Part shown: piece after piece, positions 1-64,000 of the stretch | Numbering within the stretch: the stretch's first letter is position 1 | How the letters are laid out: each line of letters opens with the position of its first letter | Virus record (IMG/VR): IMGVR_UViG_3300011934_000017 | Span: 1 to 64,000 of that record | Direction: 5' to 3' (one strand) | Length of the DNA: 64,000 bases | Program-made: the position numbers and the translations under genes | The notes under the pieces: model-generated | What the model saw: only the letters and a program-made list of their open reading frames with translations | Told to the model about the DNA's origin: nothing | Database searches by the model: none

Positions 1-1
1 T

Positions 2-2650
2 GGTTCTCCGACAATGGGCGAAGGGCAGAGTCAAGACCTTGTACTTGAAGTTACCTATCAAGACGGTACTACTGAGCCACGCACTGCTTTCGAGTGGGCA
101 AGCTCTAACACCGCCGTAGCTACTGTGAATGCTTCCGGCAAAGTGCAGGCAGTTAACAATCTGCTGTCCAATCGTACTCTTATCATTTCAGCCGAGTACA
201 AAGAAAACGGTAAGACGGTAACTGCCAATCTGTCCCTGACTGTGACTGACGACACGAACTATCCTGTGAGTGCTGCTATCAAAGGTCCTGAAACAGTTAA
301 CGAAGATACTACCGTTACGTACACCCTTGAAGTTACCTTCCAAGATAGCTCTAAGGCCGTGCAGCCTGTATCGTCGTTTACTGTCTCTGACTCAGCGCTT
401 GGTACTATCACAAGCGATGGTCGCCTGACAGCGCCAGCTACAGTTTCTTCCAATGTTACTGGTCAAGTTCTTGCTGACTACACGCTAGATGGCACCACTG
501 TTTCGGCTGTTCTGGATATCACTGTTACAGACATTACGGTTTATCCTGCGTCTGCTAACATCATCGGTCCGTCTAACGTCGATGAAGAGTCTTCAACGAC
601 CTACATGTTAGAAGTCACCTTCAGCGATGCTACCAAGCGTAACGTAACGGTCTCTGATTGGGCAAGCAGCGATAACACAGTCGGTGTTATTGGTGCCTCT
701 ACAGGTGTTCTGAATACCCTGACAATCAGCGACGATTCTGCAATTTCGATTTCTGCAAGCTTCACAGAAAACGGCGTCACGGTGTCCGATAGCAAGAACA
801 TCATTGTTTCGGACACCACGAACTATCCAGTTAGCGCTGTTGTTCAAGGCAACAATGTTCTAACAGAAGGTGGGGGTGCAGTTACCTACAGCTTGAACGT
901 TAGCTTTAGTGACGGGCAGTCTCAGATAATGCCTGCTGCGTGGACTCAGACCAACACAAACGCAGGTACGCTAGACGCTTCGACAGGTTCGTTTATTCCC
1001 GCTTCCAACATTGTAGGCGGCGATAAGACAACCAAGATCGAAGGCACGTATACGCTGAACGGACAGACCGTGAAAGCTTCTGTCAACGTTACTGTTGAAG
1101 ATTTGACAGCTTATCCGACTAGCGCTACAATCGTTGGGCCTACAAGTGTAGATGAAGAAACAACGGTTACATACGAACTGCGTGTGGACTTTGATGATTC
1201 TTCTACATTGACCGTTCCAGCTACCGACTTCACTTCCAGTAATCCTGCTGCGGGTACAATCGACTCTGCTACAGGTGAGTTTGTCGCTGCTGTTAACGAT
1301 ACCGGCAGCAACGTATCGACGACGATTTCCGCATCATGGGAAGTTGATGGTGTTGTTCAGACAGGTACGCTGAACGTTGGTGTTGTTGATACCACAGTGT
1401 ACGTTGCTTCTACTCAGATCATTGGCCCAACAACACTCAATGAAGGTGAGTCAGCTACATACACCTTTGAACTAACCTACGATGATGGTATTTCCGCTAT
1501 TGTTGTAGTTCGTGATTGGGCTGTAGACAACACTACTGCGGCGACCATTACACAAGATGGTGAGCTTACCGTAAATAGCATCACTTCTGATCGTAACGTA
1601 ACGATTACAGCTTCTTATACGGACGATAAGGGTGTGCCGCACGGACAGTCTTTGATCGTTGACCTGAAAGACACGATCCTACGTCCTGTGTCGTTGCAAA
1701 TCAACGGTCCTGCGACTTTGCTTGAAGGTAGTCCAGGCACGTACTCTTCCGTCGTTACTTACGACAACGGAAGCACTGCTGGTGCCACTGTGACAGACTG
1801 GGCAATCACGCCCACAAGTCTGGGCAACTTCATTGGAAATGACCTTACTTCCAACGATATTGATGCAGACGAAAGCGGTACTATCACATGTTCCTATACT
1901 GAAAATGGAAGCACTGTATTTGGAACCAAGCCTATCACCGTGGAGCATATCTATCCCGATGGTGCTACGGTAACAGGCGTTGCTACTGTTAGTTCAGATG
2001 AGGTACAGACTTACAAGCTGTCTGTTTCACGTAGTGACGGTTCTAACACAGATGAAGTCGCCGCTTGGTCTATCAATTCTCAGATCGACGTTGATGGAAA
2101 TCCTGTAGTAGCGCCAGCCACCATTGACAGTGCTGGAGTCTTAACTGTTGGTACCGTTACAGAGGACGTTACGATTACCATCGAAGGCACATACGTTGAG
2201 AACGGTGTTACCGTTTCAAACACTCTTGACGTTGCTTTGGTAGTTAGCTTAGTTTCTGCTACCGCTGTGCCTAAGTGGGGCTTTGCAGGTTATGTGACGC
2301 CTGACTTTAACGTTGGCTTCTCTGGTCCACAAGCTTTCATTGACTCTCTTGTTAATGAAATGCCTGATCGTGAAAGCGGTCACACAATCACCTATCAGCT
2401 TGCTGCTGACGAGTATGCGTATTATGCTTGCCCGAAAGACATGGGTGAACCTACGTTTGTAGACATGGCAAGCAGCTTCAGCGGTGGTTGGGATGGGGCT
2501 TCGTGGTTAGATGATTATTCTAATCTGGATAATAAAGGTCCTGTAGAAGTAATGTACGATGCAGGAAATGGACCCGAACCATGGCTTATTTATCGTACCG
2601 ATTGGACGGGTCCGAATAGCAGTCCCGTCAATTTTCGAATTGACTTTTAA
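2..2650 (+). CDS. Ig-like (Big-type) repeat fibre protein with C-terminal WDGA domain; 5'-truncated by the window edge
   Basis: Eight ~95-aa repeats (YPxSAxIxGPxxVxE...YxLEVTFxD), very Thr/Ser/Val rich. The frame is open to position 2 (GSPTMGEG matches the GPxxVxE repeat start), so the ATG at 14 is probably internal. Confidence 0.8.
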   Translation, partial: GSPTMGEGQSQDLVLEVTYQDGTTEPRTAFEWASSNTAVATVNASGKVQAVNNLLSNRTLIISAEYKENGKTVTANLSLTVTDDTNYPVSAAIKGPETVNEDTTVTYTLEVTFQDSSKAVQPVSSFTVSDSALGTITSDGRLTAPATVSSNVTGQVLADYTLDGTTVSAVLDITVTDITVYPASANIIGPSNVDEESSTTYMLEVTFSDATKRNVTVSDWASSDNTVGVIGASTGVLNTLTISDDSAISISASFTENGVTVSDSKNIIVSDTTNYPVSAVVQGNNVLTEGGGAVTYSLNVSFSDGQSQIMPAAWTQTNTNAGTLDASTGSFIPASNIVGGDKTTKIEGTYTLNGQTVKASVNVTVEDLTAYPTSATIVGPTSVDEETTVTYELRVDFDDSSTLTVPATDFTSSNPAAGTIDSATGEFVAAVNDTGSNVSTTISASWEVDGVVQTGTLNVGVVDTTVYVASTQIIGPTTLNEGESATYTFELTYDDGISAIVVVRDWAVDNTTAATITQDGELTVNSITSDRNVTITASYTDDKGVPHGQSLIVDLKDTILRPVSLQINGPATLLEGSPGTYSSVVTYDNGSTAGATVTDWAITPTSLGNFIGNDLTSNDIDADESGTITCSYTENGSTVFGTKPITVEHIYPDGATVTGVATVSSDEVQTYKLSVSRSDGSNTDEVAAWSINSQIDVDGNPVVAPATIDSAGVLTVGTVTEDVTITIEGTYVENGVTVSNTLDVALVVSLVSATAVPKWGFAGYVTPDFNVGFSGPQAFIDSLVNEMPDRESGHTITYQLAADEYAYYACPKDMGEPTFVDMASSFSGGWDGASWLDDYSNLDNKGPVEVMYDAGNGPEPWLIYRTDWTGPNSSPVNFRIDF

Positions 2651-2660
2651 TCAGTAACCT

Positions 2661-2684
2661 AAGGGCGAGTACGCTCGCCCTTTT
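2661..2684 (+). terminator. Rho-independent terminator
   Basis: aagggcgag-TACG-ctcgccctt followed by tt; UNCG tetraloop. Confidence 0.8.
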
Positions 2685-2704
2685 ATCTCAAATGAGGTGT
2701 TAAA

Positions 2705-3415
2705 ATGGCAGTCCCACTTACGTCGTTTCTTTCGAAAGCTAGTCCGGCAATTCCGTTTCTGTTGAAAGACACAGACTTGCGCGGGGGTTATCGCGTTGTG
2801 TCTACAGAAGCCGATCGTGACGCTATCCCTACAGGTGCGAAAGCTCCAGGTATGTTGGTGTTCGTAACAGAAAACTCTACGTTCTTCCAATGGGATGGTG
2901 CAGCATTCCAACCGTTGGACGTTACGTCTATGGTAAATACCGGTACCGGTCTTACTATGGAAGCTGACGCTATCACTGTTGATACTGCACATCTGGATAC
3001 GTTGTACGCCCCGGTGACACACGATCATGATGCCAAGTATGCTGATATCAACCACGATCATGATACCCAGTATTCGGCGTTGACTCACGACCATGATGGT
3101 GATTATGCTCCGGCGACACACGATCATGATGCCAAGTATGCTGATATCAACCACGATCATGATACCCAGTATGCTGATATCAACCACGATCATGATGGTG
3201 ATTATGCTCCGGTAGTACACACGCATGATACCCAGTATGCTGATATCAACCACGATCATGATTCACAATACGCGGCGCTGACCCACTCTCACGCTTTTGC
3301 GAGTCTAACCGAAGTTCCGAAAGTAACAGCTATGCCCGGTGTTACTATTTCTACTTCTGAGCCTGCTCCTACTGACGGTGAAGACGGCGATCTTTGGTTT
3401 GTTATCGCACCTTAA
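2705..3415 (+). CDS. Fibre protein: N-terminal anchor domain, HxH repeats, C-terminal DGDLW motif
   Basis: RBS gaggtg; N-terminus paralogous to 51267..52067; nine HxH motifs; ends STSEPAPTDGEDGDLWFVIAP, a typical fibre-tip motif. Confidence 0.75.
   Translation: MAVPLTSFLSKASPAIPFLLKDTDLRGGYRVVSTEADRDAIPTGAKAPGMLVFVTENSTFFQWDGAAFQPLDVTSMVNTGTGLTMEADAITVDTAHLDTLYAPVTHDHDAKYADINHDHDTQYSALTHDHDGDYAPATHDHDAKYADINHDHDTQYADINHDHDGDYAPVVHTHDTQYADINHDHDSQYAALTHSHAFASLTEVPKVTAMPGVTISTSEPAPTDGEDGDLWFVIAP
3020..3292 (+). repeat. 33-nt tandem repeat (8 units plus a final HSH) encoding H(D/T)HDxxYAxxx
   Basis: cacgatcatgatgccaagtatgctgatatcaac-type units; contiguous and in frame. Confidence 0.95.
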
Positions 3416-3430
3416 TCGTTAGGAGGTTCC

Positions 3431-3979
3431 ATGGCTATTCTTACAAAACATCAAGGTACCATACGGAGTCTGAGTCGAGAAGATGTAGTCTTTAAACAAG
3501 GCGGTACGACAGTGCCGCCGGAACAAGGACTCATTAAAGTCTCCGATGTTTGGTACCCTCTGTTTCCCGCACTATCTCAAGCACATTGGGGTTATGCTCA
3601 ATACGCCGGACCCGATCTGATTGAAAATGGTTATTTGGGTCCTCAATCGTTCATTGAAGAAAATCTGACTTCACGACTTCCAGTTAAAAGTGGTGAAACT
3701 CTTACGTATAATCTGCCGGACGGTCAAACGTATGCGTACTTTGCCCATCCTGTTTCCTTTGGCGTTGCCTTGTTTACTGATCTAACAAGTAGCTTCCAAG
3801 GTTCGTGGGATGGCGCTAAGTGGTTAGATGACTTTTCTAACTTTGATGAAACTGGTCCTATTGAAGTCACTTTCGACGACGGTACTGGTCCTGCACAATG
3901 GTACGTATATCGTACTGATTGGGCGGGTCCTAGTTCTGATCCTTCACCGTTCCAGATTGATTATCCAAATCAACCTTAA
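3431..3979 (+). CDS. Putative fibre-tip/adhesin protein, WDGA domain
   Basis: RBS aggagg; N-terminal K..G...K.GG...GLIK.S..W.PL motif; C-terminal GSWDGAKW...WYVYRTDW domain shared with 2..2650. Confidence 0.7.
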   Translation: MAILTKHQGTIRSLSREDVVFKQGGTTVPPEQGLIKVSDVWYPLFPALSQAHWGYAQYAGPDLIENGYLGPQSFIEENLTSRLPVKSGETLTYNLPDGQTYAYFAHPVSFGVALFTDLTSSFQGSWDGAKWLDDFSNFDETGPIEVTFDDGTGPAQWYVYRTDWAGPSSDPSPFQIDYPNQP

Positions 3980-3983
3980 CGCT

Positions 3984-4013
3984 CAAAAAGCGGCTCTTTT
4001 GGGCCGCTTTTTG
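3984..4013 (+). terminator. Rho-independent (bidirectional-type) terminator
   Basis: caaaaagcggctc-tttt-gggccgctttttg. Confidence 0.8.
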
Positions 4014-4028
4014 TATCTGGAGATAATA

Positions 4029-4628
4029 ATGTCTGTTATAGTAAAAGACAGCGATGCACTTAAAAACATAACGCCTGCCGAATTTAAAATCAAACACTCT
4101 GGAAATGTAGTATCGCCGTTAAAAGGTTTGCTAAAGCACTCTGGAACGTGGCAACCTCTTTGGGCGGATACGTCTACAGAACCTGACGAACCAGCTACAG
4201 ACTCCCCTCTACCTGCAGGTGTTCCTCGTTGGGGAATTGCGCAATTTGCAGACACAGACTTCACAGGCGGCAAAACTGATCCTAACGCTGACGGTCAGCC
4301 CTATCAGCGCTGGACAGGCCCGCAAGACTTCATTGACACCATGTTGCAGACCTATGATTCGTCTTTGACTGTTACGATGGATGTTCCTTTTCCCGACTAC
4401 GGCTACTTTGCTGTTAAAGCGTCTGATGGTCAAGCTACTTTCTTAGATTCTCAGTACGGCTTTCCAGGTGGTTGGGATGGTGCTCAGTGGGAAGATGGTG
4501 GATTTGGTTCAGAAACTGGGCCTATCACAGTGACTTACGATGACGGTTCCGGACCTGCTCCTTGGCTTGTTTATCGCACAGATTTCTCTGGCATAGGCCA
4601 AATGACGTGGAATGTAACTATTGCATGA
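4029..4628 (+). CDS. Putative fibre-tip/adhesin protein, WDGA domain (paralog of 3431..3979)
   Basis: Start moved from 3828 to ATG 4029 (RBS ggag after the terminator); KHSG...KGLLKHSGTWQPL N-terminus; GGWDGAQW...WLVYRTDF C-terminus. Confidence 0.7.
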   Translation: MSVIVKDSDALKNITPAEFKIKHSGNVVSPLKGLLKHSGTWQPLWADTSTEPDEPATDSPLPAGVPRWGIAQFADTDFTGGKTDPNADGQPYQRWTGPQDFIDTMLQTYDSSLTVTMDVPFPDYGYFAVKASDGQATFLDSQYGFPGGWDGAQWEDGGFGSETGPITVTYDDGSGPAPWLVYRTDFSGIGQMTWNVTIA

Positions 4629-4630
4629 GT

Positions 4631-4638
4631 GTAAATAC
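4631..4638 (+). promoter_or_regulatory. Putative late promoter, TAAATA motif
   Basis: gtaaatac in the intergenic gap; resembles the T4 late consensus TATAAATA; recurs in several other gaps. Confidence 0.4.
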
Positions 4639-4687
4639 TATGTAAATCGCGGTGTCTCAAGCCCGCTACTATACCATAGGAGGTATT

Positions 4688-6157
4688 ATGTTTTTTGTTT
4701 CTATTGCGGCAAAAGGAATCGATCCTGAGGCATTTGCGTGGCTAGTTTTTACTCGTTCCACGAAGATGCAACTCAAAGGGTACAATCAACGCCACACTCT
4801 AGTTCTGTCTAAGGGTGATATATTTGGTGTCCGCAGAACCCGCTCAAACACCTACCAGATGGTAAAATCTGATTCTCTCCATGTCCTGTATCGCAACGTG
4901 CCTGCCGAAACATACAATCGTATTCTGAAAAATTGCATTGCATACAAAGGCACTCCTATTACGGAAGAAGAGGTAGAAGATGGCTTTAGTAGGAGTCGGC
5001 GAGTCTCTACCACAGAATCCACTCAGAAGTCCAACAAGCGAACGGATGACTTTTATAAACCGGGTTCTCGCATAATTGAGAAGTACCAGATTGATCAGAA
5101 TAACTATCAGTGGCGCAAGCTGCGAGAAGCTAATATCAAAGTGCTGTCTAAGAAACAAGGCAAGATTAAAGGGCTACTTAACTCTGGCGATGTTATAGGT
5201 CTTCGATACTCTACACCTGCACGCGGTGGTTACGTTCTTCTTGACGGAAACAAACGAATCAACATATCTCATGAAATGTACTCCGAACTTGTTCATGCTT
5301 CCCGAGTGCTTCCTGATTCTCAGCAAAAAGATGATGTGGTCGATCTTGGAAGTGGTTTGTCTGATTCTGAAATAAAAGAAAAGATGCAGGAAGAGGCCAA
5401 AGTTGCCAAAGAGCGAAAAGCCAAGAATGCTCCTGCGCCGGTAGAGGAAGAGCCTATCGAAAAGCTGTATGATATAGGTGATCTTTCAGACGACGAGCTT
5501 CTGGAACAAAATACATTCAAAAAAGACAAACGCAATCGTAATCTACGGCGAATGGTAAGAAAGCTGTTGGAAGTACCGGAACAAGATGTTTGGGTAGACG
5601 AAGATGAAGCTAAAGAAAAGGACTTCGAGGATGAAGAGCTGGAAGATGTAGATGCTGAGTCGGAAGCTCCAGAAGAGTCTGAAGACTTTGAAGACGAAGA
5701 GGATAACGACGATGGACTGGACGATAATCTTTCCGATGACCTTCCTGATGATTCTGATAACGACGATTCTGACGGTGAGTTTGAAGACGAGGAAGACCTT
5801 GAAGATGAAGAAGACCCAGAAGAAGCCGAACGCAAAGAAAGTCGAGTAGTTGAAGAGCTGCAACCTGGAAACATTGTTCAAATCAAGAAAGGAACTAAGC
5901 GGAAGCTTGTTGTTATTGACGCTTCTCCTATGGAAAGGAATGAGAATTTAATAGAGTATATCCTGCATGATCCAACAGCCGACGAAGACGACCAAGACTT
6001 TAGCTTATATAGGCTGCGTCTGAACGTTAATACCACTTTTGCTAAGTTCGAAGAAAGTGCGGACCTTTTGGATGAAACATTCGATGACAAACAGTTAAAA
6101 GCAATACAGGACTCTATGGAATATGCTGACATTAAATCTATCTCTTTCGTCAAATAG
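4688..6157 (+). CDS. Hypothetical (likely virion) protein with beta-barrel-like segments and a long acidic linker
   Basis: Start moved to ATG 4688 (RBS aggagg); long D/E tract. Confidence 0.75.
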   Translation: MFFVSIAAKGIDPEAFAWLVFTRSTKMQLKGYNQRHTLVLSKGDIFGVRRTRSNTYQMVKSDSLHVLYRNVPAETYNRILKNCIAYKGTPITEEEVEDGFSRSRRVSTTESTQKSNKRTDDFYKPGSRIIEKYQIDQNNYQWRKLREANIKVLSKKQGKIKGLLNSGDVIGLRYSTPARGGYVLLDGNKRINISHEMYSELVHASRVLPDSQQKDDVVDLGSGLSDSEIKEKMQEEAKVAKERKAKNAPAPVEEEPIEKLYDIGDLSDDELLEQNTFKKDKRNRNLRRMVRKLLEVPEQDVWVDEDEAKEKDFEDEELEDVDAESEAPEESEDFEDEEDNDDGLDDNLSDDLPDDSDNDDSDGEFEDEEDLEDEEDPEEAERKESRVVEELQPGNIVQIKKGTKRKLVVIDASPMERNENLIEYILHDPTADEDDQDFSLYRLRLNVNTTFAKFEESADLLDETFDDKQLKAIQDSMEYADIKSISFVK

Positions 6158-6167
6158 GAGCGTTGTC

Positions 6168-8144
6168 GTGCCTCCTCGTCCTTCTTGGTTCAATCTACGT
6201 GCGATTAAAAAGAATCCGGCTGACTATGTGCAAGACCTAAATAAAAAAGAGTCGGTTGATCTTGCACAATATATGGATTATCGGTATCATGAAAAGAATA
6301 AGCCTGTCGTCGATGATGAAGTATACGACCTTCTTATCGATCATATCAAAGACAAGTATCCGAAGGCTGCTTACCTAAAGAAAGTCGGACACAAAGTAAC
6401 GACAAAAGGACGCAAAGAGGTCCAGCTTCCTGTTCACATGTCCTCACTGAGTAAGATTAAACCTTCTTCTACAGGGATTGAAAGTCATATACAAGGAAGC
6501 TTGGTCGTATCTGAAAAGCTGGACGGAATTAGTCTGCTGCTTGAATACAAGAACGGTGTTCCTTACGCTTGCTATACGCGGGGAAATGGCGTTCGAGGAC
6601 AAGATGTTTCTGGTGTGCTGTCTGCGCTAGACATTCCAAAACGTGTATCTGTCAAAGCGGAATTTTACGTTCGATGCGAGTTTATTATCAAGCGTAAATC
6701 GTTCACGGACAAACATGCCAGCTCTTCTGGAAAAGGTACGTACAAGACAAGTCGAAACATGGGTGGTGGTCTACTGACACGTAACGAACCTTCTTCTGCC
6801 GTTCGTGACTTTGATGTTGTAGCTTACGAAATACCTAAAGGCAAAGGTGCTGGTAAGCCTATTTCACAACAGCTTGCTGAACTGAAGCGCATGGGCTTTA
6901 GTGTTGTTCGACATAAGAAATATTCTGGTCTTACCGTAGATCGCCTGACTAAGATTCATGACAACGTTCGAGCCAAGTCTCCTTACGATGTTGATGGAAT
7001 TGTGGTAGCTCAAGATAAAGCGTATCGTGTATCGTCCAGTAATCCAAAACACGCGAAAGCATTCAAGGTCAATTCTCTTGAGGCAACCAAAATCGTCAAA
7101 GTGAAAGACATTGTTTGGAAGCGTTCTCGCCACGGCAAATGGATTCCTCGTGTTGTTGTTGATCCTGTTCAACTTGGTGGTGTTTCTGTGACGTCCTTTA
7201 CAGGGCATAGCTACTACTACATTCAAAACGGTTTCCGGTACCAAGATCGTAACAAGCAACTTCCTGTACGCCCGTTAAACGTAGGTGCAGAGATTCGCGT
7301 AGTGAGAAGTGGTGACGTTATTCCGTACATCATGGAAGTCGTTAAACCTGCGCGTAAACCCGCACAGCCTGATGTTGCATTCACGTTAGACAATACAGGC
7401 GTTCACGCTTTAGATATCGTAGAAAAAGGCGCCAAGCTCGACGACACTCAGAAAGTCCAGCGTATTGTCCACTTCTTTAGCGCTATGCAAATGAAAGGTA
7501 TTAAAAGCGGTATTGTGGAAAAGCTTTATGCTTCAGGCTTTAAAACCCTGCGTTCGATTCTACATGCTCCACCAGAAAAGCTTATGAAAGCTGAAGGTAT
7601 CCAACAAAAGACAGCCGAGAACATCGTTAAGACCGTTCAACTAGGTCTTGCTAAGAATGCGACGTTTGCCAATCTGGGTTATGCAAGTTCAATCTTCGGT
7701 GACAAGATAGGTAGAACGAAGCTTCAGGCCACAATCGACGAAATTCCGGATATTGTTCAACTGTCTACGACGCTCAGCCCTCTTCAGCTTCGAGATAGAA
7801 TAGCGGAAGTAGAAGGCATTAAAACTCAGGCTACCATCATTGCGAAACGATTGCCTAAGTTCATTCGCTTCTTGGAGCTTAATCGAATCAAGATCGGAAG
7901 TGAAGTTAAGCAGAAGAAACAAAGCAGCCGACTGGAAGGCATGAAGGTGCTGTTTACTTCCGTTCGTGATGACGACCTGCTTACCGCTATTCAGGCTAAC
8001 GGTGGTCAGAAAGCTAGTTCTGTTAAGTCTGCTACCCATCTTGTTATCAAGCCCGGTGCCTCTAACAAGAAGACAGATGAGGCTGAAGAGCTAGGAATCC
8101 CTATGCTCACCGTCGATGAATTCCGTAAGAAATTTAAACTTTAA
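6168..8144 (+). CDS. ligA: NAD-dependent DNA ligase
   Basis: SEKLDG adenylation motif, TRGNG, DGIVV, AFK, RSGDVIP, HhH repeats, C-terminal BRCT-like domain; GTG start at 6168 with RBS aggag. Confidence 0.93.
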   Translation: MPPRPSWFNLRAIKKNPADYVQDLNKKESVDLAQYMDYRYHEKNKPVVDDEVYDLLIDHIKDKYPKAAYLKKVGHKVTTKGRKEVQLPVHMSSLSKIKPSSTGIESHIQGSLVVSEKLDGISLLLEYKNGVPYACYTRGNGVRGQDVSGVLSALDIPKRVSVKAEFYVRCEFIIKRKSFTDKHASSSGKGTYKTSRNMGGGLLTRNEPSSAVRDFDVVAYEIPKGKGAGKPISQQLAELKRMGFSVVRHKKYSGLTVDRLTKIHDNVRAKSPYDVDGIVVAQDKAYRVSSSNPKHAKAFKVNSLEATKIVKVKDIVWKRSRHGKWIPRVVVDPVQLGGVSVTSFTGHSYYYIQNGFRYQDRNKQLPVRPLNVGAEIRVVRSGDVIPYIMEVVKPARKPAQPDVAFTLDNTGVHALDIVEKGAKLDDTQKVQRIVHFFSAMQMKGIKSGIVEKLYASGFKTLRSILHAPPEKLMKAEGIQQKTAENIVKTVQLGLAKNATFANLGYASSIFGDKIGRTKLQATIDEIPDIVQLSTTLSPLQLRDRIAEVEGIKTQATIIAKRLPKFIRFLELNRIKIGSEVKQKKQSSRLEGMKVLFTSVRDDDLLTAIQANGGQKASSVKSATHLVIKPGASNKKTDEAEELGIPMLTVDEFRKKFKL

Positions 8145-8153
8145 GGAACAATC

Positions 8154-9242
8154 ATGCAACGAATCGCCGTATACGCAATCGCAAAGAACGAAGAAGAACA
8201 TGTGGATCGCTGGATGGAGTCTGCTCGATATGCTGATGGAATCTTCGTTTTAGATACAGGCAGTACCGACTTTACTAACACTTTCTTGCGCCAGCACGGT
8301 GTGAAGGTAATAGAGGCTCTTATTGAGCCTTTTCGCTTTGATGTAGCCCGTAACATGATTCTCAATCAAATAGATTCGGACAAATACGATTATGCTTTGT
8401 TTCTGGACATGGACGAAGTGTTGGAAGAAAACTGGTATTCGAATCTTCAGGAGATACTGCTAGAGCATCCTCACGCTACAGGACTCCACACACGTATGAT
8501 TTACACGGAGAACAGTGACGGTACTCCTGCTGTCACGTACAATCGTCTCATGTGTACCAAGGTAGGCGATTATGAATGGAAATATCCTGTACATGAGGTA
8601 CTTGTAGCGAAAGACGAAGAAAAGGCTAACGAAATTTACTCGGATATTCTGGTCTATCATTATCCCGATGAAGAAAAAAGCCGTTCAAGTTACCTGAATT
8701 TGTTGAAGCTAGGCGCTCGTGAAGAACCTAACGATCCTCGTTGTTCTCAGTATCTAGCACGGGAATACTTTTCTTTAGGTCAACACGAACACGCTATTCA
8801 AGAATATTCGAACCACCTAGCGCTCGAAAGTAACCCTTGGTTTCGATCAGAAAGCTATCGTAATATGGCGCACTGTTACGAACACCTTGGCCACACGTTA
8901 GAATCTAGGAACTGCCATTTGTTTTCTTGCGCCGAAGCTCCTGATATACGCGAGTCCTGGGGAGAAGCCTGTGCGTTCTACTATCGTATGGATAGAATAC
9001 ACTCGGCTTTGAGCTGTATTGAAAACATGTTAGATGTTCAAGAACCTCCTACACACTCCATTATCAGGAATGACGCTTATTACAACTCTTGGCCTCATCA
9101 CATGGCTGCCATTTGTTACGACAGACTAGGAGACGAAGAGAAAGCAAGACAGCATATCCAACTTGCTTTTCAGTTATCTCCAGGGGATCCTGCTATTGCT
9201 TCGGACCTGATGACCATCTGCGATATTCAGGTTCAACCCTAG
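8154..9242 (+). CDS. Family 2 glycosyltransferase with C-terminal TPR repeats
   Basis: IAKNEE...DTGSTD...FDVARN...LDMDE (DxD)...VHE; helical TPR-like C-terminal half. Confidence 0.85.
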   Translation: MQRIAVYAIAKNEEEHVDRWMESARYADGIFVLDTGSTDFTNTFLRQHGVKVIEALIEPFRFDVARNMILNQIDSDKYDYALFLDMDEVLEENWYSNLQEILLEHPHATGLHTRMIYTENSDGTPAVTYNRLMCTKVGDYEWKYPVHEVLVAKDEEKANEIYSDILVYHYPDEEKSRSSYLNLLKLGAREEPNDPRCSQYLAREYFSLGQHEHAIQEYSNHLALESNPWFRSESYRNMAHCYEHLGHTLESRNCHLFSCAEAPDIRESWGEACAFYYRMDRIHSALSCIENMLDVQEPPTHSIIRNDAYYNSWPHHMAAICYDRLGDEEKARQHIQLAFQLSPGDPAIASDLMTICDIQVQP

Positions 9243-9270
9243 TTAAACCATCCTCTCACTAATTTTCATA

Positions 9271-9278
9271 CTAAATAG
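9271..9278 (+). promoter_or_regulatory. Putative late promoter, TAAATA motif
   Basis: ctaaatag just upstream of the RBS of 9291. Confidence 0.45.
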
Positions 9279-9290
9279 AGAGGTAATTAT

Positions 9291-10868
9291 ATGGCCCACG
9301 TTACTTTAAGGCTGTTTGAATCGACAGCCATTTCTAAACCCAGTAGGATGCATTCAGACAAGAAAGCCAAGTCTAAAAAGCATATTGGTAATCGGTTTAA
9401 ACGATTGACCAAAGCTCAGTTTCTTGATCTGGCTACAAAAGAGCAGGCTCGATACCTTGATCACTTTCCTAAGTCTAGTCATAGAAAGCTAGTAGGTTCA
9501 AAAGGTAAGAAAGGTAAAGAACAGCCTGCGGTACAACGACGCAAAAACGCTAAGAAGGCCGAACCTGCAAAGCCGAAAGAGAAAGAAAAGCCTAAGAAAG
9601 AACGCATTAAAAAGCTTTCCCGCGAAGACTTTGATAGGCTTTCTAATAAGGAACAGAAGGCATACAAAAAGGCGTTTCCCAAGAACTCCTTTAAGGGAAA
9701 AAAGCATCACGTTGCCAAAAAGAAAAGCATAGTAGAGAAGAATAAGACGGGTGATTCAGGAGAGACCGTACTCACCGGTTCTCCAGATGCGAAGAAAAAG
9801 AAGAAAGCTGAAAAGAAAATACTAAAAGCAGGACGCGATAAAGCCAAGAGTGAACTTCGCCACAGTGTTACTCAAGAATCCGTAGATGCTATCAAAAGAA
9901 CCTCTCCCGGCGATCTTAGGGAAGCAAGCGAGAATCTTAAACGCAATAGAAACGCTAACGTCAAAGCAATAGAAGAAACCTTAAAAGGTGGTTCCGACTT
10001 TGATTCTTTTTCTTCTCAAGAGATAGATAAAATTCAAAGGAACTTGAAACAAGAGTCTGAGAAAGAAGACCCCGATCTTCCCGAAGAAACTATAAAGAAA
10101 GGAAAGAAACTGGCCGATCGATTGAAGCCGGATGCGCCTCAAGAGTTAACAGAAGATGAACTTCGCGTTATATCTGATATTCACCCTAAGCGCAAAAAGA
10201 AAGAGCGCTTCTGGCAGAAAGACTTGAAGGTACTCAAGGGTCTTGTCACAGGCGAGAAAGTAGAACCAGAAGGTAGAAGTAATGCGATGTTGGCGCTGGG
10301 TGTTGTAGCTCGCTATGCTTTAATTGCTGGTGCTGTTACGGCTGTTTCTATGGGCGCAGCGCCTGCCGCTTTGCATATAGCACAATCGCTGTTTGAACAG
10401 TGGGATTCCTTTAATGTTTCTGCTTCTACTGATCTTTTATCGGATGATGAAGAGAACGAGGAAGACGAAGAAACACGGAATACCATAGGTCTTGCTTATG
10501 ATGCTGTAGCCGACTATCTACAAAACGTGGATCATGAAGAGTTTGTACAGTCCATTGATAGCACGTTCCTTGAGTTTCGCGCAAAAGCTTCTAGCGATCC
10601 ATACCTAATGTCACTTTTGTTAAAAGACTTGTCGTTGGTTGAAGACTGTTGCGAGCTAAACGATGCGGGTGCTTTGGTGTTAGCTGAAGCTGACATAGTT
10701 ATGCAAAAGCTCCAACCTCTTTTGGAGGAAGCTGGCTTCAATCGCGTCAACGATATCTTCTATCGTGGAAATGACGCTGTTGGTGTTTATGCGTCTGGAC
10801 ACAGAAGTAAAATCCTTTCTCTTCCTTCTCCTTCCACTATTGTTGACGATATAATGGAGACACAATGA
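9291..10868 (+). CDS. Lys-rich putative internal head / DNA-binding protein with a hydrophobic segment
   Basis: Very basic N-terminal third; duplicated F..L...EQ..Y...FP motif; hydrophobic LALGVVARYALIAGAVTAV stretch. Confidence 0.65.
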   Translation: MAHVTLRLFESTAISKPSRMHSDKKAKSKKHIGNRFKRLTKAQFLDLATKEQARYLDHFPKSSHRKLVGSKGKKGKEQPAVQRRKNAKKAEPAKPKEKEKPKKERIKKLSREDFDRLSNKEQKAYKKAFPKNSFKGKKHHVAKKKSIVEKNKTGDSGETVLTGSPDAKKKKKAEKKILKAGRDKAKSELRHSVTQESVDAIKRTSPGDLREASENLKRNRNANVKAIEETLKGGSDFDSFSSQEIDKIQRNLKQESEKEDPDLPEETIKKGKKLADRLKPDAPQELTEDELRVISDIHPKRKKKERFWQKDLKVLKGLVTGEKVEPEGRSNAMLALGVVARYALIAGAVTAVSMGAAPAALHIAQSLFEQWDSFNVSASTDLLSDDEENEEDEETRNTIGLAYDAVADYLQNVDHEEFVQSIDSTFLEFRAKASSDPYLMSLLLKDLSLVEDCCELNDAGALVLAEADIVMQKLQPLLEEAGFNRVNDIFYRGNDAVGVYASGHRSKILSLPSPSTIVDDIMETQ

Positions 10869-11209
10869 GTAGAATATCCTATCGCTGTCTTCCTGAAGAA
10901 CGTGGAACCCCAATCTCAGAGAAGTCTTTTTGGCATGTTTATAAAGACGGAACTTGTATTGGCAAAATAGATACAGAAGGTGCTTCAACGATAAGCCCTA
11001 ATCTACGTATTTGGAATCCCGTTCTATTCGAGTCTGAGTTTGATCCGTTTGAGTTTCCTCATGCGGATAGTCGTGAAGGTATGACTGAAGCATTTGTAAC
11101 GACCAACGATGAACCTGAGTATGATCACCAGTTAGAGCTTCAACCTAACACGCTAATGACTCTTCATGAATCCAGAATGTGGATTCGAAATATAACTAGG
11201 AGTGAGTAA
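10865..11209 (+). CDS. Hypothetical protein
   Basis: ATGA overlap with the upstream gene; RBS ggag. Confidence 0.75.
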   Translation: MSRISYRCLPEERGTPISEKSFWHVYKDGTCIGKIDTEGASTISPNLRIWNPVLFESEFDPFEFPHADSREGMTEAFVTTNDEPEYDHQLELQPNTLMTLHESRMWIRNITRSE

Positions 11210-11242
11210 TGTTTCACTCTACCTGTTTAAAGGACACTTCGT

Positions 11243-11986
11243 ATGGCTCTCATGCAATCAATCAGTTTTAGTATCGGTTCGAAGCCTACGGAGCTTCACG
11301 GTATAAGCAATAAGCGACGTGAGGTACGTCTAGGTAAGCAAGCTATAGGTGAAGAGCGCACTATCGACGCTAACCTATGGCTTCCCCGCGCTGCCGAGCA
11401 TTATCACATTAGTCCTAAGCTGAGTGACTATATTCTGGTGCCAGTACCTTCGCTTATTTCAGAGCTTCCCAATACCAATGGTGATGCTGTTACGAAAGAA
11501 GAGTTGATGCGTTTTCATCCAGACGTAGGTATGCTTGCTTATCAAACGTGGCGTGGAAAGCCTACGCATATTGAACATGCTAACAAGGATATCACACAGG
11601 CTAAAGGCATTATCTTTGATGTATTTTTGCGTCGTGTTGCTCCTCAGTACATGGGAGGTCACGTTAAAGTCGTTAAACTCTTGGGCTTTGATCGTACAAA
11701 AGACCCTGTACTGTGCCAAGCTATTCTGGATCGAAAGATCAATACCTACTCGCTTGGTATGTATTTCAAGTCTTATCAGTGTTCCCTCTGTGGAAATGTT
11801 GTTTCGCAAAATGGTGGTCATGCTTGTCAGCACACGCGCCCACGTCGAAAGACATACAAGGCCGCAGACGGTCGTTTAGTCTATCGTCAATGTCAGTCCA
11901 TTATGGGCTTCGAGACAAGCGCTGTTGCCGATCCCGCCTTCGTCTCGGCTAACAGCGATATCATTCTTAATCCTTCTGACCTGTAG
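11243..11986 (+). CDS. Prohead maturation protease (HK97/assemblin-like) with Zn-ribbon insert
   Basis: NxNGD, GKPTHIEH, YSLG (catalytic Ser candidate), CSLCG...CQH, FETSAVADPAF; sits upstream of scaffold and capsid genes. Confidence 0.75.
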   Translation: MALMQSISFSIGSKPTELHGISNKRREVRLGKQAIGEERTIDANLWLPRAAEHYHISPKLSDYILVPVPSLISELPNTNGDAVTKEELMRFHPDVGMLAYQTWRGKPTHIEHANKDITQAKGIIFDVFLRRVAPQYMGGHVKVVKLLGFDRTKDPVLCQAILDRKINTYSLGMYFKSYQCSLCGNVVSQNGGHACQHTRPRRKTYKAADGRLVYRQCQSIMGFETSAVADPAFVSANSDIILNPSDL

Positions 11987-11993
11987 GTGATCT

Positions 11994-12500
11994 ATGCGCC
12001 ACATGATAGCACTAGCTGATGCCAAGTGGGAAATCGGGCCGTACACAGGAAAGAATGGTATGTACTGTGCTGTTCAGCCTGATACGTTGTCTCTCCTCAC
12101 TCTGGTAGAACTGTGTAACGATCTAGGTGTTGTGTCTGATCCACGCAAGTTTCATTGCACGGTCATGTATAGCAAAGAACTTGCACCGGAACTTCCAAAA
12201 GGTTTAGACTTGACAGCAAAAGGCTACATTAATCATATTGAATGGTGGGCAGGGCATGATGAAAAAGGCTATTTAACTGCCTCTATTCGAAGCCCTGAGC
12301 TAGAGTCGCATCATGCTGTTCTAAAAGAGTTAGGTGCTAAACATTCCTACGATTCGTACAGCGCTCACGTAACCTTGACTTCTGGAGTTAAGTTTACAGG
12401 CGCTTTACGAAGGGATGTTATTGGTATCAACAATCAGTTATCTCGGCGTCCTATTCCTGTCGTGTTCGATAGATTCTCGATTAGCGACGTTAAGGACTGA
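11994..12500 (+). CDS. acb1: 2H phosphoesterase, T4 gp57B/Acb1-like anti-CBASS nuclease
   Basis: Two HxT motifs (KFHCTVMYSK, YSAHVTL); GMYCAV, LGAKHSYDSY and IPVVFDR parallel T4 gp57B motifs as I recall them. Confidence 0.75.
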   Translation: MRHMIALADAKWEIGPYTGKNGMYCAVQPDTLSLLTLVELCNDLGVVSDPRKFHCTVMYSKELAPELPKGLDLTAKGYINHIEWWAGHDEKGYLTASIRSPELESHHAVLKELGAKHSYDSYSAHVTLTSGVKFTGALRRDVIGINNQLSRRPIPVVFDRFSISDVKD

Positions 12501-12529
12501 TTTTTTGTATTTTGTAATTTCTTCTCAAC

Positions 12530-12570
12530 GTGACCGGATCGTGTTACGTTACGCGATCTGTGGAGGTCGC
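12530..12570 (+). promoter_or_regulatory. Structured 5' leader of the scaffold gene
   Basis: gtgacc/ggtcgc outer stem, ggatcgtgt/acgcgatct inner stem, 5-nt bulge. Confidence 0.45.
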
Positions 12571-12599
12571 AATCACCAACCTTCATAATAGGAACCGCT

Positions 12600-14618
12600 A
12601 TGAAAAAGTCCAGCGCTACTCTGCGGGGTATCGTGGTCGCAGGTGATTCCCGCGAAGAGGCGGAAAATCACTATCGTGCGGTAGCTACCGGCCTTTCAGT
12701 TCAAGCACTTCAGGACGAGGAACAATCGTTCGTTATCCTGAGCAATGCGGACTCTGAATTGTCGCTCATGAATCCTCTAACGGGGGATATGAGTTTGGTA
12801 GAAGCCAGCGACCTGAATACAGATAGCTTTGAATTCCTTGCCAGTGGCGAAGATGAAAAAGTAAAAGTGTTCTACACCCTGTGCTCTGACGGCTGTGGTA
12901 GTCATATCATTGCCGATGACAGCGAACTCATGGTTCGTTGCCCTGTATGTGCCTCTCAGCTTCAAGACCTGGATGCTGAAGACATTGCAGAATACGAAAA
13001 CGATATTGCCGAATCTTCTGACGATTCTGAATTGGATTATGATGAAGAAGATGATGCCGATGATACCGTCGAATCTTCCTCCGCAATGATCGTTGCCGCC
13101 GATTCCAAAGAAGCTGCTGTTGAAGCGTTTCGTAAGTTGGCTGAAGGCGAAGACTCTCCTTCTGTTTATAACTGCGAATCTTCTCTGGTTGCTACGGCAT
13201 CTGATTCCGACTTCCAATTCAGCCCGTTTACAGGCGAAGCGGCCGAGGAAGAAGACAGCGTAGAGTCATTCGAAGTAGAAGCAAGTTCGGAAGAAGGGTA
13301 CGATGCTCACTACTACGTGTGTGCTTCTGAAGAATGTGGTTCTCATGTTATCGCTTCTAACGAAGATCCTGTATTCTGTCCTGTTTGTGCTTCCGGTCTG
13401 ATTGAGCCTGAAAATCTTTTTGACGCTCAAGCTTCAGATGACGACGAGGAAGATGACGACGAGGAAGATGACGACGATCTTCTGGATGGTCTTGATGACG
13501 AAGATGACGGTCTCGATGATGACGATGAAGCCACCGCTTCTGACGACGACGATCCTTGTTGGGAAGGCTACGAACAACGCGGTATGAAGATGAAAAATGG
13601 GAAGCAAGTTCCCAACTGCGTTGAATCGGGTGGCGACGAGGAAGACGAGGACGAAGACGAAGACCTCGATGACGATGAAGACCTCGACGAACTGGAAGAA
13701 GATGAAGACGACGAGGATGAGGATTTTGACGATAAAAATTCCATGTCCGTTTCGTCTGTACGTATCTTCGATGAAGGTGAGCTAGAGTCCGTATCTACCG
13801 ATCTTCTGTCGTTGGCGAGCGCCTCTTCTGGCGGTCTGGAAGACTCTTATCTGTCTGTTGCATTCGCAGGTGAGCTTGCTGGTACCCCAACCTGGCTTGC
13901 ACTGTACAACGGTCAAATCGTTGCTACCTCTACACCTGAAACAGCGAAAGGTGTTGAGCACAACGTATTCAATTCCGACGTGTACGCTAACCTGGTTCAT
14001 GCTTCTGCCAAAGAAAATGGCGTGAAAGAGGCTCTTGATGAACTCGGATTCAAACCGATTCAAGCTTCTGTGGACGTCGATTCTTATATCCAGGAAGAAG
14101 TCGCTTCTCGCGTAGAAGCGGGCGTTTCTTCTGTTCGTGATAATTTCGAACAGTCCAGCAGCGATTATGCTGCTCGCTTTGAGGCGGCCCTTGCTACCGC
14201 AGCTACTGGTGTAAACAAGAACTTCTTTGACGATGTTAAAAACCCTGTCAAATCGGCTCTTGCCTCTGCCATGAATAGCGTAGGTGTTCGGAACGCAGAT
14301 CGGCTTGTAGCTCAAGCTTTTGCCAAGCACAACGATGAATATCTGAAAGGCTTGGTCGCCAAGGCTTGTGAAATCATGGAATACGATGTATCTGTCCAGA
14401 ATCAACTGACTAAGGCAGTAGCATCTACTTCTCATGAACAGTCGGTAACCGCTTCTTCTGATTCCAGTGATTTGGCTATCGGTCGTCCTGTTCACTCAGA
14501 GCAGCCGTCAGATCAAAGTCAGAATGTGCGTCAAGAAGCCGTTGCGTCTGCGGACTCGAAGCCCAAGGTAAATTTGGACACTGTTCTTTCAACACTCGGC
14601 CGCCGGGGCCGCAACTGA
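12600..14618 (+). CDS. Prohead core/scaffold protein with two Zn-ribbon modules and acidic linkers
   Basis: Two C..C-GSH...CPVC modules; long D/E tracts; helical C-terminus; lies between protease and capsid genes. Confidence 0.7.
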   Translation: MKKSSATLRGIVVAGDSREEAENHYRAVATGLSVQALQDEEQSFVILSNADSELSLMNPLTGDMSLVEASDLNTDSFEFLASGEDEKVKVFYTLCSDGCGSHIIADDSELMVRCPVCASQLQDLDAEDIAEYENDIAESSDDSELDYDEEDDADDTVESSSAMIVAADSKEAAVEAFRKLAEGEDSPSVYNCESSLVATASDSDFQFSPFTGEAAEEEDSVESFEVEASSEEGYDAHYYVCASEECGSHVIASNEDPVFCPVCASGLIEPENLFDAQASDDDEEDDDEEDDDDLLDGLDDEDDGLDDDDEATASDDDDPCWEGYEQRGMKMKNGKQVPNCVESGGDEEDEDEDEDLDDDEDLDELEEDEDDEDEDFDDKNSMSVSSVRIFDEGELESVSTDLLSLASASSGGLEDSYLSVAFAGELAGTPTWLALYNGQIVATSTPETAKGVEHNVFNSDVYANLVHASAKENGVKEALDELGFKPIQASVDVDSYIQEEVASRVEAGVSSVRDNFEQSSSDYAARFEAALATAATGVNKNFFDDVKNPVKSALASAMNSVGVRNADRLVAQAFAKHNDEYLKGLVAKACEIMEYDVSVQNQLTKAVASTSHEQSVTASSDSSDLAIGRPVHSEQPSDQSQNVRQEAVASADSKPKVNLDTVLSTLGRRGRN

Positions 14619-14638
14619 AATCTTTGGAGATTTAAGAA

Positions 14639-15325
14639 ATGATCCAGCAAAAATACACTCGTGTTTTTAGCACTGAGCACCGCCCTGTCGAAACGGGCGT
14701 TATTATTGAAGACGAGGGTATGGCTCTTGTTTTCGTTCGTGAAGGTGATCGTACTGTTGTTCGTCCTTCTACTGGTGCATCCGGTGAAAAACTTGCAGGC
14801 TTCTCGCTTGCTCGTAACTGCCCACCGCAATTCCTTCCGTTCGTTCAAGAAGGTATCGTTGAAGGCGCAGAGCTTGAACTGCCGCGTACTCCGATCGCCG
14901 GTCAAATCCTGGTTCGCATTGACGGTGAAGCTGTCACCGTAGCTGCTTCTGCTGACGCTCCTTCAGCCGCTGATACCGTCAGCCTCGAAGACAACGTTAT
15001 TCGTTTCCACGGCTCACACGCCGGTAAAGAAATGATCGTGCAAATGATGTTCGAGCCGACTGTTACTGAAGCTCGCCAGTATAACGGTGACGCACCTGTT
15101 GGTGGCCTACCGTCTTCTGCACAAGGTGTTATCGGTGTCATTCGTAAGGGTGACATTGCGACTACCTACTACGACGCATCTGCTGATTGGTCAAGCGCCC
15201 TTTCGTGCAAACTTGGTCCGGATGGTATCCTGACTACTGAAGGTCCTGGTACAACTCCGAGCGATATCACTATTCTCTCGACGCCTACTGCGGCAAATCC
15301 TTTGCTAGTTATCAACATCGACTAA
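14639..15325 (+). CDS. Head structural/decoration protein
   Basis: Immediately upstream of the MCP; beta-rich; RBS ggag. Confidence 0.6.
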   Translation: MIQQKYTRVFSTEHRPVETGVIIEDEGMALVFVREGDRTVVRPSTGASGEKLAGFSLARNCPPQFLPFVQEGIVEGAELELPRTPIAGQILVRIDGEAVTVAASADAPSAADTVSLEDNVIRFHGSHAGKEMIVQMMFEPTVTEARQYNGDAPVGGLPSSAQGVIGVIRKGDIATTYYDASADWSSALSCKLGPDGILTTEGPGTTPSDITILSTPTAANPLLVINID

Positions 15326-15326
15326 T

Positions 15327-15357
15327 CAATCTACTCTAAACAAAGAGTAGTTGTTTT
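15327..15357 (+). promoter_or_regulatory. Hairpin upstream of the MCP (attenuator or mRNA-stabilising stem)
   Basis: caatctactct-aaacaa-agagtagttg followed by tttt. Confidence 0.45.
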
Positions 15358-15380
15358 CTGACATAACGGAGATATTATCC

Positions 15381-16481
15381 ATGACAAGTCCGTACAAAGG
15401 CGCCAAGATGGTATTGGCCAACGGAAACCCGATCGAAGACATTCGTTTTGGCAACTCTAACCAACGCGCTCTCGACGGTAAAACTGGTGAGTTTAACGCT
15501 AACGACAAAGGCGAATTGACCCGCGCAATTTCACAGCTAATGGAAGCCGCAGCTTCTGGCCAAATCGTTGAATCCAACGAAGCGACCATGTCTGCTTCTG
15601 AAGAACGTGAAATGCGTCGTGAAGTTCTGGCCTCTGCTCTTAACGATGCTTCCGGTCAAGAATGGGCAGCACTGGGCTCCGGCCTTGCTCGCCAGATCAG
15701 TGAAGAAACTTCGCGTCAAGGCTTCCTGCGTCGTATCTCGCAAGGCCAAACGCTGCGCCAGGGTGAAGTACCGCGTGTTCCGATGCCCGCACACGACAGC
15801 ATTGCAATCGTCGCTACTTCAGCTTCCTCTGTCGGCTACCAGACTATTCGCCAGCGCGTATTTACTCCTGACGAATTTGAAATTCAGTCCAACGTTCGTG
15901 TTGAAAACCTGGATATCGAGCAAGTTAACGGTGACCTACTTGAGCACGCCTATAACGACGGCCTGCAAGCAGTAATGGTTGCTGAAGATAAGCTCTGGAA
16001 AAATGCTGCCGATAAGACTGTCGGTGTCGTGAACGACCTGGAATACATCGCTGGTGAACTGACTACCCGTAACCTGGGTAATCTGCGTCAAGCTGTAGCA
16101 CGTTGGAACCTGCCGGTTAACACTGCCATTATCAGTAACGACTACTGGGCAGATATCATTGGTAGCCAAGACTTCGCTACATTCCTGGATCCGATCACCA
16201 AGTATGATCTTGCTCTGAACGGTCAGATCGGTACTCTGGTTGGTATGCAACTGTTGACTGATGCTTTCCGTCAGCCGAACCAGAAAGTTCTGGGCGCTGG
16301 TGAAATCTACGTTGTTGCCAGCCCTGAGAACCACGCTGCTTACTCTACTCGTGGTGGCATTCGTTCTACTCCGACTTCTGGCGCCAACTCTGGTAACAGC
16401 ACACGCGGCTGGTTCCTGACGGAGCCGTTCAGTTTTGTTTTGGCTAACAGCCGTTCTGTTGCTAAAGGCAAGCGGGTATAA
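15381..16481 (+). CDS. Major capsid protein
   Basis: Start moved to ATG 15381 (RBS ggag); HK97-like size and features (RQGFLRR, TPDEFEI, GQIGTLVGMQLLTDAFR); strong codon bias; position after the scaffold. Confidence 0.85.
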   Translation: MTSPYKGAKMVLANGNPIEDIRFGNSNQRALDGKTGEFNANDKGELTRAISQLMEAAASGQIVESNEATMSASEEREMRREVLASALNDASGQEWAALGSGLARQISEETSRQGFLRRISQGQTLRQGEVPRVPMPAHDSIAIVATSASSVGYQTIRQRVFTPDEFEIQSNVRVENLDIEQVNGDLLEHAYNDGLQAVMVAEDKLWKNAADKTVGVVNDLEYIAGELTTRNLGNLRQAVARWNLPVNTAIISNDYWADIIGSQDFATFLDPITKYDLALNGQIGTLVGMQLLTDAFRQPNQKVLGAGEIYVVASPENHAAYSTRGGIRSTPTSGANSGNSTRGWFLTEPFSFVLANSRSVAKGKRV

Positions 16482-16510
16482 CGCTCCTAACCAAATAGGT
16501 GTTGCAGTGT

Positions 16511-16612
16511 AAAGAGTAAAACGATTCTGTAGAGACAAGGCCGGCCAGCCCTGTTAGTGCCCCTAGCGCTGACTAACCTACAGAGTCGTTCTTTTGTTCT
16601 AGGGGAACTCAC
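16511..16612 (+). ncRNA. Structured RNA leader with a possible loop-RBS kissing interaction
   Basis: 13-bp stem aacgattctgtag/ctacagagtcgtt enclosing a gttagt/actaac hairpin whose loop (cccctag) complements ctagggg at the RBS. Confidence 0.5.
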
Positions 16613-17656
16613 ATGCGAAGCGATTTTTATGTCTATGCACTCCTCGATCCGAGGAAACCCGGTAAGTATCGTTACGGTAAACTAAAGCTTGATTACGAAC
16701 CGTTCTACGTTGGTAAAGGCTGTAAGAAACGAAGCCACTCCCACACTTCGTCTATTAAGAAATCTATTGTTAGAGGAGTTTTAAAGCATTCCTATAATAA
16801 ATGGAAAGAAGGTAAGATTAGAAAGATTTTAGAATCTGGTGAAACTCCTATTGTGCGAATAATTAAGCGGAATCAGATCGAGTCCGAAGCTTTTAGACTA
16901 GAGACTAAAGCAATCCGTCTCATAGGCCGTAAAGGCAAAGGTCCTCTTACTAATCTTACAGACGGCGGTGAAGGTACTTCTGGTAGAATTGCCTCCAAAG
17001 AGACAAGAAGCAAACATACGGCTAATAACATTAAAATGTGGGCTGATTTATCCGAGGCCGATTATATCGCTAGATGTTTGTCTATTTCAAAAGGACATTC
17101 GCGTAGAACGCCTGAAGAACGTGAGGCTCTTCGCGCAAGGTACCGAGAGATTCAAACGAACCTGCCTGAAGAGATAGCGACCAAACGTAGTAAGCGTATT
17201 CGTAAAGCACTTAGAAAATACCGTAAGAGTATGACCGAAGAACAACGTTTAGCCGAATCCGCAACACTGTCTCGCGTCCAGAAAGCAATACGCGCACGGG
17301 AAACGGATGAAGCTAAAGTTGCCAGAAGCGCCGCTATCAAACGCGGATATGCTTCAAAGGATCGAAAGCAGATAGAGCAAAAGAACAGCAAAATAGCTGC
17401 CAAGATTCGCCAACAACACGCAACGGCTTCAGAGTATGATAAGCGTATGCGAAGCTTTAGTGTAATGGTAGGTGTTATGCTTAGGAACTACACGGATAAA
17501 GGCTTGATAGAACAGTCTAATGTTGATCAGATTAAACAACGCCTGCGTAGTTCCGCACAAAAGTTTTATTCTGCTGAATGTAATTTAACTCGCAAGCCCA
17601 ATGTTCTCCGTGAGAAAGCAAGGGTTGTTATTTTACAGTATGGAAGTGCAGCGTAG
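16613..17656 (+). mobile_element. Free-standing GIY-YIG (COG3680/LEM-3-like) homing endonuclease
   Basis: YVYALLDPR...PFYVGKG..R...H, E..LE...I, LTNLTDGGEGTSG, then basic helical repeats; inserted between the MCP and the next head gene. Confidence 0.8.
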
Positions 17657-17658
17657 CC

Positions 17659-17800
17659 ATAAATATCGCTTTGCACGTTGAGTTATTCCCTGAACAGGAG
17701 AAACTTTATGACCTGTTAATACTTAGATTTATGATAGCCTACACTCGCTTACTGTCACGCCCGGGAGTCTAGCAGTGTAGGCATTAGGGGGTTATGCCAC
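17659..17800 (+). promoter_or_regulatory. TAAATA motif plus structured leader for the gene at 17801
   Basis: ataaatat at 17659; aacagg/cctgtt, gcctacact/agtgtaggc and ggcat/atgcc stems. Confidence 0.45.
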
Positions 17801-18256
17801 ATGAACAAAGCGCGTGATTTGCTCGCACTGGCTATCGAATCTTTCCGAAGTGGAGAGTACGATGCTGCGGCCAAATTTTTCGCCTCTGCTGTTGGCTCTG
17901 AAGACCTTGATAGTTTCGTTAGCGATATCACGAAGAACGTACCTCGCTCTGCTCTGACTGGTCCAGTTCCCTTTGGGGAAAACACACTCAATCCTTCTCT
18001 TGCATCTGGTTCAGACTTAGATGATATTGTAGAACGGGTAGAAGCGCGATTCCGTGCTGAATGTGCTTTACTGGACGACGATGAATCGGAAACCGAGCTA
18101 CGTGCTTCTGAAGATGACGATGAGGTCTACGAGGACGATGAAGAGGACAATCTTCTTGATGAAGAAGATTATGAAGAGGATGATGATGGTGTTATTGAAT
18201 CCTCTTCTGCTCGAAAATTTAAGTCCGTAGTCGGCCCTGTGCGACTCAAGAACTAA
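17801..18256 (+). CDS. Acidic head-associated protein
   Basis: RBS aggggg; helical N-terminus, D/E tract, AS-type motifs like those in the scaffold. Confidence 0.7.
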   Translation: MNKARDLLALAIESFRSGEYDAAAKFFASAVGSEDLDSFVSDITKNVPRSALTGPVPFGENTLNPSLASGSDLDDIVERVEARFRAECALLDDDESETELRASEDDDEVYEDDEEDNLLDEEDYEEDDDGVIESSSARKFKSVVGPVRLKN

Positions 18257-18259
18257 TAG

Positions 18260-18296
18260 AATCCCCCTATGGCCACTTGTCCTAGGGGGATTTTTT
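18260..18296 (+). terminator. Rho-independent terminator
   Basis: aatcccccta...tagggggatt followed by tttt. Confidence 0.8.
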
Positions 18297-18313
18297 ATGT
18301 CTAAGGAGTATTT

Positions 18314-18955
18314 ATGTCAGCAAAGGGTCAAGGCTTCGATTTGTTAGCGTCTGTCAAGAACGCACAGACACCACTGTTTCTAACGTTGTTGGGCTTTCGT
18401 AAAACGATATCCCGTCACTTAGGCTTAAAGACGTTACCATTTATCTTGCACGATAACCCTAAATCCATTCTGCGTAGGGAACAGCAACAAGAATACCCTT
18501 ACGGCTTCTTTCGTCTCAATTCTTTTGAGATTCTGAAAGACGGGCAAGCCAATAAAACATTGCGCAGGCACGGTTCGACTCTCACACTAGACGACGTTAC
18601 AAACGCTGCTATCAGCAAGGGTTACTTGTTTCCGTGTAATCTAGTGGTCGAGCTTCATTTTATCCATAATGATCCGCAAGAAGTTCTCAATTTAATCGAG
18701 AAGTCTGCTATTCTAGGTGCCGTCGATGGACTTTCATTTAAAGTAGGTATGCCGGGGTCTTCCGATTGGGTTGTAGGCGTCCAAATGTCGGACGGCCCTG
18801 TTGATATTCCACAAGTAGAGCTTGAGAACGAAGCTGATGCAGCGGCATTTGATATTTCCTTGAACTTTACGTTAAGAACGCGAGTAGGTGTAGTTAAAGA
18901 CGTTCCTAAGATAAACAATCAAGGGACTGTTACTCAAGGTCTTCATTCAAAGTAG
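18314..18955 (+). CDS. Putative tail terminator / neck protein
   Basis: Size and position between head and sheath genes; PYGFF motif. Confidence 0.5.
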   Translation: MSAKGQGFDLLASVKNAQTPLFLTLLGFRKTISRHLGLKTLPFILHDNPKSILRREQQQEYPYGFFRLNSFEILKDGQANKTLRRHGSTLTLDDVTNAAISKGYLFPCNLVVELHFIHNDPQEVLNLIEKSAILGAVDGLSFKVGMPGSSDWVVGVQMSDGPVDIPQVELENEADAAAFDISLNFTLRTRVGVVKDVPKINNQGTVTQGLHSK

Positions 18956-18966
18956 AAAGGTGCTGT

Positions 18967-20391
18967 ATGTCTAAATTTCGTTCTGCTCCTCGAACAATCG
19001 TTACGGAAATCAAGTCGTTTGTAGTGGATTCTGTTTCACGTTCGGGAGTGTTTCGCCAGTCTGTAAGTGCCCGTGTAGCGGATTCTGAACCGCTTAATAG
19101 GCAAGACGTTAACATTACGTCGGAGCGTTTTTATGAGGTCGATGACGTGTCTTCTGTTATGGGCATTATGTCGCCTGAAGATGTACGTGTTGAACTCATT
19201 CAAATTTCTACCAGTATTCCACCAGAAGAGCCGGAAGCTCCTATTCCTGATCCTGTGTTCGTTGTTAACAGCGATATCTTTATTGGTGAAACGTTTAACA
19301 TTCGACTGGTAGACCACAATGTCGAATCAATTCATCGTGTCATGATCACTGTCATGTGTATGGACACAGGTGAGACGGAAGATGTTCAACTAGACCGTGT
19401 TGAAAGCGGTGTCTTTGAAGGCTCCATTCCGACTAATCGAAGCACAGGGCTAGCGTCTAACTTCGACAATGTGCTTTCTTTGAACAATGGAAGTCAAGTG
19501 TTGCTGCAATACTTGGGCGCAGACGATGAAACGTATTCTGGCTATACGAATGCAGTCTCTCCGTATGTTGACTCCAAGGTATCCAGTATACCTATTGTGT
19601 TTATCGGCAATCCGCTGCCCGTCGTAGTAGAAGACGCAGATTTGGCAGGTGAAAGCAAAGTGTCTGTTCAGATAATGAATACGACAACAGGTATGACCTC
19701 GATCGTGGATCTATTAGAGTTTGAACTAGGCTCGTTTCATGGATTGTTTGACACCGCCGACTCGTTGGAGACTGGAAAGATTTCAGTTTCACCAGGTCAA
19801 AGTCTTTCTGTGATGTTCACGTCGTCCAAATATGCTGATTCTCCTAACGTTGAGTTCATCGTTCAAGCTAAAGAGGAGCAGATTGTTCCTGTTACGTTGG
19901 ACTCTGATGATACAGTAGAAGTAGGCCGGCCTTTAGTAGTATCGTTGAATGACTACAACCGAGCAGGTGTGGGTGCAATCGATATCATCGTTTCTAAGCT
20001 TGGAACCCGTGAGTATGTTGTGTTGCGCTGTGAAGAGGTGATGCCTAGTAGTGGTCTGTTTTATGGAGAGCTTGAAACGTCTAAGATTCCTATGACAGGT
20101 GCTTTGAAGGTAACTGCTGGTGATGTGTTGGAGTCTGTTTATGTTGAAACGTCCAGTGCAGAGCCTGTACGCATGACCTCTACCTCTACTGTTGTCTCTA
20201 CTATTCAACCGGAACCTGCTGGCGCTAAGTTAGATCGAAAAGGTGAAACAGAGGAACCGAGTATTCTTGTAGAAAACAAGGTAGACTTTTTAGTGAACGG
20301 TCTCTACTTCTTTAACGGAGAGTTTAACGGTAAAGTACGTATTTACGGTCTTAGCTCTGAGCCTGTTCGCTGTTCCATACTTCACTCTTGA
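18967..20391 (+). CDS. Virion protein with three Ig-like repeats
   Basis: Three ~110-aa units (IG.P..V.L.D.N...G.F.G...T). Confidence 0.6.
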   Translation: MSKFRSAPRTIVTEIKSFVVDSVSRSGVFRQSVSARVADSEPLNRQDVNITSERFYEVDDVSSVMGIMSPEDVRVELIQISTSIPPEEPEAPIPDPVFVVNSDIFIGETFNIRLVDHNVESIHRVMITVMCMDTGETEDVQLDRVESGVFEGSIPTNRSTGLASNFDNVLSLNNGSQVLLQYLGADDETYSGYTNAVSPYVDSKVSSIPIVFIGNPLPVVVEDADLAGESKVSVQIMNTTTGMTSIVDLLEFELGSFHGLFDTADSLETGKISVSPGQSLSVMFTSSKYADSPNVEFIVQAKEEQIVPVTLDSDDTVEVGRPLVVSLNDYNRAGVGAIDIIVSKLGTREYVVLRCEEVMPSSGLFYGELETSKIPMTGALKVTAGDVLESVYVETSSAEPVRMTSTSTVVSTIQPEPAGAKLDRKGETEEPSILVENKVDFLVNGLYFFNGEFNGKVRIYGLSSEPVRCSILHS

Positions 20392-20439
20392 TATAATTTG
20401 AAGAGTGGTATAGTTTAAACGTTCAAGGAGATTGCAGAA

Positions 20440-22029
20440 ATGCCAATCAATAGTGGTTCCAGCACAAGTGCTGGTGTTTATACAGGAGAACGTAACAATA
20501 GTGTCCGAGCAACCGCTGTCTCTACATCGATCGGTGCTATTGTTGGTCCTTCTCACAAGGGTCCCGTAGGGGAACCTACTCTTGTGGTAGATGAAGACGA
20601 ATTTGTTTCGATGTTCGGTGAATCCGACGAAGCTCTCACCTACATGCACTACTGCGCCCGTGCTTTCCTTCAAGAAAGCAGCCGTCTATACGTGGTACGT
20701 GTTGCAGACAACACGCTTCTAGGCGGTGTACGTGTCGCTACCGAAAACAACTTCAGCCAGTGCGTTCCGTTAAATCGCGGATACGATGCTCCTGAAGAAT
20801 ATCGTATGCAGCGTAACGATATTCTTGCGGTCTTCGGTCGTAATCCTGGTGACTGGAATAACGATCTTCGTGTTCTTTTTCATCCTGATACTGATGATCG
20901 GACAGAAGAAGGTTTCGTTCTCAGTGTGTATGAAGGGGCTTCTCAGATTCCTGTTGAAGTCTATCATGCTACACTGCGTGAAACACTTGACGGGTATGGG
21001 CGCCAGCGCGGAATTGAAACGCAAGTCGAAGAAAATCCACGTTCACGCATTCAGGTAATGGTCAATCATGATCATCCTGGGCGTATGGGTAACGATAGCG
21101 CTCGACTTGTTAACGCATTGACTGTAGGTGAACTTACATTCGGCTCCAGCGGCGACCCTGTTAATGTTTCGCACATCATCAACGGTTGGAATCTGTTCGA
21201 AGACAAGGAAGAAGTGTCAGTAAATATCCTCATTAATGCGGGGTATACCGATCCTTCTACTCAGCTTCGTATGATTGAAATCGCGGAAGACCGTGATGAC
21301 TGCTTTGCTGTTCTGGATCTACCGTACAACAAACAGTTAACTCAAGATGCGGTTAACTACCGTCGTAACGTGCTTAATGCCAACACCAGCTACGGTGCGA
21401 TGTACGGTCCTGATCTTCTGGTACGCGATACCCGCGAAGCTCGCAACCTGTTCGTTCCTCCGAGCGGTCACGTAGCCGGTGTGTATGCGCGTACCGACCG
21501 TGTAGCAGAATCTTGGTTTGCGCCAGCAGGTGTTAATCGTGGCCAGCTTAATGTGAACGGTGTTCGTCACATCTACAAGCAGGGTCATCGAGATGTTTTC
21601 GCTGAGAACCAAATCAATCCTGTACGCTTCATGAGTGGTCAAGGCATTGTTGTTTGGGGTGCGGAAACTCTATCTGCTATTCCAAGTGCTTTGTCTAATA
21701 TCAACGTGCGCCGGTTGCTTCTACTTCTCAAGAATAGCATTGCGGAAGTTGCGCTGTCTGGTGTGTACGAGCCGAACGATTCTTTCCTGCAAGTCCAACT
21801 TCGTTCTATTGCAGAAAACATCTTGAACCCAATCAAGCGCGGTCGTGGTTTGTATGGTTTCGAAGTTATTTGTGATGAACGTAACAATACGCCGGATATC
21901 GTTGCTAACGGTGATGTTATTCTCGATGTTTACGTCGATCCTGTCATTCCTGCAAAACGAATCCACCTAAACGCGATCATTCCAAAAACTGGTCAGATCA
22001 AGTTTGCCCAAGAACTCATGGGCCTCTAA
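20440..22029 (+). CDS. Tail sheath protein
   Basis: AGVYTGE N-terminus; PPSGHVAG, WFAPAG.NRG, NQINP, G.VVWG..T, NVRRLL. Confidence 0.93.
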   Translation: MPINSGSSTSAGVYTGERNNSVRATAVSTSIGAIVGPSHKGPVGEPTLVVDEDEFVSMFGESDEALTYMHYCARAFLQESSRLYVVRVADNTLLGGVRVATENNFSQCVPLNRGYDAPEEYRMQRNDILAVFGRNPGDWNNDLRVLFHPDTDDRTEEGFVLSVYEGASQIPVEVYHATLRETLDGYGRQRGIETQVEENPRSRIQVMVNHDHPGRMGNDSARLVNALTVGELTFGSSGDPVNVSHIINGWNLFEDKEEVSVNILINAGYTDPSTQLRMIEIAEDRDDCFAVLDLPYNKQLTQDAVNYRRNVLNANTSYGAMYGPDLLVRDTREARNLFVPPSGHVAGVYARTDRVAESWFAPAGVNRGQLNVNGVRHIYKQGHRDVFAENQINPVRFMSGQGIVVWGAETLSAIPSALSNINVRRLLLLLKNSIAEVALSGVYEPNDSFLQVQLRSIAENILNPIKRGRGLYGFEVICDERNNTPDIVANGDVILDVYVDPVIPAKRIHLNAIIPKTGQIKFAQELMGL

Positions 22030-22041
22030 AGGAGTATTATC

Positions 22042-22551
22042 ATGCCTAAGCCGAGTCTTAGCGACGTTCTCAACGTTCAAGATCCGATGTTGTCCGATAA
22101 CTTTGACCTCACCTTCTCCAGTGTTCCTGGCGGTGGTGACAATCGACAGCTTACCATTCAATGTAAAACAGCTATCAAGCCAGGTACGACTCTGACTGAG
22201 GTCGAAGTTGAACTGTTTGGTCATAAAGTGATGCACGCCGCTAAGCGCGAATGGTCTCACGATATGTCCATTGAGTTTATCGAAGATCACAAAGGTAGCA
22301 TTACCCGTCAGTTGGAAGATTGGGCGCAAGAAATCCGCGCTACTCAGACACAGCACGGTAACTTCAAGCGTGACTATGCCGTAGATGCCGTGTTCAAGAT
22401 TTACGATCAGACCGGTGCTACTGCAATGGAGTACAAGATCACTTCTTGCTGGCCGAGTGAAGTACCAGAGCTATCTTTCGACGGTTCTGGTGGTACTGCC
22501 ATGACTCTGAGCGCAACTTTTAAATTCGACCACGTGAGTCGGGTGAGGTGA
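22042..22551 (+). CDS. Tail tube protein
   Basis: Directly after the sheath; T4 gp19-like size with F.E, W and CWP motifs. Confidence 0.85.
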   Translation: MPKPSLSDVLNVQDPMLSDNFDLTFSSVPGGGDNRQLTIQCKTAIKPGTTLTEVEVELFGHKVMHAAKREWSHDMSIEFIEDHKGSITRQLEDWAQEIRATQTQHGNFKRDYAVDAVFKIYDQTGATAMEYKITSCWPSEVPELSFDGSGGTAMTLSATFKFDHVSRVR

Positions 22552-22625
22552 GAACCTAAATAGATAAATTCTACTAAGGGGCTGTTATGCGCAGCCCCCA
22601 TTTGTGTAAATATAGGGAGAGCGCT

Positions 22626-23189
22626 ATGCCAGATGTTAGCTTAGGTGTTTTGAAAAGACGGGAAGACGCTAAGCTCGATCCTCTTCTTGATTTTAAATGG
22701 GCATGTACTTCGCTTCCTCTTGGTCATGATCCATCTTATGTAGAAGAAGTCGATCTTCCGTTTCAACAGATAAGTCCAAAAGAAGGCTTGTTTGGTGCGG
22801 GCCAATATTCGTTTCATCCCGCTTTCCAAGACATTAGCGCTTTTGATATCACTTTCTACGAGGATAGCCAGTTAAATACCTCGAAGTGGTTACAAACTTG
22901 GTTTGAGCGTATTCGTCGTCCAAGTGACGGTGGTTACTATCTACCAACAAACTACAAGTTCGACATTCAACTTGTACTGATGGACACTACAGGTGCTACT
23001 GTCGGCGAAGTCACACTGATTAATGTTTGGCCTACAGCACGAGGAAACTGGCCTCTTAGCTACAGTGGAAACGACAGACTGAAAGTTCAACAAAACTTCA
23101 GCGTAGACCGCATGGTGTTCAATACAGACATGAATAGTGGAGGCATAATTAATGCTATCGTTCGACTCGCAAGTCCTTACATTACCTAG
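22626..23189 (+). CDS. Tail tube-like / baseplate tube-initiator protein
   Basis: Start moved to 22626 (RBS ggga; TAAATA at 22556 and 22606); tube-like ITFYED..W, NVWP. Confidence 0.65.
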   Translation: MPDVSLGVLKRREDAKLDPLLDFKWACTSLPLGHDPSYVEEVDLPFQQISPKEGLFGAGQYSFHPAFQDISAFDITFYEDSQLNTSKWLQTWFERIRRPSDGGYYLPTNYKFDIQLVLMDTTGATVGEVTLINVWPTARGNWPLSYSGNDRLKVQQNFSVDRMVFNTDMNSGGIINAIVRLASPYIT

Positions 23190-23946
23190 CAACATGATTC
23201 CTTATCAGTTTGAGCAGATCACCATGAAAAACTTTGGTGTGAAGCAACTGATGTTAATGTCAAAAGCTGTTTCTACAGGATCGTGGGCACCTGTTGTAGA
23301 GGCCATTGATTCTGTCATTGATGTGGACGTTAACGTTCTTACAGACGGTGACTTCTACTATCTGCTGGCGTGTCAACGTATTGCTGGGTACAAGATTAGT
23401 CCTCTTCAGGCTGCTTGGACTTGTGAAGGTGTTGTCTTCCAAGAAAACGGTAACTTAGAGCGTGTCTTTACTCGTGAGCAAGTAATACAACTGGTAGCGG
23501 ACTACGATGCTGCCAGCCTTGAAGAAAGAGAAGAAATGGAAGACCCAGAAACTCTTTCTCTTACTTCTAAATCGTGTGGTCATAAAAACGCACACACCCT
23601 AACACTAGATAGCTTGTACATCGTTCCGCTTGAAACAAAGAAGCTTCCGAACGGCCTGGACTTTCCTCGCGTTAACACGTTAGTTGATGCCATTGTAGCG
23701 CGTGAAGAGCCAGAAAAGGAACGCATTGTACAGGCTGCACGATGGGTTGCTCAAGGCGATATCATCGAAGACAAGATTGCCATTCTCTCTGACCAAAATG
23801 ATCTGGAGCTTTTTGAGTCTGCCCTTCAGTCTGATCTTACTATTCGCCACGGTGTTTCTCAAGTATTGATCACCGAATGCGAGAAGTGTGGACAACCAAT
23901 GGAACACACGTTCAATATTGGTCCTGAAACATTCTTTGACGTTTAA
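23152..23946 (+). CDS. Baseplate hub assembly protein (T4 gp26-like)
   Basis: LPS...PY, LTDGDFYYL, DFPRV, C..CG. Confidence 0.6.
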   Translation: MLSFDSQVLTLPSNMIPYQFEQITMKNFGVKQLMLMSKAVSTGSWAPVVEAIDSVIDVDVNVLTDGDFYYLLACQRIAGYKISPLQAAWTCEGVVFQENGNLERVFTREQVIQLVADYDAASLEEREEMEDPETLSLTSKSCGHKNAHTLTLDSLYIVPLETKKLPNGLDFPRVNTLVDAIVAREEPEKERIVQAARWVAQGDIIEDKIAILSDQNDLELFESALQSDLTIRHGVSQVLITECEKCGQPMEHTFNIGPETFFDV

Positions 23947-23955
23947 GGAAGCTTT

Positions 23956-24942
23956 ATGTCAGAAGCGTATGGTGTTCCAGCCGACGTTTACAACGACTAT
24001 CGCTACATCGACATGGGTGACCTTCCCACGGGTTTCGGTCCCTATGAAGAACATGGTATAAAGAAGATTTACATTCGTCCGTTCTGTGTGCGAGAGCTTT
24101 CTTTACTTACTATGGGTTCCAGTCTAGGTGCTCGCGGTGTAGGACACATCTTACGCGCTGTCGATATGGCGATTTCTTGTGACGTTAATATTTTGACTGA
24201 CGGTGACTATGAATATGTAATGGCGTGGTTACGTCTCAACTCTTATCCGAAAGCTCCTTCATTAGTAAAGTGGAAGTGCAAAAAGCTTAACGTCATTGAG
24301 TCGAAAGGCCGAGCTTTTTACACGAAGCCTGACGCTTTCCAAATGACCGAGAAAGAATTAAAAGCAAGAGGTCTTGAATACGAGGTGTGCAATGCTGATA
24401 ATAACGAGATTGTACACAACGTTAAGACCGATATTATGACGTTTGACGATGATGATTTGGTCATGCCTTACGATGACCTTGATTTTCCTCGAATCAATAC
24501 GATGGTAGAACTACTCCAACTTCTGGAAGACCATCCCGAGTTAGAGCACCACGCACGTATAGCGCGTTGGGTGAAAGAAGGAATTACGCTGAAAGAAAAG
24601 ATGCGTATCATCGAAGACCAAGAAGACTTTGAAATGTATTCCCGTATTCAAGAATGTATTAAGAGATTCAAGCATGGCATTCAGGAAGATATGCATCTGC
24701 GTTGCAGAACGTGTGGAAATGAAATTGACTACAAAGCCAAACCTAATTTGTTGACGTTCTTTGCGAACAACAGCGAGAAGGATATTTTGGATATTCAATA
24801 CACGTTGCTTTCCGAATTAAAGCTACAACCCAACGACGATATGCCTGCAAAGACTTTACTCTACCATCATTCATGCTTAGCAAAAGACAAGCAAGCTGAG
24901 GAGGAGCGTAAACGCCTTCAAAACGCCGTTAAGAAGAGGTAA
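23956..24942 (+). CDS. Baseplate hub assembly protein, paralog of 23152..23946
   Basis: LPT, LTDGDYEY, DFPRI, CRTCG shared with the upstream gene. Confidence 0.6.
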   Translation: MSEAYGVPADVYNDYRYIDMGDLPTGFGPYEEHGIKKIYIRPFCVRELSLLTMGSSLGARGVGHILRAVDMAISCDVNILTDGDYEYVMAWLRLNSYPKAPSLVKWKCKKLNVIESKGRAFYTKPDAFQMTEKELKARGLEYEVCNADNNEIVHNVKTDIMTFDDDDLVMPYDDLDFPRINTMVELLQLLEDHPELEHHARIARWVKEGITLKEKMRIIEDQEDFEMYSRIQECIKRFKHGIQEDMHLRCRTCGNEIDYKAKPNLLTFFANNSEKDILDIQYTLLSELKLQPNDDMPAKTLLYHHSCLAKDKQAEEERKRLQNAVKKR

Positions 24943-24948
24943 GCCGAC

Positions 24949-27900
24949 ATGGCCGAAGATAGAATCACAAGCGACATGAAAAGCATGGCCAGCTCTTACG
25001 ATACTCCTAGAGCCGTGTCGCTTCTTCAGGATAAAGCGAGAGACGCAAGCGCTTATGTAAAAGACAAGATTGGTAAAGTACAAAACGCTAGGGAAGCAGC
25101 CTCTGACGAATCGAAGTCGTCTTCGGGGAATCAAGTAAAAGGCGCTACGGCTGCGGCGCAATCTATTCAAGAAGGCTTTTCTGGACTAAAAGACAGAAAT
25201 ACAAATCGGCATCGAGAAGTCATAGGCTCGATGCGTGAACAGACAAGCCAGCTAAAAGGAATATCTAACTCGGTAAGCGGCGTGTATAACATGCTGTTTA
25301 AAGAGAAGTATGGTCCTGATGTAGAGCCTTACTCCAGAGAAGAAGAAGGCATAAGCGGTCTGTCCGATCAGCTTCGTCGTCAACACGAAGAGGTAATGGA
25401 CGAGCTTAAAAAGATTCGAAAAGCTGTAGTGATGGGAGGAAGTGGAGGTGGTGGCTTCTTTGGAGCTTTTGGTGGACGCCCAGGTTCTAGGGGACGACGT
25501 ACTTCTCGCAGTAGAACACCACCTCCCAGTTCGCGTTCTGGTACACGATCAGGTACACCACCTCCCAGTTCTCGTTCTGGTACACCACCACCTACGCCTA
25601 ATCAGAATCGTAGTTCTTCTAGCTGGGGAAGGGCTGCTGCTAATGGTGGTGGCGGACCGCCCCCTCCACCTTCTGGTGGGAATAGTTGGTTAAATCGTGC
25701 GCAAAACTTAGGCAATTCCAAGTACGCTAGAATTATAAGCGGTGTAGTTACAGGAGCTACAGCAGCGTATACTGGCATAAAGATGCTAGGAGGTAATGAC
25801 TCTCCAGACATATCTGAGCTTGGGTCTAGTGGAACACCTTCTTCGTCTCCCGCTTCTTCGCCTGCCGCGCAAAGCACTGGAAGTTCTTATAGTGGACTAG
25901 GCAGTGTAAGTGCTGGAGAAGAGTCGCGCCAAGGTGTACACACAATAAGTACAGGTGTAGGCGATCACGGCGGTGTCAGTTATGGTACTCATCAGTTAGC
26001 TACTGAAAATGGAAGTATGGCTGCTTTTCTTCGATCAGAAGAAGGCCAACCCTATGCTCCTGCTTTTCAGGGTATGCAGCCCGGTACTAATGCATTTAAC
26101 GCACGTTATTCCGAAGTAGCAAAGGCGCATGAGAAAGACTTTGCTGCCGCGCAAAAGAATTACATTTTCCGAACTCACTACGCACCTATGCTTAACAACG
26201 TTAAGCGTGGTTCTGGGTTCGATGCAACAAATCGTGGGCCTGCTGTTCACGAAATGCTTTATTCTACTGGCGTACAATATGGTGGAGGTACGTCTGTAAT
26301 CAATAATGCGTTAAAAGGGTATGACCCTAACAACATGACGGATGCCGATATCATTCGTCGTGTGCAAGAATACAAAGGGCAAACAGTAGGTCAATACTTC
26401 AGATCGTCTGCTCCTGATACGCAAAGGTCTGTGTATAGAAGAACGTTCCGAGAGCGTGATACGCTTTTGGCAATGGATGCAGAGTATCAACAGCAACTGG
26501 CTGCTGGTGGACAACCGGCTTCCCAAGAAAATACTGCTCAGGTAGCCTCAACGCAAACAGGTAACAGTCCTGTATCTGCTAACACTGTAGCTCAAGAAGA
26601 ACCCGTATCTTTAGGTTCACCACCGCAGCAACAACCAGAACAGGTGGCAAGCAACAATTCAAATACGGCTATTGATGCTGCAACTGTCGCACTAACAGCA
26701 GGTGCTGCGGGAAGTGCCGCGCTTTCGTTAGTTCCTGCTAGATCGACACCGACACCTGCTGTTCCACCTTCTGTGACGCCTGCTGCCGCATCTGGAGCAA
26801 ACGCAAACAGGGTTATATCTGCAACACCGGCAACACCCCGATCAATCACAGCGACTCCTCCACCTTCAATAGCTGCGCCGACTCCGACTCCAACTCCTCC
26901 GTCTACTGGTGCAGCACCTAGATCGGGAGCGCCAGCAGCACCTCCACCTACTGGAGGCGGTTCTACATCTATAGCAGGAAAAGCAGTACAAGGGCTTAAA
27001 AAGGCTCCAGTTCTTTCGTTAGGCTTCGCTGCGCTCGATACTGCCACAGTGCTATCTAACGAAGAACTAAGTACAGGTGAAAAAGCAGGCGAGATAACAG
27101 ATATAGCCGGAGCTACGACTGGAGGTATAGTAGGCGCTAAGGTTGGTGCTTCTTTTGGATTACTTGGTGGACCGCTTGCTCCTGTAACTGTACCTCTAGG
27201 CGGCTTAGTAGGCGGCTTCTTAGGTTACATGGGAGGCAAAAAAGCAACAAACTCTGCGCGAAACTTCGCAGGGGAAATGCTTACAGATGAAGAAGGTGAA
27301 GTAGAAGAAAACGTACCCATAACAGGCGCTGAAGTAGCAGCTAGTTCACCTTCTACTGAAGAAGATGGTTTGCCTTCTAATCATCCTATGATGGTAGCGC
27401 AAAGGAATATCCAGCGCGAAGCTGAAAACAGTGCGGATACCTTAGAAGATGCGCAGACAGGAAATTCCGTTCAAGTAGGAACAACATCTTCTGCTTCTGA
27501 AACTGCGCAAACATTGGCTGCGGCAGAGTCTAGTCAGCTAATAACGAAGGATGCGTTTGATGCTGCTGTCGCTGTTGGAAGTCAAGACTCTACTTCACCT
27601 ACAGTAGTGAATAATTTTCCTGTACAAGGAGAATCAGCTACCCCTCAAAACGAACCTTCGACTGGCACACCGACTCCTGCACAGACGAATGCTCCTCAAG
27701 TTTCTCAAGCTCCAAGTGCTCCACGCCCTGAAGTATCGGCTAGACCTATTCAAGATACTGTGGGCTTACGCGATGATATGGAGAGACCGAGTTTAGTTGC
27801 GGATGCTGCGTTCACTGCAATGTCAGGTATTCTTTCTACTGTAGGTATTGATACAGACGCTTTACGCAATGCCAGTACGCGACGTGAAGCGCCGGAACAC

Positions 27901-28686
27901 ATGCGAAAGAATCTTCATGGGTATGCGGAATCTACGGCACCTGCTGTTACGTCTCGCACTCAAAATAGGCAAACGCCCGACGTTTATTCGCCTACGGTAA
28001 GTACATCACAGTCAGATGATCAACCTGCCCGTGTACAGGAAGAAGAAGAAGAAGCGGCTGCACCTACACGTCCTACTACAGTACGTGAAGGCAACAGAGT
28101 ATCCCATGACTTTACGCAGAATATACCTACGACTTCAACGCCTTCTACGGGTTCTGAAATAACAGATGAAGACTTAACAACACGCCCTGTAGGCAGTTCG
28201 AACGCCCCTTCATTTAGACCTCAAGACCAGATAAACCTTGATATAAATGAAGCCCATGCTCGAATGAATATTCGACCTATGGGTGCAAGGCAAGCAGCAT
28301 CGACACCTAAGTTTACACCTCAAAGAGGACAGACTGCGCCTGCAGAAGGTACTGCACCTGACTTCATGAGTTCGGTAGGTTACAATGGAAGTTCAATGGT
28401 GTCTAGCGTAGCTGGTCAGAATCAAAGTAACGCCAGTCCTTCTTCCGATGTTTCTACGCAGACTGTTAGCGATGTTCCTGCCCAGCGCCAGCAGTTTGAT
28501 AGTGTTCAGAAAGTCATGATGATGGAGCCTCCTACACAAGCGAGAGAAAAGCCCGATAACGCGCCGCAAGGTAGAACACCTTCTACAGGCACTTACGAGC
28601 CTCGCAACCATCAACCCTCTATCGATGAAACGCCAGCACTTGTAAGCGACTTCGGTCTAACCCTCCTTAACACAGGATTTATATAA
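24949..28686 (+). CDS. Tape-measure-like protein with an internal peptidoglycan hydrolase domain
   Basis: GDHGGVSYGTHQL...HEMLYSTGVQYG lysozyme-like (VgrG3 C-terminal-type) segment; GAxxG glycine zipper; long P/S/T-rich regions. Confidence 0.65.
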   Translation: MAEDRITSDMKSMASSYDTPRAVSLLQDKARDASAYVKDKIGKVQNAREAASDESKSSSGNQVKGATAAAQSIQEGFSGLKDRNTNRHREVIGSMREQTSQLKGISNSVSGVYNMLFKEKYGPDVEPYSREEEGISGLSDQLRRQHEEVMDELKKIRKAVVMGGSGGGGFFGAFGGRPGSRGRRTSRSRTPPPSSRSGTRSGTPPPSSRSGTPPPTPNQNRSSSSWGRAAANGGGGPPPPPSGGNSWLNRAQNLGNSKYARIISGVVTGATAAYTGIKMLGGNDSPDISELGSSGTPSSSPASSPAAQSTGSSYSGLGSVSAGEESRQGVHTISTGVGDHGGVSYGTHQLATENGSMAAFLRSEEGQPYAPAFQGMQPGTNAFNARYSEVAKAHEKDFAAAQKNYIFRTHYAPMLNNVKRGSGFDATNRGPAVHEMLYSTGVQYGGGTSVINNALKGYDPNNMTDADIIRRVQEYKGQTVGQYFRSSAPDTQRSVYRRTFRERDTLLAMDAEYQQQLAAGGQPASQENTAQVASTQTGNSPVSANTVAQEEPVSLGSPPQQQPEQVASNNSNTAIDAATVALTAGAAGSAALSLVPARSTPTPAVPPSVTPAAASGANANRVISATPATPRSITATPPPSIAAPTPTPTPPSTGAAPRSGAPAAPPPTGGGSTSIAGKAVQGLKKAPVLSLGFAALDTATVLSNEELSTGEKAGEITDIAGATTGGIVGAKVGASFGLLGGPLAPVTVPLGGLVGGFLGYMGGKKATNSARNFAGEMLTDEEGEVEENVPITGAEVAASSPSTEEDGLPSNHPMMVAQRNIQREAENSADTLEDAQTGNSVQVGTTSSASETAQTLAAAESSQLITKDAFDAAVAVGSQDSTSPTVVNNFPVQGESATPQNEPSTGTPTPAQTNAPQVSQAPSAPRPEVSARPIQDTVGLRDDMERPSLVADAAFTAMSGILSTVGIDTDALRNASTRREAPEHMRKNLHGYAESTAPAVTSRTQNRQTPDVYSPTVSTSQSDDQPARVQEEEEEAAAPTRPTTVREGNRVSHDFTQNIPTTSTPSTGSEITDEDLTTRPVGSSNAPSFRPQDQINLDINEAHARMNIRPMGARQAASTPKFTPQRGQTAPAEGTAPDFMSSVGYNGSSMVSSVAGQNQSNASPSSDVSTQTVSDVPAQRQQFDSVQKVMMMEPPTQAREKPDNAPQGRTPSTGTYEPRNHQPSIDETPALVSDFGLTLLNTGFI
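25506..25595 (+). repeat. Imperfect tandem repeat encoding TPPPSSRSG
   Basis: acaccacctcccagttc(g/t)cgttctggtacac present twice, plus partial copies. Confidence 0.7.
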
Positions 28687-29402
28687 TGCCTATTGGAAAT
28701 ATTGGTTCAGCGCTAATGCCTACAAAGTCCGTTTCTGAAGTAGCTCCTTTTGGAGGCATTGGAAATGGCTTTCCTGAAATGTACACTGCTGAATTAGATG
28801 CAGTTCTTCGAAACGGGGAACGTATCAACATTAAAGCACCGCTTCCTGAAAACTATCAGTTTCAGCTTTCTACTTCGTTCGATAATCCGTTTAACCAACC
28901 TCTATCTAATCTAGCTTCCCAGTTTGGTGGTAATATTGGACAATCTGTAGATTCATTGTCTTCAGGTACGTTGATGGCTACAGGTAAATCCACTATCAAC
29001 AAATGGTTTACAGGCGCTGTCTGGACAGGCGGTAGTTTGTTCCAGATTACCGTACCTTTTGTTATTCGTGCTTACCAAGACACAAAGAAAGAAGTGGTAG
29101 AAGTAATGCGCGATATGCTAAAGCTGGTTGCACCGTCTGAAATGATAGGTGGCTTTCTAGCAGCACCTGGTCCTACAATGTCAAAAGCCTTTAGTGACGG
29201 TGAAAACGCAGGTGACGATATCACAATTCGTATTGGTAAGTTCTTTATGATGCGTCCCTGCGTTATAGATTCCGTAACCTGTGATTTTGATACTCAGATG
29301 GACGTAGAAGGTCAATCACCTTTGAGCGCTACAATTACCGTGAACGCTATGTCTTACTGGGCTGTTACCAAAGAAGACCTCGATCACTACTTCCGAGTAT
29401 AA
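28686..29402 (+). CDS. Baseplate protein (tube-initiator-like)
   Basis: Follows the tape measure; PCVI.SV..DF...P.SA.I motif. Confidence 0.55.
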   Translation: MPIGNIGSALMPTKSVSEVAPFGGIGNGFPEMYTAELDAVLRNGERINIKAPLPENYQFQLSTSFDNPFNQPLSNLASQFGGNIGQSVDSLSSGTLMATGKSTINKWFTGAVWTGGSLFQITVPFVIRAYQDTKKEVVEVMRDMLKLVAPSEMIGGFLAAPGPTMSKAFSDGENAGDDITIRIGKFFMMRPCVIDSVTCDFDTQMDVEGQSPLSATITVNAMSYWAVTKEDLDHYFRV

Positions 29403-29405
29403 ATC

Positions 29406-29738
29406 ATGCCTTCAATAATGCTAAGAGCAGAACATGTTGTTGTAGATCAGCTAGGCATGGATCCTCTAAGAGACCGTTCTTACGAGAATATTCTTAGCGT
29501 ACCTAGCTGGACTTACTACACTGTTTCCGATGCTGACAAGTACAATGCACCACTTATATCGTTTAATCTTTACGATACGCCCGATCTTTGGTGGGCTATA
29601 ATGGTATTCAATGGAATATCAGACGCATTTACTTTAACTCCAGGAACGCGATTGAAGATTCCCGATCAGAACGCTGTGATATCTGCTTTGGCACGAGAGC
29701 AAGAGCGTCAGCCAAAGAACCGCATCTTGGAGATTTAA
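29406..29738 (+). CDS. Baseplate wedge protein (gp53/LysM-like)
   Basis: LISFNLY..PDLWWAIM.FNGI.D...L.PG..LKIP. Confidence 0.75.
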   Translation: MPSIMLRAEHVVVDQLGMDPLRDRSYENILSVPSWTYYTVSDADKYNAPLISFNLYDTPDLWWAIMVFNGISDAFTLTPGTRLKIPDQNAVISALAREQERQPKNRILEI

Positions 29739-29739
29739 T

Positions 29740-32424
29740 ATGGAAGCAGTTCTAAATGTCAAAGGCATTGCATATTGCAAGATAGAAATTGAAGACGCGA
29801 ATATGCCAGCTTCTTTCAACTTGATCGATCATATCATGATTCAAGAAGGGTTTGGCATAGCGGTTCCCACGCTTACGCTTTATCTGTTCGACCAGACAGG
29901 TACGCTTCAGACAGATATGAACCTTGTCGAAGGAACCAAGTGCTCCATATCTATCACTCGTGACAGCCAGAGCGATACGATTGAAAAGCGGACGTTCAGC
30001 TTGTGGGGCATGAAGCGTGGCGTAACGAGCGAAGGTCCGCACCTTCAAGCCACGTTTATTCTTGACGTACCAAAGTGGAGCGCGGGCGTTTATTGTGAAA
30101 ACTTTCGCACTACCAGTGCTGGCGCAATGTCTCAAATAGCGTCAAGAGCTGGCTTAGGATATGACGGGCCTTCAGGTACTGATGACAATATGAACTGGCT
30201 TAATATCAACGCTACGCGTTCTTCATTTAGCGAAGACGTGGCAATGCGTGGATATGCTGGAACAAGTAGTTGCATGGCGCGTGTTATCACGATGGATAGT
30301 CAGCTTCGATATAAAGACCTATTTGAAGTTCTCAAAGGCCAAGAAGATGCTACCTTACTTCTTAACGCAGATGAAGAAGGTATCAATCCGTATCCCGTTA
30401 AAGAGACGCAAGAAAGCTCGCTGAGCGGAGTTATGGCGCACTGGTTCAACTACGGTCAGATTCAACACGAACATTCGTTGAACGATAGCGGACAACAAAA
30501 GACAGATAGAATAGCAGCACCTGTGTTAGGCGATGCGCTTCCTATCAGTGACAGGATCAAAGGACTCATATCGGATTCTGTTGCAGGGCGTGTGACGTAT
30601 ACAGGTATGGATACTGGTACTGAACCTAAACCACAATCTAATCATCATCAATATTATGAAAAAGCGCTTTATCAGAATCTTAGAAGTTTAGGTCTTTTCT
30701 CTGAGAAGGTACGGGTATTGCTTACCGTACCTACAGACATTTTTAGCTTCGATTGTGTTAAGTATAATCAACGCGATCCTATTGGTCATCATCTGGAGCC
30801 TTCAAAAGCGTTGAACGGTAAATGGTTGATTGCAGGAAAGACTATACGTATTAAGAACGGGCATACGTATAGTGAAGTGTTAGACCTATTGCGCCCTTAC
30901 ATATCGAATACCGGAAGCACGAAAGCTGCGGGTGATGCTGATGTAGGACGTATGGAACAAGCCAATGAAGGTCCGTTCGATCTAACAGAGGGAATGAACG
31001 AAGAGCTTACAGAACAACCCAACACTTCTGTTATTGATCCTGTTGTAGACAACGCTCCTGTACCTGAAGTAGATCAAGCACAGACGTTAATGGACAATCT
31101 GGAGCTTTACGATCAAGTTAATCCTGCAATTCCAAACGTACCTCTTCCTGCTGCTGGTGGTACAAGTCGAGGCTCACAAGGTGCCTTAGCTCAAATAAAC
31201 TTGCGGGACACGTTGAATGAGATTCAGCGCGTAGATAACGAGCTTTCCAATATAGTAGAACAGTCAAAAGCTGGCTTCACACCTGAAGACCTGATGACCG
31301 TGAAGCGCATAGCTGATTCTGCTGTTAAGACTTCGGCAAACTCTACGATAGGTGCACTTAAAGAACACCTTTCGTCTACAGGAAGTCCAGCATCTGGAAT
31401 AGCAGGACTTGCTGCTGATGTTCAAAAAGGCATTTCGGTAGCATTGGATCGACCTATACTTGACAGGTTTACGGCGAATGTCTCTGAAATAAAAGATCAA
31501 GTGTTTGAGTCTGTTGTTTCTTCTGTGTCGGGTGCTAATACTGCTGTCGGTGATGTGATTGGTGATATTCAGAAAGGTGGTATATTCTCTGAAGACTTCA
31601 ATATCAATGGTTTAACGGCTCCCGTAGATGCCGCAAGAAATGTAGTCGATGCTATAGAACAAGCTGCAAATAAAGGCGCTAATTTTGTATTTCCGGCTTC
31701 ACAGTTTGGACTCGAAGCGAGTGCTGTTGCCATAAATCCTAAAAAAGTGGCAGAGTTCTTGGTAGACTACGCGGACAGCAAAAAGAATCCTCAAGAGTTT
31801 CTGAAAGAAAAAGGTGCAGATGCGTACCAAGAAGTCTTCGGCACCAAGCCTCCAGGCGATGCGCGTGAAGCTATGGAGCAGCTAAAGAAGTCTGCGGATA
31901 AAGTGGCTAAACTATTCGGTGCTGACGAAGTATTGGTAGATGGAATAAAAGAGATTGCTAACAACAGGAATGTCCAAACGTTAGTAGATTCAGATTCCTC
32001 TGCGAAGGATCGTCTAAATGCAGCTAAAGATGCCCTGTTGTCTGACAATCCTGGACTTACCGTTAAGATTCCAGGCATCGATGCCTCTGCAAACGTTAAT
32101 GTAAATAACGCAGTAGAAAAAGCAATAAATAAAGGTACTGATTATTCTGAAGTATTAGATTTTCAGTTCGGTGAAAACGGCGTGGCTCCGCTGGTAGAGA
32201 CAGTAACAGATAAAATAAGGGAAGGGTCTGATGCTGATGTTATTCAAACTGTTCGGGAAGCAATTTCTTGGGCAGAGTATACTCGCATCGGCAGTAACGA
32301 AGCTAAGAAGACAGGAGTAGATGACGATATCTTTTGGGAGTTTCCGCACAGTGTTCCTTACACTGTTCTTGAAGAAGGTGAAGGTGAGTCTCACAGCCTA
32401 AGTGATATACTTCCTGGGTTTTAA
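29740..32424 (+). CDS. Baseplate hub (gp27/VgrG-like) with long C-terminal extension
   Basis: Position after the wedge gene; I.EG...PT..L..D N-terminus; G.WLI..KTI.. Confidence 0.6.
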   Translation: MEAVLNVKGIAYCKIEIEDANMPASFNLIDHIMIQEGFGIAVPTLTLYLFDQTGTLQTDMNLVEGTKCSISITRDSQSDTIEKRTFSLWGMKRGVTSEGPHLQATFILDVPKWSAGVYCENFRTTSAGAMSQIASRAGLGYDGPSGTDDNMNWLNINATRSSFSEDVAMRGYAGTSSCMARVITMDSQLRYKDLFEVLKGQEDATLLLNADEEGINPYPVKETQESSLSGVMAHWFNYGQIQHEHSLNDSGQQKTDRIAAPVLGDALPISDRIKGLISDSVAGRVTYTGMDTGTEPKPQSNHHQYYEKALYQNLRSLGLFSEKVRVLLTVPTDIFSFDCVKYNQRDPIGHHLEPSKALNGKWLIAGKTIRIKNGHTYSEVLDLLRPYISNTGSTKAAGDADVGRMEQANEGPFDLTEGMNEELTEQPNTSVIDPVVDNAPVPEVDQAQTLMDNLELYDQVNPAIPNVPLPAAGGTSRGSQGALAQINLRDTLNEIQRVDNELSNIVEQSKAGFTPEDLMTVKRIADSAVKTSANSTIGALKEHLSSTGSPASGIAGLAADVQKGISVALDRPILDRFTANVSEIKDQVFESVVSSVSGANTAVGDVIGDIQKGGIFSEDFNINGLTAPVDAARNVVDAIEQAANKGANFVFPASQFGLEASAVAINPKKVAEFLVDYADSKKNPQEFLKEKGADAYQEVFGTKPPGDAREAMEQLKKSADKVAKLFGADEVLVDGIKEIANNRNVQTLVDSDSSAKDRLNAAKDALLSDNPGLTVKIPGIDASANVNVNNAVEKAINKGTDYSEVLDFQFGENGVAPLVETVTDKIREGSDADVIQTVREAISWAEYTRIGSNEAKKTGVDDDIFWEFPHSVPYTVLEEGEGESHSLSDILPGF

Positions 32425-32455
32425 CGTAACATAAACCAATCAAAGAGAAATACAC

Positions 32456-34222
32456 ATGACAGAACTGCAAAAAACTTACGGTCCTACTCTTCCTATTTCA
32501 GAAGAGATTCATGCCACAAAGTACCGTCAAGACGGCGAAACGTTCCGCGAAGCCATGGGGCGAATTGCTAATGTTCTGAGTGATGATTCCGATCATTTCT
32601 CCAAGTTTCGAAATATCTTGCTTGATCAGCGATTCATGCCTGCGGGTCGCGTTCAAAGTTCTATTGGTAGTCCACGTCGCACTACTGCCTACAACTGCTT
32701 TGTGAGTCCTCCCATTCCCGACAGTATGGATGGAATCATGGAAGCTGCAAAGAAAGCAGCCAAGACATTACGTATGGGCGGCGGTATCGGCTATGACTTC
32801 TCTACTCTACGTCCTAAAGGCGACCTGATTGTCAGCCTTGACAGTAGCAGTAGCGGTCCTGTAAGCTTTATGGGTATCTTCGACGCTGTTTGCCGTACAA
32901 TCAGTAGTTCTGGTCATCGTCGTGGTGCGCAGATGGGTGTAATGCGTGTTGATCATCCCGATATTGAGGAGTTTGTTGAAGCAAAAACCAATAGCGACAA
33001 GCTAACCAACTTCAATATCAGTGTTGGTGTTACCGACGAGTTTATGGAAGCGGTACGTGCTAACAAACAGTTCGATCTACGCTTTGAAGGTCGTGTACAT
33101 AAGCGTATTGACGCTGTATCATTGTGGGAAAAGATTATGCGAGCGACATGGGACTGGGCAGAACCTGGTATTCTGTACATCGACCGCATTAATGAAATGA
33201 ACAATTTATGGTACGGCGAAGAGATTGCAGCTACTAATCCCTGCGGTGAGCAGCCCCTACCTCCGTACGGCGCCTGTCTGCTGGGTTCATACAATCTAGT
33301 CAAGTACCTGATGCCCAACACCCAAGAAGGCGGGCCGCAGTACGACTTTGATTGGGATATGTTCATCGGTGACATTCCTCTTGTTGTTCGTGCTATGGAC
33401 AATGTGGTAGATAACACAATCTACCCGCTCGAAGAGCAAGAGCAAGAAGCTCAGAACAAACGCCGTATGGGCTTAGGCATTACAGGTTTTGCAAACGCAA
33501 GTGAAGCACTGGATTACTCCTATGGTTCAAAAGAGTGCCTAGAGTTCGAAGAGCGTCTGTTAGAGATTCTGGCGAATGCTACTTACCAAGCTTCAGCGCA
33601 TCTTGCCGCAGAGAAAGGCAGCTTTCCACTGTATGATGAAGAACGCTACGCACAAGGCAAGTTTATCCAACGCCTTAATGCCAACACTCGGGAACTCATT
33701 CGGCAACTGGGTCTGCGAAACAGTCACCTACTTTCGATTGCTCCGACCGGCACAATTAGTCTGAGCGCTGATAACGTAAGCAGCGGTATCGAACCGCCGT
33801 TCTCCCACTACTATGATCGTACTGTTATCATGGAAAGTGGAAAGAAGCGTACCGAGCGTGTAGAAGACTATGCTTACCGTGTCTTAGGCATCAAAGGTGT
33901 CACAGCCGACGAGTGTACTGTTCAACAGCACCTCGACGTACTGGTTGTTGCTTCCAAGTGGGTAGACAGCGCTGTGTCCAAGACACTTAACGTCGGTGAC
34001 CAAGTGACGTGGAGCGATTTCAAAGATATCTACATGAATGCGTGGCTCGAAGGCTGTAAAGGTTGTACTACATTCCGAGCATCGGGCAAGCGCTTTGGTA
34101 TTCTGAATAAAGTGGATGATTCGAAAGAAGCACCTGAAGAACCTAAGGATGAACTTGCAGTTATGGCAGAAGGCGAAGCTTGCACTTTCGACCCTGCTAC
34201 AGGACGTAAAACATGCGAGTAG
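32456..34222 (+). CDS. nrdJ: Class II (adenosylcobalamin-dependent) ribonucleotide reductase
   Basis: PAGRVQ, NCFV, GGGIG.DFS.LRP, TNPCGEQPL...ACLLGS, APTGTIS, C-terminal Cys pair; no nrdB next to it. Confidence 0.88.
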   Translation: MTELQKTYGPTLPISEEIHATKYRQDGETFREAMGRIANVLSDDSDHFSKFRNILLDQRFMPAGRVQSSIGSPRRTTAYNCFVSPPIPDSMDGIMEAAKKAAKTLRMGGGIGYDFSTLRPKGDLIVSLDSSSSGPVSFMGIFDAVCRTISSSGHRRGAQMGVMRVDHPDIEEFVEAKTNSDKLTNFNISVGVTDEFMEAVRANKQFDLRFEGRVHKRIDAVSLWEKIMRATWDWAEPGILYIDRINEMNNLWYGEEIAATNPCGEQPLPPYGACLLGSYNLVKYLMPNTQEGGPQYDFDWDMFIGDIPLVVRAMDNVVDNTIYPLEEQEQEAQNKRRMGLGITGFANASEALDYSYGSKECLEFEERLLEILANATYQASAHLAAEKGSFPLYDEERYAQGKFIQRLNANTRELIRQLGLRNSHLLSIAPTGTISLSADNVSSGIEPPFSHYYDRTVIMESGKKRTERVEDYAYRVLGIKGVTADECTVQQHLDVLVVASKWVDSAVSKTLNVGDQVTWSDFKDIYMNAWLEGCKGCTTFRASGKRFGILNKVDDSKEAPEEPKDELAVMAEGEACTFDPATGRKTCE

Positions 34223-34530
34223 ACAGTCCTTGCATAAACGTTTGTAAGATACAAGGCGGTATATGTTCTGGCTGTGATCGAACCCTTTCAGAAGTAGCAA
34301 TGTGGAGCAGGCTTGATATGAGTGAGCGTATGGAACTTATGCGTCAAATTTCAGGCCAAGCCTCTACGCATACTTGTCCGAAATGCAAAGGGCCTTCGTA
34401 CTGTGCCATTGAAGCAGGCAAAAGCGCTTCAACTTGCTGGTGCATGACTTTAGCTTTAGCTAAGGATGAAACGGTCTCTGAGGAAGATATCTGCCTATGT
34501 CGTTCTTGTGTTCGAAGTTTGTTTGAATAA
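34213..34530 (+). CDS. DUF1289-like plus cysteine-rich CWC-like fusion protein
   Basis: SPCINVC...CSGCDRTLSEV..W, then CPKC...C......CWCM...CLCRSC; overlaps the nrdJ stop. Confidence 0.7.
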   Translation: MRVDSPCINVCKIQGGICSGCDRTLSEVAMWSRLDMSERMELMRQISGQASTHTCPKCKGPSYCAIEAGKSASTCWCMTLALAKDETVSEEDICLCRSCVRSLFE

Positions 34531-34542
34531 GTAACTGTAAAT

Positions 34543-34579
34543 AAAGGGTAGTCAGTCTAAACGCTGTCTGCCCTTTTTT
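34543..34579 (+). terminator. Rho-independent terminator
   Basis: aaagggtagtcag...ctgtctgccc followed by tttttt. Confidence 0.7.
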
Positions 34580-34596
34580 ATGCTTGAGGAATAAAA

Positions 34597-35418
34597 ATGG
34601 AAACTAAGCAACCAAGACAGGAACATTTAATATTTGATTGCCTAGAGCGCATTCAAAAGTTAGACAACGAACCTAACAGACCTATTAGCGAATATAGTCT
34701 GTCACATTCCGTTCAAACCAAAAAGAAGATAGCAGACCTGTTAAAAGAATGCCTTAAAGACCTTTTTCAGATAAGTGTTCGGGATGCTGAATTTTATGCG
34801 TATGCCAAAATGTTGTTGTCTATGTTCTTTAAGCAGCAAGAGGACAAAATTTACGACTTCGATGTTAGAATAAGTCCTAGAAGTGATACTATTGATATGC
34901 TTTTCGAACAAGAGGATACGCCTACCGTTTCGTTTGAGTATGACAAACCGTTAAGACGTCCTCGTACCAACTGGCATACGTTTTTTATGGATCAAGCATT
35001 TCAAGCGGCTGAGCGATCTTCTTGTGCTTCAGGACGAAGAGTAGGTGCTACGTTCGTAAAAAACAAAGCACCTCTAGTAACATCTTACAATGGAGTGCCT
35101 TCTAAATACCCACACCCTGTTGAATGTCCTCGTTTGGTAGCAGGATGCGTCAGCGGAGAAGGACTAGATATGTGTCCTTGTAACCACGCAGAAATGAATG
35201 GGCTTGCTATTGCTGCGAACAAAGGCATTTCTTTAGCTGGAAGTATTTTGTATTGTACTTCAAAGCCGTGCGCTGGTTGCATGGGTATTCTCGCAAACGT
35301 AGGTCTGGATTCTATCGTGTATCACGACGACTATCCTCATCCACTTTCAAAGAAAATTTCAGATTACGCTAAACTCAAAGTGTTTAGTATTCACGAACTG
35401 TTAGGAGTTAAAGAATGA
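34597..35418 (+). CDS. dCMP deaminase with an N-terminal extension
   Basis: RSSC...VGA, YNG.P, HAEMN, T.KPCAGC. Confidence 0.88.
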   Translation: METKQPRQEHLIFDCLERIQKLDNEPNRPISEYSLSHSVQTKKKIADLLKECLKDLFQISVRDAEFYAYAKMLLSMFFKQQEDKIYDFDVRISPRSDTIDMLFEQEDTPTVSFEYDKPLRRPRTNWHTFFMDQAFQAAERSSCASGRRVGATFVKNKAPLVTSYNGVPSKYPHPVECPRLVAGCVSGEGLDMCPCNHAEMNGLAIAANKGISLAGSILYCTSKPCAGCMGILANVGLDSIVYHDDYPHPLSKKISDYAKLKVFSIHELLGVKE

Positions 35419-35744
35419 ACTACGATCCTAATCTAACCAACAGTGGTCGTATGGCTACTCAAACAGTCAAATTGGAATTTCAATTATGGGAAAGCAAAGC
35501 ATATTATGAAATAAAAGTAGGCGGCAACTGTACGGGACTTACTGTGATTGATTGTGCTGTAAGCAACCTTTACGATAAGCTTCCTTCTCTCTATGAGAAT
35601 GCCGATCTGCCTTACATCTTACTTGAAGATGAAAAAGGCAATACCTTAGAAACAGCAGACGAAGATGAAAAAGGCGAAGACTGGTTGAAAGATATGCTAG
35701 TGAAAGCCGAAATCGTTAAAATTGAACCCGATACCCGAGATTGA
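35415..35744 (+). CDS. Conserved phage protein (DUF5406-like)
   Basis: NYDPNLT.SGRMA.QTV...VGGNC.G...EDWLKDMLV; family recognised from memory. Confidence 0.6.
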   Translation: MNYDPNLTNSGRMATQTVKLEFQLWESKAYYEIKVGGNCTGLTVIDCAVSNLYDKLPSLYENADLPYILLEDEKGNTLETADEDEKGEDWLKDMLVKAEIVKIEPDTRD

Positions 35745-35747
35745 ATC

Positions 35748-36530
35748 ATGAACAAAGAAACACTTGCTTTATATCCTTCCAGCTTTGAACTATCCTACGA
35801 ACAGCTAGAAGAAATGCTGAAGCTACAGCAGCAGGCTAACGCTGTAATGATAAAAGGCGATGAAGATACGCCTTACTACAGGGCTTCTGTTGTTGAAAGC
35901 GTGGAAGCTATTCAGCACTTTGGTTACAAGTGGTGGAAAGCAACAGAATCCGATATCGGTCAGACTAAGATGGAGTTGATTGATATTCTCCACTTCGCGC
36001 TGTCTGACTTCCTTAAAGAACCATCGAACAACGATCTTGTCTACGATGCTTTAGAGCTTGCACGTAGTCTGGCAGAGCCTGTTGTTATCTATCCTATCGG
36101 CTCGTTGTTGCATGATAAAACTTACCTAGACAACAGATCAACACTTGCCGCCATGCGAGTAGGTGATTGCATTATTCACCAACTATATTCTTTGGATTTG
36201 CTTACTTTCAATGATCTGGTCGAGCAGCTAATCTTTGTAAGCCTGAAAGACGGTAAGACCAGCTTTCCACATCTGTATCTTCTGTTTGAAAAGCTCGATA
36301 TGGTGCCTATTGAAGTGCATGGTCTATACGTCGGTAAAAACACGTTGAATAAGTTTCGTATGGCTAACGGACAGAAGGAAAACACGTATTACAAAACGTG
36401 GGACGGAAGAGAAGACAACGAGCATCTAACAGACTTCATTTTGCAGAGCGCTGATAAGGGAGAAAAACTTACGGCAAAAACCGTGTATAATTTCTTAGCA
36501 GCTACCTACTCGAACTGCGAACTATCTTAA
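35748..36530 (+). CDS. dut: Dimeric (all-alpha) dUTPase
   Basis: ESVE...GYKWWK, MELIDILHF, Y.GKN.LN.FR..NG, W.GREDNEHL. Confidence 0.85.
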   Translation: MNKETLALYPSSFELSYEQLEEMLKLQQQANAVMIKGDEDTPYYRASVVESVEAIQHFGYKWWKATESDIGQTKMELIDILHFALSDFLKEPSNNDLVYDALELARSLAEPVVIYPIGSLLHDKTYLDNRSTLAAMRVGDCIIHQLYSLDLLTFNDLVEQLIFVSLKDGKTSFPHLYLLFEKLDMVPIEVHGLYVGKNTLNKFRMANGQKENTYYKTWDGREDNEHLTDFILQSADKGEKLTAKTVYNFLAATYSNCELS

Positions 36531-36576
36531 ACCTTTAACCCACCTTGGAAGGTAGCAAAATAAAAAGGATACTAAA

Positions 36577-36774
36577 ATGTATAACAGCCGCGCTTGTCAT
36601 ATTCTAGGCCGTAGAGACCTAATTTCATCCGCTCGCTTTTTGCCTCTGTCTGACTTGAGGCTACATCATATACTGCCTTCCTCTATGAGTAGAAGAGCGA
36701 AAGAAAACGCACAACTGATCGTGGTAAAAGTTTCTTCCGTTCAAAGCGTCACTCTGAAAGATGTGAACCCCTAA
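36577..36774 (+). CDS. Possible small hypothetical protein
   Basis: RBS-like aagga; fills the gap; no motif recognised. Confidence 0.35.
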   Translation: MYNSRACHILGRRDLISSARFLPLSDLRLHHILPSSMSRRAKENAQLIVVKVSSVQSVTLKDVNP

Positions 36775-36787
36775 ATAAGGAAGCATA

Positions 36788-37162
36788 ATGTATTTGAAAA
36801 TAAGAGATTCGGTTAAAGATGTCTGGATCTATATTGATGACTTTAATAGGCTAGAAGCTTCGCCCTCTAAGAAATTTAATCCGGATAAAAACACTGAAAT
36901 CGAAACCGTAAACGATCTTAAACCTATTCTGATGCGGGCCGACGAGGAAGTGGCCCACGCAGCTATAACTGTTTTTGATCCAAAGTTGATGCTTAAAAAT
37001 CTTCAAGATGCTAGACCTATAGAGTACCAAGTCATTCGTTGCATTAAAGATATTTCGGATGACGAGGAAACCTATTTTGATATAGCTTTCAACACTGTTG
37101 CTTTTGTGTGCAGCGATAGAGGACACACTATGGATAGATTTATCATACATAAGGTGTTTTAA
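36788..37162 (+). CDS. Hypothetical protein
   Basis: RBS aagga; TAAATA at 36771. Confidence 0.7.
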   Translation: MYLKIRDSVKDVWIYIDDFNRLEASPSKKFNPDKNTEIETVNDLKPILMRADEEVAHAAITVFDPKLMLKNLQDARPIEYQVIRCIKDISDDEETYFDIAFNTVAFVCSDRGHTMDRFIIHKVF

Positions 37163-37350
37163 TGCGCAAGACTACCTTCAAATATGACATTCCTAAATGT
37201 CCTAGATGTGGACGCTCTCACATTGGATACAGAGGAAAGCTGGACGAAGACGATGAAGAATACGTCGTTTGTGGTAATACTCACAAGAAGATGTTGCGTC
37301 GCGTTCATACTGATTGGACCCTACGCGTAGCTCCTTTGTCGAAGGAGTAA
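37162..37350 (+). CDS. Small Zn-finger-like protein
   Basis: CPRCGRSH...VVCG; translational coupling. Confidence 0.65.
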   Translation: MRKTTFKYDIPKCPRCGRSHIGYRGKLDEDDEEYVVCGNTHKKMLRRVHTDWTLRVAPLSKE

Positions 37351-37353
37351 CCT

Positions 37354-37584
37354 ATGCTTATACGTCCAGAAAGTCATGGAATACAAATCATTCGTAAAAT
37401 CTTTCAGGTTAAACAGGCAGTGCTTTTGGACGCAAGATATTCAGGAAAGAGCGTAGTGGTCTATCGCTCTTTTATAGGGCGTCTATTCAAACCTCAACGA
37501 TACGCTACTTTGAAGGAGATAATGAAGTATGAGGATTCGAGGTATTCGAAAAACACTAAGAAAGCTGTTTCGCGTGAGACCTGA
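37354..37584 (+). CDS. Small hypothetical protein (paralog of the next ORF)
   Basis: VYRSFIGRLFK shared with 37529..37774. Confidence 0.65.
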   Translation: MLIRPESHGIQIIRKIFQVKQAVLLDARYSGKSVVVYRSFIGRLFKPQRYATLKEIMKYEDSRYSKNTKKAVSRET

Positions 37585-37774
37585 AGTGTTGTGGTGTCCT
37601 GAAAGTCCTGGAATGCGCGTCATGGTATATCGTTCTTTTATAGGACGTCTGTTCAAATCCAAACACTTTGCAACCTTAGGGGAATCAATAAAACACTCTA
37701 ATACAAAAATCGGTGCCCTACATCTAAAAAAGGATATGGAAAATGAAAAACAGAAACATAAGCCTTGCAGATAA
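37529..37774 (+). CDS. Small hypothetical protein (paralog of the previous ORF)
   Basis: VYRSFIGRLFK; RBS aaggag. Confidence 0.6.
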   Translation: MRIRGIRKTLRKLFRVRPEVLWCPESPGMRVMVYRSFIGRLFKSKHFATLGESIKHSNTKIGALHLKKDMENEKQKHKPCR

Positions 37775-38213
37775 GAGTCGTTACTCAGACGAAGAAGCCG
37801 AAGCTCAAAGAAAAGCTAAGGTATATCCTTCGCTAAGCCGAGAATACGCGGAAAGCATTATTGACGCTATCCATTATGACATTCTCAGTGATGGCAAAAC
37901 CACTGCCTGCACCTTAGAGATTTTCAACAATAGCTTTTCCGTTCAAGGTCATAGCAGTTGCCTAGATGCTCGAAACTTTGATGCTAAGCTCGGACGTACT
38001 TATTCGTACAAACGGGCCTTTGACAGGCTGATGTTAATTGTGGCCGCAACTGTTGCAGCCTTCGATAAAGACTGGAAAGAGAATCGTAGACTAGAAAATT
38101 TAGCACAGGAACTGGAGTCTGATATACAACACTATACAGACAACTACCTGACTGATGCCGACGGTGAAATGTTGAACCTGCTAGTCAAATACAAGAAAAT
38201 GCTCGAAGTGTAA
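37743..38213 (+). CDS. Phage gp49/66-family protein (Acb4-like nucleotide sponge candidate)
   Basis: ESII..IHY...TT.CTL...NSFSV.G.SSC.D..NFD..LG... Confidence 0.7.
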   Translation: MKNRNISLADKSRYSDEEAEAQRKAKVYPSLSREYAESIIDAIHYDILSDGKTTACTLEIFNNSFSVQGHSSCLDARNFDAKLGRTYSYKRAFDRLMLIVAATVAAFDKDWKENRRLENLAQELESDIQHYTDNYLTDADGEMLNLLVKYKKMLEV

Positions 38214-38259
38214 ATAAACAGTGCTATACAAAAACATCATTTAACTAAAGGAAGTAATC

Positions 38260-38676
38260 ATGAAAGGCAATGCAAAGAACGATCCAAAGACCAAGACAAT
38301 ACCACCGAAAACTGGTTCTACAAAAGCAAAAGAAACTCCTGGAACCCAAACAACTTCTGGTATCGCTTTGGAAGCAGGCTTCAAAGAAGCTAAGATTTTT
38401 GAAGTAGAGTATCACCTGACCTGCAAGTGCGACACATTCAACGCTTTTGAAGGCCACCGCAGCTACGTGGAAGACCTTGGAAATCGCCGAGCCATGTTCG
38501 CCGTAAGTAAAGAAAACCTGACAGTTGATGGATCATTCGATACTTCGAAGGTACTTCAGGTTGTACGTGATCAAATTCTGATTCCTGAGTTTGAAGGCCA
38601 TGAAGCAATCAACATTCAGATCGTCAATGTGGTAAACCGAAGTGAAGTAGGTATGCCGACTTTCACTATGTTGTGA
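38260..38676 (+). CDS. Hypothetical protein
   Basis: RBS aagga; TAAATA at 38210. Confidence 0.7.
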   Translation: MKGNAKNDPKTKTIPPKTGSTKAKETPGTQTTSGIALEAGFKEAKIFEVEYHLTCKCDTFNAFEGHRSYVEDLGNRRAMFAVSKENLTVDGSFDTSKVLQVVRDQILIPEFEGHEAINIQIVNVVNRSEVGMPTFTML

Positions 38677-38683
38677 GCTTCCA

Positions 38684-38872
38684 ATGTCGATAATCCGCGA
38701 TAACTTGATGAAGGAAAAGAACTACACCCCGTATTGCGGAAATACAAGTTGCTCAGTCATGCCACGATCATTCTTTAACGGTTCTCAGTTTCAGTGCTCG
38801 TGGTGTGGTTGGCAATCAAAATTCGATGACGAATTTATTTCGCAATACAAAGCAAAGTGGGGCAAGCAATGA
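38684..38872 (+). CDS. Small conserved Zn-binding phage protein
   Basis: YTPYCG...C..MPR..F.G.QF.C..CGW.S.F. Confidence 0.7.
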   Translation: MSIIRDNLMKEKNYTPYCGNTSCSVMPRSFFNGSQFQCSWCGWQSKFDDEFISQYKAKWGKQ

Positions 38873-39129
38873 ACAGACCTAAGCGAGACTCAAAAGAATT
38901 TTGGGTAGCTTTAGACGGTGTTGTATCTTGTCAGACAGTGCTGGCTACAAACAGTCCTTCTATGTGGTACGCACCTGAAGAGAAGTCTACACTCACTGTG
39001 GACGTGCACCTATTTGAACGACGTAACGATGCTAATGAAAAGGCACACAAGTATCTGGATCGCTTTGAGCAGATGATTTACGAAAAGCGAAAAGCATTGG
39101 TACCTCGCGCCATTCCCATTGAATATTAA
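38869..39129 (+). CDS. Hypothetical protein
   Basis: ATGA overlap with the upstream stop. Confidence 0.65.
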   Translation: MNRPKRDSKEFWVALDGVVSCQTVLATNSPSMWYAPEEKSTLTVDVHLFERRNDANEKAHKYLDRFEQMIYEKRKALVPRAIPIEY

Positions 39130-39138
39130 GGCTTTGCT

Positions 39139-39318
39139 ATGAAACCTATAGAAATGTCTTTGGAAGAGAGGCTTCAAAAGCTGAACAAAGGCTCCGCTAC
39201 CGATTTTCGTGCTATGCTTGTGCGTATGAAAAAGGACGATAAGTCAGAGCAAGAAATTTCAGAAGCGTCCGATGCTTACTTAAAAAAGCGCGGTATCGGT
39301 AAATACAAGATACGGTGA
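39139..39318 (+). CDS. Small hypothetical protein (59 aa; not in the ORF track)
   Basis: Read by hand: MKPIEMSLEERLQKLNKG...KKRGIGKYKIR*; fills the gap exactly. Confidence 0.65.
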   Translation: MKPIEMSLEERLQKLNKGSATDFRAMLVRMKKDDKSEQEISEASDAYLKKRGIGKYKIR

Positions 39319-39328
39319 GGAGCAGTAA

Positions 39329-39709
39329 ATGGCAAATGAAACTGAAGTTACTGTTTGGGGTATCGGTCTTGAGCAAGAAGAAATTCAAACGTTCTCTGAT
39401 GCTCTTGTGTCTCTAGGTTTTCCACACTTATGCTCTATCGTGGACGAGAATCAGACTGGAGGCACAAGAACTGGAAATTTTAAAGCGTATGGTGCCTGCT
39501 TTCGATGCTTTAACGAAATGGGTAATCTGTTTCCGGTAGAACATGTCATATCGCTGTTTTCCGGCCTTGCAATAGACAGCAATTTTGAAGGTGGAATCAT
39601 TGTCGATGACGATCATACAGGTGAAACGCATAACCTTCTATTCTCTCCGAAGGGTGCCAAAGTACACAGCAAATCCTTAGAGTACGGCGTTATACACGTT
39701 AGAAGCTAA
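39329..39709 (+). CDS. Hypothetical protein
   Basis: RBS aggag. Confidence 0.7.
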   Translation: MANETEVTVWGIGLEQEEIQTFSDALVSLGFPHLCSIVDENQTGGTRTGNFKAYGACFRCFNEMGNLFPVEHVISLFSGLAIDSNFEGGIIVDDDHTGETHNLLFSPKGAKVHSKSLEYGVIHVRS

Positions 39710-39737
39710 GCAAGCAATCTTAAATAGGAATTCAACT

Positions 39738-40091
39738 ATGGGCAATCAATACGCTGACCGTGATATAATGGGTTTAGACGATAAAGGTGGTCACTACTTT
39801 CGTCATGTAAACGCGATGACAGCCGAAGACTTGCATTCTAAAAGTGATATTGCGGCTGAATTGGCTTACAGGGACTACCAGATTGACCAGCTTGAAAAGC
39901 GCTTGAAAAACTCTTTGGAAGCATTGAAGTACATTGACTCACCTATAAAGTATCTTCGAGAAGAGGCAGAACAAGAAGGTTCTGTATTGAATGCCTTTGC
40001 CTCGACAATAGTTGACGATCCGCACTTCCTTCGAGACATTGCACGAAAAGCCCTAGATAAGGAAGTTGAATTTCATCAGGAGCGATTATGA
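39738..40091 (+). CDS. Conserved phage protein (YAxRD...HVxAMTAExLHSKSDIAAELA family)
   Basis: Motif recognised from many proteobacterial phages; TAAATA at 39720. Confidence 0.7.
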   Translation: MGNQYADRDIMGLDDKGGHYFRHVNAMTAEDLHSKSDIAAELAYRDYQIDQLEKRLKNSLEALKYIDSPIKYLREEAEQEGSVLNAFASTIVDDPHFLRDIARKALDKEVEFHQERL

Positions 40092-40516
40092 AACGTGCGC
40101 ATTTTGACACGGTACTGATGATAGTTACAGGACGTGTCGTACCTTATTTAGAACTAGAAACGAACAAAGTACAGACTATAGGAAACAAGGCTAGTTCGTT
40201 AGACAATCTGTATGAAACGCTGGCTAAAACTATGGGAAGCCCTGTAAACACTCACGACATTCCCGGAGTTCTTTGGGTAGTAGCTGCTTACTTTAAAAAA
40301 GAGTATCCTGAAATCCGCGAAGATACTGACTTTCCTCTTATTTGGGAACTGTATGAAAGCTGGCGAGGTTCGTTTTTAACCAAGCATGACCTTCCTGATT
40401 GGTACGATGTGCCTGTTCTCAATACAGAAAAAGTAAAAAACGGAAGAGTATCTAGAGGAACCAGGGTAGAGTTCATTTTACCTGAAGATAGAAGAGTATC
40501 TGTCTTTATTCCATAG
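40088..40516 (+). CDS. Hypothetical protein
   Basis: ATGA coupling. Confidence 0.7.
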   Translation: MKRAHFDTVLMIVTGRVVPYLELETNKVQTIGNKASSLDNLYETLAKTMGSPVNTHDIPGVLWVVAAYFKKEYPEIREDTDFPLIWELYESWRGSFLTKHDLPDWYDVPVLNTEKVKNGRVSRGTRVEFILPEDRRVSVFIP

Positions 40517-40546
40517 ACGCAGCATCAAAATACGACAGGACAATTT

Positions 40547-40978
40547 ATGGCAAAAAACGCATACATGGCATCCGATAGTTTTGGAGTCGCGTTAGATTAT
40601 GCCGTTGCGTATTCTATAAATCGTGACTATTCCACAGCACCGGAGTTTCTTGAGTCTTTTAAACTAGATATTAAGAAAGGCAAAGTTCTTAATCATTTCG
40701 GCAAAATCTTCAATCCTACTGAAAACTCCGATCTTGCTCTTTCCTTGTTTTCTAATTTTGCGGTTAGCGTATTTCCGTTATCGGACGCGACATGGGGAGC
40801 AAGAGAATACATCACCGAAGCCGTAGGCCTATGTGTTGAAAGTGAATCTATGGATATCCCTACTGCTTATCGCACTGCTGGTCTTCGAGCATTAGCTGTG
40901 ACAAACACTGACGGCAAAATAGTCGTCTCCTCCAAAATGTGGGAATATCTCTCACAGTACGTCCACAAGAAGGTATAA
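40547..40978 (+). CDS. Hypothetical protein, weakly NinX/DUF2591-like
   Basis: LDYAVA...FNPTEN pattern. Confidence 0.55.
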   Translation: MAKNAYMASDSFGVALDYAVAYSINRDYSTAPEFLESFKLDIKKGKVLNHFGKIFNPTENSDLALSLFSNFAVSVFPLSDATWGAREYITEAVGLCVESESMDIPTAYRTAGLRALAVTNTDGKIVVSSKMWEYLSQYVHKKV

Positions 40979-40982
40979 GACA

Positions 40983-41294
40983 ATGGAACTTGCAAACAGA
41001 ATTTCATTGGATCACATTGAATCCTGCATCCACGCTGTAGAGTACACGACTCTTCGCAATACGGCTTCTGAAGTGGCAGCACCTGTTACAATCTGCCACG
41101 TTATGCTGAAAAACGGAAAGAATGTCATTGGCATTAACTACGGCGCCATTGATCCAGAACAGCACAGCGCTGAAATGGGTAAGAAGGAAGCTTACAAGCA
41201 AGCTATCGATAAACTGTTTGAGCTTGAAGGTTATGCTTTAATCAACAGGCACTTCGAAACAGGTTCGGGCCTTCTGATCGAAAATAAGGAGTAA
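40983..41294 (+). CDS. Phage gp49/66-family protein (second Acb4-like sponge candidate)
   Basis: ISLDHIES.I...Y...VTIC...LKNG..V.G...IDPE..SAEMG...A...AIDKLFELEGYAL. Confidence 0.75.
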   Translation: MELANRISLDHIESCIHAVEYTTLRNTASEVAAPVTICHVMLKNGKNVIGINYGAIDPEQHSAEMGKKEAYKQAIDKLFELEGYALINRHFETGSGLLIENKE

Positions 41295-41297
41295 TAT

Positions 41298-41723
41298 ATG
41301 CAAGCGCTGTACAAGTATCCGCTAGAACCGCTTAATCACGAGGGTGTTTCTATCGTCACAAAAGTGGGAATGATGGAAGCAGATGAACATGACTTCAACG
41401 AAAGCGAAGCTGGCGCTATGTATCAGATAATCAAGAAGCGTCTGGCTTACCACAGTGTTCCCTGCACCAAACATCTGATCCTGTATCTTTGCACGTTGGT
41501 TACCAATCCTGGTGCCGCAGTTCTTTTCGCGCATACAGTAGGCTGTATCTATGCGACTGTGGAAAGAGAAGTGACGGTACTTGACTTCTATGAGCGCTTT
41601 GCAGAAGGTATGCCTAGTGCATATACCCTGAGTAAAGCATGGGATGACCAAAAAGACGAAGGTGCGAATCACGTAGACTATGAAGATACGTGGACGATTG
41701 AAAACCTGAAGGCGGCTGCATAA
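41298..41723 (+). CDS. Hypothetical protein
   Basis: RBS aaggag. Confidence 0.7.
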   Translation: MQALYKYPLEPLNHEGVSIVTKVGMMEADEHDFNESEAGAMYQIIKKRLAYHSVPCTKHLILYLCTLVTNPGAAVLFAHTVGCIYATVEREVTVLDFYERFAEGMPSAYTLSKAWDDQKDEGANHVDYEDTWTIENLKAAA

Positions 41724-41726
41724 ACA

Positions 41727-42179
41727 ATGGAAACAGTCACAGTCTACACAGACGGTTCTTGCAGAAAGAATCCAGGTGCAGGCGGCTGGGCTGCTGTTCT
41801 ACGTAAAGGAAGTAAGAAGAGAATTCTACAAGGCGCAGATGCAGAAACCACCAATAACAGAATGGAAATGAAAGCTGTTATTGGTGCTCTGCGCTTCTTG
41901 GAGAATAAAGGGCCTTACAACGTAGAAGTATTCAGCGACTCTCAGTACGTCATAAAAGGCATATCACAATGGGTTCCTAACTGGCGTAGAATGGGCTGGA
42001 AAACGTCAGCAGGAGCAGACGTTAAGAACGGCGATCTTTGGAAGGAGATAGATTCTTTGCGAGGGTTCCATAATATCAACTGGAACTGGGTGCGGGGTCA
42101 CAATGGTGATGAATACAACGAATTGGCAGATAGACTAGCAAACGATGCCGCAGTCCAAGCGGGATACTATGAAAGCTGA
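41727..42179 (+). CDS. rnhA: Ribonuclease HI
   Basis: YTDGSC..NPG.GGW, TTNNRME, SDSQYV, VKN.DLW, WVRGH.G...NE.AD.LA. Confidence 0.95.
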   Translation: METVTVYTDGSCRKNPGAGGWAAVLRKGSKKRILQGADAETTNNRMEMKAVIGALRFLENKGPYNVEVFSDSQYVIKGISQWVPNWRRMGWKTSAGADVKNGDLWKEIDSLRGFHNINWNWVRGHNGDEYNELADRLANDAAVQAGYYES

Positions 42180-43038
42180 GGAAGGAAAAATGGACGATAA
42201 GCAAGCAAGTGTACAAAAGATGAATCGAACGACCGATCTGCGGTTTGAGCGTGACGTGGAGCTAAACAAGTGGGAAAAGTTTTGTACCTCAAACGGGCTG
42301 TCTTTCGCCCCTAACATCGGGCAAAATTTTAACGTGTTCGTAGGTCGTAACATTGAAATATCTTTGAATAAAGCGGGTGACACAACAGAAGGGTATCCAC
42401 CATTATACTTTGATGGTATGGATATAGTGTACACGAACGATCCTGACACTGTGCGACTCATTAGAAAGATTGCCGAAACCTTCGACTCTGAAGTTTACGG
42501 TCTGGTGTCAGATCAAGAAACAAAACAGGAAGTAGAAAATCTTAAAGAGAGAATAAGATCGGATCTAAGTAGATTCGTCTTTGAAAAAGTTTCACCTTCT
42601 TCGGAAAGTGAAATAAGAAAAGCGCTAAACGATTCGTTACGCGAAACTCCAGGCATCCATCACTACAATGTAAGCCATGTTAAGTCCATAATAGTCACTT
42701 GGGAAGACTTGTATCCGCGACGATGGTGTAGACTTAAAGCGAAGTTTGCTCGCAACGTTTTAAGGGCACCTACTTTGTTTACATGCCGACCGTCTAGGCT
42801 GATGCGATGGTTTGGCTATAAGTCAGACCAGATTGTCAGTGTACGCAGCGACACTTTTTATTCTACATTGTTTGAAACGGAAGATATCGTTAAGGGCATT
42901 GAAAACGCTTTAGCGGAAGGCTCTCTCAGAATAAAAACCGTTTCAAGATTACCAGTCCCTTATTCTAAGTTAGCTGCTGATGTTTCTTTTACACCGATTT
43001 TACCTGTAGACTCAATAGATATAAAGATAAACATTTGA
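42169..43038 (+). CDS. Hypothetical protein
   Basis: Long ORF; start at 42169 or 42145. Confidence 0.7.
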   Translation: MKAEEGKMDDKQASVQKMNRTTDLRFERDVELNKWEKFCTSNGLSFAPNIGQNFNVFVGRNIEISLNKAGDTTEGYPPLYFDGMDIVYTNDPDTVRLIRKIAETFDSEVYGLVSDQETKQEVENLKERIRSDLSRFVFEKVSPSSESEIRKALNDSLRETPGIHHYNVSHVKSIIVTWEDLYPRRWCRLKAKFARNVLRAPTLFTCRPSRLMRWFGYKSDQIVSVRSDTFYSTLFETEDIVKGIENALAEGSLRIKTVSRLPVPYSKLAADVSFTPILPVDSIDIKINI

Positions 43039-43054
43039 ACCGCGTGTACAAAAG

Positions 43055-43091
43055 AAAAGGGAGTTCCTAAATCACTAGGAACTCCCTTTTT
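43055..43091. terminator. Bidirectional terminator between convergent blocks
   Basis: aaaagggagttccta-aatcac-taggaactccctttt(t). Confidence 0.9.
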
Positions 43092-43094
43092 GCG

Positions 43095-43544
43095 TTAAAA
43101 CAGAAAGCTAGACGATAAAATGGAAGCTTGATAAGCAAGTCTTTCGACTTTGAGTAGTACCGCTTGTCGAGCTTCTGCCTTTTCTCCCTCATACGCCTCC
43201 GTTAAGAGTGTGTTGATTGCTTCTTCCATAAGCCTAAGCATTTCAACCAAGTTGTTACGCTCGTCTATCAGCGCGTTTGTAGCCAATACCATCTGCTCTA
43301 ACTTGGCCGTATTTTCCCTTGCTACTTGTCGAAGCTTAATAAGACGATCCAGCCCTTCTTTATTAAAGCCTCCGTACACTTGTTCATCCTGCACAATGCG
43401 ATAAGCAGTAGGTGATTCAGGTACAAGCTGAAAGTCTAGTTCAACAGGCGCCATTTTGTTAATACCACCAACTGCTTTGAACTCTTCTTTTGGTTCTACC
43501 GTTGCACAACCTACAAGCAATAAACATAGAAGAAAAGCCCTCAT
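43095..43544 (-). CDS. Putative o-spanin (outer-membrane lipoprotein)
   Basis: Signal peptide with lipobox LVG-C; coiled-coil body. Confidence 0.65.
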   Translation of the reverse strand: MRAFLLCLLLVGCATVEPKEEFKAVGGINKMAPVELDFQLVPESPTAYRIVQDEQVYGGFNKEGLDRLIKLRQVARENTAKLEQMVLATNALIDERNNLVEMLRLMEEAINTLLTEAYEGEKAEARQAVLLKVERLAYQASILSSSFLF

Positions 43545-43837
43545 AGTTTACCTCGCACTCTTTTGTAGTCGTCTACCTCTGCGTAAGTAGGAGTTTTGTT
43601 CACAAGGCTATCACTCATGTAGCCCAGAGCAAAGAACTCCATAGCCGAAGCGTCTGGATTCATCAAGTAAAGTGACACAAAAGCAGCAATCGAGGCACTT
43701 ACGGCTGTGTACGTCCTGCCTTTGTGAATGTTCAGATACTCAATGATATCGATCTTTTCCATACCTGCTTTCTTCAGAATGTGGGCTATGAAGCCAGATA
43801 CAGCAAAGGCGATAGCGATTAAAAGTGTGGTTTCCAT
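43541..43837 (-). CDS. Putative holin
   Basis: 98 aa, two to three hydrophobic segments, basic C-terminus; between spanin-like genes. Confidence 0.55.
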   Translation of the reverse strand: METTLLIAIAFAVSGFIAHILKKAGMEKIDIIEYLNIHKGRTYTAVSASIAAFVSLYLMNPDASAMEFFALGYMSDSLVNKTPTYAEVDDYKRVRGKL

Positions 43838-43845
43838 AATAGCTC

Positions 43846-44124
43846 CTAAATTTCGTCGTCATTCCAACGCATGATAGCCTCATCCTCATCTGCTGAGGAT
43901 TCTACTTCACGCTTAACTTGGATTGCTTTTGCTTTTTGAATGTGGTCTTGGGCCTTTTCGAAATTAACTGCTGCTGCTTTCTTATGTAGATTGGCTTCCT
44001 TGTCTTTTACCTTGTTCCGGTAATTGCTGGCAGTCTTACTTTGATTGCCTAACGCACCTAAAATCAAGGCAATAAATGCTAAAACAGCAACACCTATTGC
44101 TATGAACTTCCCGCCTAGTTTCAT
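43846..44124 (-). CDS. Putative i-spanin
   Basis: N-terminal TM helix followed by a charged coiled coil. Confidence 0.55.
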   Translation of the reverse strand: MKLGGKFIAIGVAVLAFIALILGALGNQSKTASNYRNKVKDKEANLHKKAAAVNFEKAQDHIQKAKAIQVKREVESSADEDEAIMRWNDDEI

Positions 44125-44753
44125 TAGAAATCTCCTTTTATTCCAAAGTTATCCATGCGCTTCCTGCGTATCTTTCGCATTTTAATCTTGGCTTTCTCGT
44201 TGATTTTGTTTCCGAATATCTGCCCTTCATCCTCTTCATCGTCTTCATCTTCTTTGTCTTTACTTTCTGAAGTAACAGAAGACACTTTGGTTTGAAGAAC
44301 AGCAATGAGACGGACAGAACTGCTGGTGATATGATGGGAAGCGGATCTATCTGCGTTTTCTGAGCTACCCTTCTGCAAAACAGAAGGGCTACCGGCCAGT
44401 ATAGCTTGTGTGTCTTCTAACACGCAGATAGGTGCAGGATCACCGTGTCGTGGATAGCTTCTATGCCCACGTGTGAACATAAGAGCTATCTTTGGAGACA
44501 CCGCACAGAACTGTTTGGCAGGAAACGAACCGTTCTGGACCTGCTCTATTACTTGCTTCCGCGAAGGGCTTAACACTGAGAAGTATAGATGCCGATTGGA
44601 CCTCAATTCTTTCAGAACAGAAGAAATATCCTGAGTAGAGAACATCGACTCCACTTTGAAGTCAATCATAGGATCGAAAGGCTTACAATGCGCAGCTTCA
44701 CATATCGCGTGAATGGCCTTTCGCTGCGCATCTGTTAAGGCGATTTGTTTCAT
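44124..44753 (-). CDS. Hypothetical protein with an acidic/basic C-terminus
   Basis: Coupled ORF. Confidence 0.65.
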   Translation of the reverse strand: MKQIALTDAQRKAIHAICEAAHCKPFDPMIDFKVESMFSTQDISSVLKELRSNRHLYFSVLSPSRKQVIEQVQNGSFPAKQFCAVSPKIALMFTRGHRSYPRHGDPAPICVLEDTQAILAGSPSVLQKGSSENADRSASHHITSSSVRLIAVLQTKVSSVTSESKDKEDEDDEEDEGQIFGNKINEKAKIKMRKIRRKRMDNFGIKGDF

Positions 44754-44757
44754 TTAA

Positions 44758-44964
44758 TCACCGTTTTGTTTTGATGCCTGTGGCTTTCTTGTGCTTGTCC
44801 CAGTCTTCTGAAATTTCAGCCAAGAAATTGGCAATCTCGTCGTCAGAACCTTCGAACGGATGATCTTTGCCTCGTTCTTCCAGACGTCCTTTCAGAAATG
44901 CGCGGTATTCACGCTGAGCTTCAGACAGTTCGGAATCGGCACTAAGGGAAATGTTAATCTGCAT
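44758..44964 (-). CDS. Small acidic (likely virion) protein
   Basis: Start moved to ATG 44964 (RBS gagg): MQINISLSADSE... Confidence 0.65.
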   Translation of the reverse strand: MQINISLSADSELSEAQREYRAFLKGRLEERGKDHPFEGSDDEIANFLAEISEDWDKHKKATGIKTKR

Positions 44965-45007
44965 GATATACCTCGAAGTTTTTGTGAATGCTACGTAAAT
45001 TACTTTA

Positions 45008-46042
45008 TCATACACCGACAGGAACGAAATCGCCAGGGCTTTGAGCACTGTAAAGAGGATCGTGAATGTTGATAACGTTACCTGAACGCCACCAGTCGTT
45101 TCCGTAAAGCGTTCTCACGTCAACCTCAATATCTTCCGTATGTTCCCAGCTTGCGTAGTATCGTGTCCTTCTCCTGTATCCGTATCTTGCTAAACGGCTT
45201 GTTACTTTTTGTCTGCGGAATGAGATTTTCACAGACACAGGGTACGGACCGTTAGGTTGTACGTAAGGAACTAGCGAAGCTTCGTCCGTCGTACCGTTTA
45301 ACAGAGGATCAGGCCAATTTTGAACGTGAAAGCTTCCGTCAAACGGCCACTTGTACCGCTGATCTACGTATCGATATCCCGCAGAGCTTAGAGTGTTAAC
45401 AGTCAATGTGGTAGAACCTAATACTTCTTTGACTTGTCTTACGTATACTCTTCCATTCTTTGTAATACGCTTCGGTACGTGCTGGTACCAGGTTGTAACA
45501 ACGTGAGAGAACGAACCAAAGCCCGGTGGAATGTACCATTGTGCAATGTATCGGAATGCTCGACGTGTAGCCGTTCGCTGTGTTGTGTCTTCCTCTACTA
45601 CGATGCGACCTTCCATGTAGTTGAGAACGTTCAACACAATCTGACCGGGTTCGCTGTTTTGAAAACCGTTGTTCATAACGTAAGAGAAACAGTCTTGACC
45701 AATAAAGTTAGGCCGAGACACGTACTGAAACCCGTCGCCGTAGGTAGATTTAGTGATTCTTCCGTGCTCAGGACGAGACGTGTTAAAGAAATTGCAGGCC
45801 CATCCTCGTCGCGCACCGTGTTCTTCAATCAGGTCTTTATTGCGAACACCTGCTTCTTCCCTAGCATCTTCTTTTTCATCGTCGGTGAAAGTAGATTCAA
45901 TGATATCCATATCACGAGCACCTTGAACAAGATACTCGGTGAGTGGAATGTCGATTGGCTTTCCTCGATAAACATCAACTTCGATGTACGGTGCGATTGG
46001 CTTCTCGTTCCGCCACACACTCTCTGTAACTGCTCTGGACAT
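45008..46042 (-). CDS. Putative virion/fibre-associated protein
   Basis: RBS aggagg; aromatic and Arg-rich beta protein within the structural cluster. Confidence 0.6.
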   Translation of the reverse strand: MSRAVTESVWRNEKPIAPYIEVDVYRGKPIDIPLTEYLVQGARDMDIIESTFTDDEKEDAREEAGVRNKDLIEEHGARRGWACNFFNTSRPEHGRITKSTYGDGFQYVSRPNFIGQDCFSYVMNNGFQNSEPGQIVLNVLNYMEGRIVVEEDTTQRTATRRAFRYIAQWYIPPGFGSFSHVVTTWYQHVPKRITKNGRVYVRQVKEVLGSTTLTVNTLSSAGYRYVDQRYKWPFDGSFHVQNWPDPLLNGTTDEASLVPYVQPNGPYPVSVKISFRRQKVTSRLARYGYRRRTRYYASWEHTEDIEVDVRTLYGNDWWRSGNVINIHDPLYSAQSPGDFVPVGV

Positions 46043-46043
46043 T

Positions 46044-49000
46044 TTAACCTCCTTTTACCCAGCCGCTATCTATCAGGCTATCGTCTATATCTTCACACCA
46101 GTTAGGCTGATCAAGAACTTCTGCCCATACCCAAGAACCGGGATGTAGCTCGTAGGTCTGAATGCGTGATTCGTCTACACCTGCATCAACCGCCCATTGA
46201 TAAGCCTGCTCTTGGCTAGAGGCATAGTTCATCATTTCGGACGTCAGGATAGTTCGATCCTCATCTTCAAACGTCTCATTGCTGTTACGCTCTACCTCTC
46301 TTGGAGGTATTATATCCATAGAGGTAAACGAGCGTTGGATGTTTCCAACAGGACCCATTGTAAACTTATCGGTAGGTTTGAGTTCAGGTTCTTTTTCTTC
46401 TAATAAGACATAAGACCAAAGTAGCTTTAACGCTTCTGCACTGAAAGTAGAGTAGTGATTATCCAACTTGGCAGCAAAAGGCCCATCAAACGTGTTGAGC
46501 GCACCTGCGCTTATTTTCCAAGGTTGCAGATTGAATTGGGACACTGCTGAGGAGCTGTGGAGTATTTGGAAGTCTTGATTTAGGAATACGTAAGCTTGAG
46601 CCGCAGTATTTTTAGGTTGAAAGACTTGATTTAAAAACACGTAGGATTGCGCTGCCGTATTTTGTTGCTCAAAAACCTGATCAATGTAGACCCAGCCTAA
46701 ATGATAAGAGCTATTTTGGGCTTCAAGCGAATCGAATTCCACAAAAGGAACGGGATTATAAATAGGAGCCAGCGCATCGTATTCAGTGTGAGGAAACGGA
46801 TTGTATTGCGCATACATGCTTTCAAACAATTCGGTATGATGACGTTTTACTTCCTCATAGCTCATTCCCAACGTTAGAAAATTCAAAACGGTTCGCATTC
46901 TAAACTGCGCTTCTTCCGACAGCAAATGATCTGTCACGACGCGCGGCTTATACGACTGATAAACGTCATGATCCAGATGGACGTAAGGATTTTCCCAAGA
47001 CGTTTCATTGTATTCTACATGCGTAGGATGAGGTCGATCAACGCCGGGCATGTCCTGTTTCAAAGAACGAAAATAATAGCGAATCGAGTCAGGTTGGTCG
47101 AAAAACTTCCGTTTAATGAAGTTTCTAACAGTGTCTGGTTGATCAAAGTATTTTCTGTTTAGAATGTTGCGTATGGATTCAGACTGGTCAAAATACTTTC
47201 TATTCTTTAGCTGTATAATAGAGTCAGGCATTTCGGCAGTTTCTGACTTCAAACGGCGTATTTCCGACGTACCTAGATCGCCTGTTCTTGTAGTCTTTTC
47301 TTGGGCAATCGTTATCATTCCTTCAAAGTCCAAGCTTCTTAACACTCGACTTTCAAAACTATACGAATCACCTAGAGTGATAATAGGTCTTCTGGCTTCA
47401 GCATTTAAAGATGTTTCGCTTTCTGCACGAGTACCGTAATTGTGAGTTTTAGGTGTTACAGCGTCGAACTCACGTCCAACTGTTTCGGATCTAGGCGATG
47501 CTGTATATTGTTCTACGTTGGATTTAGATGTGCCGGTTTTAGCAGTGGCAATTCCCATAGCCACTTCTATCAAGAAGATGTTGTTTGGTCTTTCGTAAGC
47601 TCCGTCAATAGGTCGAGAACGTACGGAGTACGTAGTTACCATGTTGCCTATAGTCAGTGTATATTTTCTTTCCGTTCCAAACGGAGAACCTGCACGTCCA
47701 GCTATTTGAATTGTATCACCTAGTTGAACAGGGAAAGTAAGTACAGCTTCAGGATCGTAATCAAGTAACGTGTTTATTCTGATTCCATTTACCAAAACAT
47801 CAGCTTCAGGATAAATTTCTGCCATTACCGATATGGAAGAATCAATGCCTACTATTGTACGTACTTCTGACAACACCTCTTCGTTAGCATCTTTGTCTCT
47901 TACATTGTTAAACGAAAAGAACTCTGGAGTTCGATCGGGTTCTGTCTTAGCGTGCCACGTGTAGTTTTTACCGCAGGAATGTATAACGACTTCGTGATCT
48001 AAACTGTGAGCAGCCGTTACTTCCATTCTTAACTGAAGCTGTTGTCCGTAGCTAAGGACAGTGCTTGTACCTACGTCAACTTCATCTACAATCATTGTGG
48101 CATTGTAAGAGGAAGATATTTCTACAGGTTCAGGATTTACGTTTGTTGCGGTGTAGATCGAAGACTCGACTTTTGTGCGAATGCCTACATCTGTTATATA
48201 CGGAAATATAGGTGAAATAGAAGCAGTGCAGGTGTTGTCTACGCTTTTTTCTGAAGCAACGGCAAAAGTGGCGCTAATAGGACCAATGCGTAAGACAGCA
48301 CTACGCCATTGGTCCAAATCTCCGCTAGTAAGCTTTAGTGCGACGGTGTCACCTGTCTCAATCAGGACAGTGCCCGTTACAATGACTTCATTATGAATTA
48401 GCTGACCATCAATAGCAGAAGCCTCGATAGACAGACCGGTCGGAATGCCCGAAATAGTGACTGTGTTTGAAACGTATTCTGTTAGAGGTGTTGCATCGTC
48501 TACGGGTGTGAATAAAACGGAATCTGGAATTGCTTTTTGTTCGACCGTAGTAGTGATGAACTGAGTTGATTCCCCTCCAAGACTTACAAGAACAGCAGAG
48601 CGAACACCGTATCTGTCTGAAGAGACTGTTTGAATTTGAACGGTATCTCCGTTTTCTACCCAAGTGTCCGATGAAGGTTGACCGTTAACAATGAGTGAAG
48701 CAACACTAGAATGGACAGACAGGTAAGCAGCCGTGTTTAATCCGCTAACTGTGTAGGTGCCGGATACTACCGTTTCTTCCAAGTCGTGACCAAATGATGG
48801 GTCGAACTCAAAGTTTTCAGGGTAGAAGTCAGCAGATACTCTCTGGCTGTGCGCGTTGAATGCACCAACAAACAGATAAACGCTTCCATCATAAGAAATT
48901 GTTTCCACAGGACTAGAAGCGTTGAAGGTACGTACAGAACTGTAAGTTGCGTCCAGATAGTGTGACTTCTTTTGCTCCACATCAAGAACAACAAAGCCGT

Positions 49001-50090
49001 TAGCAGTGCTCTGAATAGAGACAGGTGCGGCTGTTTGATCTAGTACCGCCACTTCCTGCGCGTCTGTCACGTTCCAGATAGACTTGTCTTGCTGACACAA
49101 AGCAAACACAGCAGAACCGTTTGAAGTTATACCGAACGGACGGCGACCTACTTCAATAATCTCCACTGCGGAAGAAGTCATATTGATTTTAGCCACAGCG
49201 TCACGTTGAAAAAGTGTGACGTAAACATGGCTGCCCATCTGAACAATTCGAGCAGGCTTACAACTTGGAGGAAGTGCAATTTCCTCTACCGAAGTAGTTA
49301 GATCATTTGCAACATTGATCTTGGTTACAGAATCACTTCCACTGTTAGCTATCCACAATGTATTTCCAACGCTAAGCAAGTCAGAAGGCTGAGAACCTAC
49401 AACAATAGTGTCTGACGGACTGCTATACCCGTTATCTGGAGACAGACGAACCACTTCTCCGCGCTCTAGCGCTACAAAGAAATGGTAAATGTCAGGTTCT
49501 TCACCGCTTACTGCTACTCTTCCTACCGCTACCGGACGCTCTAGCTCGATGCGCTGTTCTAAATCCAAAGAAAGTGGATCGACACGCAACACGCTGTTTG
49601 ACCATCTGTTAGTGATAAACAAATAGTCTTGTTGCAACACCCGATTCTTAGGATTTATTAAGTCAGACGATTGTTGCCAGACAAAAGAAGAGGACATTTT
49701 GTGGAGAGCAACTTCAGAATCGGCTGTCCATGCGTTGTCTCCGATGTGAGACGCATAACCATAAAAATCCAGTGGAAGTATTGGATTGTTCTCGTCAAAT
49801 ACAAGTTGTCCTTGTACTGAAGAAACCACTTCAAAAATAGCCCAACGATTTTCAATCGTAAGGAGAGAATAAACTGACTTACCGATTTCAGGTGCGGTTA
49901 GGCGGACTGCAACGTAGCTGTCGGCTGCTACTGTCGCGCTGTTCTCCACAGAATCTACACCGTTTAGTATCAAGGTGCCTGCTGAAGCTTCTACATAAAC
50001 AAAATCTTCGCTGCTTACGACCTTGATATCATTTGATCTGTACTTGGAACCCGCTGTTCCAATCTTTTTACCTAAAGTAAAAGGTACCAT
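46044..50090 (-). CDS. Large virion protein: YVTN-like beta-propeller, Ig-like repeats, short tandem repeats
   Basis: Start moved to 50090 (the track start lies inside the terminator); VG..P......LW.AN.GS..V..I repeats; F.P...A....Y.S...TISG repeats. Confidence 0.7.
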   Translation of the reverse strand: MVPFTLGKKIGTAGSKYRSNDIKVVSSEDFVYVEASAGTLILNGVDSVENSATVAADSYVAVRLTAPEIGKSVYSLLTIENRWAIFEVVSSVQGQLVFDENNPILPLDFYGYASHIGDNAWTADSEVALHKMSSSFVWQQSSDLINPKNRVLQQDYLFITNRWSNSVLRVDPLSLDLEQRIELERPVAVGRVAVSGEEPDIYHFFVALERGEVVRLSPDNGYSSPSDTIVVGSQPSDLLSVGNTLWIANSGSDSVTKINVANDLTTSVEEIALPPSCKPARIVQMGSHVYVTLFQRDAVAKINMTSSAVEIIEVGRRPFGITSNGSAVFALCQQDKSIWNVTDAQEVAVLDQTAAPVSIQSTANGFVVLDVEQKKSHYLDATYSSVRTFNASSPVETISYDGSVYLFVGAFNAHSQRVSADFYPENFEFDPSFGHDLEETVVSGTYTVSGLNTAAYLSVHSSVASLIVNGQPSSDTWVENGDTVQIQTVSSDRYGVRSAVLVSLGGESTQFITTTVEQKAIPDSVLFTPVDDATPLTEYVSNTVTISGIPTGLSIEASAIDGQLIHNEVIVTGTVLIETGDTVALKLTSGDLDQWRSAVLRIGPISATFAVASEKSVDNTCTASISPIFPYITDVGIRTKVESSIYTATNVNPEPVEISSSYNATMIVDEVDVGTSTVLSYGQQLQLRMEVTAAHSLDHEVVIHSCGKNYTWHAKTEPDRTPEFFSFNNVRDKDANEEVLSEVRTIVGIDSSISVMAEIYPEADVLVNGIRINTLLDYDPEAVLTFPVQLGDTIQIAGRAGSPFGTERKYTLTIGNMVTTYSVRSRPIDGAYERPNNIFLIEVAMGIATAKTGTSKSNVEQYTASPRSETVGREFDAVTPKTHNYGTRAESETSLNAEARRPIITLGDSYSFESRVLRSLDFEGMITIAQEKTTRTGDLGTSEIRRLKSETAEMPDSIIQLKNRKYFDQSESIRNILNRKYFDQPDTVRNFIKRKFFDQPDSIRYYFRSLKQDMPGVDRPHPTHVEYNETSWENPYVHLDHDVYQSYKPRVVTDHLLSEEAQFRMRTVLNFLTLGMSYEEVKRHHTELFESMYAQYNPFPHTEYDALAPIYNPVPFVEFDSLEAQNSSYHLGWVYIDQVFEQQNTAAQSYVFLNQVFQPKNTAAQAYVFLNQDFQILHSSSAVSQFNLQPWKISAGALNTFDGPFAAKLDNHYSTFSAEALKLLWSYVLLEEKEPELKPTDKFTMGPVGNIQRSFTSMDIIPPREVERNSNETFEDEDRTILTSEMMNYASSQEQAYQWAVDAGVDESRIQTYELHPGSWVWAEVLDQPNWCEDIDDSLIDSGWVKGG

Positions 50091-50104
50091 ATCGTCACCA
50101 TAAG

Positions 50105-50133
50105 AAAAAAGGGGATGACTAAGCACCCCCTTT
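50105..50133 (-). terminator. Rho-independent terminator
   Basis: aaagggggtg-cttagt-catcccctttttt on the minus strand. Confidence 0.75.
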
Positions 50134-50166
50134 AGGATTGGAACCCTGTATAATGCTAGATGCTTA

Positions 50167-51255
50167 TTACGGAGCAGGTGTTGGAGCAGGAATGCCTGCG
50201 CCTTGAATCAACAGCAGAATACGCATACCGGTGTTGTACTCACCGTTAGCTTGCATTGCTTTATAGGTACGTGGCTCTGATTCGCCGAACACCGTTACGT
50301 TAACGTCAGAGTCTTGCGAGATAACGTCGGCGCTGGTGTAAGCAAGCATATCCAGTTCATGCTTGTATGCACGGCGCTGGGTATTCAAACCACTTGGGAA
50401 GGTGATAATGTACTTGTTATCTACCGATATGGATACTTGCTCTGCAGGATTGATAATCGGATTGATATCACGCTGCGGAACAATGGCAGAAGCAGACTTG
50501 GTAGGTGCGTGAACATCAGTCTCACGCACAACAAAGCGCTGAATACCTTCGGGGTCGATTATGATGCCAGGACTATACTTGCTTGTGGATACTGTGGGGC
50601 CACCACCACCTACAGAATATACGCAGAATACAGGCGCATAGTAATCAGAAAGAATAGTACCGTCAGTAGGATCAACAGGACGCTGAACAACGAACCATGC
50701 AAACTTATCACCAGCGTTGTCGTAAGCGTTACGCCATGCGCAGAACGCAATACCGTGATTCGAAACAGACATACGATAAGACAGAGGCGAAGCACCTTGG
50801 TCTGTACCGTCTTCGGAGTAAAAGTATTCTTCTGACAAGAAAACATTCTCTCGTGCAGAGCTACCACCGTCGAAGTAATCTCCTTTCGGACCAGCAAGAT
50901 TGCCAGAAGTTTTATTTTCAGACTCTGCGGTCACACCACCTCCATCAGAAGGAATCTGGTGCTCAGTACCCATATTGATGCGAATATATCCCTTACCTGC
51001 TAATGCGGAACCATCGGTTTCAATGCGAACGCGCCATTTCTCACCACGGTCTGCAAGCGGATCCATATCCATGTTGGATTCGTAGACAGCCACGTTGGTA
51101 GATGACATAATGCCACCTGTCGGATATAGCAAAGTCATACCACCATCAGCGCCTAGGTCTTCCATAAGCGCTTGCGCCATACCTTGCGCAGAGCCTGTCA
51201 TTGTAGAGCTATTAGTGATACGCGAAAATTCGTGACGTTCTAAAGTAAAGGCCAT
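50167..51255 (-). CDS. Virion structural (fibre/whisker subunit-like) protein
   Basis: Strong codon bias; RBS aaggag; followed by a terminator. Confidence 0.65.
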   Translation of the reverse strand: MAFTLERHEFSRITNSSTMTGSAQGMAQALMEDLGADGGMTLLYPTGGIMSSTNVAVYESNMDMDPLADRGEKWRVRIETDGSALAGKGYIRINMGTEHQIPSDGGGVTAESENKTSGNLAGPKGDYFDGGSSARENVFLSEEYFYSEDGTDQGASPLSYRMSVSNHGIAFCAWRNAYDNAGDKFAWFVVQRPVDPTDGTILSDYYAPVFCVYSVGGGGPTVSTSKYSPGIIIDPEGIQRFVVRETDVHAPTKSASAIVPQRDINPIINPAEQVSISVDNKYIITFPSGLNTQRRAYKHELDMLAYTSADVISQDSDVNVTVFGESEPRTYKAMQANGEYNTGMRILLLIQGAGIPAPTPAP

Positions 51256-51266
51256 GTTTAGGCTCC

Positions 51267-52067
51267 TTATTCAATTACAGTGAATACTACGGTTAGTGTG
51301 GGCTGCACGGGTAAATTGCTATGATTCAGAAATCGCCAGTAGATTTTATCGTTTACAGGGTCTTCCGTGTTAGAGACGACGCTGTATCTTCGATAGTATC
51401 GAATAGTTCCGTCCGAAAGCAGAGTGGAACCGTCATCCGATAAATGCCCAGCTCTTGATTTAAACGTATAGGGATTAGATTCGCCTAAAGACGGATCACC
51501 ATACGCTTCAACTTGGATCTGAGGAACGTCCACCGTCACATTCACCATAAGACACGATCTACCCATAGGTAATAGGAAGTCTTGGTGCGTTCCGGGTGGA
51601 ATTAAAGCAGTCGCAGTATGCGACATAGTGTTTCGAGTCCCAGCACCAGGACTAACATCGTTAGGTGCCCAGATAGGATTTCTAGCTGAGTCTAATCGAA
51701 GAAGATCACCAGGATTACCGTCTGCAGGTAATGTATGTGCTGGGTCTATTGATAGGTTACCGTCAGAGTCGATGAAGAGAGGTGCTGATATATTCGTTAT
51801 AGCAGAACCGCTTCCTCCTCCTAAAACACCTCTATCAATGAATATGCCGTCAGAATCTAACTGGTGAACATGCATATTATCACTGGTTACTACTAGCATT
51901 CCTGTAATACGAGCACCTGGCGAAATAGCACTTGGATTATCTGCAAGTGATCCTAGAAAGGTACTGTCTGCAACCACACGTAAACCACCCTGAAGATCCG
52001 AATCTCGCAAAAGAAACGGAATAACGGGATTAGCTTTTACGAAAAAGCTGGTTACTGCTACAGGCAT
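51267..52067 (-). CDS. Fibre-associated protein with the N-terminal anchor domain shared with 2705..3415
   Basis: MPVAVTSFFVKANPVIPFLLRDSDLQGG.RVV...GMLV versus MAVPLTSFLSKASPAIPFLLKDTDLRGG.RVV...GMLV. Confidence 0.7.
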   Translation of the reverse strand: MPVAVTSFFVKANPVIPFLLRDSDLQGGLRVVADSTFLGSLADNPSAISPGARITGMLVVTSDNMHVHQLDSDGIFIDRGVLGGGSGSAITNISAPLFIDSDGNLSIDPAHTLPADGNPGDLLRLDSARNPIWAPNDVSPGAGTRNTMSHTATALIPPGTHQDFLLPMGRSCLMVNVTVDVPQIQVEAYGDPSLGESNPYTFKSRAGHLSDDGSTLLSDGTIRYYRRYSVVSNTEDPVNDKIYWRFLNHSNLPVQPTLTVVFTVIE

Positions 52068-52119
52068 TTGTAACTACTCCTTTACTGCGTCAACATCTGT
52101 GCTAACGCTTGTTACAAAT
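52066..52119 (-). promoter_or_regulatory. Nested hairpin enclosing the RBS and start of the gene at 52067
   Basis: Perfect 9-bp atttgtaac/gttacaaat outer stem; 9-bp inner stem gcgttagca/tgttgacgc. Confidence 0.5.
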
Positions 52120-52122
52120 TAC

Positions 52123-53202
52123 TCAAAACTGAGTAGACGTGGGAGAAACTGCGTCAGTGGTTGTGGAATCACCAACTTGTCCTAAGTTATTTCTTCCACA
52201 TCCGTAAGTGACAAACTCCGGCAGACAGAACATTGTATTATTCGGACCACAATCTACCCTATCAACACCTGATAGAGAAATAGCAGAAAAAGTGTTTCTA
52301 CTGCTTTTGTCTCCAAGTCCTAACTGTCCGAAAGTGTTAGCGCCAGAAGCAAAAGGAGTGCCTGAAGACTTTAGCAGAACAGAATGATTACCGGATGCTG
52401 CTACTTGCTTAACTCCAGACATAGGAATTGTTGTGATTGTGGAAATCGACATTGTGTTATTTTCAAGACCTAACTGACCTTGAGAATTGAAGCCTGCGCC
52501 TACCAATGTTCCGTCATTCAATAAACAAATCGTATGGGAAGAACCGCAAGCAATCTGTTTTACGTTAGAGAATAAAGAGCTTGTGATAGAGCTTTGGTTG
52601 CTTGTGTTTCCATTTCCTAGCTGACCGAAGTAGTTGTATCCAGCACATTTAACAGAACCGTCAGCCAGCAAGAACATCGTGTAAGAAGCACCTGCTGAAA
52701 TAGCAGCTACATTGGAAATAGGAACATCAACAAGATTAGGTCGATCAGAAACAGAGCCGTCACCTAGTTGTCCGAAGAAGTTTGCACCGCAAGATTTCAC
52801 TGTTCCGTTTTCGAATAAAAACAGCGAATGGTTGCTTCCACACTCTACTTGAACAACGTTTTCTATAGGAAGAATAACAGGTGTTTCTTTGTTAATCTGC
52901 GAACCGTCACCTAATTGACCGGACTGATTTCTACCTACAGTCCGTACAGTTCCATCTTCATAAAGAAAAATCGTGTGATCAGAACCACTAGCAACCTGTT
53001 TGACATTCTGCGAGCGAAGACCGGTCAACGATGTAGGGGACATTACATTCACAAAAGAATCATCGCCTAGCTGACCGTACTCGTTAAAGCCTGCTGCTCT
53101 GGTCGTTGTTTCATCCTTTAGATAGATAGAGTGTTGGCTCCCTATAGCAAACATACTTCTCACAGGAGCTTCTTGTAACGGAGAAACGATCATCATAGGC
53201 AT
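52123..53202 (-). CDS. RCC1/BLIP-II repeat beta-propeller protein
   Basis: Seven repeats of G.N..GQLG.G......P......V.QV..G..HT..L..DG; start moved to 53202. Confidence 0.85.
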   Translation of the reverse strand: MPMMIVSPLQEAPVRSMFAIGSQHSIYLKDETTTRAAGFNEYGQLGDDSFVNVMSPTSLTGLRSQNVKQVASGSDHTIFLYEDGTVRTVGRNQSGQLGDGSQINKETPVILPIENVVQVECGSNHSLFLFENGTVKSCGANFFGQLGDGSVSDRPNLVDVPISNVAAISAGASYTMFLLADGSVKCAGYNYFGQLGNGNTSNQSSITSSLFSNVKQIACGSSHTICLLNDGTLVGAGFNSQGQLGLENNTMSISTITTIPMSGVKQVAASGNHSVLLKSSGTPFASGANTFGQLGLGDKSSRNTFSAISLSGVDRVDCGPNNTMFCLPEFVTYGCGRNNLGQVGDSTTTDAVSPTSTQF

Positions 53203-53203
53203 G

Positions 53204-53629
53204 TTATCTTTCCCACTCCGCAGAAGACCAAGAAGCATCCAAATCAGTATCGTCCACGTTCATACTCGAAGGTTCTTCTTCAACAGGAAATTCTTCTACA
53301 GTCTCTTCCTCTGACTCTTCTGACTCTTCTGACTCTTCTGACTCTTCTGACTCTTCGGGTTCTTCAGTAGATTCCTCTTCTTCATCAGGATCTTCAATAA
53401 AATGCTCTTCACCTATTTGCTTAGGAGGACGCGCGTACTCAGGAACTTCGAGCTTTTTAAGCCCTACGATTCCAGTCACGTCTTCATCTAAAGCGACGAC
53501 TTTTCTACCGTCGTTTAACGTTGCCATATAGTAGTCTTTAGGTAAAGAAGGATTAGCACCTTCAAGAACCTCGAAGTAGAATAACCCAGGATCAAAAAAC
53601 TTATAGATATTTTGAGTTTCCATTATCAT
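53204..53629 (-). CDS. Acidic hypothetical protein with EES repeats
   Basis: ATGA coupling; RBS ggag. Confidence 0.65.
   Translation of the reverse strand: MIMETQNIYKFFDPGLFYFEVLEGANPSLPKDYYMATLNDGRKVVALDEDVTGIVGLKKLEVPEYARPPKQIGEEHFIEDPDEEEESTEEPEESEESEESEESEESEEETVEEFPVEEEPSSMNVDDTDLDASWSSAEWER
53311..53355 (-). repeat. 9-bp tandem repeat x5 (EES)
   Basis: ctgactctt x5. Confidence 0.9.
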
Positions 53630-54099
53630 TCACTCCAAGTATAAAGGCTAGTGTTTTCATTTTCGCGTATAAAGTTTCTATCGAATGCTGTTAAATGATG
53701 TTCAGCGTTTACTGTTTCCACATCTTCGACTTTGTTCATTTCTAAGATACCTGCCATGTCACTTCCATCGGTAGAAGCGTGGGTATCGCCAGCATAAACA
53801 AAAACGTCTCGGTTCAAGAACTTCGGATTAGGATCAACAGAACCGTTTGAGTTTTGACCTACGTCTGCGCTTGTTGCATATAGCATACCCGCAGACGTGA
53901 AAGAAGCCGTTGTAAAGCTTGAATAGAATACGTTAGCATCATTATACAACAAGGTCGATTCGATGGGGCCTATAGCTGAACCTAAATCTACCGGACTCAG
54001 ATTCACAGGCGCAGGCTCTAAATCTTCTAACGGAATTTCTGGTTCCGTCTCTTCAGGTGGTGTCTCTTCCGGCGGCGTCTCTTCAGTTGTTTCAGACAT
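53626..54099 (-). CDS. Hypothetical virion-associated protein
   Basis: RBS ggag; EETPP repeats at the N-terminus. Confidence 0.65.
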   Translation of the reverse strand: MSETTEETPPEETPPEETEPEIPLEDLEPAPVNLSPVDLGSAIGPIESTLLYNDANVFYSSFTTASFTSAGMLYATSADVGQNSNGSVDPNPKFLNRDVFVYAGDTHASTDGSDMAGILEMNKVEDVETVNAEHHLTAFDRNFIRENENTSLYTWSE

Positions 54100-54104
54100 A
54101 GTGC

Positions 54105-55028
54105 TTACTCCGGAATTGCGAATCTACAGTCGGCAGAACCTGTAGTTAAAACGTGGTGATCGCGTGTCGTGGCACCGTTAGCATCGTAGAATTTCTCACC
54201 ATCTACACGAATGTTTATCTTATCCATAACACTACCTATAGCGCGAGGAAGAATCTTCAATCCGTACACACGGCCTCGAACCCAACCATGACGACGATCT
54301 ACTTGGTACGGTGTGTACACTTGAGTTGCAGCAGTAGGTGACATAGGATTAGAGCCTGTAGGAAGCACAGTGTACAGTCTTCCCGCGTTATCATGCGTTG
54401 AACCTACTGCGGTAGCAAGAGCTTGATATTCCCAAGCATTACTACTTATTTGTCCGAAAGAGTCTCTCGGATAAGCACAACACCGCGCACGGTTTGAAGA
54501 TGTAGCGTGAGCCCCGATAGCTCCTTCACCTGTCATCCAAACGTAAAGCGGAAACTCCCCTGCAATCTCTTCAGGATTATCACGCGCAATTTCAAATACG
54601 CCTGTCCACGTGTTGTTGTTTGTGCATCCCCATACGTCACCGGCAATACGGGACAGCAACACGATATAACGAGCAGAGGCAAATATAAACAAGTTGCCTC
54701 CGTTAGCGAAATCGTACCTCTGGTGGTGCGTAGCAGACCCGGAGTAGTACGTTACATTGGTCCCTTCTGTTGTTTCAGGATTCCAAAACTCCCAAGCAGA
54801 AAGATAGATGTACTCCGAACGCATATCGATCTGGATATACTTTTGACTGATGCCGTCGCGCATTGGAGCGCGATAGATAATGTTGGTATCAGAAATCTTT
54901 TGCATGGTTTGCCAACCAAGGCTGCTAAGAGAAACCCGAAGCACTTCAGAAAGATTGGCTTCAGTCTCTCTAGGAGAGTACGAAAGAGAAATCGAGTTCT
55001 CTCCTAATGTACCTACAGTAATAGCCAT
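54105..55028 (-). CDS. Fibre-family paralog (G.NS...Y / KY..ID / RG..YG.K.L family)
   Basis: Aligns end to end with 55631..56563 and 62241..63242. Confidence 0.7.
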   Translation of the reverse strand: MAITVGTLGENSISLSYSPRETEANLSEVLRVSLSSLGWQTMQKISDTNIIYRAPMRDGISQKYIQIDMRSEYIYLSAWEFWNPETTEGTNVTYYSGSATHHQRYDFANGGNLFIFASARYIVLLSRIAGDVWGCTNNNTWTGVFEIARDNPEEIAGEFPLYVWMTGEGAIGAHATSSNRARCCAYPRDSFGQISSNAWEYQALATAVGSTHDNAGRLYTVLPTGSNPMSPTAATQVYTPYQVDRRHGWVRGRVYGLKILPRAIGSVMDKINIRVDGEKFYDANGATTRDHHVLTTGSADCRFAIPE

Positions 55029-55040
55029 AAAAAACTCCTG

Positions 55041-55622
55041 TTAGAAAGACCCGCCTGTCCATAAATAGTTCGGTCGAGCTTTCTGCTGTGTGAATGTGTC
55101 AAAAGAAATATAATCAAGCAACACGTTACTGTTTATCGGTACGTTGTAGTACACAACATCGGAATAGTGTTCGCCAAACTTGTGGATATCAGAGCTACCT
55201 CCGAACACACTATGTTCAACGTTTGAATAATCGGTGCCGATAGAATAGTTTGCTAGAACAGTGTAGTGGAAGCCAAGAATGTGATTCAAATCCACTTTCA
55301 TGGAAGCTAACATGGATATGTTACTGAAAAACGTATTTTCAGAAAAACCTATAGCCGACGTATGTATTAGACCTTCTAGGGGAAGATCAAAGACGTCCAT
55401 GAAATAGACGGAATGTGACGTGTTTTGGTATACTGTACCAGGAGAAAACGTGAAGTCATTCGAATAGAAACCATAAAGAGAAGGGTACTGCTCAAACAAG
55501 TGTTGCCAAGTTTGAGACAGTACGACCCCTGTTATGATATTCACATTCAAAAAAGACTCTGATTCTAAAGGAGAGTCTCCTTCATCGTTCAGCCCTCCTG
55601 TACCAGGAGCAAGCTGAGCCAT
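55041..55622 (-). CDS. Hypothetical virion-associated protein
   Basis: RBS gaggtg; aromatic-rich. Confidence 0.65.
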   Translation of the reverse strand: MAQLAPGTGGLNDEGDSPLESESFLNVNIITGVVLSQTWQHLFEQYPSLYGFYSNDFTFSPGTVYQNTSHSVYFMDVFDLPLEGLIHTSAIGFSENTFFSNISMLASMKVDLNHILGFHYTVLANYSIGTDYSNVEHSVFGGSSDIHKFGEHYSDVVYYNVPINSNVLLDYISFDTFTQQKARPNYLWTGGSF

Positions 55623-55630
55623 TTTTCACC

Positions 55631-56563
55631 TCAAGAAGGAATTGCGAAACGAACGTTGTTGGCACAGGTTAGAATGTGGTGATCAACAGCTTCTCCGTCA
55701 GGGGAGTAGAACGCATCAGTATCACAATTAATGCTGATCTTATCTAAGAATGAACCCATATTTCGGCTCAAGAACTTCATGCCGTAGAAGCGCCCACGCA
55801 GATTGAATGTACCGTTATACTGGGTTGTTTCATAGGCAAAAGGCGTCAGTACAAAAATGTTGTTGTTAGCACCTAACGGATTGGTACCTTGAGGTAACAT
55901 TTCATATAGACGTGCGTTTGAACTCCAAGTAAGTCCAGCTACGGTGCTGATCGTCATTGGACGGTGTGCGTTATAACCTGTAGCGTCAAAGGGTGTGCGC
56001 GGCACAGAGAATGCAGTAGGGTAACTAGAGGACGCATGAAAGCCTACTGCACCATGGCCGTGAACCCATCCGTAGATAGGAAACTCACCGGCTACTTCGT
56101 CTTTGTTGTCCCGCGCAATCTCAATGCAGCCGTTCCAAGACTCGCCGTTAGTAGAACCAAGAGAACCGTCGTTGATGCGTGACTGTGAAATTAACCAACG
56201 TGCTGTTGCGAAGATGTATAGGTAGCCGCTATACTCAAGACTGAGGCGTTGAGAATATGTGTGTGTAACTCCATACTCAGCTTCATTTGTTCCGCTGTGT
56301 GTTTCTGCGTCCCAAGATTCGTACACACGAATGCTAAAGTAAGAAGCGTGGTTAGTATCCAACATAACGTACTTGTAGGAAGAAGCATCCGCATTTAGAG
56401 CACGATACACGCGCATGTGGGTTCCAGCTTCCTTGTCAAAGGCTTCCCAACCTTTGGTAATGATAAACGCTTCAACGCCGTCCAGAATTTCTTCTTGTGT
56501 TGCGTTGATGGAATAGTTAAGTGCAATAGAGTTAGGACCGATTGCAGTTGTCTTAGTTGACAT
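55631..56563 (-). CDS. Fibre-family paralog
   Basis: EIARDN..E.AGEFP.Y.W and DKI.I..D...FY...G...DHH.LT...RFAIP shared with 54105..55028. Confidence 0.7.
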   Translation of the reverse strand: MSTKTTAIGPNSIALNYSINATQEEILDGVEAFIITKGWEAFDKEAGTHMRVYRALNADASSYKYVMLDTNHASYFSIRVYESWDAETHSGTNEAEYGVTHTYSQRLSLEYSGYLYIFATARWLISQSRINDGSLGSTNGESWNGCIEIARDNKDEVAGEFPIYGWVHGHGAVGFHASSSYPTAFSVPRTPFDATGYNAHRPMTISTVAGLTWSSNARLYEMLPQGTNPLGANNNIFVLTPFAYETTQYNGTFNLRGRFYGMKFLSRNMGSFLDKISINCDTDAFYSPDGEAVDHHILTCANNVRFAIPS

Positions 56564-56578
56564 AAGGTAGTTCCTCTT

Positions 56579-59500
56579 TTATAAAGGTAGGGCCATGCAG
56601 CCACCGCGTGAGTTTCGAACAACAAAGTGTTGTGTTAAATCTAAAGAGCTTAGATCATAAAATCCATCTTCATCCACAGGAATTTCGATTGTGTCCCTGC
56701 TATATCCAATTTTGTTTTCTAGCAGCTTCAGTCCAAAGAAGCGTCCTCTTACGTGTGCATTTTCCGGATCGCTGCATACAGCAGTAGGTGAAATAGCGAA
56801 AGTACCTCCGTTTCCTTTTGGAATAAAGTCGTCTAGGTAAAGACGCCATTCTCCAGAATACGATTGGTGATTAACAGCGTAGTAGTAGTAATAACCGCCA
56901 CCATAACTTCTTCTGCGGCGCCTTCTTATACACCCAATGTAGGCATAGGCCACTGTGTTAAAAGTAGGCGCTTGGAAGTGAGACATAACAGCAAAGGAAG
57001 AAGCATTCTGTCCAACCGCATTTCTCAAGTCCCGAGGCAGAGAATAAGCGTATATTTCGTTTCGACTCATATCCCCTATGCGCTTAGGTTGAAGCGTTCC
57101 ATAACAAACGTCTCCTTGTACCCAAGCAAACAACGGAAACTCTCCAGGATATTCCATCTCCATCAGCTTTTCTATTTCGAAACAGCCAACGAAGGATGGT
57201 TTTAACTCTGAAGACAAGTCTGAAAAGAACGCTAACCAACGAGGATTAACAAACATCATCAACGAGTCTTCACCAGAAGAACGTAGACGTTGTGTATAAC
57301 CTAGATCGTCCGACATGTACGCTAGATTGGTTCCTACATGGAATCTAGGATCCCAGTATTCGAACACTTTGAACTCAAGGTAGTTGTTTCGAATATCAAG
57401 CAACACGTACTTGTAACCACCGTATTCACAAGGAGCGCGAAAGCAAGAGCGTGGTCTTCCATCCATTGAAAGTCCGACCGGTATAACATCTGATTCCCAT
57501 TCTTTTTCGACTTCTGTTAAGAAATTAGAGTGAATGGGCGTACTGGTTACTTGACTGTCTTCGTCTCTTCCCCAAGTAACAAGTTTTCCTGAAGCGTTCA
57601 TTACGATGAAATGCCCTACACCTGCTTCAATGTAATCGAACGGACCTTGCGGAATTAGACCGCGGTCAAAGGACAGATCGCCCCAGACTGCAATAGTCCC
57701 ATCGTCACGAAGCGCACCACAGAAATTGGTACCGGCTGCTATCGCTTTAAACGTACCTGTTGGTGTGTCGGACACCTCACCGTTAGAGTCTTCACCCCAA
57801 ACAACTAGCGTACCGTCGGTGCGTAGTGCTATGGTGTGCTTCTCTCCGCAGTCAACGTCGAGAAAGTATCCAGAAGGTGCCTTAGAAACGTGCCCGTCAC
57901 CGTCAAATCCCCATACGTATAGCTCATTCTGATAGGTAATTGCGGCGCTTTGATAACGAGAAGCTGCAATTTTCACAAACGGATTTAGAACAGCAGTTGC
58001 TTCGTCTGGAGAACCACCAATCTGTTTGAATGTGTTATCACCCCACACGCGAATGACACCATTACTATCGAGCGCCATGCTGTGTGCGCTGCCTGCCGCT
58101 ACTTGAACGTACCCCTCACCCAAAGGTTTATTGGTTATCTGATTCTGACCATCATTTCCCCAACCTACGATAGAGCCAGAGTCTGTCAGAGCTAGAGCAT
58201 GAAACTGACCAGAAGCTACAGCTTTGAACCTACCTGTCGGAACGTTTCCTACTTCTCCGTACAAGTCTCGACCCCAAGCTTCGATTTCAAAAGCACTATT
58301 GATCGCTAGATTATGCCAAGAAGCAGAAATAGGTTGTTCAGGCTTAACGATATCTGGGAACGTGATCGGATATTCGTAGTTATTTCCTTCTACAGTAGAC
58401 GTAGTTACTTCCCCCACTTCCACGTAGCTGTGCTCAGGCAGAGCTATGGAGAGCTTGTTCATTTGCTCGCCTACCACAGGTACTTGAACAGTTACTTCAC
58501 GCCATATCAGATCTGGTGGAATGCACGTTAAGTCAGGAAAAACACCTAGCAGCATTTCAATTTCAGGGACTGAAGAGTAAGAGCCTGGAGCAGGTGCACC
58601 GGGAACATCAGACGATACAGCATCCTCTAAGACAATATTGCCACCGTTCTTAAACGCAATTTCTATATTTAGAAATGTTTTGTCCAAAAATAAGGAAGCG
58701 TAAGGAGTGCTCGACAGTGTGACGTTTACGCTAGACACTCGAAGAGCTAAGCGTTCTGGATTGTCAACGCCCGAGAATTGGAAAGCATCTACAAACTCTC
58801 CGCCTAGCGTGACACCGTAGACGGTGAACACTCGACTGTCTAGGGAATCGACTTCGAACGTGTTGTTACCGGAAAATGAAAGCGTTAGAGGATCAAATAA
58901 AGCTAACTCAGTCTTTATGATTCCGTCTTGAAAAGCACCGCTCGTATTCTTTAGGACAAAGACATTCTCAGAAGCTAAGTCATCCACAAGTGCCGGTAAA
59001 AAGTGAGAAGACGTACCAATCGCAATGTAACGTAGAGGTAGCCCTGATTTTACTTCAATGGAAGAACCAGGATTAGAAGCTTCAGTTGCCGCAAATAAGC
59101 TACCATCTATCTGACCTATAAGCGAAACTTCGTTAGGTGTCTGCCCCGCAGAATGAACGTCAACAAGATTGATTGTTTCATCGACGATTGCTTCGGTTCC
59201 TTCTTGTGAAGCACTAACGATGGTGCCGAACTCATTAACATTGATCGTAATAGGTCCTGAAGTATTGCCGCCAAAGCTAAGCTTGTTATCGATCAGGCCA
59301 ATAATGAACTCTGGTGGTGGAACGAACTCAAGGTTAGGTGAAAGCAGTGGAATTAAAGCTTGTGCTTGTTGCGCATCGTAAACACCTGCAGATGGAACAC
59401 CTTCAACGTCATCTGAAATCACGTCGTGAAGAGTTACCGTCTTGTCCGCTCCTTCAAGTGCTTGGAACGAAAAGCTCAGGTCGATGAAGGTCTTATCAAC

Positions 59501-61702
59501 AAAGACAGAACTATAGTTACTGGCGCTTTGAACAACAGTTGCACCTGTAAGACGATTAGCTAGATTATCTTCCGCTACGTTCAAAAGGCGCAGTATGTCG
59601 GAACCTTCACCAATACCTAAAGTGATGCCGTACACGTTCAGAGAAGAATCATTTTCTCCGTCAATTTTCACCGTGGTCTGTGAAGTTATTTCGTTTAAGC
59701 TTTCTACGGTATAGAAGGAAAAGCCGGACTTGCGCACACCACTACTAAAAGCATCAGTCCCATTCTTTAAGACAAATACATTGGGTTCAGAAATTTCAGT
59801 AATAGAAGACGGTAAGTAAATGGCTTGATTGCCAAACAACACTTCTCGAAATGTCTTTCCGGCACTTTTTATACCGACGACAGAATCCGCGTCAAACAAG
59901 GAAAGATCGACTGTACCAGAAAACGAAAATGTTGGTGATCCTGAAACAGATACGCTGTGAATGTCAGTCAAAGGAATTGGTGTAGACAGTTCAACTGAAA
60001 TCAGTTCCCTTTCTGCTCCTACAACTCCTGCGTCTGTGACTGAAAGTTCAATATCTCCGATTGCAGTGCCTTCGATTCTTAACTCGTTATCTACCAGAGT
60101 TAAATACAGCGAAGGTGGTGGAGTATAGACGATATTGTTAGACAACATGGTCACAAAATCGTCGGTAACAGGAGGTTCGTACAAACCTGCAGGAGGCACT
60201 CCTGGTACATCATCTGAAATGATGTTTACCAAACGTACTTTCTTTGTGTGTCCCAAGAAAGAGGTAATAGATATATCGAGAGTAATGTAGCTTTTATCTA
60301 AAAATAAGCCAGAGTACGCTTCAGTCCCTTCTTCGATTAGGACTTGCTCAATTCTGTCAGCAAGTCCCGACTCTTCCACATATATGAAGTCGAGTAGGTC
60401 AGCCCCTGCTCCGGTTCCCAACGTTGTGCCGTATATCGTGAGGTCTGAGTTGTTTCGTGTATCTATATCAACGGTGAGACCAGACGTAACAACATCAATA
60501 GAGCTACGTGTATAAATGGAGAAACCTTGCTTTAGAGCGTTATTTTCTAAAGCGTCTGTTCCATTCTTTATGGCAAATACGCCAGGTGTTCCCAACATAT
60601 CAACTGTAGCTGGTGCGTAAAGCTCGATAGATTCTGCCGCGATCTTTCGGAATACTTTGCCCAGCACAGCAGTTCCAGGTGCAGTACCTTGATCAAACAG
60701 GGAAGCATCCGTAACACCGGAAGCATTGAGCGTTATGCCTGTATCTACAAAGCTGCGAATGTCATTTAGATTGTATTGTCCAGAGTTTGATGCTTCAACG
60801 CCTTCGCGTGTAGCGAACAACTGTCCAGAAACGTCGAAGTATAAATTTACAGGACCAGTAGCAGTGCCGGAAAAACTAATTGCTCCTGCATTCAGATCAG
60901 CCTCAAAGGTAGGTGGCGGAACATCGTAAATAACGTTCTGCTCCACCATAGGAACAAATGACGTAGCCTGCTGACCTGTGTATGTTCCTACAGGAGGAGC
61001 ACCTGTGGCATCACTCGCTATAGTAGCATACAATGTAATGTAGGTCTGCGTTGCTTCTTTTACAAACGTTAGCGTTATATCAAGGAAGGTCTTAGCTAAA
61101 AAGATGTCCTTGTATTTGCTTGTGTTTTCCGCAACAACGACCTTTGTCAAAAGATTTTCAAGATCACCTGCGTATACGTTCTTGAAAAACAAAGAGTCAG
61201 CGCTAGTGCCTGTTCCAAAGTTGAAGCCGTGAAACTCGTAGTCGGATCCATTTAGGACAACTTCACGCTCACTTTGAACAGCCAAAGTCTGCAAGGAAGT
61301 TGAGGTATAGATCGAAAACCCTTGCTTAGTGTCGCCTTCAATTTGTGTATCCGAAAACGTCTTCACAACGAATACGGACACATCTTGAGTGGGGTCACTA
61401 TTAGCGGGTAGATAGTACGTGTCTTGTCCAAAAACTACTGGACGAAACGCTTTACCCAGAATAGAGAAAGAAGGTTGCCAAGTAAATTCAACAGAGCCTG
61501 AGACAGTCAGATCAAGTTCTGAAGGAAACGTGACTGATCGAATATCCTCAATTCGAATATTGGTTACTTCAGTTCGTGTTCCTTGTGTGACGGTCAACAA
61601 GCCTGTAGTTTCAAAGACTACGCTTACGGCTTCAGTATTGTAATCGGAGAACGAAAGATTGCCCGTTCCGTCCAATGTTGCTTTTATTTGACTATCAGCC
61701 AT
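56579..61702 (-). CDS. 1707-aa fibre protein: four ~265-aa repeats, RCC1 propeller, C-terminal fibre-family domain
   Basis: Repeats K.GFSIYT...YG.TLG.G...LFLDKTF...SDDV.G.P; G..H.LAL...G....WG RCC1 units; C-terminal YKYVLLD...RGRFFGLKLL. Confidence 0.8.
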   Translation of the reverse strand: MADSQIKATLDGTGNLSFSDYNTEAVSVVFETTGLLTVTQGTRTEVTNIRIEDIRSVTFPSELDLTVSGSVEFTWQPSFSILGKAFRPVVFGQDTYYLPANSDPTQDVSVFVVKTFSDTQIEGDTKQGFSIYTSTSLQTLAVQSEREVVLNGSDYEFHGFNFGTGTSADSLFFKNVYAGDLENLLTKVVVAENTSKYKDIFLAKTFLDITLTFVKEATQTYITLYATIASDATGAPPVGTYTGQQATSFVPMVEQNVIYDVPPPTFEADLNAGAISFSGTATGPVNLYFDVSGQLFATREGVEASNSGQYNLNDIRSFVDTGITLNASGVTDASLFDQGTAPGTAVLGKVFRKIAAESIELYAPATVDMLGTPGVFAIKNGTDALENNALKQGFSIYTRSSIDVVTSGLTVDIDTRNNSDLTIYGTTLGTGAGADLLDFIYVEESGLADRIEQVLIEEGTEAYSGLFLDKSYITLDISITSFLGHTKKVRLVNIISDDVPGVPPAGLYEPPVTDDFVTMLSNNIVYTPPPSLYLTLVDNELRIEGTAIGDIELSVTDAGVVGAERELISVELSTPIPLTDIHSVSVSGSPTFSFSGTVDLSLFDADSVVGIKSAGKTFREVLFGNQAIYLPSSITEISEPNVFVLKNGTDAFSSGVRKSGFSFYTVESLNEITSQTTVKIDGENDSSLNVYGITLGIGEGSDILRLLNVAEDNLANRLTGATVVQSASNYSSVFVDKTFIDLSFSFQALEGADKTVTLHDVISDDVEGVPSAGVYDAQQAQALIPLLSPNLEFVPPPEFIIGLIDNKLSFGGNTSGPITINVNEFGTIVSASQEGTEAIVDETINLVDVHSAGQTPNEVSLIGQIDGSLFAATEASNPGSSIEVKSGLPLRYIAIGTSSHFLPALVDDLASENVFVLKNTSGAFQDGIIKTELALFDPLTLSFSGNNTFEVDSLDSRVFTVYGVTLGGEFVDAFQFSGVDNPERLALRVSSVNVTLSSTPYASLFLDKTFLNIEIAFKNGGNIVLEDAVSSDVPGAPAPGSYSSVPEIEMLLGVFPDLTCIPPDLIWREVTVQVPVVGEQMNKLSIALPEHSYVEVGEVTTSTVEGNNYEYPITFPDIVKPEQPISASWHNLAINSAFEIEAWGRDLYGEVGNVPTGRFKAVASGQFHALALTDSGSIVGWGNDGQNQITNKPLGEGYVQVAAGSAHSMALDSNGVIRVWGDNTFKQIGGSPDEATAVLNPFVKIAASRYQSAAITYQNELYVWGFDGDGHVSKAPSGYFLDVDCGEKHTIALRTDGTLVVWGEDSNGEVSDTPTGTFKAIAAGTNFCGALRDDGTIAVWGDLSFDRGLIPQGPFDYIEAGVGHFIVMNASGKLVTWGRDEDSQVTSTPIHSNFLTEVEKEWESDVIPVGLSMDGRPRSCFRAPCEYGGYKYVLLDIRNNYLEFKVFEYWDPRFHVGTNLAYMSDDLGYTQRLRSSGEDSLMMFVNPRWLAFFSDLSSELKPSFVGCFEIEKLMEMEYPGEFPLFAWVQGDVCYGTLQPKRIGDMSRNEIYAYSLPRDLRNAVGQNASSFAVMSHFQAPTFNTVAYAYIGCIRRRRRRSYGGGYYYYYAVNHQSYSGEWRLYLDDFIPKGNGGTFAISPTAVCSDPENAHVRGRFFGLKLLENKIGYSRDTIEIPVDEDGFYDLSSLDLTQHFVVRNSRGGCMALPL

Positions 61703-62231
61703 TTGTTGTGTCTCCTGTTGTATCAGGGTCTGGCTCAGGTGCAGGGTCTGGCTCAGGTGCAGGGTCTGGCTCAGGTGGCGGTGGCGGTGGCGGTGGCGGT
61801 AACGGTGTGCTGTCTAAGAGAACAGATACAGACGATCCATCGTTAGTTGAGACTTCCAAAGCGTAGTCAGAACCTTCTGGGACACCGTATCGAATAGTGA
61901 CCTCTATCATACCGCTAACGTCTGATTCAATAGACTTGTCGATAGAAGATCCTTCGTTTTCGAAAAGCACGGTGTCTACTTTTTTCCAGGGCGTTCCAAC
62001 AACGTTAAAGGTTGTCGAATCTAGCACATAGTTAGGAGCACTAAACAACGAGTCTTCGGGAACAGGAGCGTTGATCACTTCGATGGTTTCAAGAACACCG
62101 TCCCATAAACGCCAACCGCGTTGTATTAACTCCTTATACATTTCCAAAAACAAAGCACTGTGAGAGTCTTCCCCAGCTATATACGAAAACTTTAAAGAGT
62201 TCTCGCCTTGCGGTTCAATTTCAATGGCCAT
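61695..62231 (-). CDS. Protein with a fibre-family N-terminal segment and a Pro-rich tail
   Basis: QGENSLKFSY...RGW matches the paralog N-termini; ends in poly-P and PEPDPA repeats. Confidence 0.7.
   Translation of the reverse strand: MAIEIEPQGENSLKFSYIAGEDSHSALFLEMYKELIQRGWRLWDGVLETIEVINAPVPEDSLFSAPNYVLDSTTFNVVGTPWKKVDTVLFENEGSSIDKSIESDVSGMIEVTIRYGVPEGSDYALEVSTNDGSSVSVLLDSTPLPPPPPPPPPEPDPAPEPDPAPEPDPDTTGDTTNG
61724..61800 (-). repeat. 18-bp x3 (PEPDPA) plus poly-Pro microsatellite
   Basis: cagggtctggctcaggtg x3 followed by (gcggtg)n. Confidence 0.9.
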
Positions 62232-62240
62232 ATTCTATCC

Positions 62241-63242
62241 TCACACAGGGATTAAAAAGCGGTCAGAAGTGGAGCCGACAAACATGTGATCTTTGTATTC
62301 TCCCTTCTTAGAAGGAAAATAATCATCTTTTGTTTTATATGGAATTATAGACGTTACAACACCATATCGAGACTGTACGCTTTTTATTCCATATACATTA
62401 CCCACTAAGTCTATACCGTTGTTTATTTCAATCAAAGAAATAGGTGACACCATAGGTGCTCGGGACAATCGATTTCGAGACTCGAAGAAACGAATAGGTC
62501 CTCCATACCAGAATGAACGGTATCTTGTAGTATAGCGAGAACTATTCCAGTTACAAGATGTGATTCTTTCTACTTGATACCAGTGAGGTTGTGCCATAGG
62601 GTCATTAACACTGACATAATAATATCTATAACTGGAGTTGGTAGACCCTGATAGCGACAGCGGAAAAGAGGCGCTTTGCGTCTTATTTATATCGATATCG
62701 TTTCCAGTCATTCTACCTGACAAATGATGACCGTCTGTCCAACAAAACTTGGAAGTGCCTCGCGTCTGAAGCTCGAAGCAACCGCTCCATGTGCTTCTGC
62801 GATTACCGTACGTTTGGTAGCCAGAATCATTCGATATGTCGGAGAACATTGCTAGCCAACGAGAATGCACGAAAACAAACATCGCACCACCGTAACCAGA
62901 AGTGTCTATAACTTGCTGATGGTAGTTCCAACTGTCTAAAGCACAGACGTTTTGAAGTGACGTGGAACCTTCTGCTGCACCGTCTCCTACTTCCAAGCGT
63001 AACATATTAGCACCGCTATTAACGACGCTTAGCCTTACATATTTATAGGTTTCACCGTCGGCGCAAAGAGCTTTTAGAATTTTGGGATTGTTATTGCCCG
63101 GAGAGCTATCGTGATGCATGACCCAACCGTGTTCACCTTCAATAATAACACGACATATCTCAGGTAAAAGTAAATCATTTCCCTCTTGTGGATCAGCGTA
63201 TTCGAAGCGATACGAATTAGGACCGTAGGGAATTACTTTCAT
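62241..63242 (-). CDS. Fibre-family paralog
   Basis: YGPNSY.F.Y, YKYVRL, FV.SRWL, WSGCFE, VYGIK. Confidence 0.7.
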   Translation of the reverse strand: MKVIPYGPNSYRFEYADPQEGNDLLLPEICRVIIEGEHGWVMHHDSSPGNNNPKILKALCADGETYKYVRLSVVNSGANMLRLEVGDGAAEGSTSLQNVCALDSWNYHQQVIDTSGYGGAMFVFVHSRWLAMFSDISNDSGYQTYGNRRSTWSGCFELQTRGTSKFCWTDGHHLSGRMTGNDIDINKTQSASFPLSLSGSTNSSYRYYYVSVNDPMAQPHWYQVERITSCNWNSSRYTTRYRSFWYGGPIRFFESRNRLSRAPMVSPISLIEINNGIDLVGNVYGIKSVQSRYGVVTSIIPYKTKDDYFPSKKGEYKDHMFVGSTSDRFLIPV

Positions 63243-64000
63243 GTGCCGTCTCCTAGAATCTGCTCACGGTCTGCGATGTAATCGATACGCACACTAAGAT
63301 CGCTTCCACCGCCTGAAAGAACGCTAAGTGTTATAAAGTCGGACGTATCTAACTTCACACCAATAACATTGTTTCCACTATCGTGTTCTTGAATGGGAAT
63401 GGTAGGCTTTGGGTCTTCTCCAAACAAACTGGTCGTATTGTTCAACAGAACGTCGATGACAATGGGTTGAACGTCAGACGGAGTGTTTACGAAGCAGCGA
63501 ACGTTCGTGAACTCAACAGGGAAAGGAGGATACCAACGAACACCTCCGCTGAACGTGACGATCTGCCCAGGTACACTAGAGAAGATACTGCGAGGCATAG
63601 GTGCTACCATAGACACCTGTTCATCAACATATTTTCTATTTACAATATCAGTAGGTGTAGTAGGTGCATTAGGCTGTTGTACACTACCTGTTAACTCACC
63701 ACCTGATTTGTCTAGTTTCTCATTTAACTGATCTTGAGCGTTAGACGTAAGCCCTGAAATATTACCCAGATCATCAACATTCGCTTCAGATGCTGCCAGC
63801 TTGCCTAAATCTGTTGATACGACTACTTTATTGCCTGTAAGGTTAGCATTAGTTACGGTACTTGCTGCACCTGTAATAGCGTCTTGTTTAGCGGCCAGAG
63901 CCGTGTCGAAGTTACTGATAGCGCTGTTTATTTCATTCAGACGCTCCGTAGTGATATCGCTTTCCCGAATTTTCCCCTGCGTATCGGAAATAACAAGACG
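63239..64000 (-). CDS. Tail-fibre-like protein, 5'-truncated by the window edge
   Basis: Translated by hand: the frame is open from 64000 to the track ORF (…KLDKSGGELTG…NRKYVDEQVSMVAP…), with typical fibre motifs. Confidence 0.8.
   Translation of the reverse strand, partial: RLVISDTQGKIRESDITTERLNEINSAISNFDTALAAKQDAITGAASTVTNANLTGNKVVVSTDLGKLAASEANVDDLGNISGLTSNAQDQLNEKLDKSGGELTGSVQQPNAPTTPTDIVNRKYVDEQVSMVAPMPRSIFSSVPGQIVTFSGGVRWYPPFPVEFTNVRCFVNTPSDVQPIVIDVLLNNTTSLFGEDPKPTIPIQEHDSGNNVIGVKLDTSDFITLSVLSGGGSDLSVRIDYIADREQILGDGT

What the first reader, a model, noticed from the sequence alone, without database searches (positions are those of the whole stretch)
37743..38213. gp49/66-family (Acb4-like) sponge with extra N- and C-terminal helices
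Seen: the family core motif, but with the usual ..W.LEGY end replaced, a ~25-aa leader and a ~50-aa acidic tail. Known (recalled): Acb4, a 3'3'-cGAMP sponge, belongs to the Phage_gp49_66 family. Inference: a diverged sponge that may bind a different signal (other CBASS, Thoeris or Pycsar nucleotides).
Basis: partly seen in the sequence, partly recalled or inferred. Interest (0 to 1): 0.6.

Follow-up and report, generated by a model that had tools for sequence, protein, structure and literature searches.

The report
Divergent Acb4-family sponge with helical tail
This jumbo-phage gene encodes a rare, divergent member of the Acb4 family of proteins that soak up bacterial alarm nucleotides, and it carries a C-terminal helical hairpin that matches no known domain; it is a modest variation on a known theme.

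Summary
The ORF at 37743-38213 (+, 156 aa) is real and belongs to PF13876, the Acb4 sponge family. It scores 37.9 bits against a cut-off of 27. Its model matches the SPO1 Acb4 crystal structure 9e4w best (Z 10.8). A homotetramer with Acb4-like interfaces is predicted (score 0.77, best control 0.00).

- The family hinge motif (W..EGY) is replaced.
- The tail is about 50 aa and acidic (net -5).
- The leader helix (residues 14-26) occurs in about half the family. Only residues 1-13 are specific to this clade.

The tail sits where relatives carry a fused Sequestin, Tad2 or RyR sponge domain. It is not detectably any of these: no Pfam hit, a profile comparison no better than shuffled controls, and a shorter hairpin. 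Only four such proteins were found among 1.84 billion cluster representatives.

Most pocket positions carry the family's commonest residue. Two pocket-loop positions that are acidic or neutral in the two characterised members are basic here (R77, K82), and the hinge wall is lost. A shifted ligand preference is therefore possible but untested.

Most likely this is a tetrameric cyclic-dinucleotide sponge against CBASS-type signalling. I rate it a new variant of a known kind, of moderate interest.

The parts
37730..37734 (+). Shine-Dalgarno-like AAGGA, 8 nt upstream of the start codon
   Evidence: Read directly from the sequence.
37743..38213 (+). CDS of the 156-aa divergent Acb4-family (PF13876) protein, P0001; the stop codon is 38211-38213
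   Evidence: ORF list. PF13876 at 37.9 bits against a cut-off of 27. PDB Acb4 9e4w at E 0.004. Foldseek's top 13 hits are all 9e4w. VIA Z 10.8.
37743..37832 (+). N-terminal leader, aa 1-30, modelled as helix 16-25. Residues 14-26 are a helix shared with about half the family. Residues 1-13 are clade-specific.
   Evidence: Model. Column occupancy. PHROG matches from residue 11. Predicted contacts of residues 12-31 with residues 72-89 of another protomer.
37770..37787 (+). Clade-specific motif D-x-S-R-Y-S (aa 10-15), conserved in three of the four clade members. Residues 12-14 are predicted to touch the pocket loop of a neighbouring protomer.
   Evidence: Clade alignment. Interface residue list.
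37833..38057 (+). Acb4 core, aa 31-105: helix, three antiparallel strands (40-47, 53-60, 65-72), then the start of the long helix alpha4.
   Evidence: AF2 model with pLDDT 96-98 over this stretch. VIA alignment of model 31-107 to 9e4w 15-92, rmsd 2.8 over 75 residues.
37959..38003 (+). Beta3-alpha4 pocket loop, aa 73-87. It holds the equivalents of SPO1 Acb4 V56, Y57, F62, N63, I66 and T70, plus the clade-invariant R77, K82 and T86.
   Evidence: Residue mapping from the HMMER alignment to 9e4w, with contact residues taken from the paper. Family frequencies.
38028..38054 (+). Replaced hinge, aa 96-104. The family consensus is L-W-x-L-E-G-Y-L-L; here it reads L-M-L-I-V-A-A-T-V. With no Gly the helix is modelled as running on unbroken.
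   Evidence: Column frequencies. Model helix 81-134, against a helix break at 87-91 in a true Acb4-Sequestin fusion.
38058..38210 (+). Acidic C-terminal tail, aa 106-156 (net -5). It continues alpha4 to residue 134, has a 3-residue turn with a conserved D-x-D-G just after it, and ends in helix 138-155. It matches no known domain.
   Evidence: Model. Charge. No Pfam hit. Sequestin HMM E 8.5. hhalign probability 0.1-0.3%, below shuffled controls. Only generic helical-hairpin structural matches. No stand-alone relatives found.
40983..41294 (+). Second PF13876 paralogue in the same genome (103 aa). It keeps the L-E-G-Y hinge, has no tail, and is 25% identical to P0001 over the core.
   Evidence: PF13876 at 68.2 bits. 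Whole-genome scan finds exactly these two copies. BLASTP E 5e-7.

Best explanation
The gene encodes a phage counter-defence sponge of the Acb4 (PF13876) family.

Shown or computed:
- It has the Acb4 dsRBD-like core.
- It is predicted to form an Acb4-type homotetramer: a beta-sheet sandwich dimer, plus a joint between the end of helix alpha4 and the beta2-beta3 region of the opposite dimer.
- It keeps the family-typical residues at most ligand-contact positions.

Inferred:
- During infection by this PaBG-like jumbo phage, the tetramer sequesters a host cyclic-dinucleotide immune signal. By default this would be 3'3'-cGAMP-type CBASS signals, and possibly c-di-AMP as in homologues from phages of Gram-negative hosts. 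CBASS effectors are then not activated.
- The N-terminal helix is an ordinary family element that the Pfam model leaves out.
- The first 13 residues, specific to this clade, lie over the pocket loop of a neighbouring protomer and may act as a lid.
- The C-terminal 50 residues are a clade-specific helical hairpin that replaces the usual alpha4-alpha5 hinge. Most likely it packs against the same hairpin of the joint partner (L117, L120, Y150). It would then brace the tetramer and rebuild the pocket wall that the hinge normally supplies.
- The hairpin is not a recognisable second sponge domain.
- Basic residues R77 and K82 in the pocket loop may shift ligand preference.
For: - Family: PF13876 at 37.9 bits against a cut-off of 27. 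PHROG 3934 and 322 at E about 1e-18.
- Sequence match to solved Acb4 9e4w at E 0.004.
- Fold: AF2 model pLDDT 90.5. Foldseek's top 13 PDB hits are all 9e4w, E 2e-5 to 2e-4, TM by target 0.68-0.78. VIA Z 10.8, rmsd 2.8 over 75 residues, against about Z 7 for the next hits, which are dsRBDs as the paper itself reports.
- Tetramer: score 0.77, best of 3 controls 0.00. That mark was reached by 20 of 30 proteins solved as pairs and 1 of 23 solved as single chains. The runs agree in at least 86% of contacts and partner pLDDT is at least 76. Interface residues 44-74, and 98-109 with 61-67, match the two interfaces described for SPO1 Acb4.
- Pocket: K52, F65, S66, C73, F79, D80, L83 and Y87 equal the commonest or second-commonest family residue.
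- All eight tested homologues bound 3'3'-cGAMP.
- Structural neighbours in the ESM Atlas are all PF13876 clusters.
- Context: a block of small early-type genes in a 220-kb phage with terminal repeats. A syntenic homologue shows saturated synonymous change but 64% protein identity.
Against: - No binding data exist for this protein or its clade.
- The clade sits on a long branch; the nearest non-clade core is about 1.85 substitutions per site away.
- The hinge that supplies the third-protomer phosphate contact in SPO1 (K81) is replaced. L98 and L74 are unusual residues for the family.
- R77 and K82 replace residues that are acidic or neutral in both characterised members.
- The tetramer prediction may rest on the model's memory of 9e4w. 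It was also run with four copies and my own alignment, which lies outside the calibration.
- Few tail contacts were confident, so the bracing role is weakly supported.
Confidence: 0.6

Rival explanations
1. It has the same fold and tetramer but has been retargeted. The remodelled pocket (basic R77 and K82, lost W/G/Y hinge, leader lid) binds mainly a signal other than 3'3'-cGAMP-type dinucleotides. Candidates are a cyclic trinucleotide, gcADPR or His-ADPR, or a Pycsar mononucleotide. The canonical paralogue at 40983 would then cover ordinary dinucleotides.
For: - R77, K82 and T86 are invariant in the clade and rare in the family.
- The pairing of basic 77 and 82 with loss of W97, G101 and Y102 is found only in this clade among 131 sequences.
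- The leader is predicted to contact residues 72-89 of a neighbouring protomer.
- Two diverged paralogues in one genome suggest a division of labour.
- Other sponge families (Tad1, Tad2, Acb2 homologues) are known to have members with switched ligands (review PMC13712596).
Against: - Base-stacking and adenine-pocket residues are kept: F65, F79, D80, L83.
- Each deviation also occurs singly in other family members.
- No PF13876 member has been reported to bind anything but cyclic dinucleotides.
Confidence: 0.2
2. It is a dual sponge. The tail is a shrunken, diverged descendant of a fused Sequestin (PF21825) domain. It still forms a dimeric pocket that binds 1''-3' gcADPR, so the protein blocks both CBASS and type I Thoeris, as Pseudomonas phage Ab09 gp59 does.
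For: - The best full-length matches among cultured phages are 155-aa Acb4-Sequestin fusions of Achromobacter N4-like phages.
- At least 24 of 151 relatives are such fusions.
- The tail occupies the same position and is also a helix-turn-helix.
- MAFFT and a relaxed hhalign place R116-L117 and the Y150..L154 pattern on Sequestin columns.
- The genome has no other Sequestin, Tad2 or RyR gene.
Against: - No PF21825 hit even at E 10.
- A 21-sequence Sequestin HMM gives E 8.5.
- Tail-only hhalign gives probability 0.1-0.3% and a score of 6.8, below the mean of 8.7 for 60 column-shuffled controls.
- The hairpin is about 20+18 residues and continuous with alpha4. A modelled true fusion has 28+28 residues after a helix break.
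- The Sequestin residues needed for activity (E12, Q47, R61 of SequestinA) have no counterpart. The R8 equivalent is present in only 2 of the 4 clade members.
- The tail is acidic (net -5).
- The core tree puts the clade next to tail-less proteins, not fusions.
Confidence: 0.07
3. It is not a nucleotide sponge. The dsRBD-like core binds structured or double-stranded RNA, or the acidic hairpin binds a host protein. The protein would then act as a decoy or inhibitor by direct contact.
For: - The fold is dsRBD-like, with Dicer, RNase III and hibernation factors at Z 6-7.
- K82-x-x-R85 at the start of the second core helix fits the loose [KR]-x(1,3)-[KR] motif used by RNA-binding viral dsRBDs, which some phage dsRBDs retain (10.64898/2026.07.21.739742).
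- The tail resembles generic protein-interaction hairpins such as WXG100, HAMP and HisKA.
Against: - Sequence membership in PF13876 is clear.
- The predicted tetramer buries the sheet face.
- No PF13876 protein is known to bind RNA.
- The KR motif is very loose, and R85 is common in the family (39 of 127).
- The structural hits to the tail are generic and fall below the level that carries meaning for helical segments.
Confidence: 0.1

Closest known systems
Acb4 of Bacillus phage SPO1 (PDB 9e4w; Chang et al., 10.1101/2024.12.30.630793), founding member of PF13876
   Same: Same Pfam family. Same alpha-beta-beta-beta-alpha core (Z 10.8, rmsd 2.8 over 75 residues). Predicted tetramer with the same two interface types. 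Equivalents of K36, F48, F62, N63 and I66 are kept (K52, F65, F79, D80, L83).
   Different: Identity is 21-28%. E49, Y57, T70 and K81 become S66, L74, Y87 and L98. The leader is about 14 residues longer. Alpha4 runs on unbroken into a 50-residue acidic hairpin instead of a short alpha5. The pocket loop carries R77 and K82 where SPO1 has Glu.
Acb4 of coliphage N4 (PF13876 protein, locus tag EPNV4_gp48 in NC_008720). It binds 3'3'-c-di-AMP at 111 nM and triggers PanDA and Panoptes (10.64898/2026.08.10.743972).
   Same: Family member from a phage of a Gram-negative host. It shares the family-typical pocket residues C73, F79, L83 and Y87 in P0001 numbering.
   Different: N4 Acb4 keeps the W-E-L-E-G-Y hinge, has N77 and E82, and has a 17-residue insertion in the beta1-beta2 region. 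It has no helical hairpin tail. Its neighbouring gene is a separate Tad2-like protein.
Acb4-Sequestin fusions (PF13876 + PF21825). Examples are Pseudomonas phage Ab09 gp59 (147 aa; tetramer; binds gcADPR tightly and 3'3'-cGAMP more weakly; 10.64898/2026.06.04.730250) and Achromobacter phage Axy24_076 (155 aa).
   Same: Same overall length and layout: an Acb4 core followed by a C-terminal helix-turn-helix. These are the best full-length matches among cultured phages (32% identity over residues 20-154).
   Different: The tail here gives no PF21825 signal by HMM or profile-profile tests. It is about 42 residues beyond alpha4, against about 65. It lacks the linker break and the Glu, Gln and Arg pocket residues, and it is acidic. 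The core does not branch with the fusions.
Other modular PF13876 proteins, fused to Tad2-like (PF11195), RyR (PF02026) or DUF1653
   Same: They show that the C-terminus of the Acb4 core is a recurrent attachment point for extra modules. The Acb4-RyR cluster gives the widest structural overlap with this model (141 residues, TM 0.70 by query).
   Different: No sequence match of the tail to any of these domains. The genome holds none of them elsewhere.

Membership tests
Acb4 / PF13876 (Phage_gp49_66) sponge family | Sequence match to the family profile above the curated threshold | tested here: met
   37.9 bits against a cut-off of 27, E 2.5e-9, residues 33-96. The whole-genome scan gives 39 bits, over the cut-off. 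Profile-profile comparison to family fusions gives E 1e-28.
Acb4 / PF13876 (Phage_gp49_66) sponge family | dsRBD-like alpha-beta-beta-beta-alpha core that superposes on SPO1 Acb4 | tested here: met
   Model pLDDT 90.5. Foldseek's top 13 hits are all 9e4w. VIA Z 10.8, rmsd 2.8, 75 residues, clearly above the next hits at about Z 7.
Acb4 / PF13876 (Phage_gp49_66) sponge family | Homotetramer built from a beta-sheet sandwich dimer and an alpha4 'joint' between dimers | tested here: met
   This is a prediction only. Score 0.77, best of 3 controls 0.00. The mark was reached by 20 of 30 solved pairs and 1 of 23 single chains. Runs agree in at least 86% of contacts and partner pLDDT is at least 76. 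Contacts at 44-74, and 98-109 with 61-67, match the published interfaces. The result may reflect the model's memory of 9e4w.
Acb4 / PF13876 (Phage_gp49_66) sponge family | Ligand-contact residues of the cyclic-dinucleotide pocket | tested here: inconclusive
   Five of ten SPO1 contact positions are kept or conservatively changed (K52, F65, F79, D80, L83). S66, C73 and Y87 match the family majority rather than SPO1. L74 and L98 are unusual. R77 and K82 are clade-specific.
Acb4 / PF13876 (Phage_gp49_66) sponge family | Conserved alpha4-alpha5 hinge motif (K-L-W-x-L-E-G-Y/F) | tested here: not met
   The protein has M97, V100, A101 and A102 where the family has W (107 of 130), E (62), G (104) and Y or F (110). 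SPO1 Acb4 itself, and 20 other relatives, also lack the Trp. The motif is therefore typical of the family, not obligatory.
Acb4 / PF13876 (Phage_gp49_66) sponge family | Binds 3'3'-cGAMP or related cyclic dinucleotides and rescues phage from CBASS | not testable with these tools
   This needs purified protein and phage challenge assays.
Sequestin / PF21825 (crAss001_48), considered for the C-terminal tail | Sequence match to the family profile | tested here: not met
   No hit at E up to 10, either for the whole protein or for residues 97-156. The Achromobacter and metagenomic fusions score 50-58 bits. A custom 21-sequence HMM gives E 8.5. hhalign gives probability 0.1-0.3%, with the score below shuffled controls.
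Sequestin / PF21825 (crAss001_48), considered for the C-terminal tail | Helical hairpin of about 60 residues, set off from the preceding domain | tested here: not met
   A true fusion, P0018, has helix 53-86, a break, helix 92-119, an 8-residue loop and helix 128-155. This protein has a single helix 81-134, a 3-residue turn and helix 138-155.
Sequestin / PF21825 (crAss001_48), considered for the C-terminal tail | Conserved pocket residues (SequestinA R8, E12, Q47, R61). E12, Q47 and R61 are needed for anti-Thoeris activity. | tested here: not met
   In the alignments to fusions, only R116 falls on the R8 column, and only in 2 of the 4 clade members. The E12 column is L120. The Q47 region is deleted. 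The protein ends before the R61 column.
RNA-binding dsRBD proteins | Basic motif [KR]-x(1,3)-[KR] at the start of the second core helix, plus RNA binding | tested here: inconclusive
   K82-x-x-R85 fits the loose pattern. The predicted tetramer, clear PF13876 membership and fold matches of only Z 6-7 argue against this. RNA binding was not testable.

The most novel reading that the evidence does not exclude
The four-member clade may be a re-engineered Acb4 tetramer. The clade-specific N-terminal S-R-Y lid, the basic R77/K82 loop and the new C-terminal hairpin wall would together make a pocket for a signal that no PF13876 protein is known to bind. Candidates are a cyclic trinucleotide, an ADPR-derived Thoeris signal or an undescribed messenger. 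The acidic hairpin would then be a previously unclassified module attached to a sponge.
Probability: 0.2. Interest if true: 0.6.

Novelty: new variant of a known kind. Interest (0 to 1): 0.35.

Why it matters
Acb4 proteins are one of seven characterised families of phage sponges that disarm nucleotide-based bacterial immunity. Their ligand range also decides whether the phage trips guard systems such as Panoptes and PanDA.

A deep-branching clade with a rebuilt pocket wall and an unclassified tail is a natural experiment in how specificity and assembly can change in this small scaffold. It occurs in a jumbo phage that also keeps a canonical copy.

If its ligand differs, it would widen the known reach of the family. 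If it does not, it shows that the conserved W/G/Y hinge is dispensable. Either way, the family assignment itself is ordinary, and extensions of Acb4 proteins have already been noted in the literature.

Tried and rejected
1. Tail as Sequestin. Tested with Pfam at E 10, a custom HMM, hhalign on the tail alone and on full length, 60 column-shuffled controls plus a reversed control (one search timed out), comparison of modelled helix layout with a true fusion and a core phylogeny. Rejected as a supported homology and kept as a low-probability rival.
2. Tail as RyR, Tad2 or another fused module. No sequence link. None of these families occurs elsewhere in the genome.
3. Tail as a domain found elsewhere.
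   - The language-model feature search gave no usable hit, and the structure search gave only generic hairpins.
   - A word search with the four tails against 5.8 billion clusters found nothing. Its sensitivity is limited to shared 5-residue words and to proteins of 31-100 aa.
4. Close relatives.
   - Megablast against phage records found none.
   - A scan of IMG/VR by peptide patterns found none.
   - The word search found one relative.
   - The exhaustive profile search found three full-length relatives.
5. NCBIfam has no model for this family.
6. The 390-bp stretch upstream of the gene looked like possible tRNA or ncRNA. ARAGORN and Rfam found nothing. It is better read as two small paralogous ORFs.
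7. The promoter and terminator scan was uninformative, with counts at or below the shuffled expectation.
8. The 133-aa crAss001 protein hit in BFVD is not crAss001_48, which is a 63-aa stand-alone protein. This lead was dropped.
No read-based evidence of expression or environment was obtained, and no other route was tried.

Nothing human-like, no toxin gene and no alternative genetic code came up. Table 11 was used throughout.
Full report
**What is there**

The window is the first 64 kb of a 220,237-bp phage record with direct terminal repeats. The phage is a myovirus with ribonucleotide reductase and an NAD-dependent ligase. Its tail sheath is 53% identical to that of Pseudomonas jumbo phage PaBG, so the host is probably Gram-negative; this is an inference.

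The ORF at 37743-38213 on the + strand gives 156 aa (P0001). An AAGGA lies 8 nt before the ATG, and there is no alternative in-frame start. It sits in a run of small same-strand genes between a dCMP deaminase / DUF5406 / dUTPase_2 block and an RNase H gene.

**Family and fold**

- P0001 passes Pfam PF13876 at 37.9 bits against a cut-off of 27.
- It matches two PHROG families at E about 1e-18, from residue 11 onward.
- It matches the solved SPO1 Acb4 chain 9e4w at E 0.004.
- The Acb4 paper states that Acb4 homologues make up PF13876. It also says all eight tested homologues bound 3'3'-cGAMP, and that several members carry extra extensions (10.1101/2024.12.30.630793).
- An AlphaFold2 model built on 131 relatives has mean pLDDT 90.5. 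It shows helix 16-25, helix 33-38, strands 40-47, 53-60 and 65-72, one long helix 81-134 and helix 138-155.
- Foldseek's 13 best PDB hits are all 9e4w chains, at E 2e-5 to 2e-4.
- VIA-align gives Z 10.8, rmsd 2.8 over 75 residues (model 31-107). This is well above the dsRBD proteins at about Z 7 that follow.
- All structural neighbours in the ESM Atlas are PF13876 clusters.

**Assembly**

Four copies were folded together. The score was 0.77 and the best of 3 controls was 0.00. That mark was reached by 20 of 30 proteins solved as pairs and by 1 of 23 solved as single chains. The runs agree in at least 86% of contacts, and partner pLDDT is at least 76. The calibration holds only roughly here, because four copies and my own alignment were used, and the solved Acb4 tetramer may be remembered by the model.

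Three interfaces were predicted with confidence:
- A sheet-on-sheet interface, residues 44-74.
- A joint between residues 98-109 and residues 61-67 of another copy.
- Leader residues 12-31 lying on residues 72-89 and 101-105 of a further copy.

The first two match the two interfaces described for SPO1 Acb4. In the tail, only L117, L120 and Y150 were confident contacts, all with the joint partner.

1. The hinge is replaced. The family has K-L-W-x-L-E-G-Y/F-L-L, with W in 107, G in 104 and Y or F in 110 of 130 relatives. P0001 has M97, V100, A101 and A102.
   - Without the Gly, alpha4 is modelled as running straight on.
   - Twenty other relatives, and SPO1 Acb4 itself, also lack the Trp. So do the tail-less nearest neighbours P0029 and P0149.
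2. The leader is mostly not extra. Residues 14-26 align with an N-terminal helix present in about half of the relatives, with consensus L-S/T-D/E-E-E-L-E..L/I. One clear example is P0009. Only residues 1-13, with D-x-S-R-Y-S, are specific to the clade.
3. The tail (residues 106-156) is real and acidic, net -5.

**How rare the clade is**

- A word-indexed search of 5.8 billion clusters found one relative. This is P0002, 154 aa, 58-64% identical depending on the alignment, on a syntenic 26.7-kb contig.
- An exhaustive profile search of 1.84 billion representatives found 191 proteins at E up to 0.001. Only three matched over the full length: P0002, P0003 and P0004, of 154-162 aa. All others matched the core alone.
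- The four form a clade with support 0.90 on a long branch. Their sisters are two tail-less proteins.
- All four come from metagenomic phage contigs rich in small genes.
- Against P0002, DNA identity is 61% and protein identity 64%. Synonymous sites are saturated. Leader, core and tail are all conserved, with dN 0.41, 0.29 and 0.45 respectively.

**What the tail is**

The best full-length matches among cultured phages are 155-aa proteins of Achromobacter N4-like phages (32% identity over residues 20-154). These are PF13876 + PF21825 fusions. PF21825 is Sequestin, a dimeric 3'cADPR sponge against type I Thoeris and the domain most often fused to Acb4 (10.1101/2025.07.12.664507). One such fusion, Ab09 gp59, has been characterised. 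It is a tetramer that binds gcADPR tightly and 3'3'-cGAMP more weakly (10.64898/2026.06.04.730250). At least 24 of my 151 relatives are such fusions. Others carry Tad2, RyR or DUF1653.

I therefore tested whether the tail is a hidden Sequestin. The results were negative:
- Pfam gives nothing even at E 10.
- A 21-sequence Sequestin HMM gives E 8.5.
- Tail-only hhalign gives probability 0.1-0.3%. Its score of 6.8 lies below the mean of 8.7 for 60 column-shuffled controls.
- A full-length hhalign extends only weakly past the core.
- A modelled true fusion has a helix break and then helices of 28+28 residues. Here there are about 20+18 residues with no break.
- The residues needed for Sequestin activity have no counterparts.
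- The core tree does not place the clade among the fusions.

Structure and feature searches of the tail give only generic hairpins. A word search with the four tails found no stand-alone version. I conclude that the tail is a clade-specific helical hairpin of unknown origin. It occupies the slot where relatives carry a second sponge domain.

**The pocket**

SPO1 contact residues were mapped through the HMMER alignment:

| SPO1 Acb4 | P0001 |
|---|---|
| K36 | K52 |
| F48 | F65 |
| E49 | S66 |
| V56 | C73 |
| Y57 | L74 |
| F62 | F79 |
| N63 | D80 |
| I66 | L83 |
| T70 | Y87 |
| K81 | L98 |

- Across 127 non-clade relatives, S66, C73, F65, F79, D80, L83 and Y87 are the commonest or second-commonest residues. 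In this respect SPO1 is the outlier, not P0001.
- L74 and L98 are unusual for the family.
- Residues that are invariant in the clade and rare in the family are D46, S49, F61 (with a one-residue insertion after it), R77, K82 and T86.
- At positions 77 and 82, SPO1 has Glu and Glu. The characterised N4 Acb4 has Asn and Glu.
- Six other relatives have the basic pair at 77 and 82. None of them combines it with loss of the hinge.

Most of the pocket is therefore family-typical. One loop has turned basic, and one wall has been rebuilt.

**Interpretation**

The most likely reading (0.6) is an Acb4-type tetrameric sponge for CBASS cyclic dinucleotides, with the hairpin bracing the tetramer and replacing the hinge wall.

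Rivals:
- The same scaffold, retargeted to another signal (0.2).
- A degenerate Sequestin-derived second binding site in the tail (0.07).
- A non-sponge role in RNA or protein binding (0.1). This is prompted by the dsRBD fold and a loose K-x-x-R motif.

Fold, family membership and the predicted assembly are computed results. Ligand binding, the lid role of the leader and the bracing role of the tail are inferences.

**Novelty**

The protein is a member of a known and large family whose extensions and fusions are already documented. The specific architecture appears to be undescribed and is rare: loss of the hinge, an unclassified acidic hairpin and a basic pocket loop. I rate it a new variant of a known kind, with interest 0.35.

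Noticed in passing
window 40983-41294 (+): The second, 'canonical' PF13876 paralogue (103 aa, 68 bits) keeps the L-E-G-Y hinge. It has Q-H where the family has the nearly invariant N78-F79 (N in 103 and F in 114 of 127 relatives). F79 corresponds to the adenine-pocket F62 of SPO1 Acb4. It also has a 6-residue insertion between strands 1 and 2. Both copies in this phage therefore deviate in the pocket, in different ways.
   Followed up: partly
window 37354-37774 (+): Directly upstream of the gene lies a stretch of about 390 bp that is absent from the syntenic relative L004. It holds an 83-nt direct repeat (71% identity, 166 nt apart) whose differences are largely synonymous. It reads as two overlapping paralogous small basic ORFs of 76 and 81 aa, 45% identical (E 5e-16), sharing V-Y-R-S-F-I-G-R-L-F-K. 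The second ORF overlaps the start of the Acb4-like gene by 32 nt. There is no tRNA, Rfam or significant PHROG match. It may be a remnant of a mobile-element DNA-binding module; this is speculative.
   Followed up: partly
L008 (phage N4, NC_008720) 8633-9486: In the RefSeq N4 record, the PF13876 protein that gives the family its 'N4 Gp49' name carries locus tag EPNV4_gp48 (123 aa, 119.5 bits). The gene tagged gp49 is a Tad2-like (PF11195) protein. N4 thus has an Acb4 gene and a Tad2-like gene side by side. The gene numbering can mislead.
   Followed up: yes
window 24949-28686 (+): A 1245-aa protein carries a type VI secretion VgrG3-like C-terminal domain (PF21277, E 5e-57) at residues 317-502. 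It lies next to the tail sheath and tube region. It is probably the tail spike or hub protein with a cell-wall-degrading module.
   Followed up: no
window 56579-61702 (-): A 1707-aa protein carries RCC1-like repeats (PF13540, PF25390) around residues 1195-1386. It is likely a large virion or fibre protein.
   Followed up: no
window 34597-36530 (+) and L004 3227-5190: A conserved nucleotide-metabolism block lies upstream: ribonucleotide reductase, a dCMP deaminase with an N-terminal extension of about 120 aa, DUF5406 and a dUTPase_2 (MazG-like) protein. The block is syntenic between this phage and the only close relative contig. The Acb4-like gene lies just downstream in both.
   Followed up: partly
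No information on expression or on the sample environment was obtained.
   Followed up: no

What the first reader, a model, noticed from the sequence alone, without database searches (positions are those of the whole stretch)
40983..41294. Second Acb4-like sponge: with Acb1 this gives a three-gene anti-signalling arsenal
Seen: a canonical-length family member 3 kb from the first copy and only distantly similar to it. With the Acb1-like nuclease in the head module, the window encodes two putative sequestering proteins and one degrading enzyme. Inference: layered, temporally separated counter-defence against cyclic-nucleotide immunity, possibly including hetero-oligomeric sponges.
Basis: partly seen in the sequence, partly recalled or inferred. 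Interest (0 to 1): 0.6.

Follow-up and report, generated by a model that had tools for sequence, protein, structure and literature searches.

The report
Second, divergent Acb4-family sponge gene
A jumbo phage from a stromatolite metagenome carries a real second copy of the Acb4 family of small proteins that soak up bacterial alarm nucleotides, and this copy belongs to a rare branch with a rebuilt binding pocket, so it probably adds to the first copy and to an Acb1-like nuclease rather than duplicating them.

Summary
ORF 40983-41294 (+, 103 aa) matches Pfam PF13876, the Acb4 anti-CBASS sponge family, at 68 bits against a cut-off of 27. Its AlphaFold model is closest to SPO1 Acb4 (PDB 9e4w; VIA Z 9.4, TM 0.57-0.70). 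It co-folds as a homotetramer (ipSAE 0.90 against 0.00 for the best control), with the interfaces described for Acb4.

The 220-kb genome has exactly two PF13876 genes. The other is 37743-38213, 25% identical. It also has one Acb1-like 2H phosphodiesterase (11994-12500) between the head protease and the major capsid gene, with both HxT motifs intact.

New here: copy 2 belongs to a rare "NYGAIDP" subclade, 10 of 1,331 listed Acb4 homologs. None of the ten SPO1 cGAMP-contact residues is kept, and the pocket loop is one residue longer. Copy 1 keeps the Lys and both Phe contacts. Elsewhere this subclade occurs fused to Tad2, and also directly downstream of a Tad2 gene and another Acb4 gene.

Both copies have orthologues (58-63% identity) in a related phage, under purifying selection. 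They are never sisters in the tree.

"Temporal separation" is untested. Hetero-oligomers look unlikely, with 4 of 56 interface-list entries identical. Ligands are unknown. This is a new member of a known family, with a plausible new specificity.

The parts
40983..41294 (+). Acb4 copy 2 (103 aa): PF13876 protein of the rare NYGAIDP subclade, predicted homotetrameric nucleotide-signal sponge
   Evidence: PF13876 at 68.2 bits. Model pLDDT 83.8 with alpha-beta-beta-beta-alpha topology. Best PDB match is 9e4w SPO1 Acb4. Tetramer ipSAE 0.90 against control 0.00. Pocket mapping. Orthologues P0004 and P0005 at 66% and 63% identity, dN/dS 0.14-0.24.
37743..38213 (+). Acb4 copy 1 (156 aa): PF13876 core at residues 33-96 with a more canonical pocket (Lys, Phe and Phe contacts kept), plus a roughly 60-aa helical C-terminal extension of unknown nature
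   Evidence: PF13876 at 37.9 bits. Direct phmmer hit to 9e4w Acb4, E 0.004. Model core pLDDT 87-95, top PDB hits 9e4w. Orthologue P0006 at 58% identity in a syntenic contig. PF21825 not detected.
11994..12500 (+). Acb1-like 2H phosphodiesterase (168 aa), 7 nt downstream of the head maturation protease gene
   Evidence: PF23474 Acb1 at 59.9 bits. 34% identity to T4 Acb1. H-x-T motifs align with T4 H44/T46 and H113. Neighbours annotated.
40547..40978 (+). 143-aa protein of unknown function immediately upstream of copy 2. This neighbourhood is conserved in two relatives.
   Evidence: Orthologue at 56% identity directly upstream of P0005 in L005. A 151-aa gene lies upstream of P0004 in L006. Only phrog_4389, of unknown function. 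Atlas search uninformative.
41298..41723 (+). 141-aa protein of unknown function immediately downstream of copy 2. This neighbourhood is conserved in two relatives.
   Evidence: Orthologue at 54% identity in L005. A 142-aa gene follows P0004 in L006. No Pfam or PHROG family. Atlas search uninformative.
41727..42179 (+). RNase H gene in the same tightly packed block. It marks the block as a replication and nucleotide-metabolism region, not a structural one.
   Evidence: PF00075 at 154.9 bits. 90% identical orthologue in L005.
43055..43090 (.). 16-bp-stem hairpin between the converging + block (ends 43038) and the - block (ends 43095). Likely a bidirectional terminator that closes the unit containing both Acb4 genes.
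   Evidence: Terminator scan.

Best explanation
ORF 40983-41294 encodes a true member of the Acb4 (PF13876) family of phage sponge proteins. A small dsRBD-like protomer assembles into a homotetramer. Its inter-subunit pockets bind and sequester a nucleotide second messenger made by a host defence system (CBASS-type or related), so the effector is never switched on. The protein belongs to a rare subclade marked by an invariant N-Y-G-A-I-D-P loop with a one-residue insertion. In this subclade the aromatic and charged residues that hold 3'3'-cGAMP in SPO1 Acb4 are all replaced. The paralogue 2.8 kb upstream keeps a more canonical pocket. The two sponges therefore most likely cover different signals, or the same signals with different selectivity. 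The Acb1-like phosphodiesterase degrades cyclic oligonucleotides enzymatically. Shown: family membership, fold, predicted tetramer, pocket divergence, conservation in relatives, and association of the subclade with Tad2. Inferred: ligand binding, ligand identity and the anti-defence effect.
For: PF13876 at 68 bits. PF13876 is equated with Acb4, and all eight purified homologues bound 3'3'-cGAMP, in Chang et al. 10.1101/2024.12.30.630793. Model pLDDT 83.8. Top PDB match is 9e4w Acb4: Foldseek prob 1.00, TM 0.57-0.70; VIA Z 9.4, rmsd 2.8 A over 75 residues, next unrelated entry Z 7.2. Homotetramer ipSAE 0.90 in three runs against a best control of 0.00, partner pLDDT 89, runs agreeing in at least 95% of contacts. 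This mark was reached by 20 of 30 solved homomers and 1 of 23 monomers. The three predicted interfaces are sheet-to-sheet (17-53), the end of alpha4 against the beta2-beta3 loop, and the beta3-alpha4 loop against another protomer's helices. They match the published description. All five family-invariant columns are kept. The NYGAIDP loop lies in the pocket-forming beta3-alpha4 loop. The motif occurs in 10 of 1,331 published homologues, always complete. The subclade is fused to Tad2 in L011. In L014 it sits directly after a Tad2 gene and another Acb4 gene. Orthologues of both copies occur in syntenic contigs of a relative, with dN/dS 0.14-0.24. The genes are accessory: PaBG has one Acb4 and one Acb1, Lu11 and HRDY3 have neither, NCTB has Acb1 only.
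Against: No binding data exist for this protein or, as far as I could find, for any NYGAIDP-type member. 0 of 10 SPO1 ligand-contact residues are identical, so nucleotide binding is not guaranteed. The alignment behind the fold and the tetramer is shallow (23 rows) and was partly gathered with the NYGAIDP motif as the search pattern. The tetramer pass may reflect the model's memory of 9e4w (caveat). Host and host defences are unknown (stromatolite metagenome). No expression data exist.
Confidence: 0.7

Rival explanations
1. Redundant paralogue. Copy 2 binds the same signals as copy 1 (3'3'-cGAMP and related dinucleotides) and only adds dosage or a backup.
For: All eight diverse Acb4 homologues tested by Chang et al. 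bound 3'3'-cGAMP despite sequence divergence. Contact residues vary even among proven binders; N4 Acb4 shares only 3 of 10 with SPO1.
Against: Both stacking aromatics kept in SPO1, N4, Axy24 and copy 1 (Phe or Tyr in Pm86) are replaced in copy 2 (F48 to K, F62 to H), and the loop has an insertion. The two types sit side by side in an independent phage (L014). Both are kept under purifying selection in a relative. The copies are never sisters in 200 bootstrap trees, so this is not a recent duplication.
Confidence: 0.18
2. The NYGAIDP subclade has left the sponge function. It uses the dsRBD-like fold or the tetramer for something else, such as RNA binding or binding a host protein.
For: 0 of 10 SPO1 contact residues are kept. 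After 9e4w, the next structural neighbours are Rv2632c and Rv1738, ribosome-associated proteins and release factors, and dsRBD proteins. Some subclade members sit in long open frames with putative membrane-spanning N-termini.
Against: The most conserved block of the subclade is exactly the loop that forms the ligand pocket in Acb4. The predicted tetramer keeps that loop at a subunit interface. The subclade is fused to, or lies next to, the known sponge Tad2.
Confidence: 0.1
3. The two paralogues form mixed tetramers with hybrid pockets.
For: Both share the Acb4 fold, lie in one co-directional block that ends at a shared terminator, and Acb4 pockets are built from three protomers.
Against: Only 4 of 56 interface-list entries are identical, with gaps in the sheet interface and an insertion in alpha4 of copy 1. 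The homotetramer of copy 2 is confidently predicted alone. Most phages with an NYGAIDP-type gene have no second PF13876 gene (18 of 20 records).
Confidence: 0.04

Closest known systems
Bacillus phage SPO1 Acb4 (gp1.3; PDB 9e4w), founder of the Acb4/PF13876 sponge family
   Same: Same Pfam family, similar size (103 against 96 aa) and the same alpha-beta-beta-beta-alpha protomer (Z 9.4, TM up to 0.70). The same tetramer with the same three interface types is predicted. It is encoded among small accessory genes.
   Different: About 23-26% identity. None of the ten 3'3'-cGAMP contact residues is identical. There is a one-residue insertion in the pocket loop. Ligand unknown.
Escherichia phage N4 Acb4 and Pasteurella phage Pm86 Acb4-Tad2 fusion (experimentally active Gram-negative members)
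   Same: Best tblastn matches among cultured phages, at 32-37% identity over about 90% of the length. The conserved core is shared (T, N, G, G, A columns; the '...LEGY' helix).
   Different: N4 and Pm86 have the majority 'NGF...SACVDP' pocket; Axy24 has the close variant 'NGF...SACVCKENF'. Copy 2 has 'NGK...NYGAIDP..H'. N4 binds 3'3'-c-di-AMP at about 111 nM and triggers PanDA and Panoptes. Nothing comparable is known for the NYGAIDP type.
NYGAIDP-type Acb4 homologues, e.g. the 132-aa protein of Pseudomonas phage Bise and proviral copies in Delftia and Aromatoleum
   Same: Same signature loop and the same replaced pocket residues. 35-56% identity over the core.
   Different: Copy 2 and its two metagenomic orthologues form their own long branch (97/100 support). 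They lack the N-terminal insertion or fusions of many members. Position 47 is Asn or Ser where most members have Lys.
T4 Acb1 + Acb2; N4 Acb4 + Tad2; Pseudomonas phage Ab09 Acb4-Sequestin + Bes1/Bes2 (multi-gene anti-signalling sets)
   Same: One phage combines several proteins that remove or block nucleotide immune signals. In T4 and in this phage the set pairs a degrading enzyme with one or more sponges.
   Different: Here the set is two divergent Acb4 paralogues plus Acb1 in a roughly 220-kb PaBG-like jumbo phage. No Tad2, Sequestin or fusion was detected. The Acb1 gene is 25 kb away from the sponges.

Membership tests
Acb4 (PF13876 Phage_gp49_66) | Sequence match to the family profile above the curated threshold | tested here: met
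   68.2 bits against cut-off 27, residues 7-87 on profile positions 1-79 of 82. Copy 1 scores 37.9 bits.
Acb4 (PF13876 Phage_gp49_66) | dsRBD-like alpha-beta-beta-beta-alpha protomer superposable on SPO1 Acb4 | tested here: met
   Model pLDDT 83.8. 9e4w chains are the top hits: Foldseek prob 1.00, TM 0.57-0.70, rmsd 2.0-2.6 A over 73-76 columns for all but one chain. VIA Z 9.4 over 75 residues against 7.2 for the next entry.
Acb4 (PF13876 Phage_gp49_66) | Homotetrameric pinwheel built from a sheet-to-sheet dimer and an alpha4 / beta2-beta3-loop joint | tested here: met
   In silico only. ipSAE 0.90 in three runs against best control 0.00. Interface residues 17-53; 81-91 with 43-46; 53-60 with 5-7, 28-32 and 80-99, compared with the published description. 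The pass may draw on memory of 9e4w. SEC-MALS is needed.
Acb4 (PF13876 Phage_gp49_66) | SPO1-type 3'3'-cGAMP contacts (K36, F48, E49, V56, Y57, F62, N63, I66, T70, K81) | tested here: not met
   Copy 2 has P34, K46, N47, A55, I56, H61, S62, M65, E69 and E80: 0 of 10 identical, plus a one-residue insertion. Copy 1 keeps K, F and F (3 of 10). N4 Acb4, a proven binder, also keeps only 3 of 10. So this set defines SPO1-like specificity rather than family membership.
Acb4 (PF13876 Phage_gp49_66) | High-affinity binding of a CBASS cyclic dinucleotide and rescue of phage from CBASS | not testable with these tools
   Needs purified protein and phage challenge assays.
Acb4 (PF13876 Phage_gp49_66) | Small phage-encoded protein among accessory or anti-defence genes, variably present among related phages | tested here: met
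   103 aa, in a block of small ORFs. Relatives vary: PaBG has one copy, Lu11, HRDY3 and NCTB have none. The subclade lies next to or is fused with Tad2 elsewhere.
Acb1 (PF23474), for ORF 11994-12500 | Profile match and the two catalytic H-x-T/S motifs of the 2H phosphoesterase fold | tested here: met
   59.9 bits against cut-off 27. H-C-T and H-V-T align with T4 H44-S-T46 and H113-I-T. Cleavage activity was not testable.
Sequestin (PF21825), for the C-terminal extension of copy 1 | Profile match or fold of the helical Sequestin domain, as in Acb4-Sequestin fusions | tested here: not met
   No PF21825 hit at E<=1 for the protein, for its C-terminus, or in the genome. The Axy24 homologue does carry PF13876 + PF21825, but the isolated C-termini do not align. 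The model of residues 111-156 has pLDDT 44-55, so the fold question stays open.

The most novel reading that the evidence does not exclude
The NYGAIDP-type proteins are a functionally distinct Acb4 subfamily. Their rebuilt pocket may capture a different immune signal than cGAMP or c-di-AMP. Alternatively it may be tuned to avoid the decoy dinucleotides that guard systems such as Panoptes and PanDA use to detect sponges. Under this reading, 'canonical Acb4 + NYGAIDP Acb4' is a recurring two-sponge module. It is seen here, in the tandem Tad2-Acb4-Acb4 island of L014, and possibly in G013.
Probability: 0.3. Interest if true: 0.65.

Novelty: new member of a known kind. Interest (0 to 1): 0.4.

Why it matters
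Acb4 is described as the largest known anti-CBASS family, but only one structure and about a dozen binding profiles exist, and those I could identify by sequence (SPO1, N4, Pm86) have the majority pocket type. This window gives a natural side-by-side pair, a near-canonical copy and a rare rebuilt-pocket copy, kept together in two diverged phages. That is a direct handle on how sponge specificity diversifies. It also bears on whether phages stack sponges to widen coverage or to dodge sponge-sensing guard systems. A cultured phage with the same pocket type (Pseudomonas phage Bise) makes the question testable. If copy 2 simply binds cGAMP, the finding is an ordinary case of anti-defence redundancy.

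Tried and rejected
1. Megablast of 37-43 kb against GenBank phages found no match. The phage is known only from metagenomes.

2. The word-based protein search found only 2 relatives of copy 2 and 1 of copy 1. This is a limit of that tool, not evidence of rarity.

3. phmmer of copy 2 against PDB sequences missed 9e4w. Only the fold comparison found it.

4. Is the copy-1 C-terminus a Sequestin domain? No profile hit, no pairwise alignment, low-confidence model. Left open.

5. Tad2 and Sequestin elsewhere in the genome: none.

6. The sigma-70 promoter scan of 34-44 kb found fewer sites than the shuffles (12 against 17.6). It gives no timing information.

7. Sequencing runs: only two DNA holders, both stromatolite metagenomes and likely the source, and no RNA.

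8. Atlas look-alikes for the two conserved neighbours (143 aa, 141 aa) gave scores of 0.93 or less with no coherent family. Uninformative.

9. The paralogue hetero-tetramer could not be co-folded, because the single complex-prediction job went to the homotetramer. Only interface identity was compared.

10. Minus-strand ORFs overlapping the gene (65, 71 and 40 aa) have no support and were dismissed.

11. The literature search found nothing on Acb4 paralogues within one phage or on jumbo phages carrying both Acb1 and Acb4.

Full report
**What is at the coordinates**

The window is the first 64 kb of a 220,237-bp IMG/VR virus record with direct terminal repeats. Positions 40983-41294 hold an ATG-to-TAA ORF of 103 codons on the + strand. 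It starts 4 nt after the stop of the upstream gene. It ends 3 nt before the next start codon, whose AAGGAG ribosome-binding site lies inside the last codons of this ORF.

GC content is about 0.44, like its surroundings. The overlapping minus-strand ORFs are short and unsupported.

**Family assignment**

The protein (P0001) matches Pfam PF13876 (Phage_gp49_66) at E 9.3e-19, 68.2 bits against a gathering score of 27, over nearly the whole profile. Chang et al. (bioRxiv 10.1101/2024.12.30.630793) showed that SPO1 gp1.3, a member of PF13876, is the anti-CBASS sponge Acb4. It is a 96-aa protein forming a pinwheel tetramer that binds four 3'3'-cGAMP molecules. Eight further purified homologues all bound 3'3'-cGAMP.

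The 'first copy' is 37743-38213 (P0002, 156 aa, PF13876 37.9 bits). The two are 25% identical over 72 residues. The whole genome has exactly these two PF13876 matches.

**The Acb1-like gene**

T4 Acb1, taken from the T4 record, finds one relative in the genome, at 11994-12500, with 34% identity. That ORF scores 59.9 bits on PF23474 Acb1. It keeps both H-x-T motifs aligned with T4 H44/T46 and H113.

It lies 7 nt after a head maturation protease gene. An ATPase, a virion protein, the major head protein, tail sheath and tail tube genes follow.

**Fold and assembly**

I built a 23-row alignment from two metagenomic orthologues, IMG/VR relatives and part of copy 1. With it, AlphaFold2 gives mean pLDDT 83.8 and pTM 0.74. 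The topology is helix, three strands, then a long helix.

- Foldseek places the 9e4w chains first: prob 1.00, TM 0.57-0.70, rmsd about 2.0-2.6 A over 73-76 columns for all but one chain.
- VIA-align gives Z 9.4, rmsd 2.8 A and 75 aligned residues for 9e4w. The next entry, which is unrelated, scores 7.2.
- Lower down come Rv2632c/Rv1738, release factors, hibernation factors and dsRBDs. Chang et al. report the release-factor, hibernation-factor and dsRBD neighbours.

Four copies co-fold with ipSAE 0.90 in all three runs, against 0.00 for the best of three controls. Partner pLDDT is 89 and at least 95% of contacts are shared between runs. In the tool's calibration this mark was reached by 20 of 30 solved homomers and 1 of 23 monomers. 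The tool warns that my own alignment and four copies differ from that calibration, and that a solved relative can be remembered.

The listed contacts fall into three sets:

- Strand residues 17-53 against the same residues of a partner.
- The end of the long helix (81-91) against the beta2-beta3 loop (43-46).
- The beta3-alpha4 loop (53-60) against the N-terminus, the beta1-beta2 loop and the C-terminal helix of a third copy.

These correspond to the beta-sandwich dimer, the 'joint', and the ligand-pocket interface described for SPO1 Acb4.

**The pocket is rebuilt**

I aligned SPO1 gp1.3, N4 Acb4, the Acb4 domain of Pm86 ORF47, Achromobacter phage Axy24_076, both window copies and relatives. 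I then mapped the ten published 3'3'-cGAMP contacts.

- Copy 2 has P34, K46, N47, A55, I56, H61, S62, M65, E69 and E80 at the positions of K36, F48, E49, V56, Y57, F62, N63, I66, T70 and K81. None is identical.
- Copy 2 has one extra residue (I51) at the start of the pocket loop.
- Copy 1 keeps K, F and F (K52, F65, F79).
- N4 keeps F, F and N.

Copy 2 shares the loop sequence N-Y-G-A-I-D-P followed by x-x-H with a small set of homologues. In Table S3 of Chang et al. (1,331 sequences), 'NYGAIDP' occurs 10 times. 'NYGA' and 'GAIDP' also occur 10 times each, so the motif is always complete. 'NGF' occurs 933 times and 'ENFD' 493 times.

One caution applies. My IMG/VR relatives were retrieved with NYGAIDP as one of the two search patterns, so motif invariance in my own alignment is partly by construction. 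The Table S3 counts are independent of that. I could not tell whether any of the eight proteins tested by Chang et al. is of this type.

**Context of the subclade elsewhere**

- In IMG/VR locus L011 an NYGAIDP-type domain is the C-terminal part of a 330-aa ORF whose N-terminal part is a Tad2-like domain (PF11195 85 bits; PF13876 67.7 bits).
- In L014 three consecutive genes are a Tad2-like protein (78.8 bits), a divergent Acb4 (30.2 bits) and an NYGAIDP-type Acb4 (79.3 bits).
- Of 20 records with an NYGAIDP-type gene, two have a second PF13876 gene. The second copy in G013 is of the majority type.
- The cultured Pseudomonas phage Bise encodes an NYGAIDP-type protein of 132 aa.

Published work shows Acb4-Tad2 and Acb4-Sequestin fusions acting against CBASS and Thoeris. 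It also shows N4 Acb4 next to a Tad2-like gene. Together this places the subclade in the same anti-signalling neighbourhoods as proven sponges.

**Evolution in this phage lineage**

The major head protein is 67% identical to that of Pseudomonas jumbo phage PaBG, and 62% to Lu11 and HRDY3. The window is only about 42% GC.

- PaBG has one PF13876 gene, of the non-NYGAIDP type. It is 29% identical to copy 1 and 24% to copy 2. PaBG also has one Acb1-like gene, in another region.
- Lu11 and HRDY3 have neither gene. NCTB has only Acb1.

So all three genes are accessory.

A closer relative is present in run SRR29340318. Contig L041 carries an orthologue of copy 1 (P0006, 58% identity) in the same order of ribonucleotide reductase, dCMP deaminase, dUTPase-like and small genes. 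Contig L005 carries an orthologue of copy 2 (P0005, 63% identity), flanked by orthologues of the 143-aa and 141-aa genes, RNase H and the 297-aa gene. The two contigs do not overlap, so it is not proven that they come from one genome.

Nei-Gojobori estimates for copy 2 against its orthologues give dN/dS of 0.14-0.24, with dS near saturation.

In a maximum-likelihood tree of 31 domains, the two window copies are never sisters (0 of 200 bootstrap trees). Each forms a well-supported pair or trio with its own orthologues. The backbone is poorly resolved. The pair is therefore old, or was acquired separately, and both members have been maintained.

**Mechanism and what remains inferred**

Most likely (about 0.7), copy 2 is a homotetrameric sponge for a nucleotide immune signal. 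Given that, I put roughly even odds on a ligand spectrum different from copy 1. No tool here can show binding.

Layering of two sponges with a nuclease is plausible. It parallels T4 (Acb1 + Acb2), where sponge and nuclease have different strengths against different CBASS operons.

'Temporal separation' has no support beyond map position:

- Both Acb4 genes lie in one co-directional block (about 34.6-43.0 kb) with dCMP deaminase, a dUTPase-like protein and RNase H. The block ends at a strong hairpin at 43055-43090.
- The Acb1-like gene follows the head protease.
- T4 acb1 also lies among late genes, yet Chang et al. cite the T4 Acb1 expression pattern as early.
- No RNA data exist for this phage.

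Hetero-oligomers are unlikely. Only 2 of 22, 1 of 12 and 1 of 22 residues of the three interface sets are identical in copy 1, and there are indels.

**Copy 1 extension**

P0002 has a C-terminal extension of about 60 residues, conserved in P0006. The best cultured-phage match, Axy24_076, is an Acb4-Sequestin fusion (PF13876 85 bits + PF21825 53 bits) of the same length.

PF21825 is not detected in P0002, and the isolated tails do not align. The model of that part is of low confidence. Its nature is unresolved.

**Verdict**

This is a real gene and a real Acb4-family member, with the predicted Acb4 architecture. The three-gene inventory is correct. The interesting part is that the second copy is not a simple duplicate. 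It is a rare pocket variant that recurs next to other sponges.

Temporal layering and mixed oligomers are unsupported. Novelty: a new member of a known family, with a reasonable chance of a new specificity class.

No read-laying run was made.

Noticed in passing
window 38030-38213 (residues 97-156 of copy 1): Copy 1 carries a helical C-terminal extension of about 60 aa, conserved in its orthologue P0006. It has the same length and layout as the Acb4-Sequestin fusion of Achromobacter phage Axy24 (PF13876 + PF21825). No PF21825 signal is detected and the model is of low confidence. It may be a very divergent or novel second sponge module.
   Followed up: partly
L014:4831-6198 (IMG/VR UViG_3300033072_000514): Compact island of three consecutive genes: a Tad2-like protein, a divergent Acb4, and an NYGAIDP-type Acb4. 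This is an independent instance of two Acb4 types kept side by side.
   Followed up: yes
L011:5209-6198; also L007, L009, L010, L023: NYGAIDP-type Acb4 domains occur as C-terminal parts of long open frames. One has an N-terminal Tad2 domain (confirmed by Pfam). Several others have hydrophobic, membrane-helix-like N-termini. These may be real membrane-anchored fusions or over-extended ORFs in GC-rich DNA.
   Followed up: partly
window 37444-37526 and 37610-37692: Tandem duplication just upstream of copy 1: an 83-nt segment repeated 166 nt apart at 71% identity. It gives two overlapping small ORFs (37354-37584 and 37529-37774). Both match a single 57-aa gene in the relative L041.
   Followed up: partly
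window 40547-40978 and 41298-41723: The 143-aa and 141-aa genes flanking copy 2 keep their positions in L005, where they have clear orthologues. In L006 similarly sized genes occupy the same positions, but I did not compare them. They have no recognisable family. They could be further counter-defence genes or functionally tied to copy 2.
   Followed up: partly
window 11994-12500 compared with PaBG (L034, L039): The Acb1-like gene sits between the head protease and the ATPase/capsid genes here. In PaBG the Acb1-like gene is about 130 kb from the capsid gene, and the stretch upstream of the ATPase holds a topoisomerase I and a 320-aa hypothetical gene instead. So acb1 appears to have moved or been gained separately.
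   Followed up: partly
window 38213-40088 compared with L041:10465-11410: The stretch between copy 1 and the DUF7736 gene is a variable cassette of small ORFs. It holds six ORFs over 1.9 kb here and four over 1 kb in the relative. The orthologue of 38260-38676 is relocated next to copy 2's neighbour in L005. This is typical of an accessory or anti-defence hot spot.
   Followed up: partly
window 8154-9242 and 34597-36530: The window also encodes a beta-1,4-glycosyltransferase-like 'host takeover' protein, a dCMP deaminase and a dUTPase_2/MazG-like pyrophosphohydrolase. These hint at nucleotide-pool or DNA-modification functions that could themselves affect host defence.
   Followed up: no

What the first reader, a model, noticed from the sequence alone, without database searches (positions are those of the whole stretch)
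56579..62231. Fibre domain apparently split across two genes with ~1,500 aa inserted between the halves
Seen: the family's first ~44 aa (G.NS...Y, helix, GW..D) begin the 178-aa protein 61695..62231, which lacks the rest. The remainder (R..RA...YKYV.LD through RGR.FG.K.L...LP) ends the next gene, the 1707-aa protein, which lacks that N-terminal segment. Between them lie a poly-Pro linker, four ~265-aa repeats and an RCC1 propeller. The genes overlap by 8 nt and the second has its own AGGAG RBS. Inference: two polypeptides rebuild one docking domain in trans, displaying a giant insert as a loop or branch, like a natural split-domain or donor-strand system.
Basis: partly seen in the sequence, partly recalled or inferred. 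Interest (0 to 1): 0.6.

Follow-up and report, generated by a model that had tools for sequence, protein, structure and literature searches.

The report
Phage fibre gene split in two
In this 220-kb phage, one tail-fibre building-block gene that carries a giant insert has broken into two overlapping genes, and the two products most likely snap back together to rebuild a single folded domain.

Summary
The 178-aa protein (61695-62231, minus strand) carries only the first ~47-55 residues (two strands, a helix, a third strand) of a ~310-aa family. That family has three intact paralogs next door. The 1707-aa protein (56579-61702) carries only the remaining ~290 residues, at its C-terminus, after four ~265-aa repeats and an RCC1 propeller.

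The family has no Pfam or PHROG model. Its fold matches the fibre-forming proteins gp47/gp48 of the phage JBD30 baseplate (Z 17.3).

- **Fused relatives:** in five other phage lineages the gene at the same position is one polypeptide, with a variable insert at or next to the same hairpin.
- **Derived split:** in a tree, the split pair nests inside these fused orthologs, so the split arose later.
- **Real and old:** two runs' contigs agree at the junction. A relative with saturated synonymous divergence keeps the stop, the AGGAG and the ATG.
- **Both pieces selected:** the N-segment is 91% identical between the two phages; the C-domain has dN/dS of about 0.08.
- **Predicted binding:** a complex model scores ipSAE 0.88 against a best control of 0.01, with native-like strand pairing.

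This is a conserved gene fission inside one domain with fragment complementation. It is a new variant of a known kind. Binding itself is predicted, not shown.

The parts
61695..62231 (-). Gene 1: the 178-aa protein (P0001), the N-terminal piece of the split fibre-subunit gene
   Evidence: ORF list, translation, N-segment profile hit E 4e-11
62067..62231 (-). N-segment, residues 1-55: strand 1, strand 2, helix 1 and strand 3 of the family fold (G.NS..Y, helix, GW..WD)
   Evidence: Alignments A1 and A4. Intact-paralog model has strands at 3-9, 12-17 and 40-47 and a helix at 23-35. 91% identical to the relative's copy while pS = 0.74
61788..62057 (-). Middle domain of the 178-aa protein (residues 59-148), all-beta by sequence, fold not determined
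   Evidence: 60% identical to the relative P0162. No Pfam or PHROG hit. Atlas leads are below useful scores
61698..61787 (-). Poly-Pro / PEPDPA linker tail (residues 149-178) that now ends the 178-aa protein
   Evidence: Translation and DNA. Logan contigs break here and differ only by an in-frame 18-nt unit
61695..61716 (-). Junction: AGGAG (61712-61716), 9-nt spacer, ATG of gene 2 (61700-61702), TGA of gene 1 (61695-61697), followed in frame by TAG
   Evidence: The same layout (AGGAG, 9 nt, ATG, stop at the TAG) is kept in relative L006. A contig with 0 differences spans it in two runs
56579..61702 (-). Gene 2: the 1707-aa protein (P0002), made of cargo plus the C-terminal piece of the split domain
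58508..61702 (-). Four tandem ~265-aa repeats (residues 1-1065)
   Evidence: BLASTP of units, 27-38% identity; alignment A6. AF2 model has pLDDT 70.5 and only weak fold matches, Z <= 5.2
57521..58234 (-). RCC1-like beta-propeller (residues ~1157-1394)
   Evidence: PF25390 E 2e-43 and PF13540 E 3.8e-36
56582..57520 (-). C-part of the family domain (residues 1395-1707; profile match from 1418), from strand 4 to the C-terminal ..LPL
   Evidence: C-part profile E 5e-69. Profile positions 52-303 only. dN/dS about 0.08 against the relative. Predicted to bind the N-segment
62241..63242 (-). Intact paralog, 333 aa
   Evidence: Both profiles hit in one ORF; alignments A1 and A3
55631..56563 (-). Intact paralog, 310 aa (the one modelled)
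   Evidence: AF2 pLDDT 87.5, pTM 0.89. Match to 8rk3 at Z 17.3, rmsd 3.3 A, 249 residues aligned
54105..55028 (-). Intact paralog, 307 aa

Best explanation
A fibre-subunit gene has undergone fission inside a single compact domain.

The ancestral gene encoded a ~310-aa domain of the JBD30 gp47/gp48 type. Its strand 3/strand 4 hairpin had become a landing site for very large, fast-changing inserts, probably host-binding cargo such as RCC1 propellers and repeats.

In the lineage of this phage, a stop and a start codon arose at the end of a proline-rich linker inside the insert. Two proteins are now made from overlapping, translationally coupled genes:
- a 178-aa protein: N-segment, a small domain and a Pro-rich tail;
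- a 1707-aa protein: four repeats, an RCC1 propeller and the C-part of the domain.

The N-segment then inserts non-covalently into the C-part. Strand 3 pairs with strand 4, strand 2 pairs with the strand at 1479-1483, and the helix packs on strand 5. This rebuilds the complete domain, which takes its place in a fibre built from the four paralogs. The cargo projects from it as a branch.

Shown: the anatomy, the fused orthologs, the derived and conserved split, and purifying selection on both pieces. Predicted: the trans-assembly. Inferred: the fibre location and the host-binding role.
For: - **Complementary pieces:** the two ORFs cover non-overlapping, complementary parts of the family profile.
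- **Fused orthologs:** positional orthologs in other phages are single chains carrying both parts. They are L007 (921 aa), L008 (1539 aa), L013 (997 aa), L015 (~700 aa) and L012 (470 aa). In my profile scan of the window and 15 fetched loci, only this lineage lacks one part in an uncut ORF.
- **Derived state:** in the ML tree of C-parts, the split pair (100/100) nests within fused L007+L008 (100/99), with fused L013 as sister (83/90).
- **Not an artefact:** a contig with 0 differences spans the junction plus 51 nt of linker frame in two runs at depth ~30-36. The only repeat ambiguity is an in-frame 18 nt.
- **Split kept in a relative:** the relative from another sample (L011+L006) keeps the stop at the same TAG, AGGAG, the 9-nt spacer and the ATG. 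Synonymous sites are saturated between the two phages (pS 0.72-0.82).
- **Selection:** the N-segment is 91% identical (dN 0.08). The C-part is 82% identical (dN 0.128, dS 1.6).
- **Predicted complex:** ipSAE 0.88/0.88/0.86 against a best control of 0.01. That mark was reached by 58 of 80 solved complexes and 2 of 110 mismatched pairs. The partner pLDDT is at least 74 and the runs agree in at least 72% of contacts. There are 169 contacts, with strand 3 (WRLWD 40-44) on SCFRAP 1419-1424 and strand 2 (14-17) on 1479-1483.
- **Fold:** Z 17.3, rmsd 3.3 A over 249 residues to JBD30 baseplate chain 8rk3_c; the next hit is Z 6.2. Foldseek gives E 1.9e-5. In JBD30, gp47/gp48 heterodimers form the fibres (PMC11445458).
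Against: - No protein-level data exist: no proteomics, RNA or structure.
- A structure predictor given the two halves of a known family, with alignments cut from intact members, is expected to reassemble the fold. The high score therefore shows compatibility, not assembly in the cell. The tool itself says its calibration holds only roughly with user alignments.
- It is odd for a protein to end in a 30-residue Pro-rich linker, which hints at a covalent connection.
- The stem branch leading to the split C-part is long (1.07 against 0.25-0.78 for the other paralog pairs). This could mean adaptation or a changed function.
- Only two genomes of the split lineage are known.
Confidence: 0.75

Rival explanations
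1. Programmed +1 ribosomal frameshifting or a similar recoding event in or after the proline-rich linker makes a single ~1,880-aa fused protein. This would happen always or in a fraction of translations. The two-gene appearance would then be partly an annotation illusion.
For: - ORF2's frame is open for 37 codons upstream of its ATG, across the whole linker (open frame 1744 aa).
- Polyproline runs are known to stall ribosomes (general knowledge).
- The 178-aa protein ends in a linker, as if something should follow.
Against: - The open +1 frame is explained by composition: CCN, GAG and GAC codons cannot give stops in that frame.
- No recognisable slippery site sits at the stop. The window has AAT GGC TGA TAG and the relative has AAT GGC GGA TAG.
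- A canonical AGGAG, 9-nt spacer and ATG are conserved in both phages, which suits coupled re-initiation.
Confidence: 0.08
2. The 178-aa gene is a decaying leftover. The 1707-aa protein's C-domain works without the N-segment, either truncated or completed by its own lead-in sequence.
For: - The stem branch of the split C-part is long, which could reflect remodelling to fold alone.
- The lead-in E-K-E-W-E-S-D aligns by eye with the G-W-x-x-x-D of strand 3 in one MAFFT alignment.
Against: - The N-segment is the best-conserved part of the 178-aa protein: 91% identity against 60% for its middle domain, with synonymous sites saturated.
- The ORF is intact in both phages.
- The N-segment profile finds nothing in the 1707-aa protein.
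- Fused orthologs have the same lead-in (V-L/I-P-V-G) in addition to a true N-segment.
- In the intact model the N-segment has pLDDT 92-98 and is an integral part of the fold.
Confidence: 0.07
3. Sequencing or assembly error: an indel in the repetitive linker falsely breaks one gene.
For: - The break lies next to an 18-nt tandem repeat and a CCGCCA run, where assemblers fail. Logan contigs end there.
Against: - The frame change lies between the last PEPDPD codons and the ATG. That stretch is unique sequence covered by one contig with 0 differences in two runs at ~30-36x.
- The repeat ambiguity is 18 nt, which is in frame.
- A relative with 71% amino-acid identity from another sample has the same split.
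Confidence: 0.02

Closest known systems
JBD30 gp47/gp48 tail-fibre-forming proteins (PDB 8rk3; PMC11445458)
   Same: - Same fold: Z 17.3, rmsd 3.3 A over 249 residues.
- About 300 aa.
- Occur as paralogs that are similar to each other.
- In JBD30, three gp47-gp48 heterodimers build each lateral fibre arm of the baseplate.
   Different: - Only ~11% sequence identity.
- JBD30 is a siphophage with two paralogs. This is a 220-kb phage with sheath genes and four paralogs.
- No insert-bearing or split member is described for JBD30.
- Heterodimer formation was not tested here.
Split nrdA of Aeromonas phage Aeh1, 'genes in pieces' (PMC3045599)
   Same: A phage gene for one protein is broken into two genes, and their products reassemble non-covalently into a working unit.
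   Different: - In Aeh1 the break is caused by an inserted homing-endonuclease gene. Per that paper's title, assembly uses interaction domains derived from the mobile element.
- Here no mobile element lies between the genes; they overlap by 8 nt.
- Here the break sits in a cargo linker, and the reassembled unit is one small domain whose two parts are ~1,500 residues apart.
Donor-strand complementation in chaperone-usher pili (general knowledge)
   Same: An incomplete beta-structure in one polypeptide is completed by strands from another polypeptide.
   Different: - Pilins lack one C-terminal Ig strand, and the donor is the next subunit, which gives a polymer.
- Here three strands plus a helix of a non-Ig fold are supplied by a dedicated partner, with 1:1 stoichiometry expected.
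- Fused orthologs exist here.
Domain-insertion ('nested domain') proteins and engineered split-protein complementation (general knowledge)
   Same: - The fused orthologs are classic nested-domain proteins, with a guest inserted in a hairpin of the host domain.
- The split form behaves like a natural split-protein pair.
   Different: - The guest is exceptionally large (110 to ~1,400 aa) and turns over between related phages.
- The fission occurred in the guest, not in the host domain.

Membership tests
JBD30 gp47/gp48-like fibre-forming subunit family | Shared three-dimensional fold over most of the ~300-aa protein | tested here: met
   VIA Z 17.3, rmsd 3.3 A, 249 residues aligned to 8rk3_c, next hit Z 6.2. 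Foldseek E 1.9e-5 and 5.6e-5, TM 0.52-0.53, to 8rk3 chains K and G. The query model has pLDDT 87.5
JBD30 gp47/gp48-like fibre-forming subunit family | Two or more paralogs encoded together in the tail/baseplate gene block | tested here: met
   Three intact paralogs plus the split one lie within 54105-63242. Neighbours include a sheath-like protein (phrog_12249, E 9.8e-83), an RCC1 protein with a weaker tail-protein PHROG hit, and a protein matching a virion-structural-protein PHROG
JBD30 gp47/gp48-like fibre-forming subunit family | Paralogs form heterodimers that stack into a fibre on the baseplate | not tested
This needs cryo-EM or pull-downs
JBD30 gp47/gp48-like fibre-forming subunit family | Detectable sequence homology | tested here: not met
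   About 10-12% identity in the structural alignments. No Pfam or PHROG model hits the family. The relationship rests on fold only
Gene fission with fragment complementation (split protein) | Orthologs exist in which both parts are one polypeptide | tested here: met
   L007, L008, L013, L015 and L012. The tree places the split pair inside them
Gene fission with fragment complementation (split protein) | The two ORFs carry complementary, non-overlapping parts, and both are maintained by selection | tested here: met
   Profile scan. N-segment dN 0.08 at pS 0.74. C-part dN/dS about 0.08
Gene fission with fragment complementation (split protein) | The two products physically associate and rebuild the fold | tested here: inconclusive
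   The model supports binding: ipSAE 0.88 against a best control of 0.01. That mark was reached by 58 of 80 solved complexes and 2 of 110 mismatched pairs. The partner pLDDT is at least 74 and the runs agree in at least 72% of contacts. This is a prediction only, and my own alignments were used
Donor-strand complementation system | Ig-like fold lacking one strand, completed by a neighbouring subunit to give a polymer | tested here: not met
   The fold is not Ig-like. The missing part is three strands plus a helix
Split intein / protein trans-splicing | Hint/intein domain halves flanking the break | tested here: not met
   No Pfam hit of any kind in the 178-aa protein, and only RCC1 families in the 1707-aa protein at E <= 0.01. 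The junction residues are ...TNG and MADS...
Programmed ribosomal frameshift gene | Conserved slippery site, usually with a stimulator, at the frame change | tested here: inconclusive
   No known +1 motif was seen at the stop in either phage. Instead an AGGAG, 9-nt spacer and ATG are conserved. I inspected by eye only and have no expression data

The most novel reading that the evidence does not exclude
The fission is adaptive rather than merely tolerated.

Cutting the chain inside the cargo turns a fibre subunit into a two-part system. A small, highly conserved 'key' protein (the N-segment) licenses folding and incorporation of a giant receptor-binding 'lock' protein after translation. This frees the 53-residue N-segment from waiting for ~1,800 residues to be synthesised. 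It also lets the cargo gene be exchanged as a cassette with its own start codon.

More broadly, the strand 3/4 hairpin of this widespread, unnamed fibre-subunit family (at least 854 cluster representatives) would be a natural display site. It tolerates guests from ~110 to ~1,400 residues and even a broken chain.
Probability: 0.2. Interest if true: 0.7.

Novelty: new variant of a known kind. Interest (0 to 1): 0.5.

Why it matters
- **Protein evolution:** this is a clean natural case in which a single small domain is rebuilt from two gene products whose parts were ~1,500 residues apart in the ancestral chain. Fused and split forms are both available in related phages for direct comparison.
- **Phage biology:** it points to an unnamed but widespread family of fibre subunits, with at least 854 cluster representatives and no Pfam or PHROG model. 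One paralog acts as a scaffold for fast-changing, very large host-recognition cargo.
- **Engineering:** the hairpin and the natural split site suggest where foreign binding modules could be displayed on such fibres, and give a ready-made complementation pair.

It is not a new principle. Gene fission with non-covalent reassembly is already known in phages, for example the split nrdA of phage Aeh1.

Tried and rejected
**Searches that found nothing**
- Phage GenBank collection: megablast of the locus, and tblastn with the 178-aa and 310-aa proteins, found no relatives. The only hit was a 32-nt proline-repeat match to Escherichia phage kvi, which is low-complexity chance.
- Pattern scans of IMG/VR with the 178-aa protein, the C-domain and the repeat alignment found nothing.
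- A word-based protein search with the 178-aa protein found no homolog. I reached the relative's copy through the neighbouring 333-aa paralog instead.
- ESM Atlas look-alikes for the repeat unit gave no usable hit. For the 178-aa protein all scores were under 0.8, which makes them leads only. The Atlas's own model of that protein alone is poor (pTM 0.21, pLDDT 0.38), which is weak evidence at best.
- The repeat-unit fold (AF2, pLDDT 70.5) gave only weak matches. The first ~50 residues look Ig-like and the rest looks beta-roll/RTX-like, with Z <= 5.2. I do not name its fold.

**Ideas rejected**
- An apparent N-terminally truncated family member (P0086) turned out to be a mis-called start of a fused 470-aa ORF.
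- An apparent C-part-only ORF in L015 has a divergent N-segment visible by eye.
- The resemblance of 'INAP...NYVLDS' in the 178-aa protein to strands 4-5 of the family is chance. The fused ortholog P0010 matches the 178-aa protein up to about residue 53 and then runs into its own RCC1 insert, which points to that boundary.
- Split intein: rejected, no Hint domain.

**Technical note**
- Two self-BLAST attempts for the repeats returned only the identity hit, so I ran the units separately.
Full report
**Setting.** The window is the first 64 kb of a 220,237-bp viral record with direct terminal repeats, rated 100% complete. The locus is held by two stromatolite-metagenome runs that are probably its source. 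The minus strand from 44 kb to 64 kb is a block of structural genes. It includes a sheath-like protein (phrog_12249), RCC1 proteins with weaker tail-protein PHROG hits, and a protein matching a virion-structural-protein PHROG.

**The observation.**
- The 178-aa ORF (61695-62231) and the 1707-aa ORF (56579-61702) overlap by 8 nt (ATGGCTGA). AGGAG lies 9 nt before the ATG, and ORF2 is in the +1 frame.
- Three intact paralogs of 307, 310 and 333 aa lie at 54105-55028, 55631-56563 and 62241-63242. They are the only other copies in the genome.
- I cut 70 family members, together with the split and fused insert-bearing proteins, at the strand 3/4 hairpin and built one profile for each half. The N-segment profile hits only the 178-aa protein (residues 1-46, E 4e-11). 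The C-part profile hits only the end of the 1707-aa protein (1418-1707, E 5e-69).
- An exhaustive profile search gives the same picture: the large protein matches profile positions 52-303 only.
- The four repeats (27-38% identity), the RCC1 propeller and the Pro-rich linker are confirmed.

**What the family is.**
- It has no Pfam or PHROG model but is large. The profile search found 854 cluster representatives at E <= 1e-3 and 560 at E <= 1e-10, mostly ~300 aa.
- An AlphaFold2 model of the 310-aa paralog is confident (pLDDT 87.5, pTM 0.89). The N-segment forms strand 1 (3-9), strand 2 (12-17), a helix (23-35) and strand 3 (40-47), all at pLDDT 92-98.
- The only strong match among solved structures is the phage JBD30 baseplate. 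Foldseek gives E 1.9e-5. VIA gives Z 17.3, rmsd 3.3 A over 249 residues, with the next hit at Z 6.2.
- From their lengths (305 and 317 aa) and the paper's note that gp47 and gp48 share one fold, I take these chains to be gp47 and gp48; I did not check the chain assignment. Three gp47-gp48 heterodimers build each lateral fibre arm there and contact the type IV pilus (PMC11445458).
- Predicted viral structures with the same fold include three proteins with consecutive UniProt accessions (A7KUT2-4). They also include virion structural proteins of several phages.
- So 'fibre domain' is a fair name. Membership rests on fold, not on sequence.

**Relatives show the fused state.**
- I found related phage contigs through the 310-aa paralog. 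Gene order is conserved: 333-like paralog, insert-bearing gene, 310-like paralog, a small gene, then a 307-like paralog.
- In L007 the second gene is one 921-aa protein. It has the N-segment, two RCC1 regions, then the C-part.
- In L008 it is 1539 aa, with RCC1, dozens of short repeats and RCC1 between the two parts.
- In L013 it is 997 aa. In L015 it is ~700 aa with RCC1.
- L012 has two members with ~110-aa inserts.
- In most of these the insert enters at the strand 3/4 hairpin. In L013 (P0053), and in the unrelated hit P0073, it enters one loop earlier, between the helix and strand 3.
- In the profile scan of the window and 15 fetched loci, only the window and its close relative lack one part in an uncut ORF.
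- A maximum-likelihood tree of C-parts puts the split pair (100/100) inside a clade with fused L007 and L008 (100/99), with fused L013 as sister (83/90). The fission is therefore derived.

**The split is real and old.**
- In both runs that hold the locus, a contig of 8,427 nt covers 60900-61753 without a difference. This span includes the stop, the start and 51 nt of the linker's reading frame. Depth is ~30-36.
- Contigs break only at the 18-nt PEPDPA repeat, and the one length difference is 18 nt, which is in frame.
- These runs may be the source of the window, so they check the assembly, not the biology.
- Independent support comes from another sample (SRR29340318). Contig L011 carries the 334-aa paralog and then a homolog of the 178-aa protein, running into the proline repeat at the contig end.
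- Contig L006 starts in the same repeat in the same frame. It reaches a stop at the TAG that follows the window's TGA, and it has AGGAG, a 9-nt spacer and the ATG of the large gene.
- The two phages are far apart. The large proteins are 71% identical and synonymous sites are saturated (pS 0.72-0.82).
- The N-segment is 91% identical (dN 0.08), while the middle domain of the same protein is 60% identical. The C-part is 82% identical with dN/dS of about 0.08.
- Both pieces have thus been kept by selection since before the two phages diverged.

**Do the pieces fit?**
Each chain had an alignment of the matching halves of family members.
- The model supports binding but does not show it. The score was 0.88, 0.88 and 0.86 in three runs, and the best of three controls scored 0.01.
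- That mark was reached by 58 of 80 solved complexes and 2 of 110 mismatched pairs. The counts hold only roughly because my own alignments were used.
- The runs agree in at least 72% of contacts, and the partner pLDDT is at least 74.
- The contacts are those expected from the intact fold. Strand 3 (WRLWD, 40-44) lies on SCFRAP (1419-1424, strand 4). Strand 2 (14-17) lies on 1479-1483, which aligns with the 113-119 strand of the paralog. The helix lies on YVLLD.
- Any predictor shown two halves of a known domain will tend to rejoin them. This result shows that the halves remain compatible, not that they assemble in the cell.

**Mechanism proposed.**
- The two genes are translated from one message, with coupling at the overlapping stop and start.
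- The N-segment completes the C-part after translation. The rebuilt domain joins the other paralogs in a baseplate fibre.
- The repeats and the RCC1 propeller project as a branch that probably contacts the host.
- The fibre location and host binding are inferred from the JBD30 fold match and from how variable the insert is.

**Rivals.**
- *Recoding to a fused chain* cannot be excluded without protein data. There is no slippery site, the conserved ribosome-binding site and ATG argue for a separate start, and the open +1 frame over the linker follows from its codon composition.
- *A decaying N-piece* is contradicted by its conservation.
- *An assembly error* is contradicted.
- *A split intein* is excluded by the absence of any Hint domain.

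**Comparison with known systems and novelty.**
- Phage genes in pieces whose products reassemble are known, for example the nrdA of phage Aeh1 split by a homing endonuclease gene (PMC3045599).
- Three things differ here. The break lies inside a giant guest insert, so a single ~340-residue host domain must be rebuilt from a 53-residue piece and a 290-residue piece. No mobile element is involved. Fused orthologs with other guests exist side by side.
- I rate it a new variant of a known kind, of moderate interest.
- The unexplained points are the long stem branch of the split C-part and the dangling proline tail.

Noticed in passing
L008:5360-9979 (P0011, residues ~440-1090): The fused ortholog in L008 carries, between two RCC1 regions, a very long array of ~17-aa units of the type P-A-V-L-A-x-G-G-E-I-V-x-P-G. 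This is a different guest from the one in the window. It shows how fast the insert turns over.
   Followed up: no
window 56582-57520 versus L006 (tree): The stem branch leading to the C-part of the split proteins is long: 1.07 changes per site, against 0.25-0.78 for the other three paralog pairs. Evolution seems to have accelerated around the time of the fission.
   Followed up: partly
window 56840-56900 region (P0002 residues ~1606-1625): There is an odd low-complexity loop in the C-domain: a run of six Arg, then S-Y-G-G-G and five Tyr. It lies where the family is most variable and where the paralog model has its lowest confidence. The relative has a different sequence there.
   Followed up: no
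window 52123-53238 (-): This is a free-standing 371-aa RCC1 propeller protein in the same gene block (phrog_7220, E 1.3e-81). RCC1 modules therefore occur both as an insert and as a separate gene in this fibre region.
   Followed up: no
window 50167-51255 (-): This 362-aa protein matches a 'tail sheath' PHROG in its C-terminal 200 residues (phrog_12249, E 9.8e-83). The main sheath gene lies far away on the other strand (20440-22029, phrog_23, E 1.3e-92). It is a second, sheath-like protein inside the fibre block.
   Followed up: no
window 46044-50126 (-): This 1360-aa protein has no family hit. It contains short tandem motifs (R-K-Y/F-F-D-Q-P/S-D/E and V-F-L-N-Q-x-F-Q) near residues 950-1200.
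   Followed up: no
window 53204-54099 (-): Two small overlapping genes encode very acidic repeat proteins (E-E-S-E-E-S... and E-E-T-P-P-E-E-T...) between the RCC1 gene and the 307-aa paralog.
   Followed up: no
L012:1892-3304 and 3314-4516: A gene caller had started one family member at an internal Met (P0086, 360 aa). The full ORF is 470 aa with an N-segment and a ~110-aa insert, and the next gene is a second insert-bearing member. Database entries of this family can look N-terminally truncated when they are not.
   Followed up: yes
window 61759-61790: The only hit of the locus in the phage GenBank collection is 32 nt of CCGCCA proline repeat. It is shared with a repeat region of a receptor-recognition protein of Escherichia phage kvi. 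This is low-complexity coincidence, though both are linkers in host-recognition proteins.
   Followed up: no
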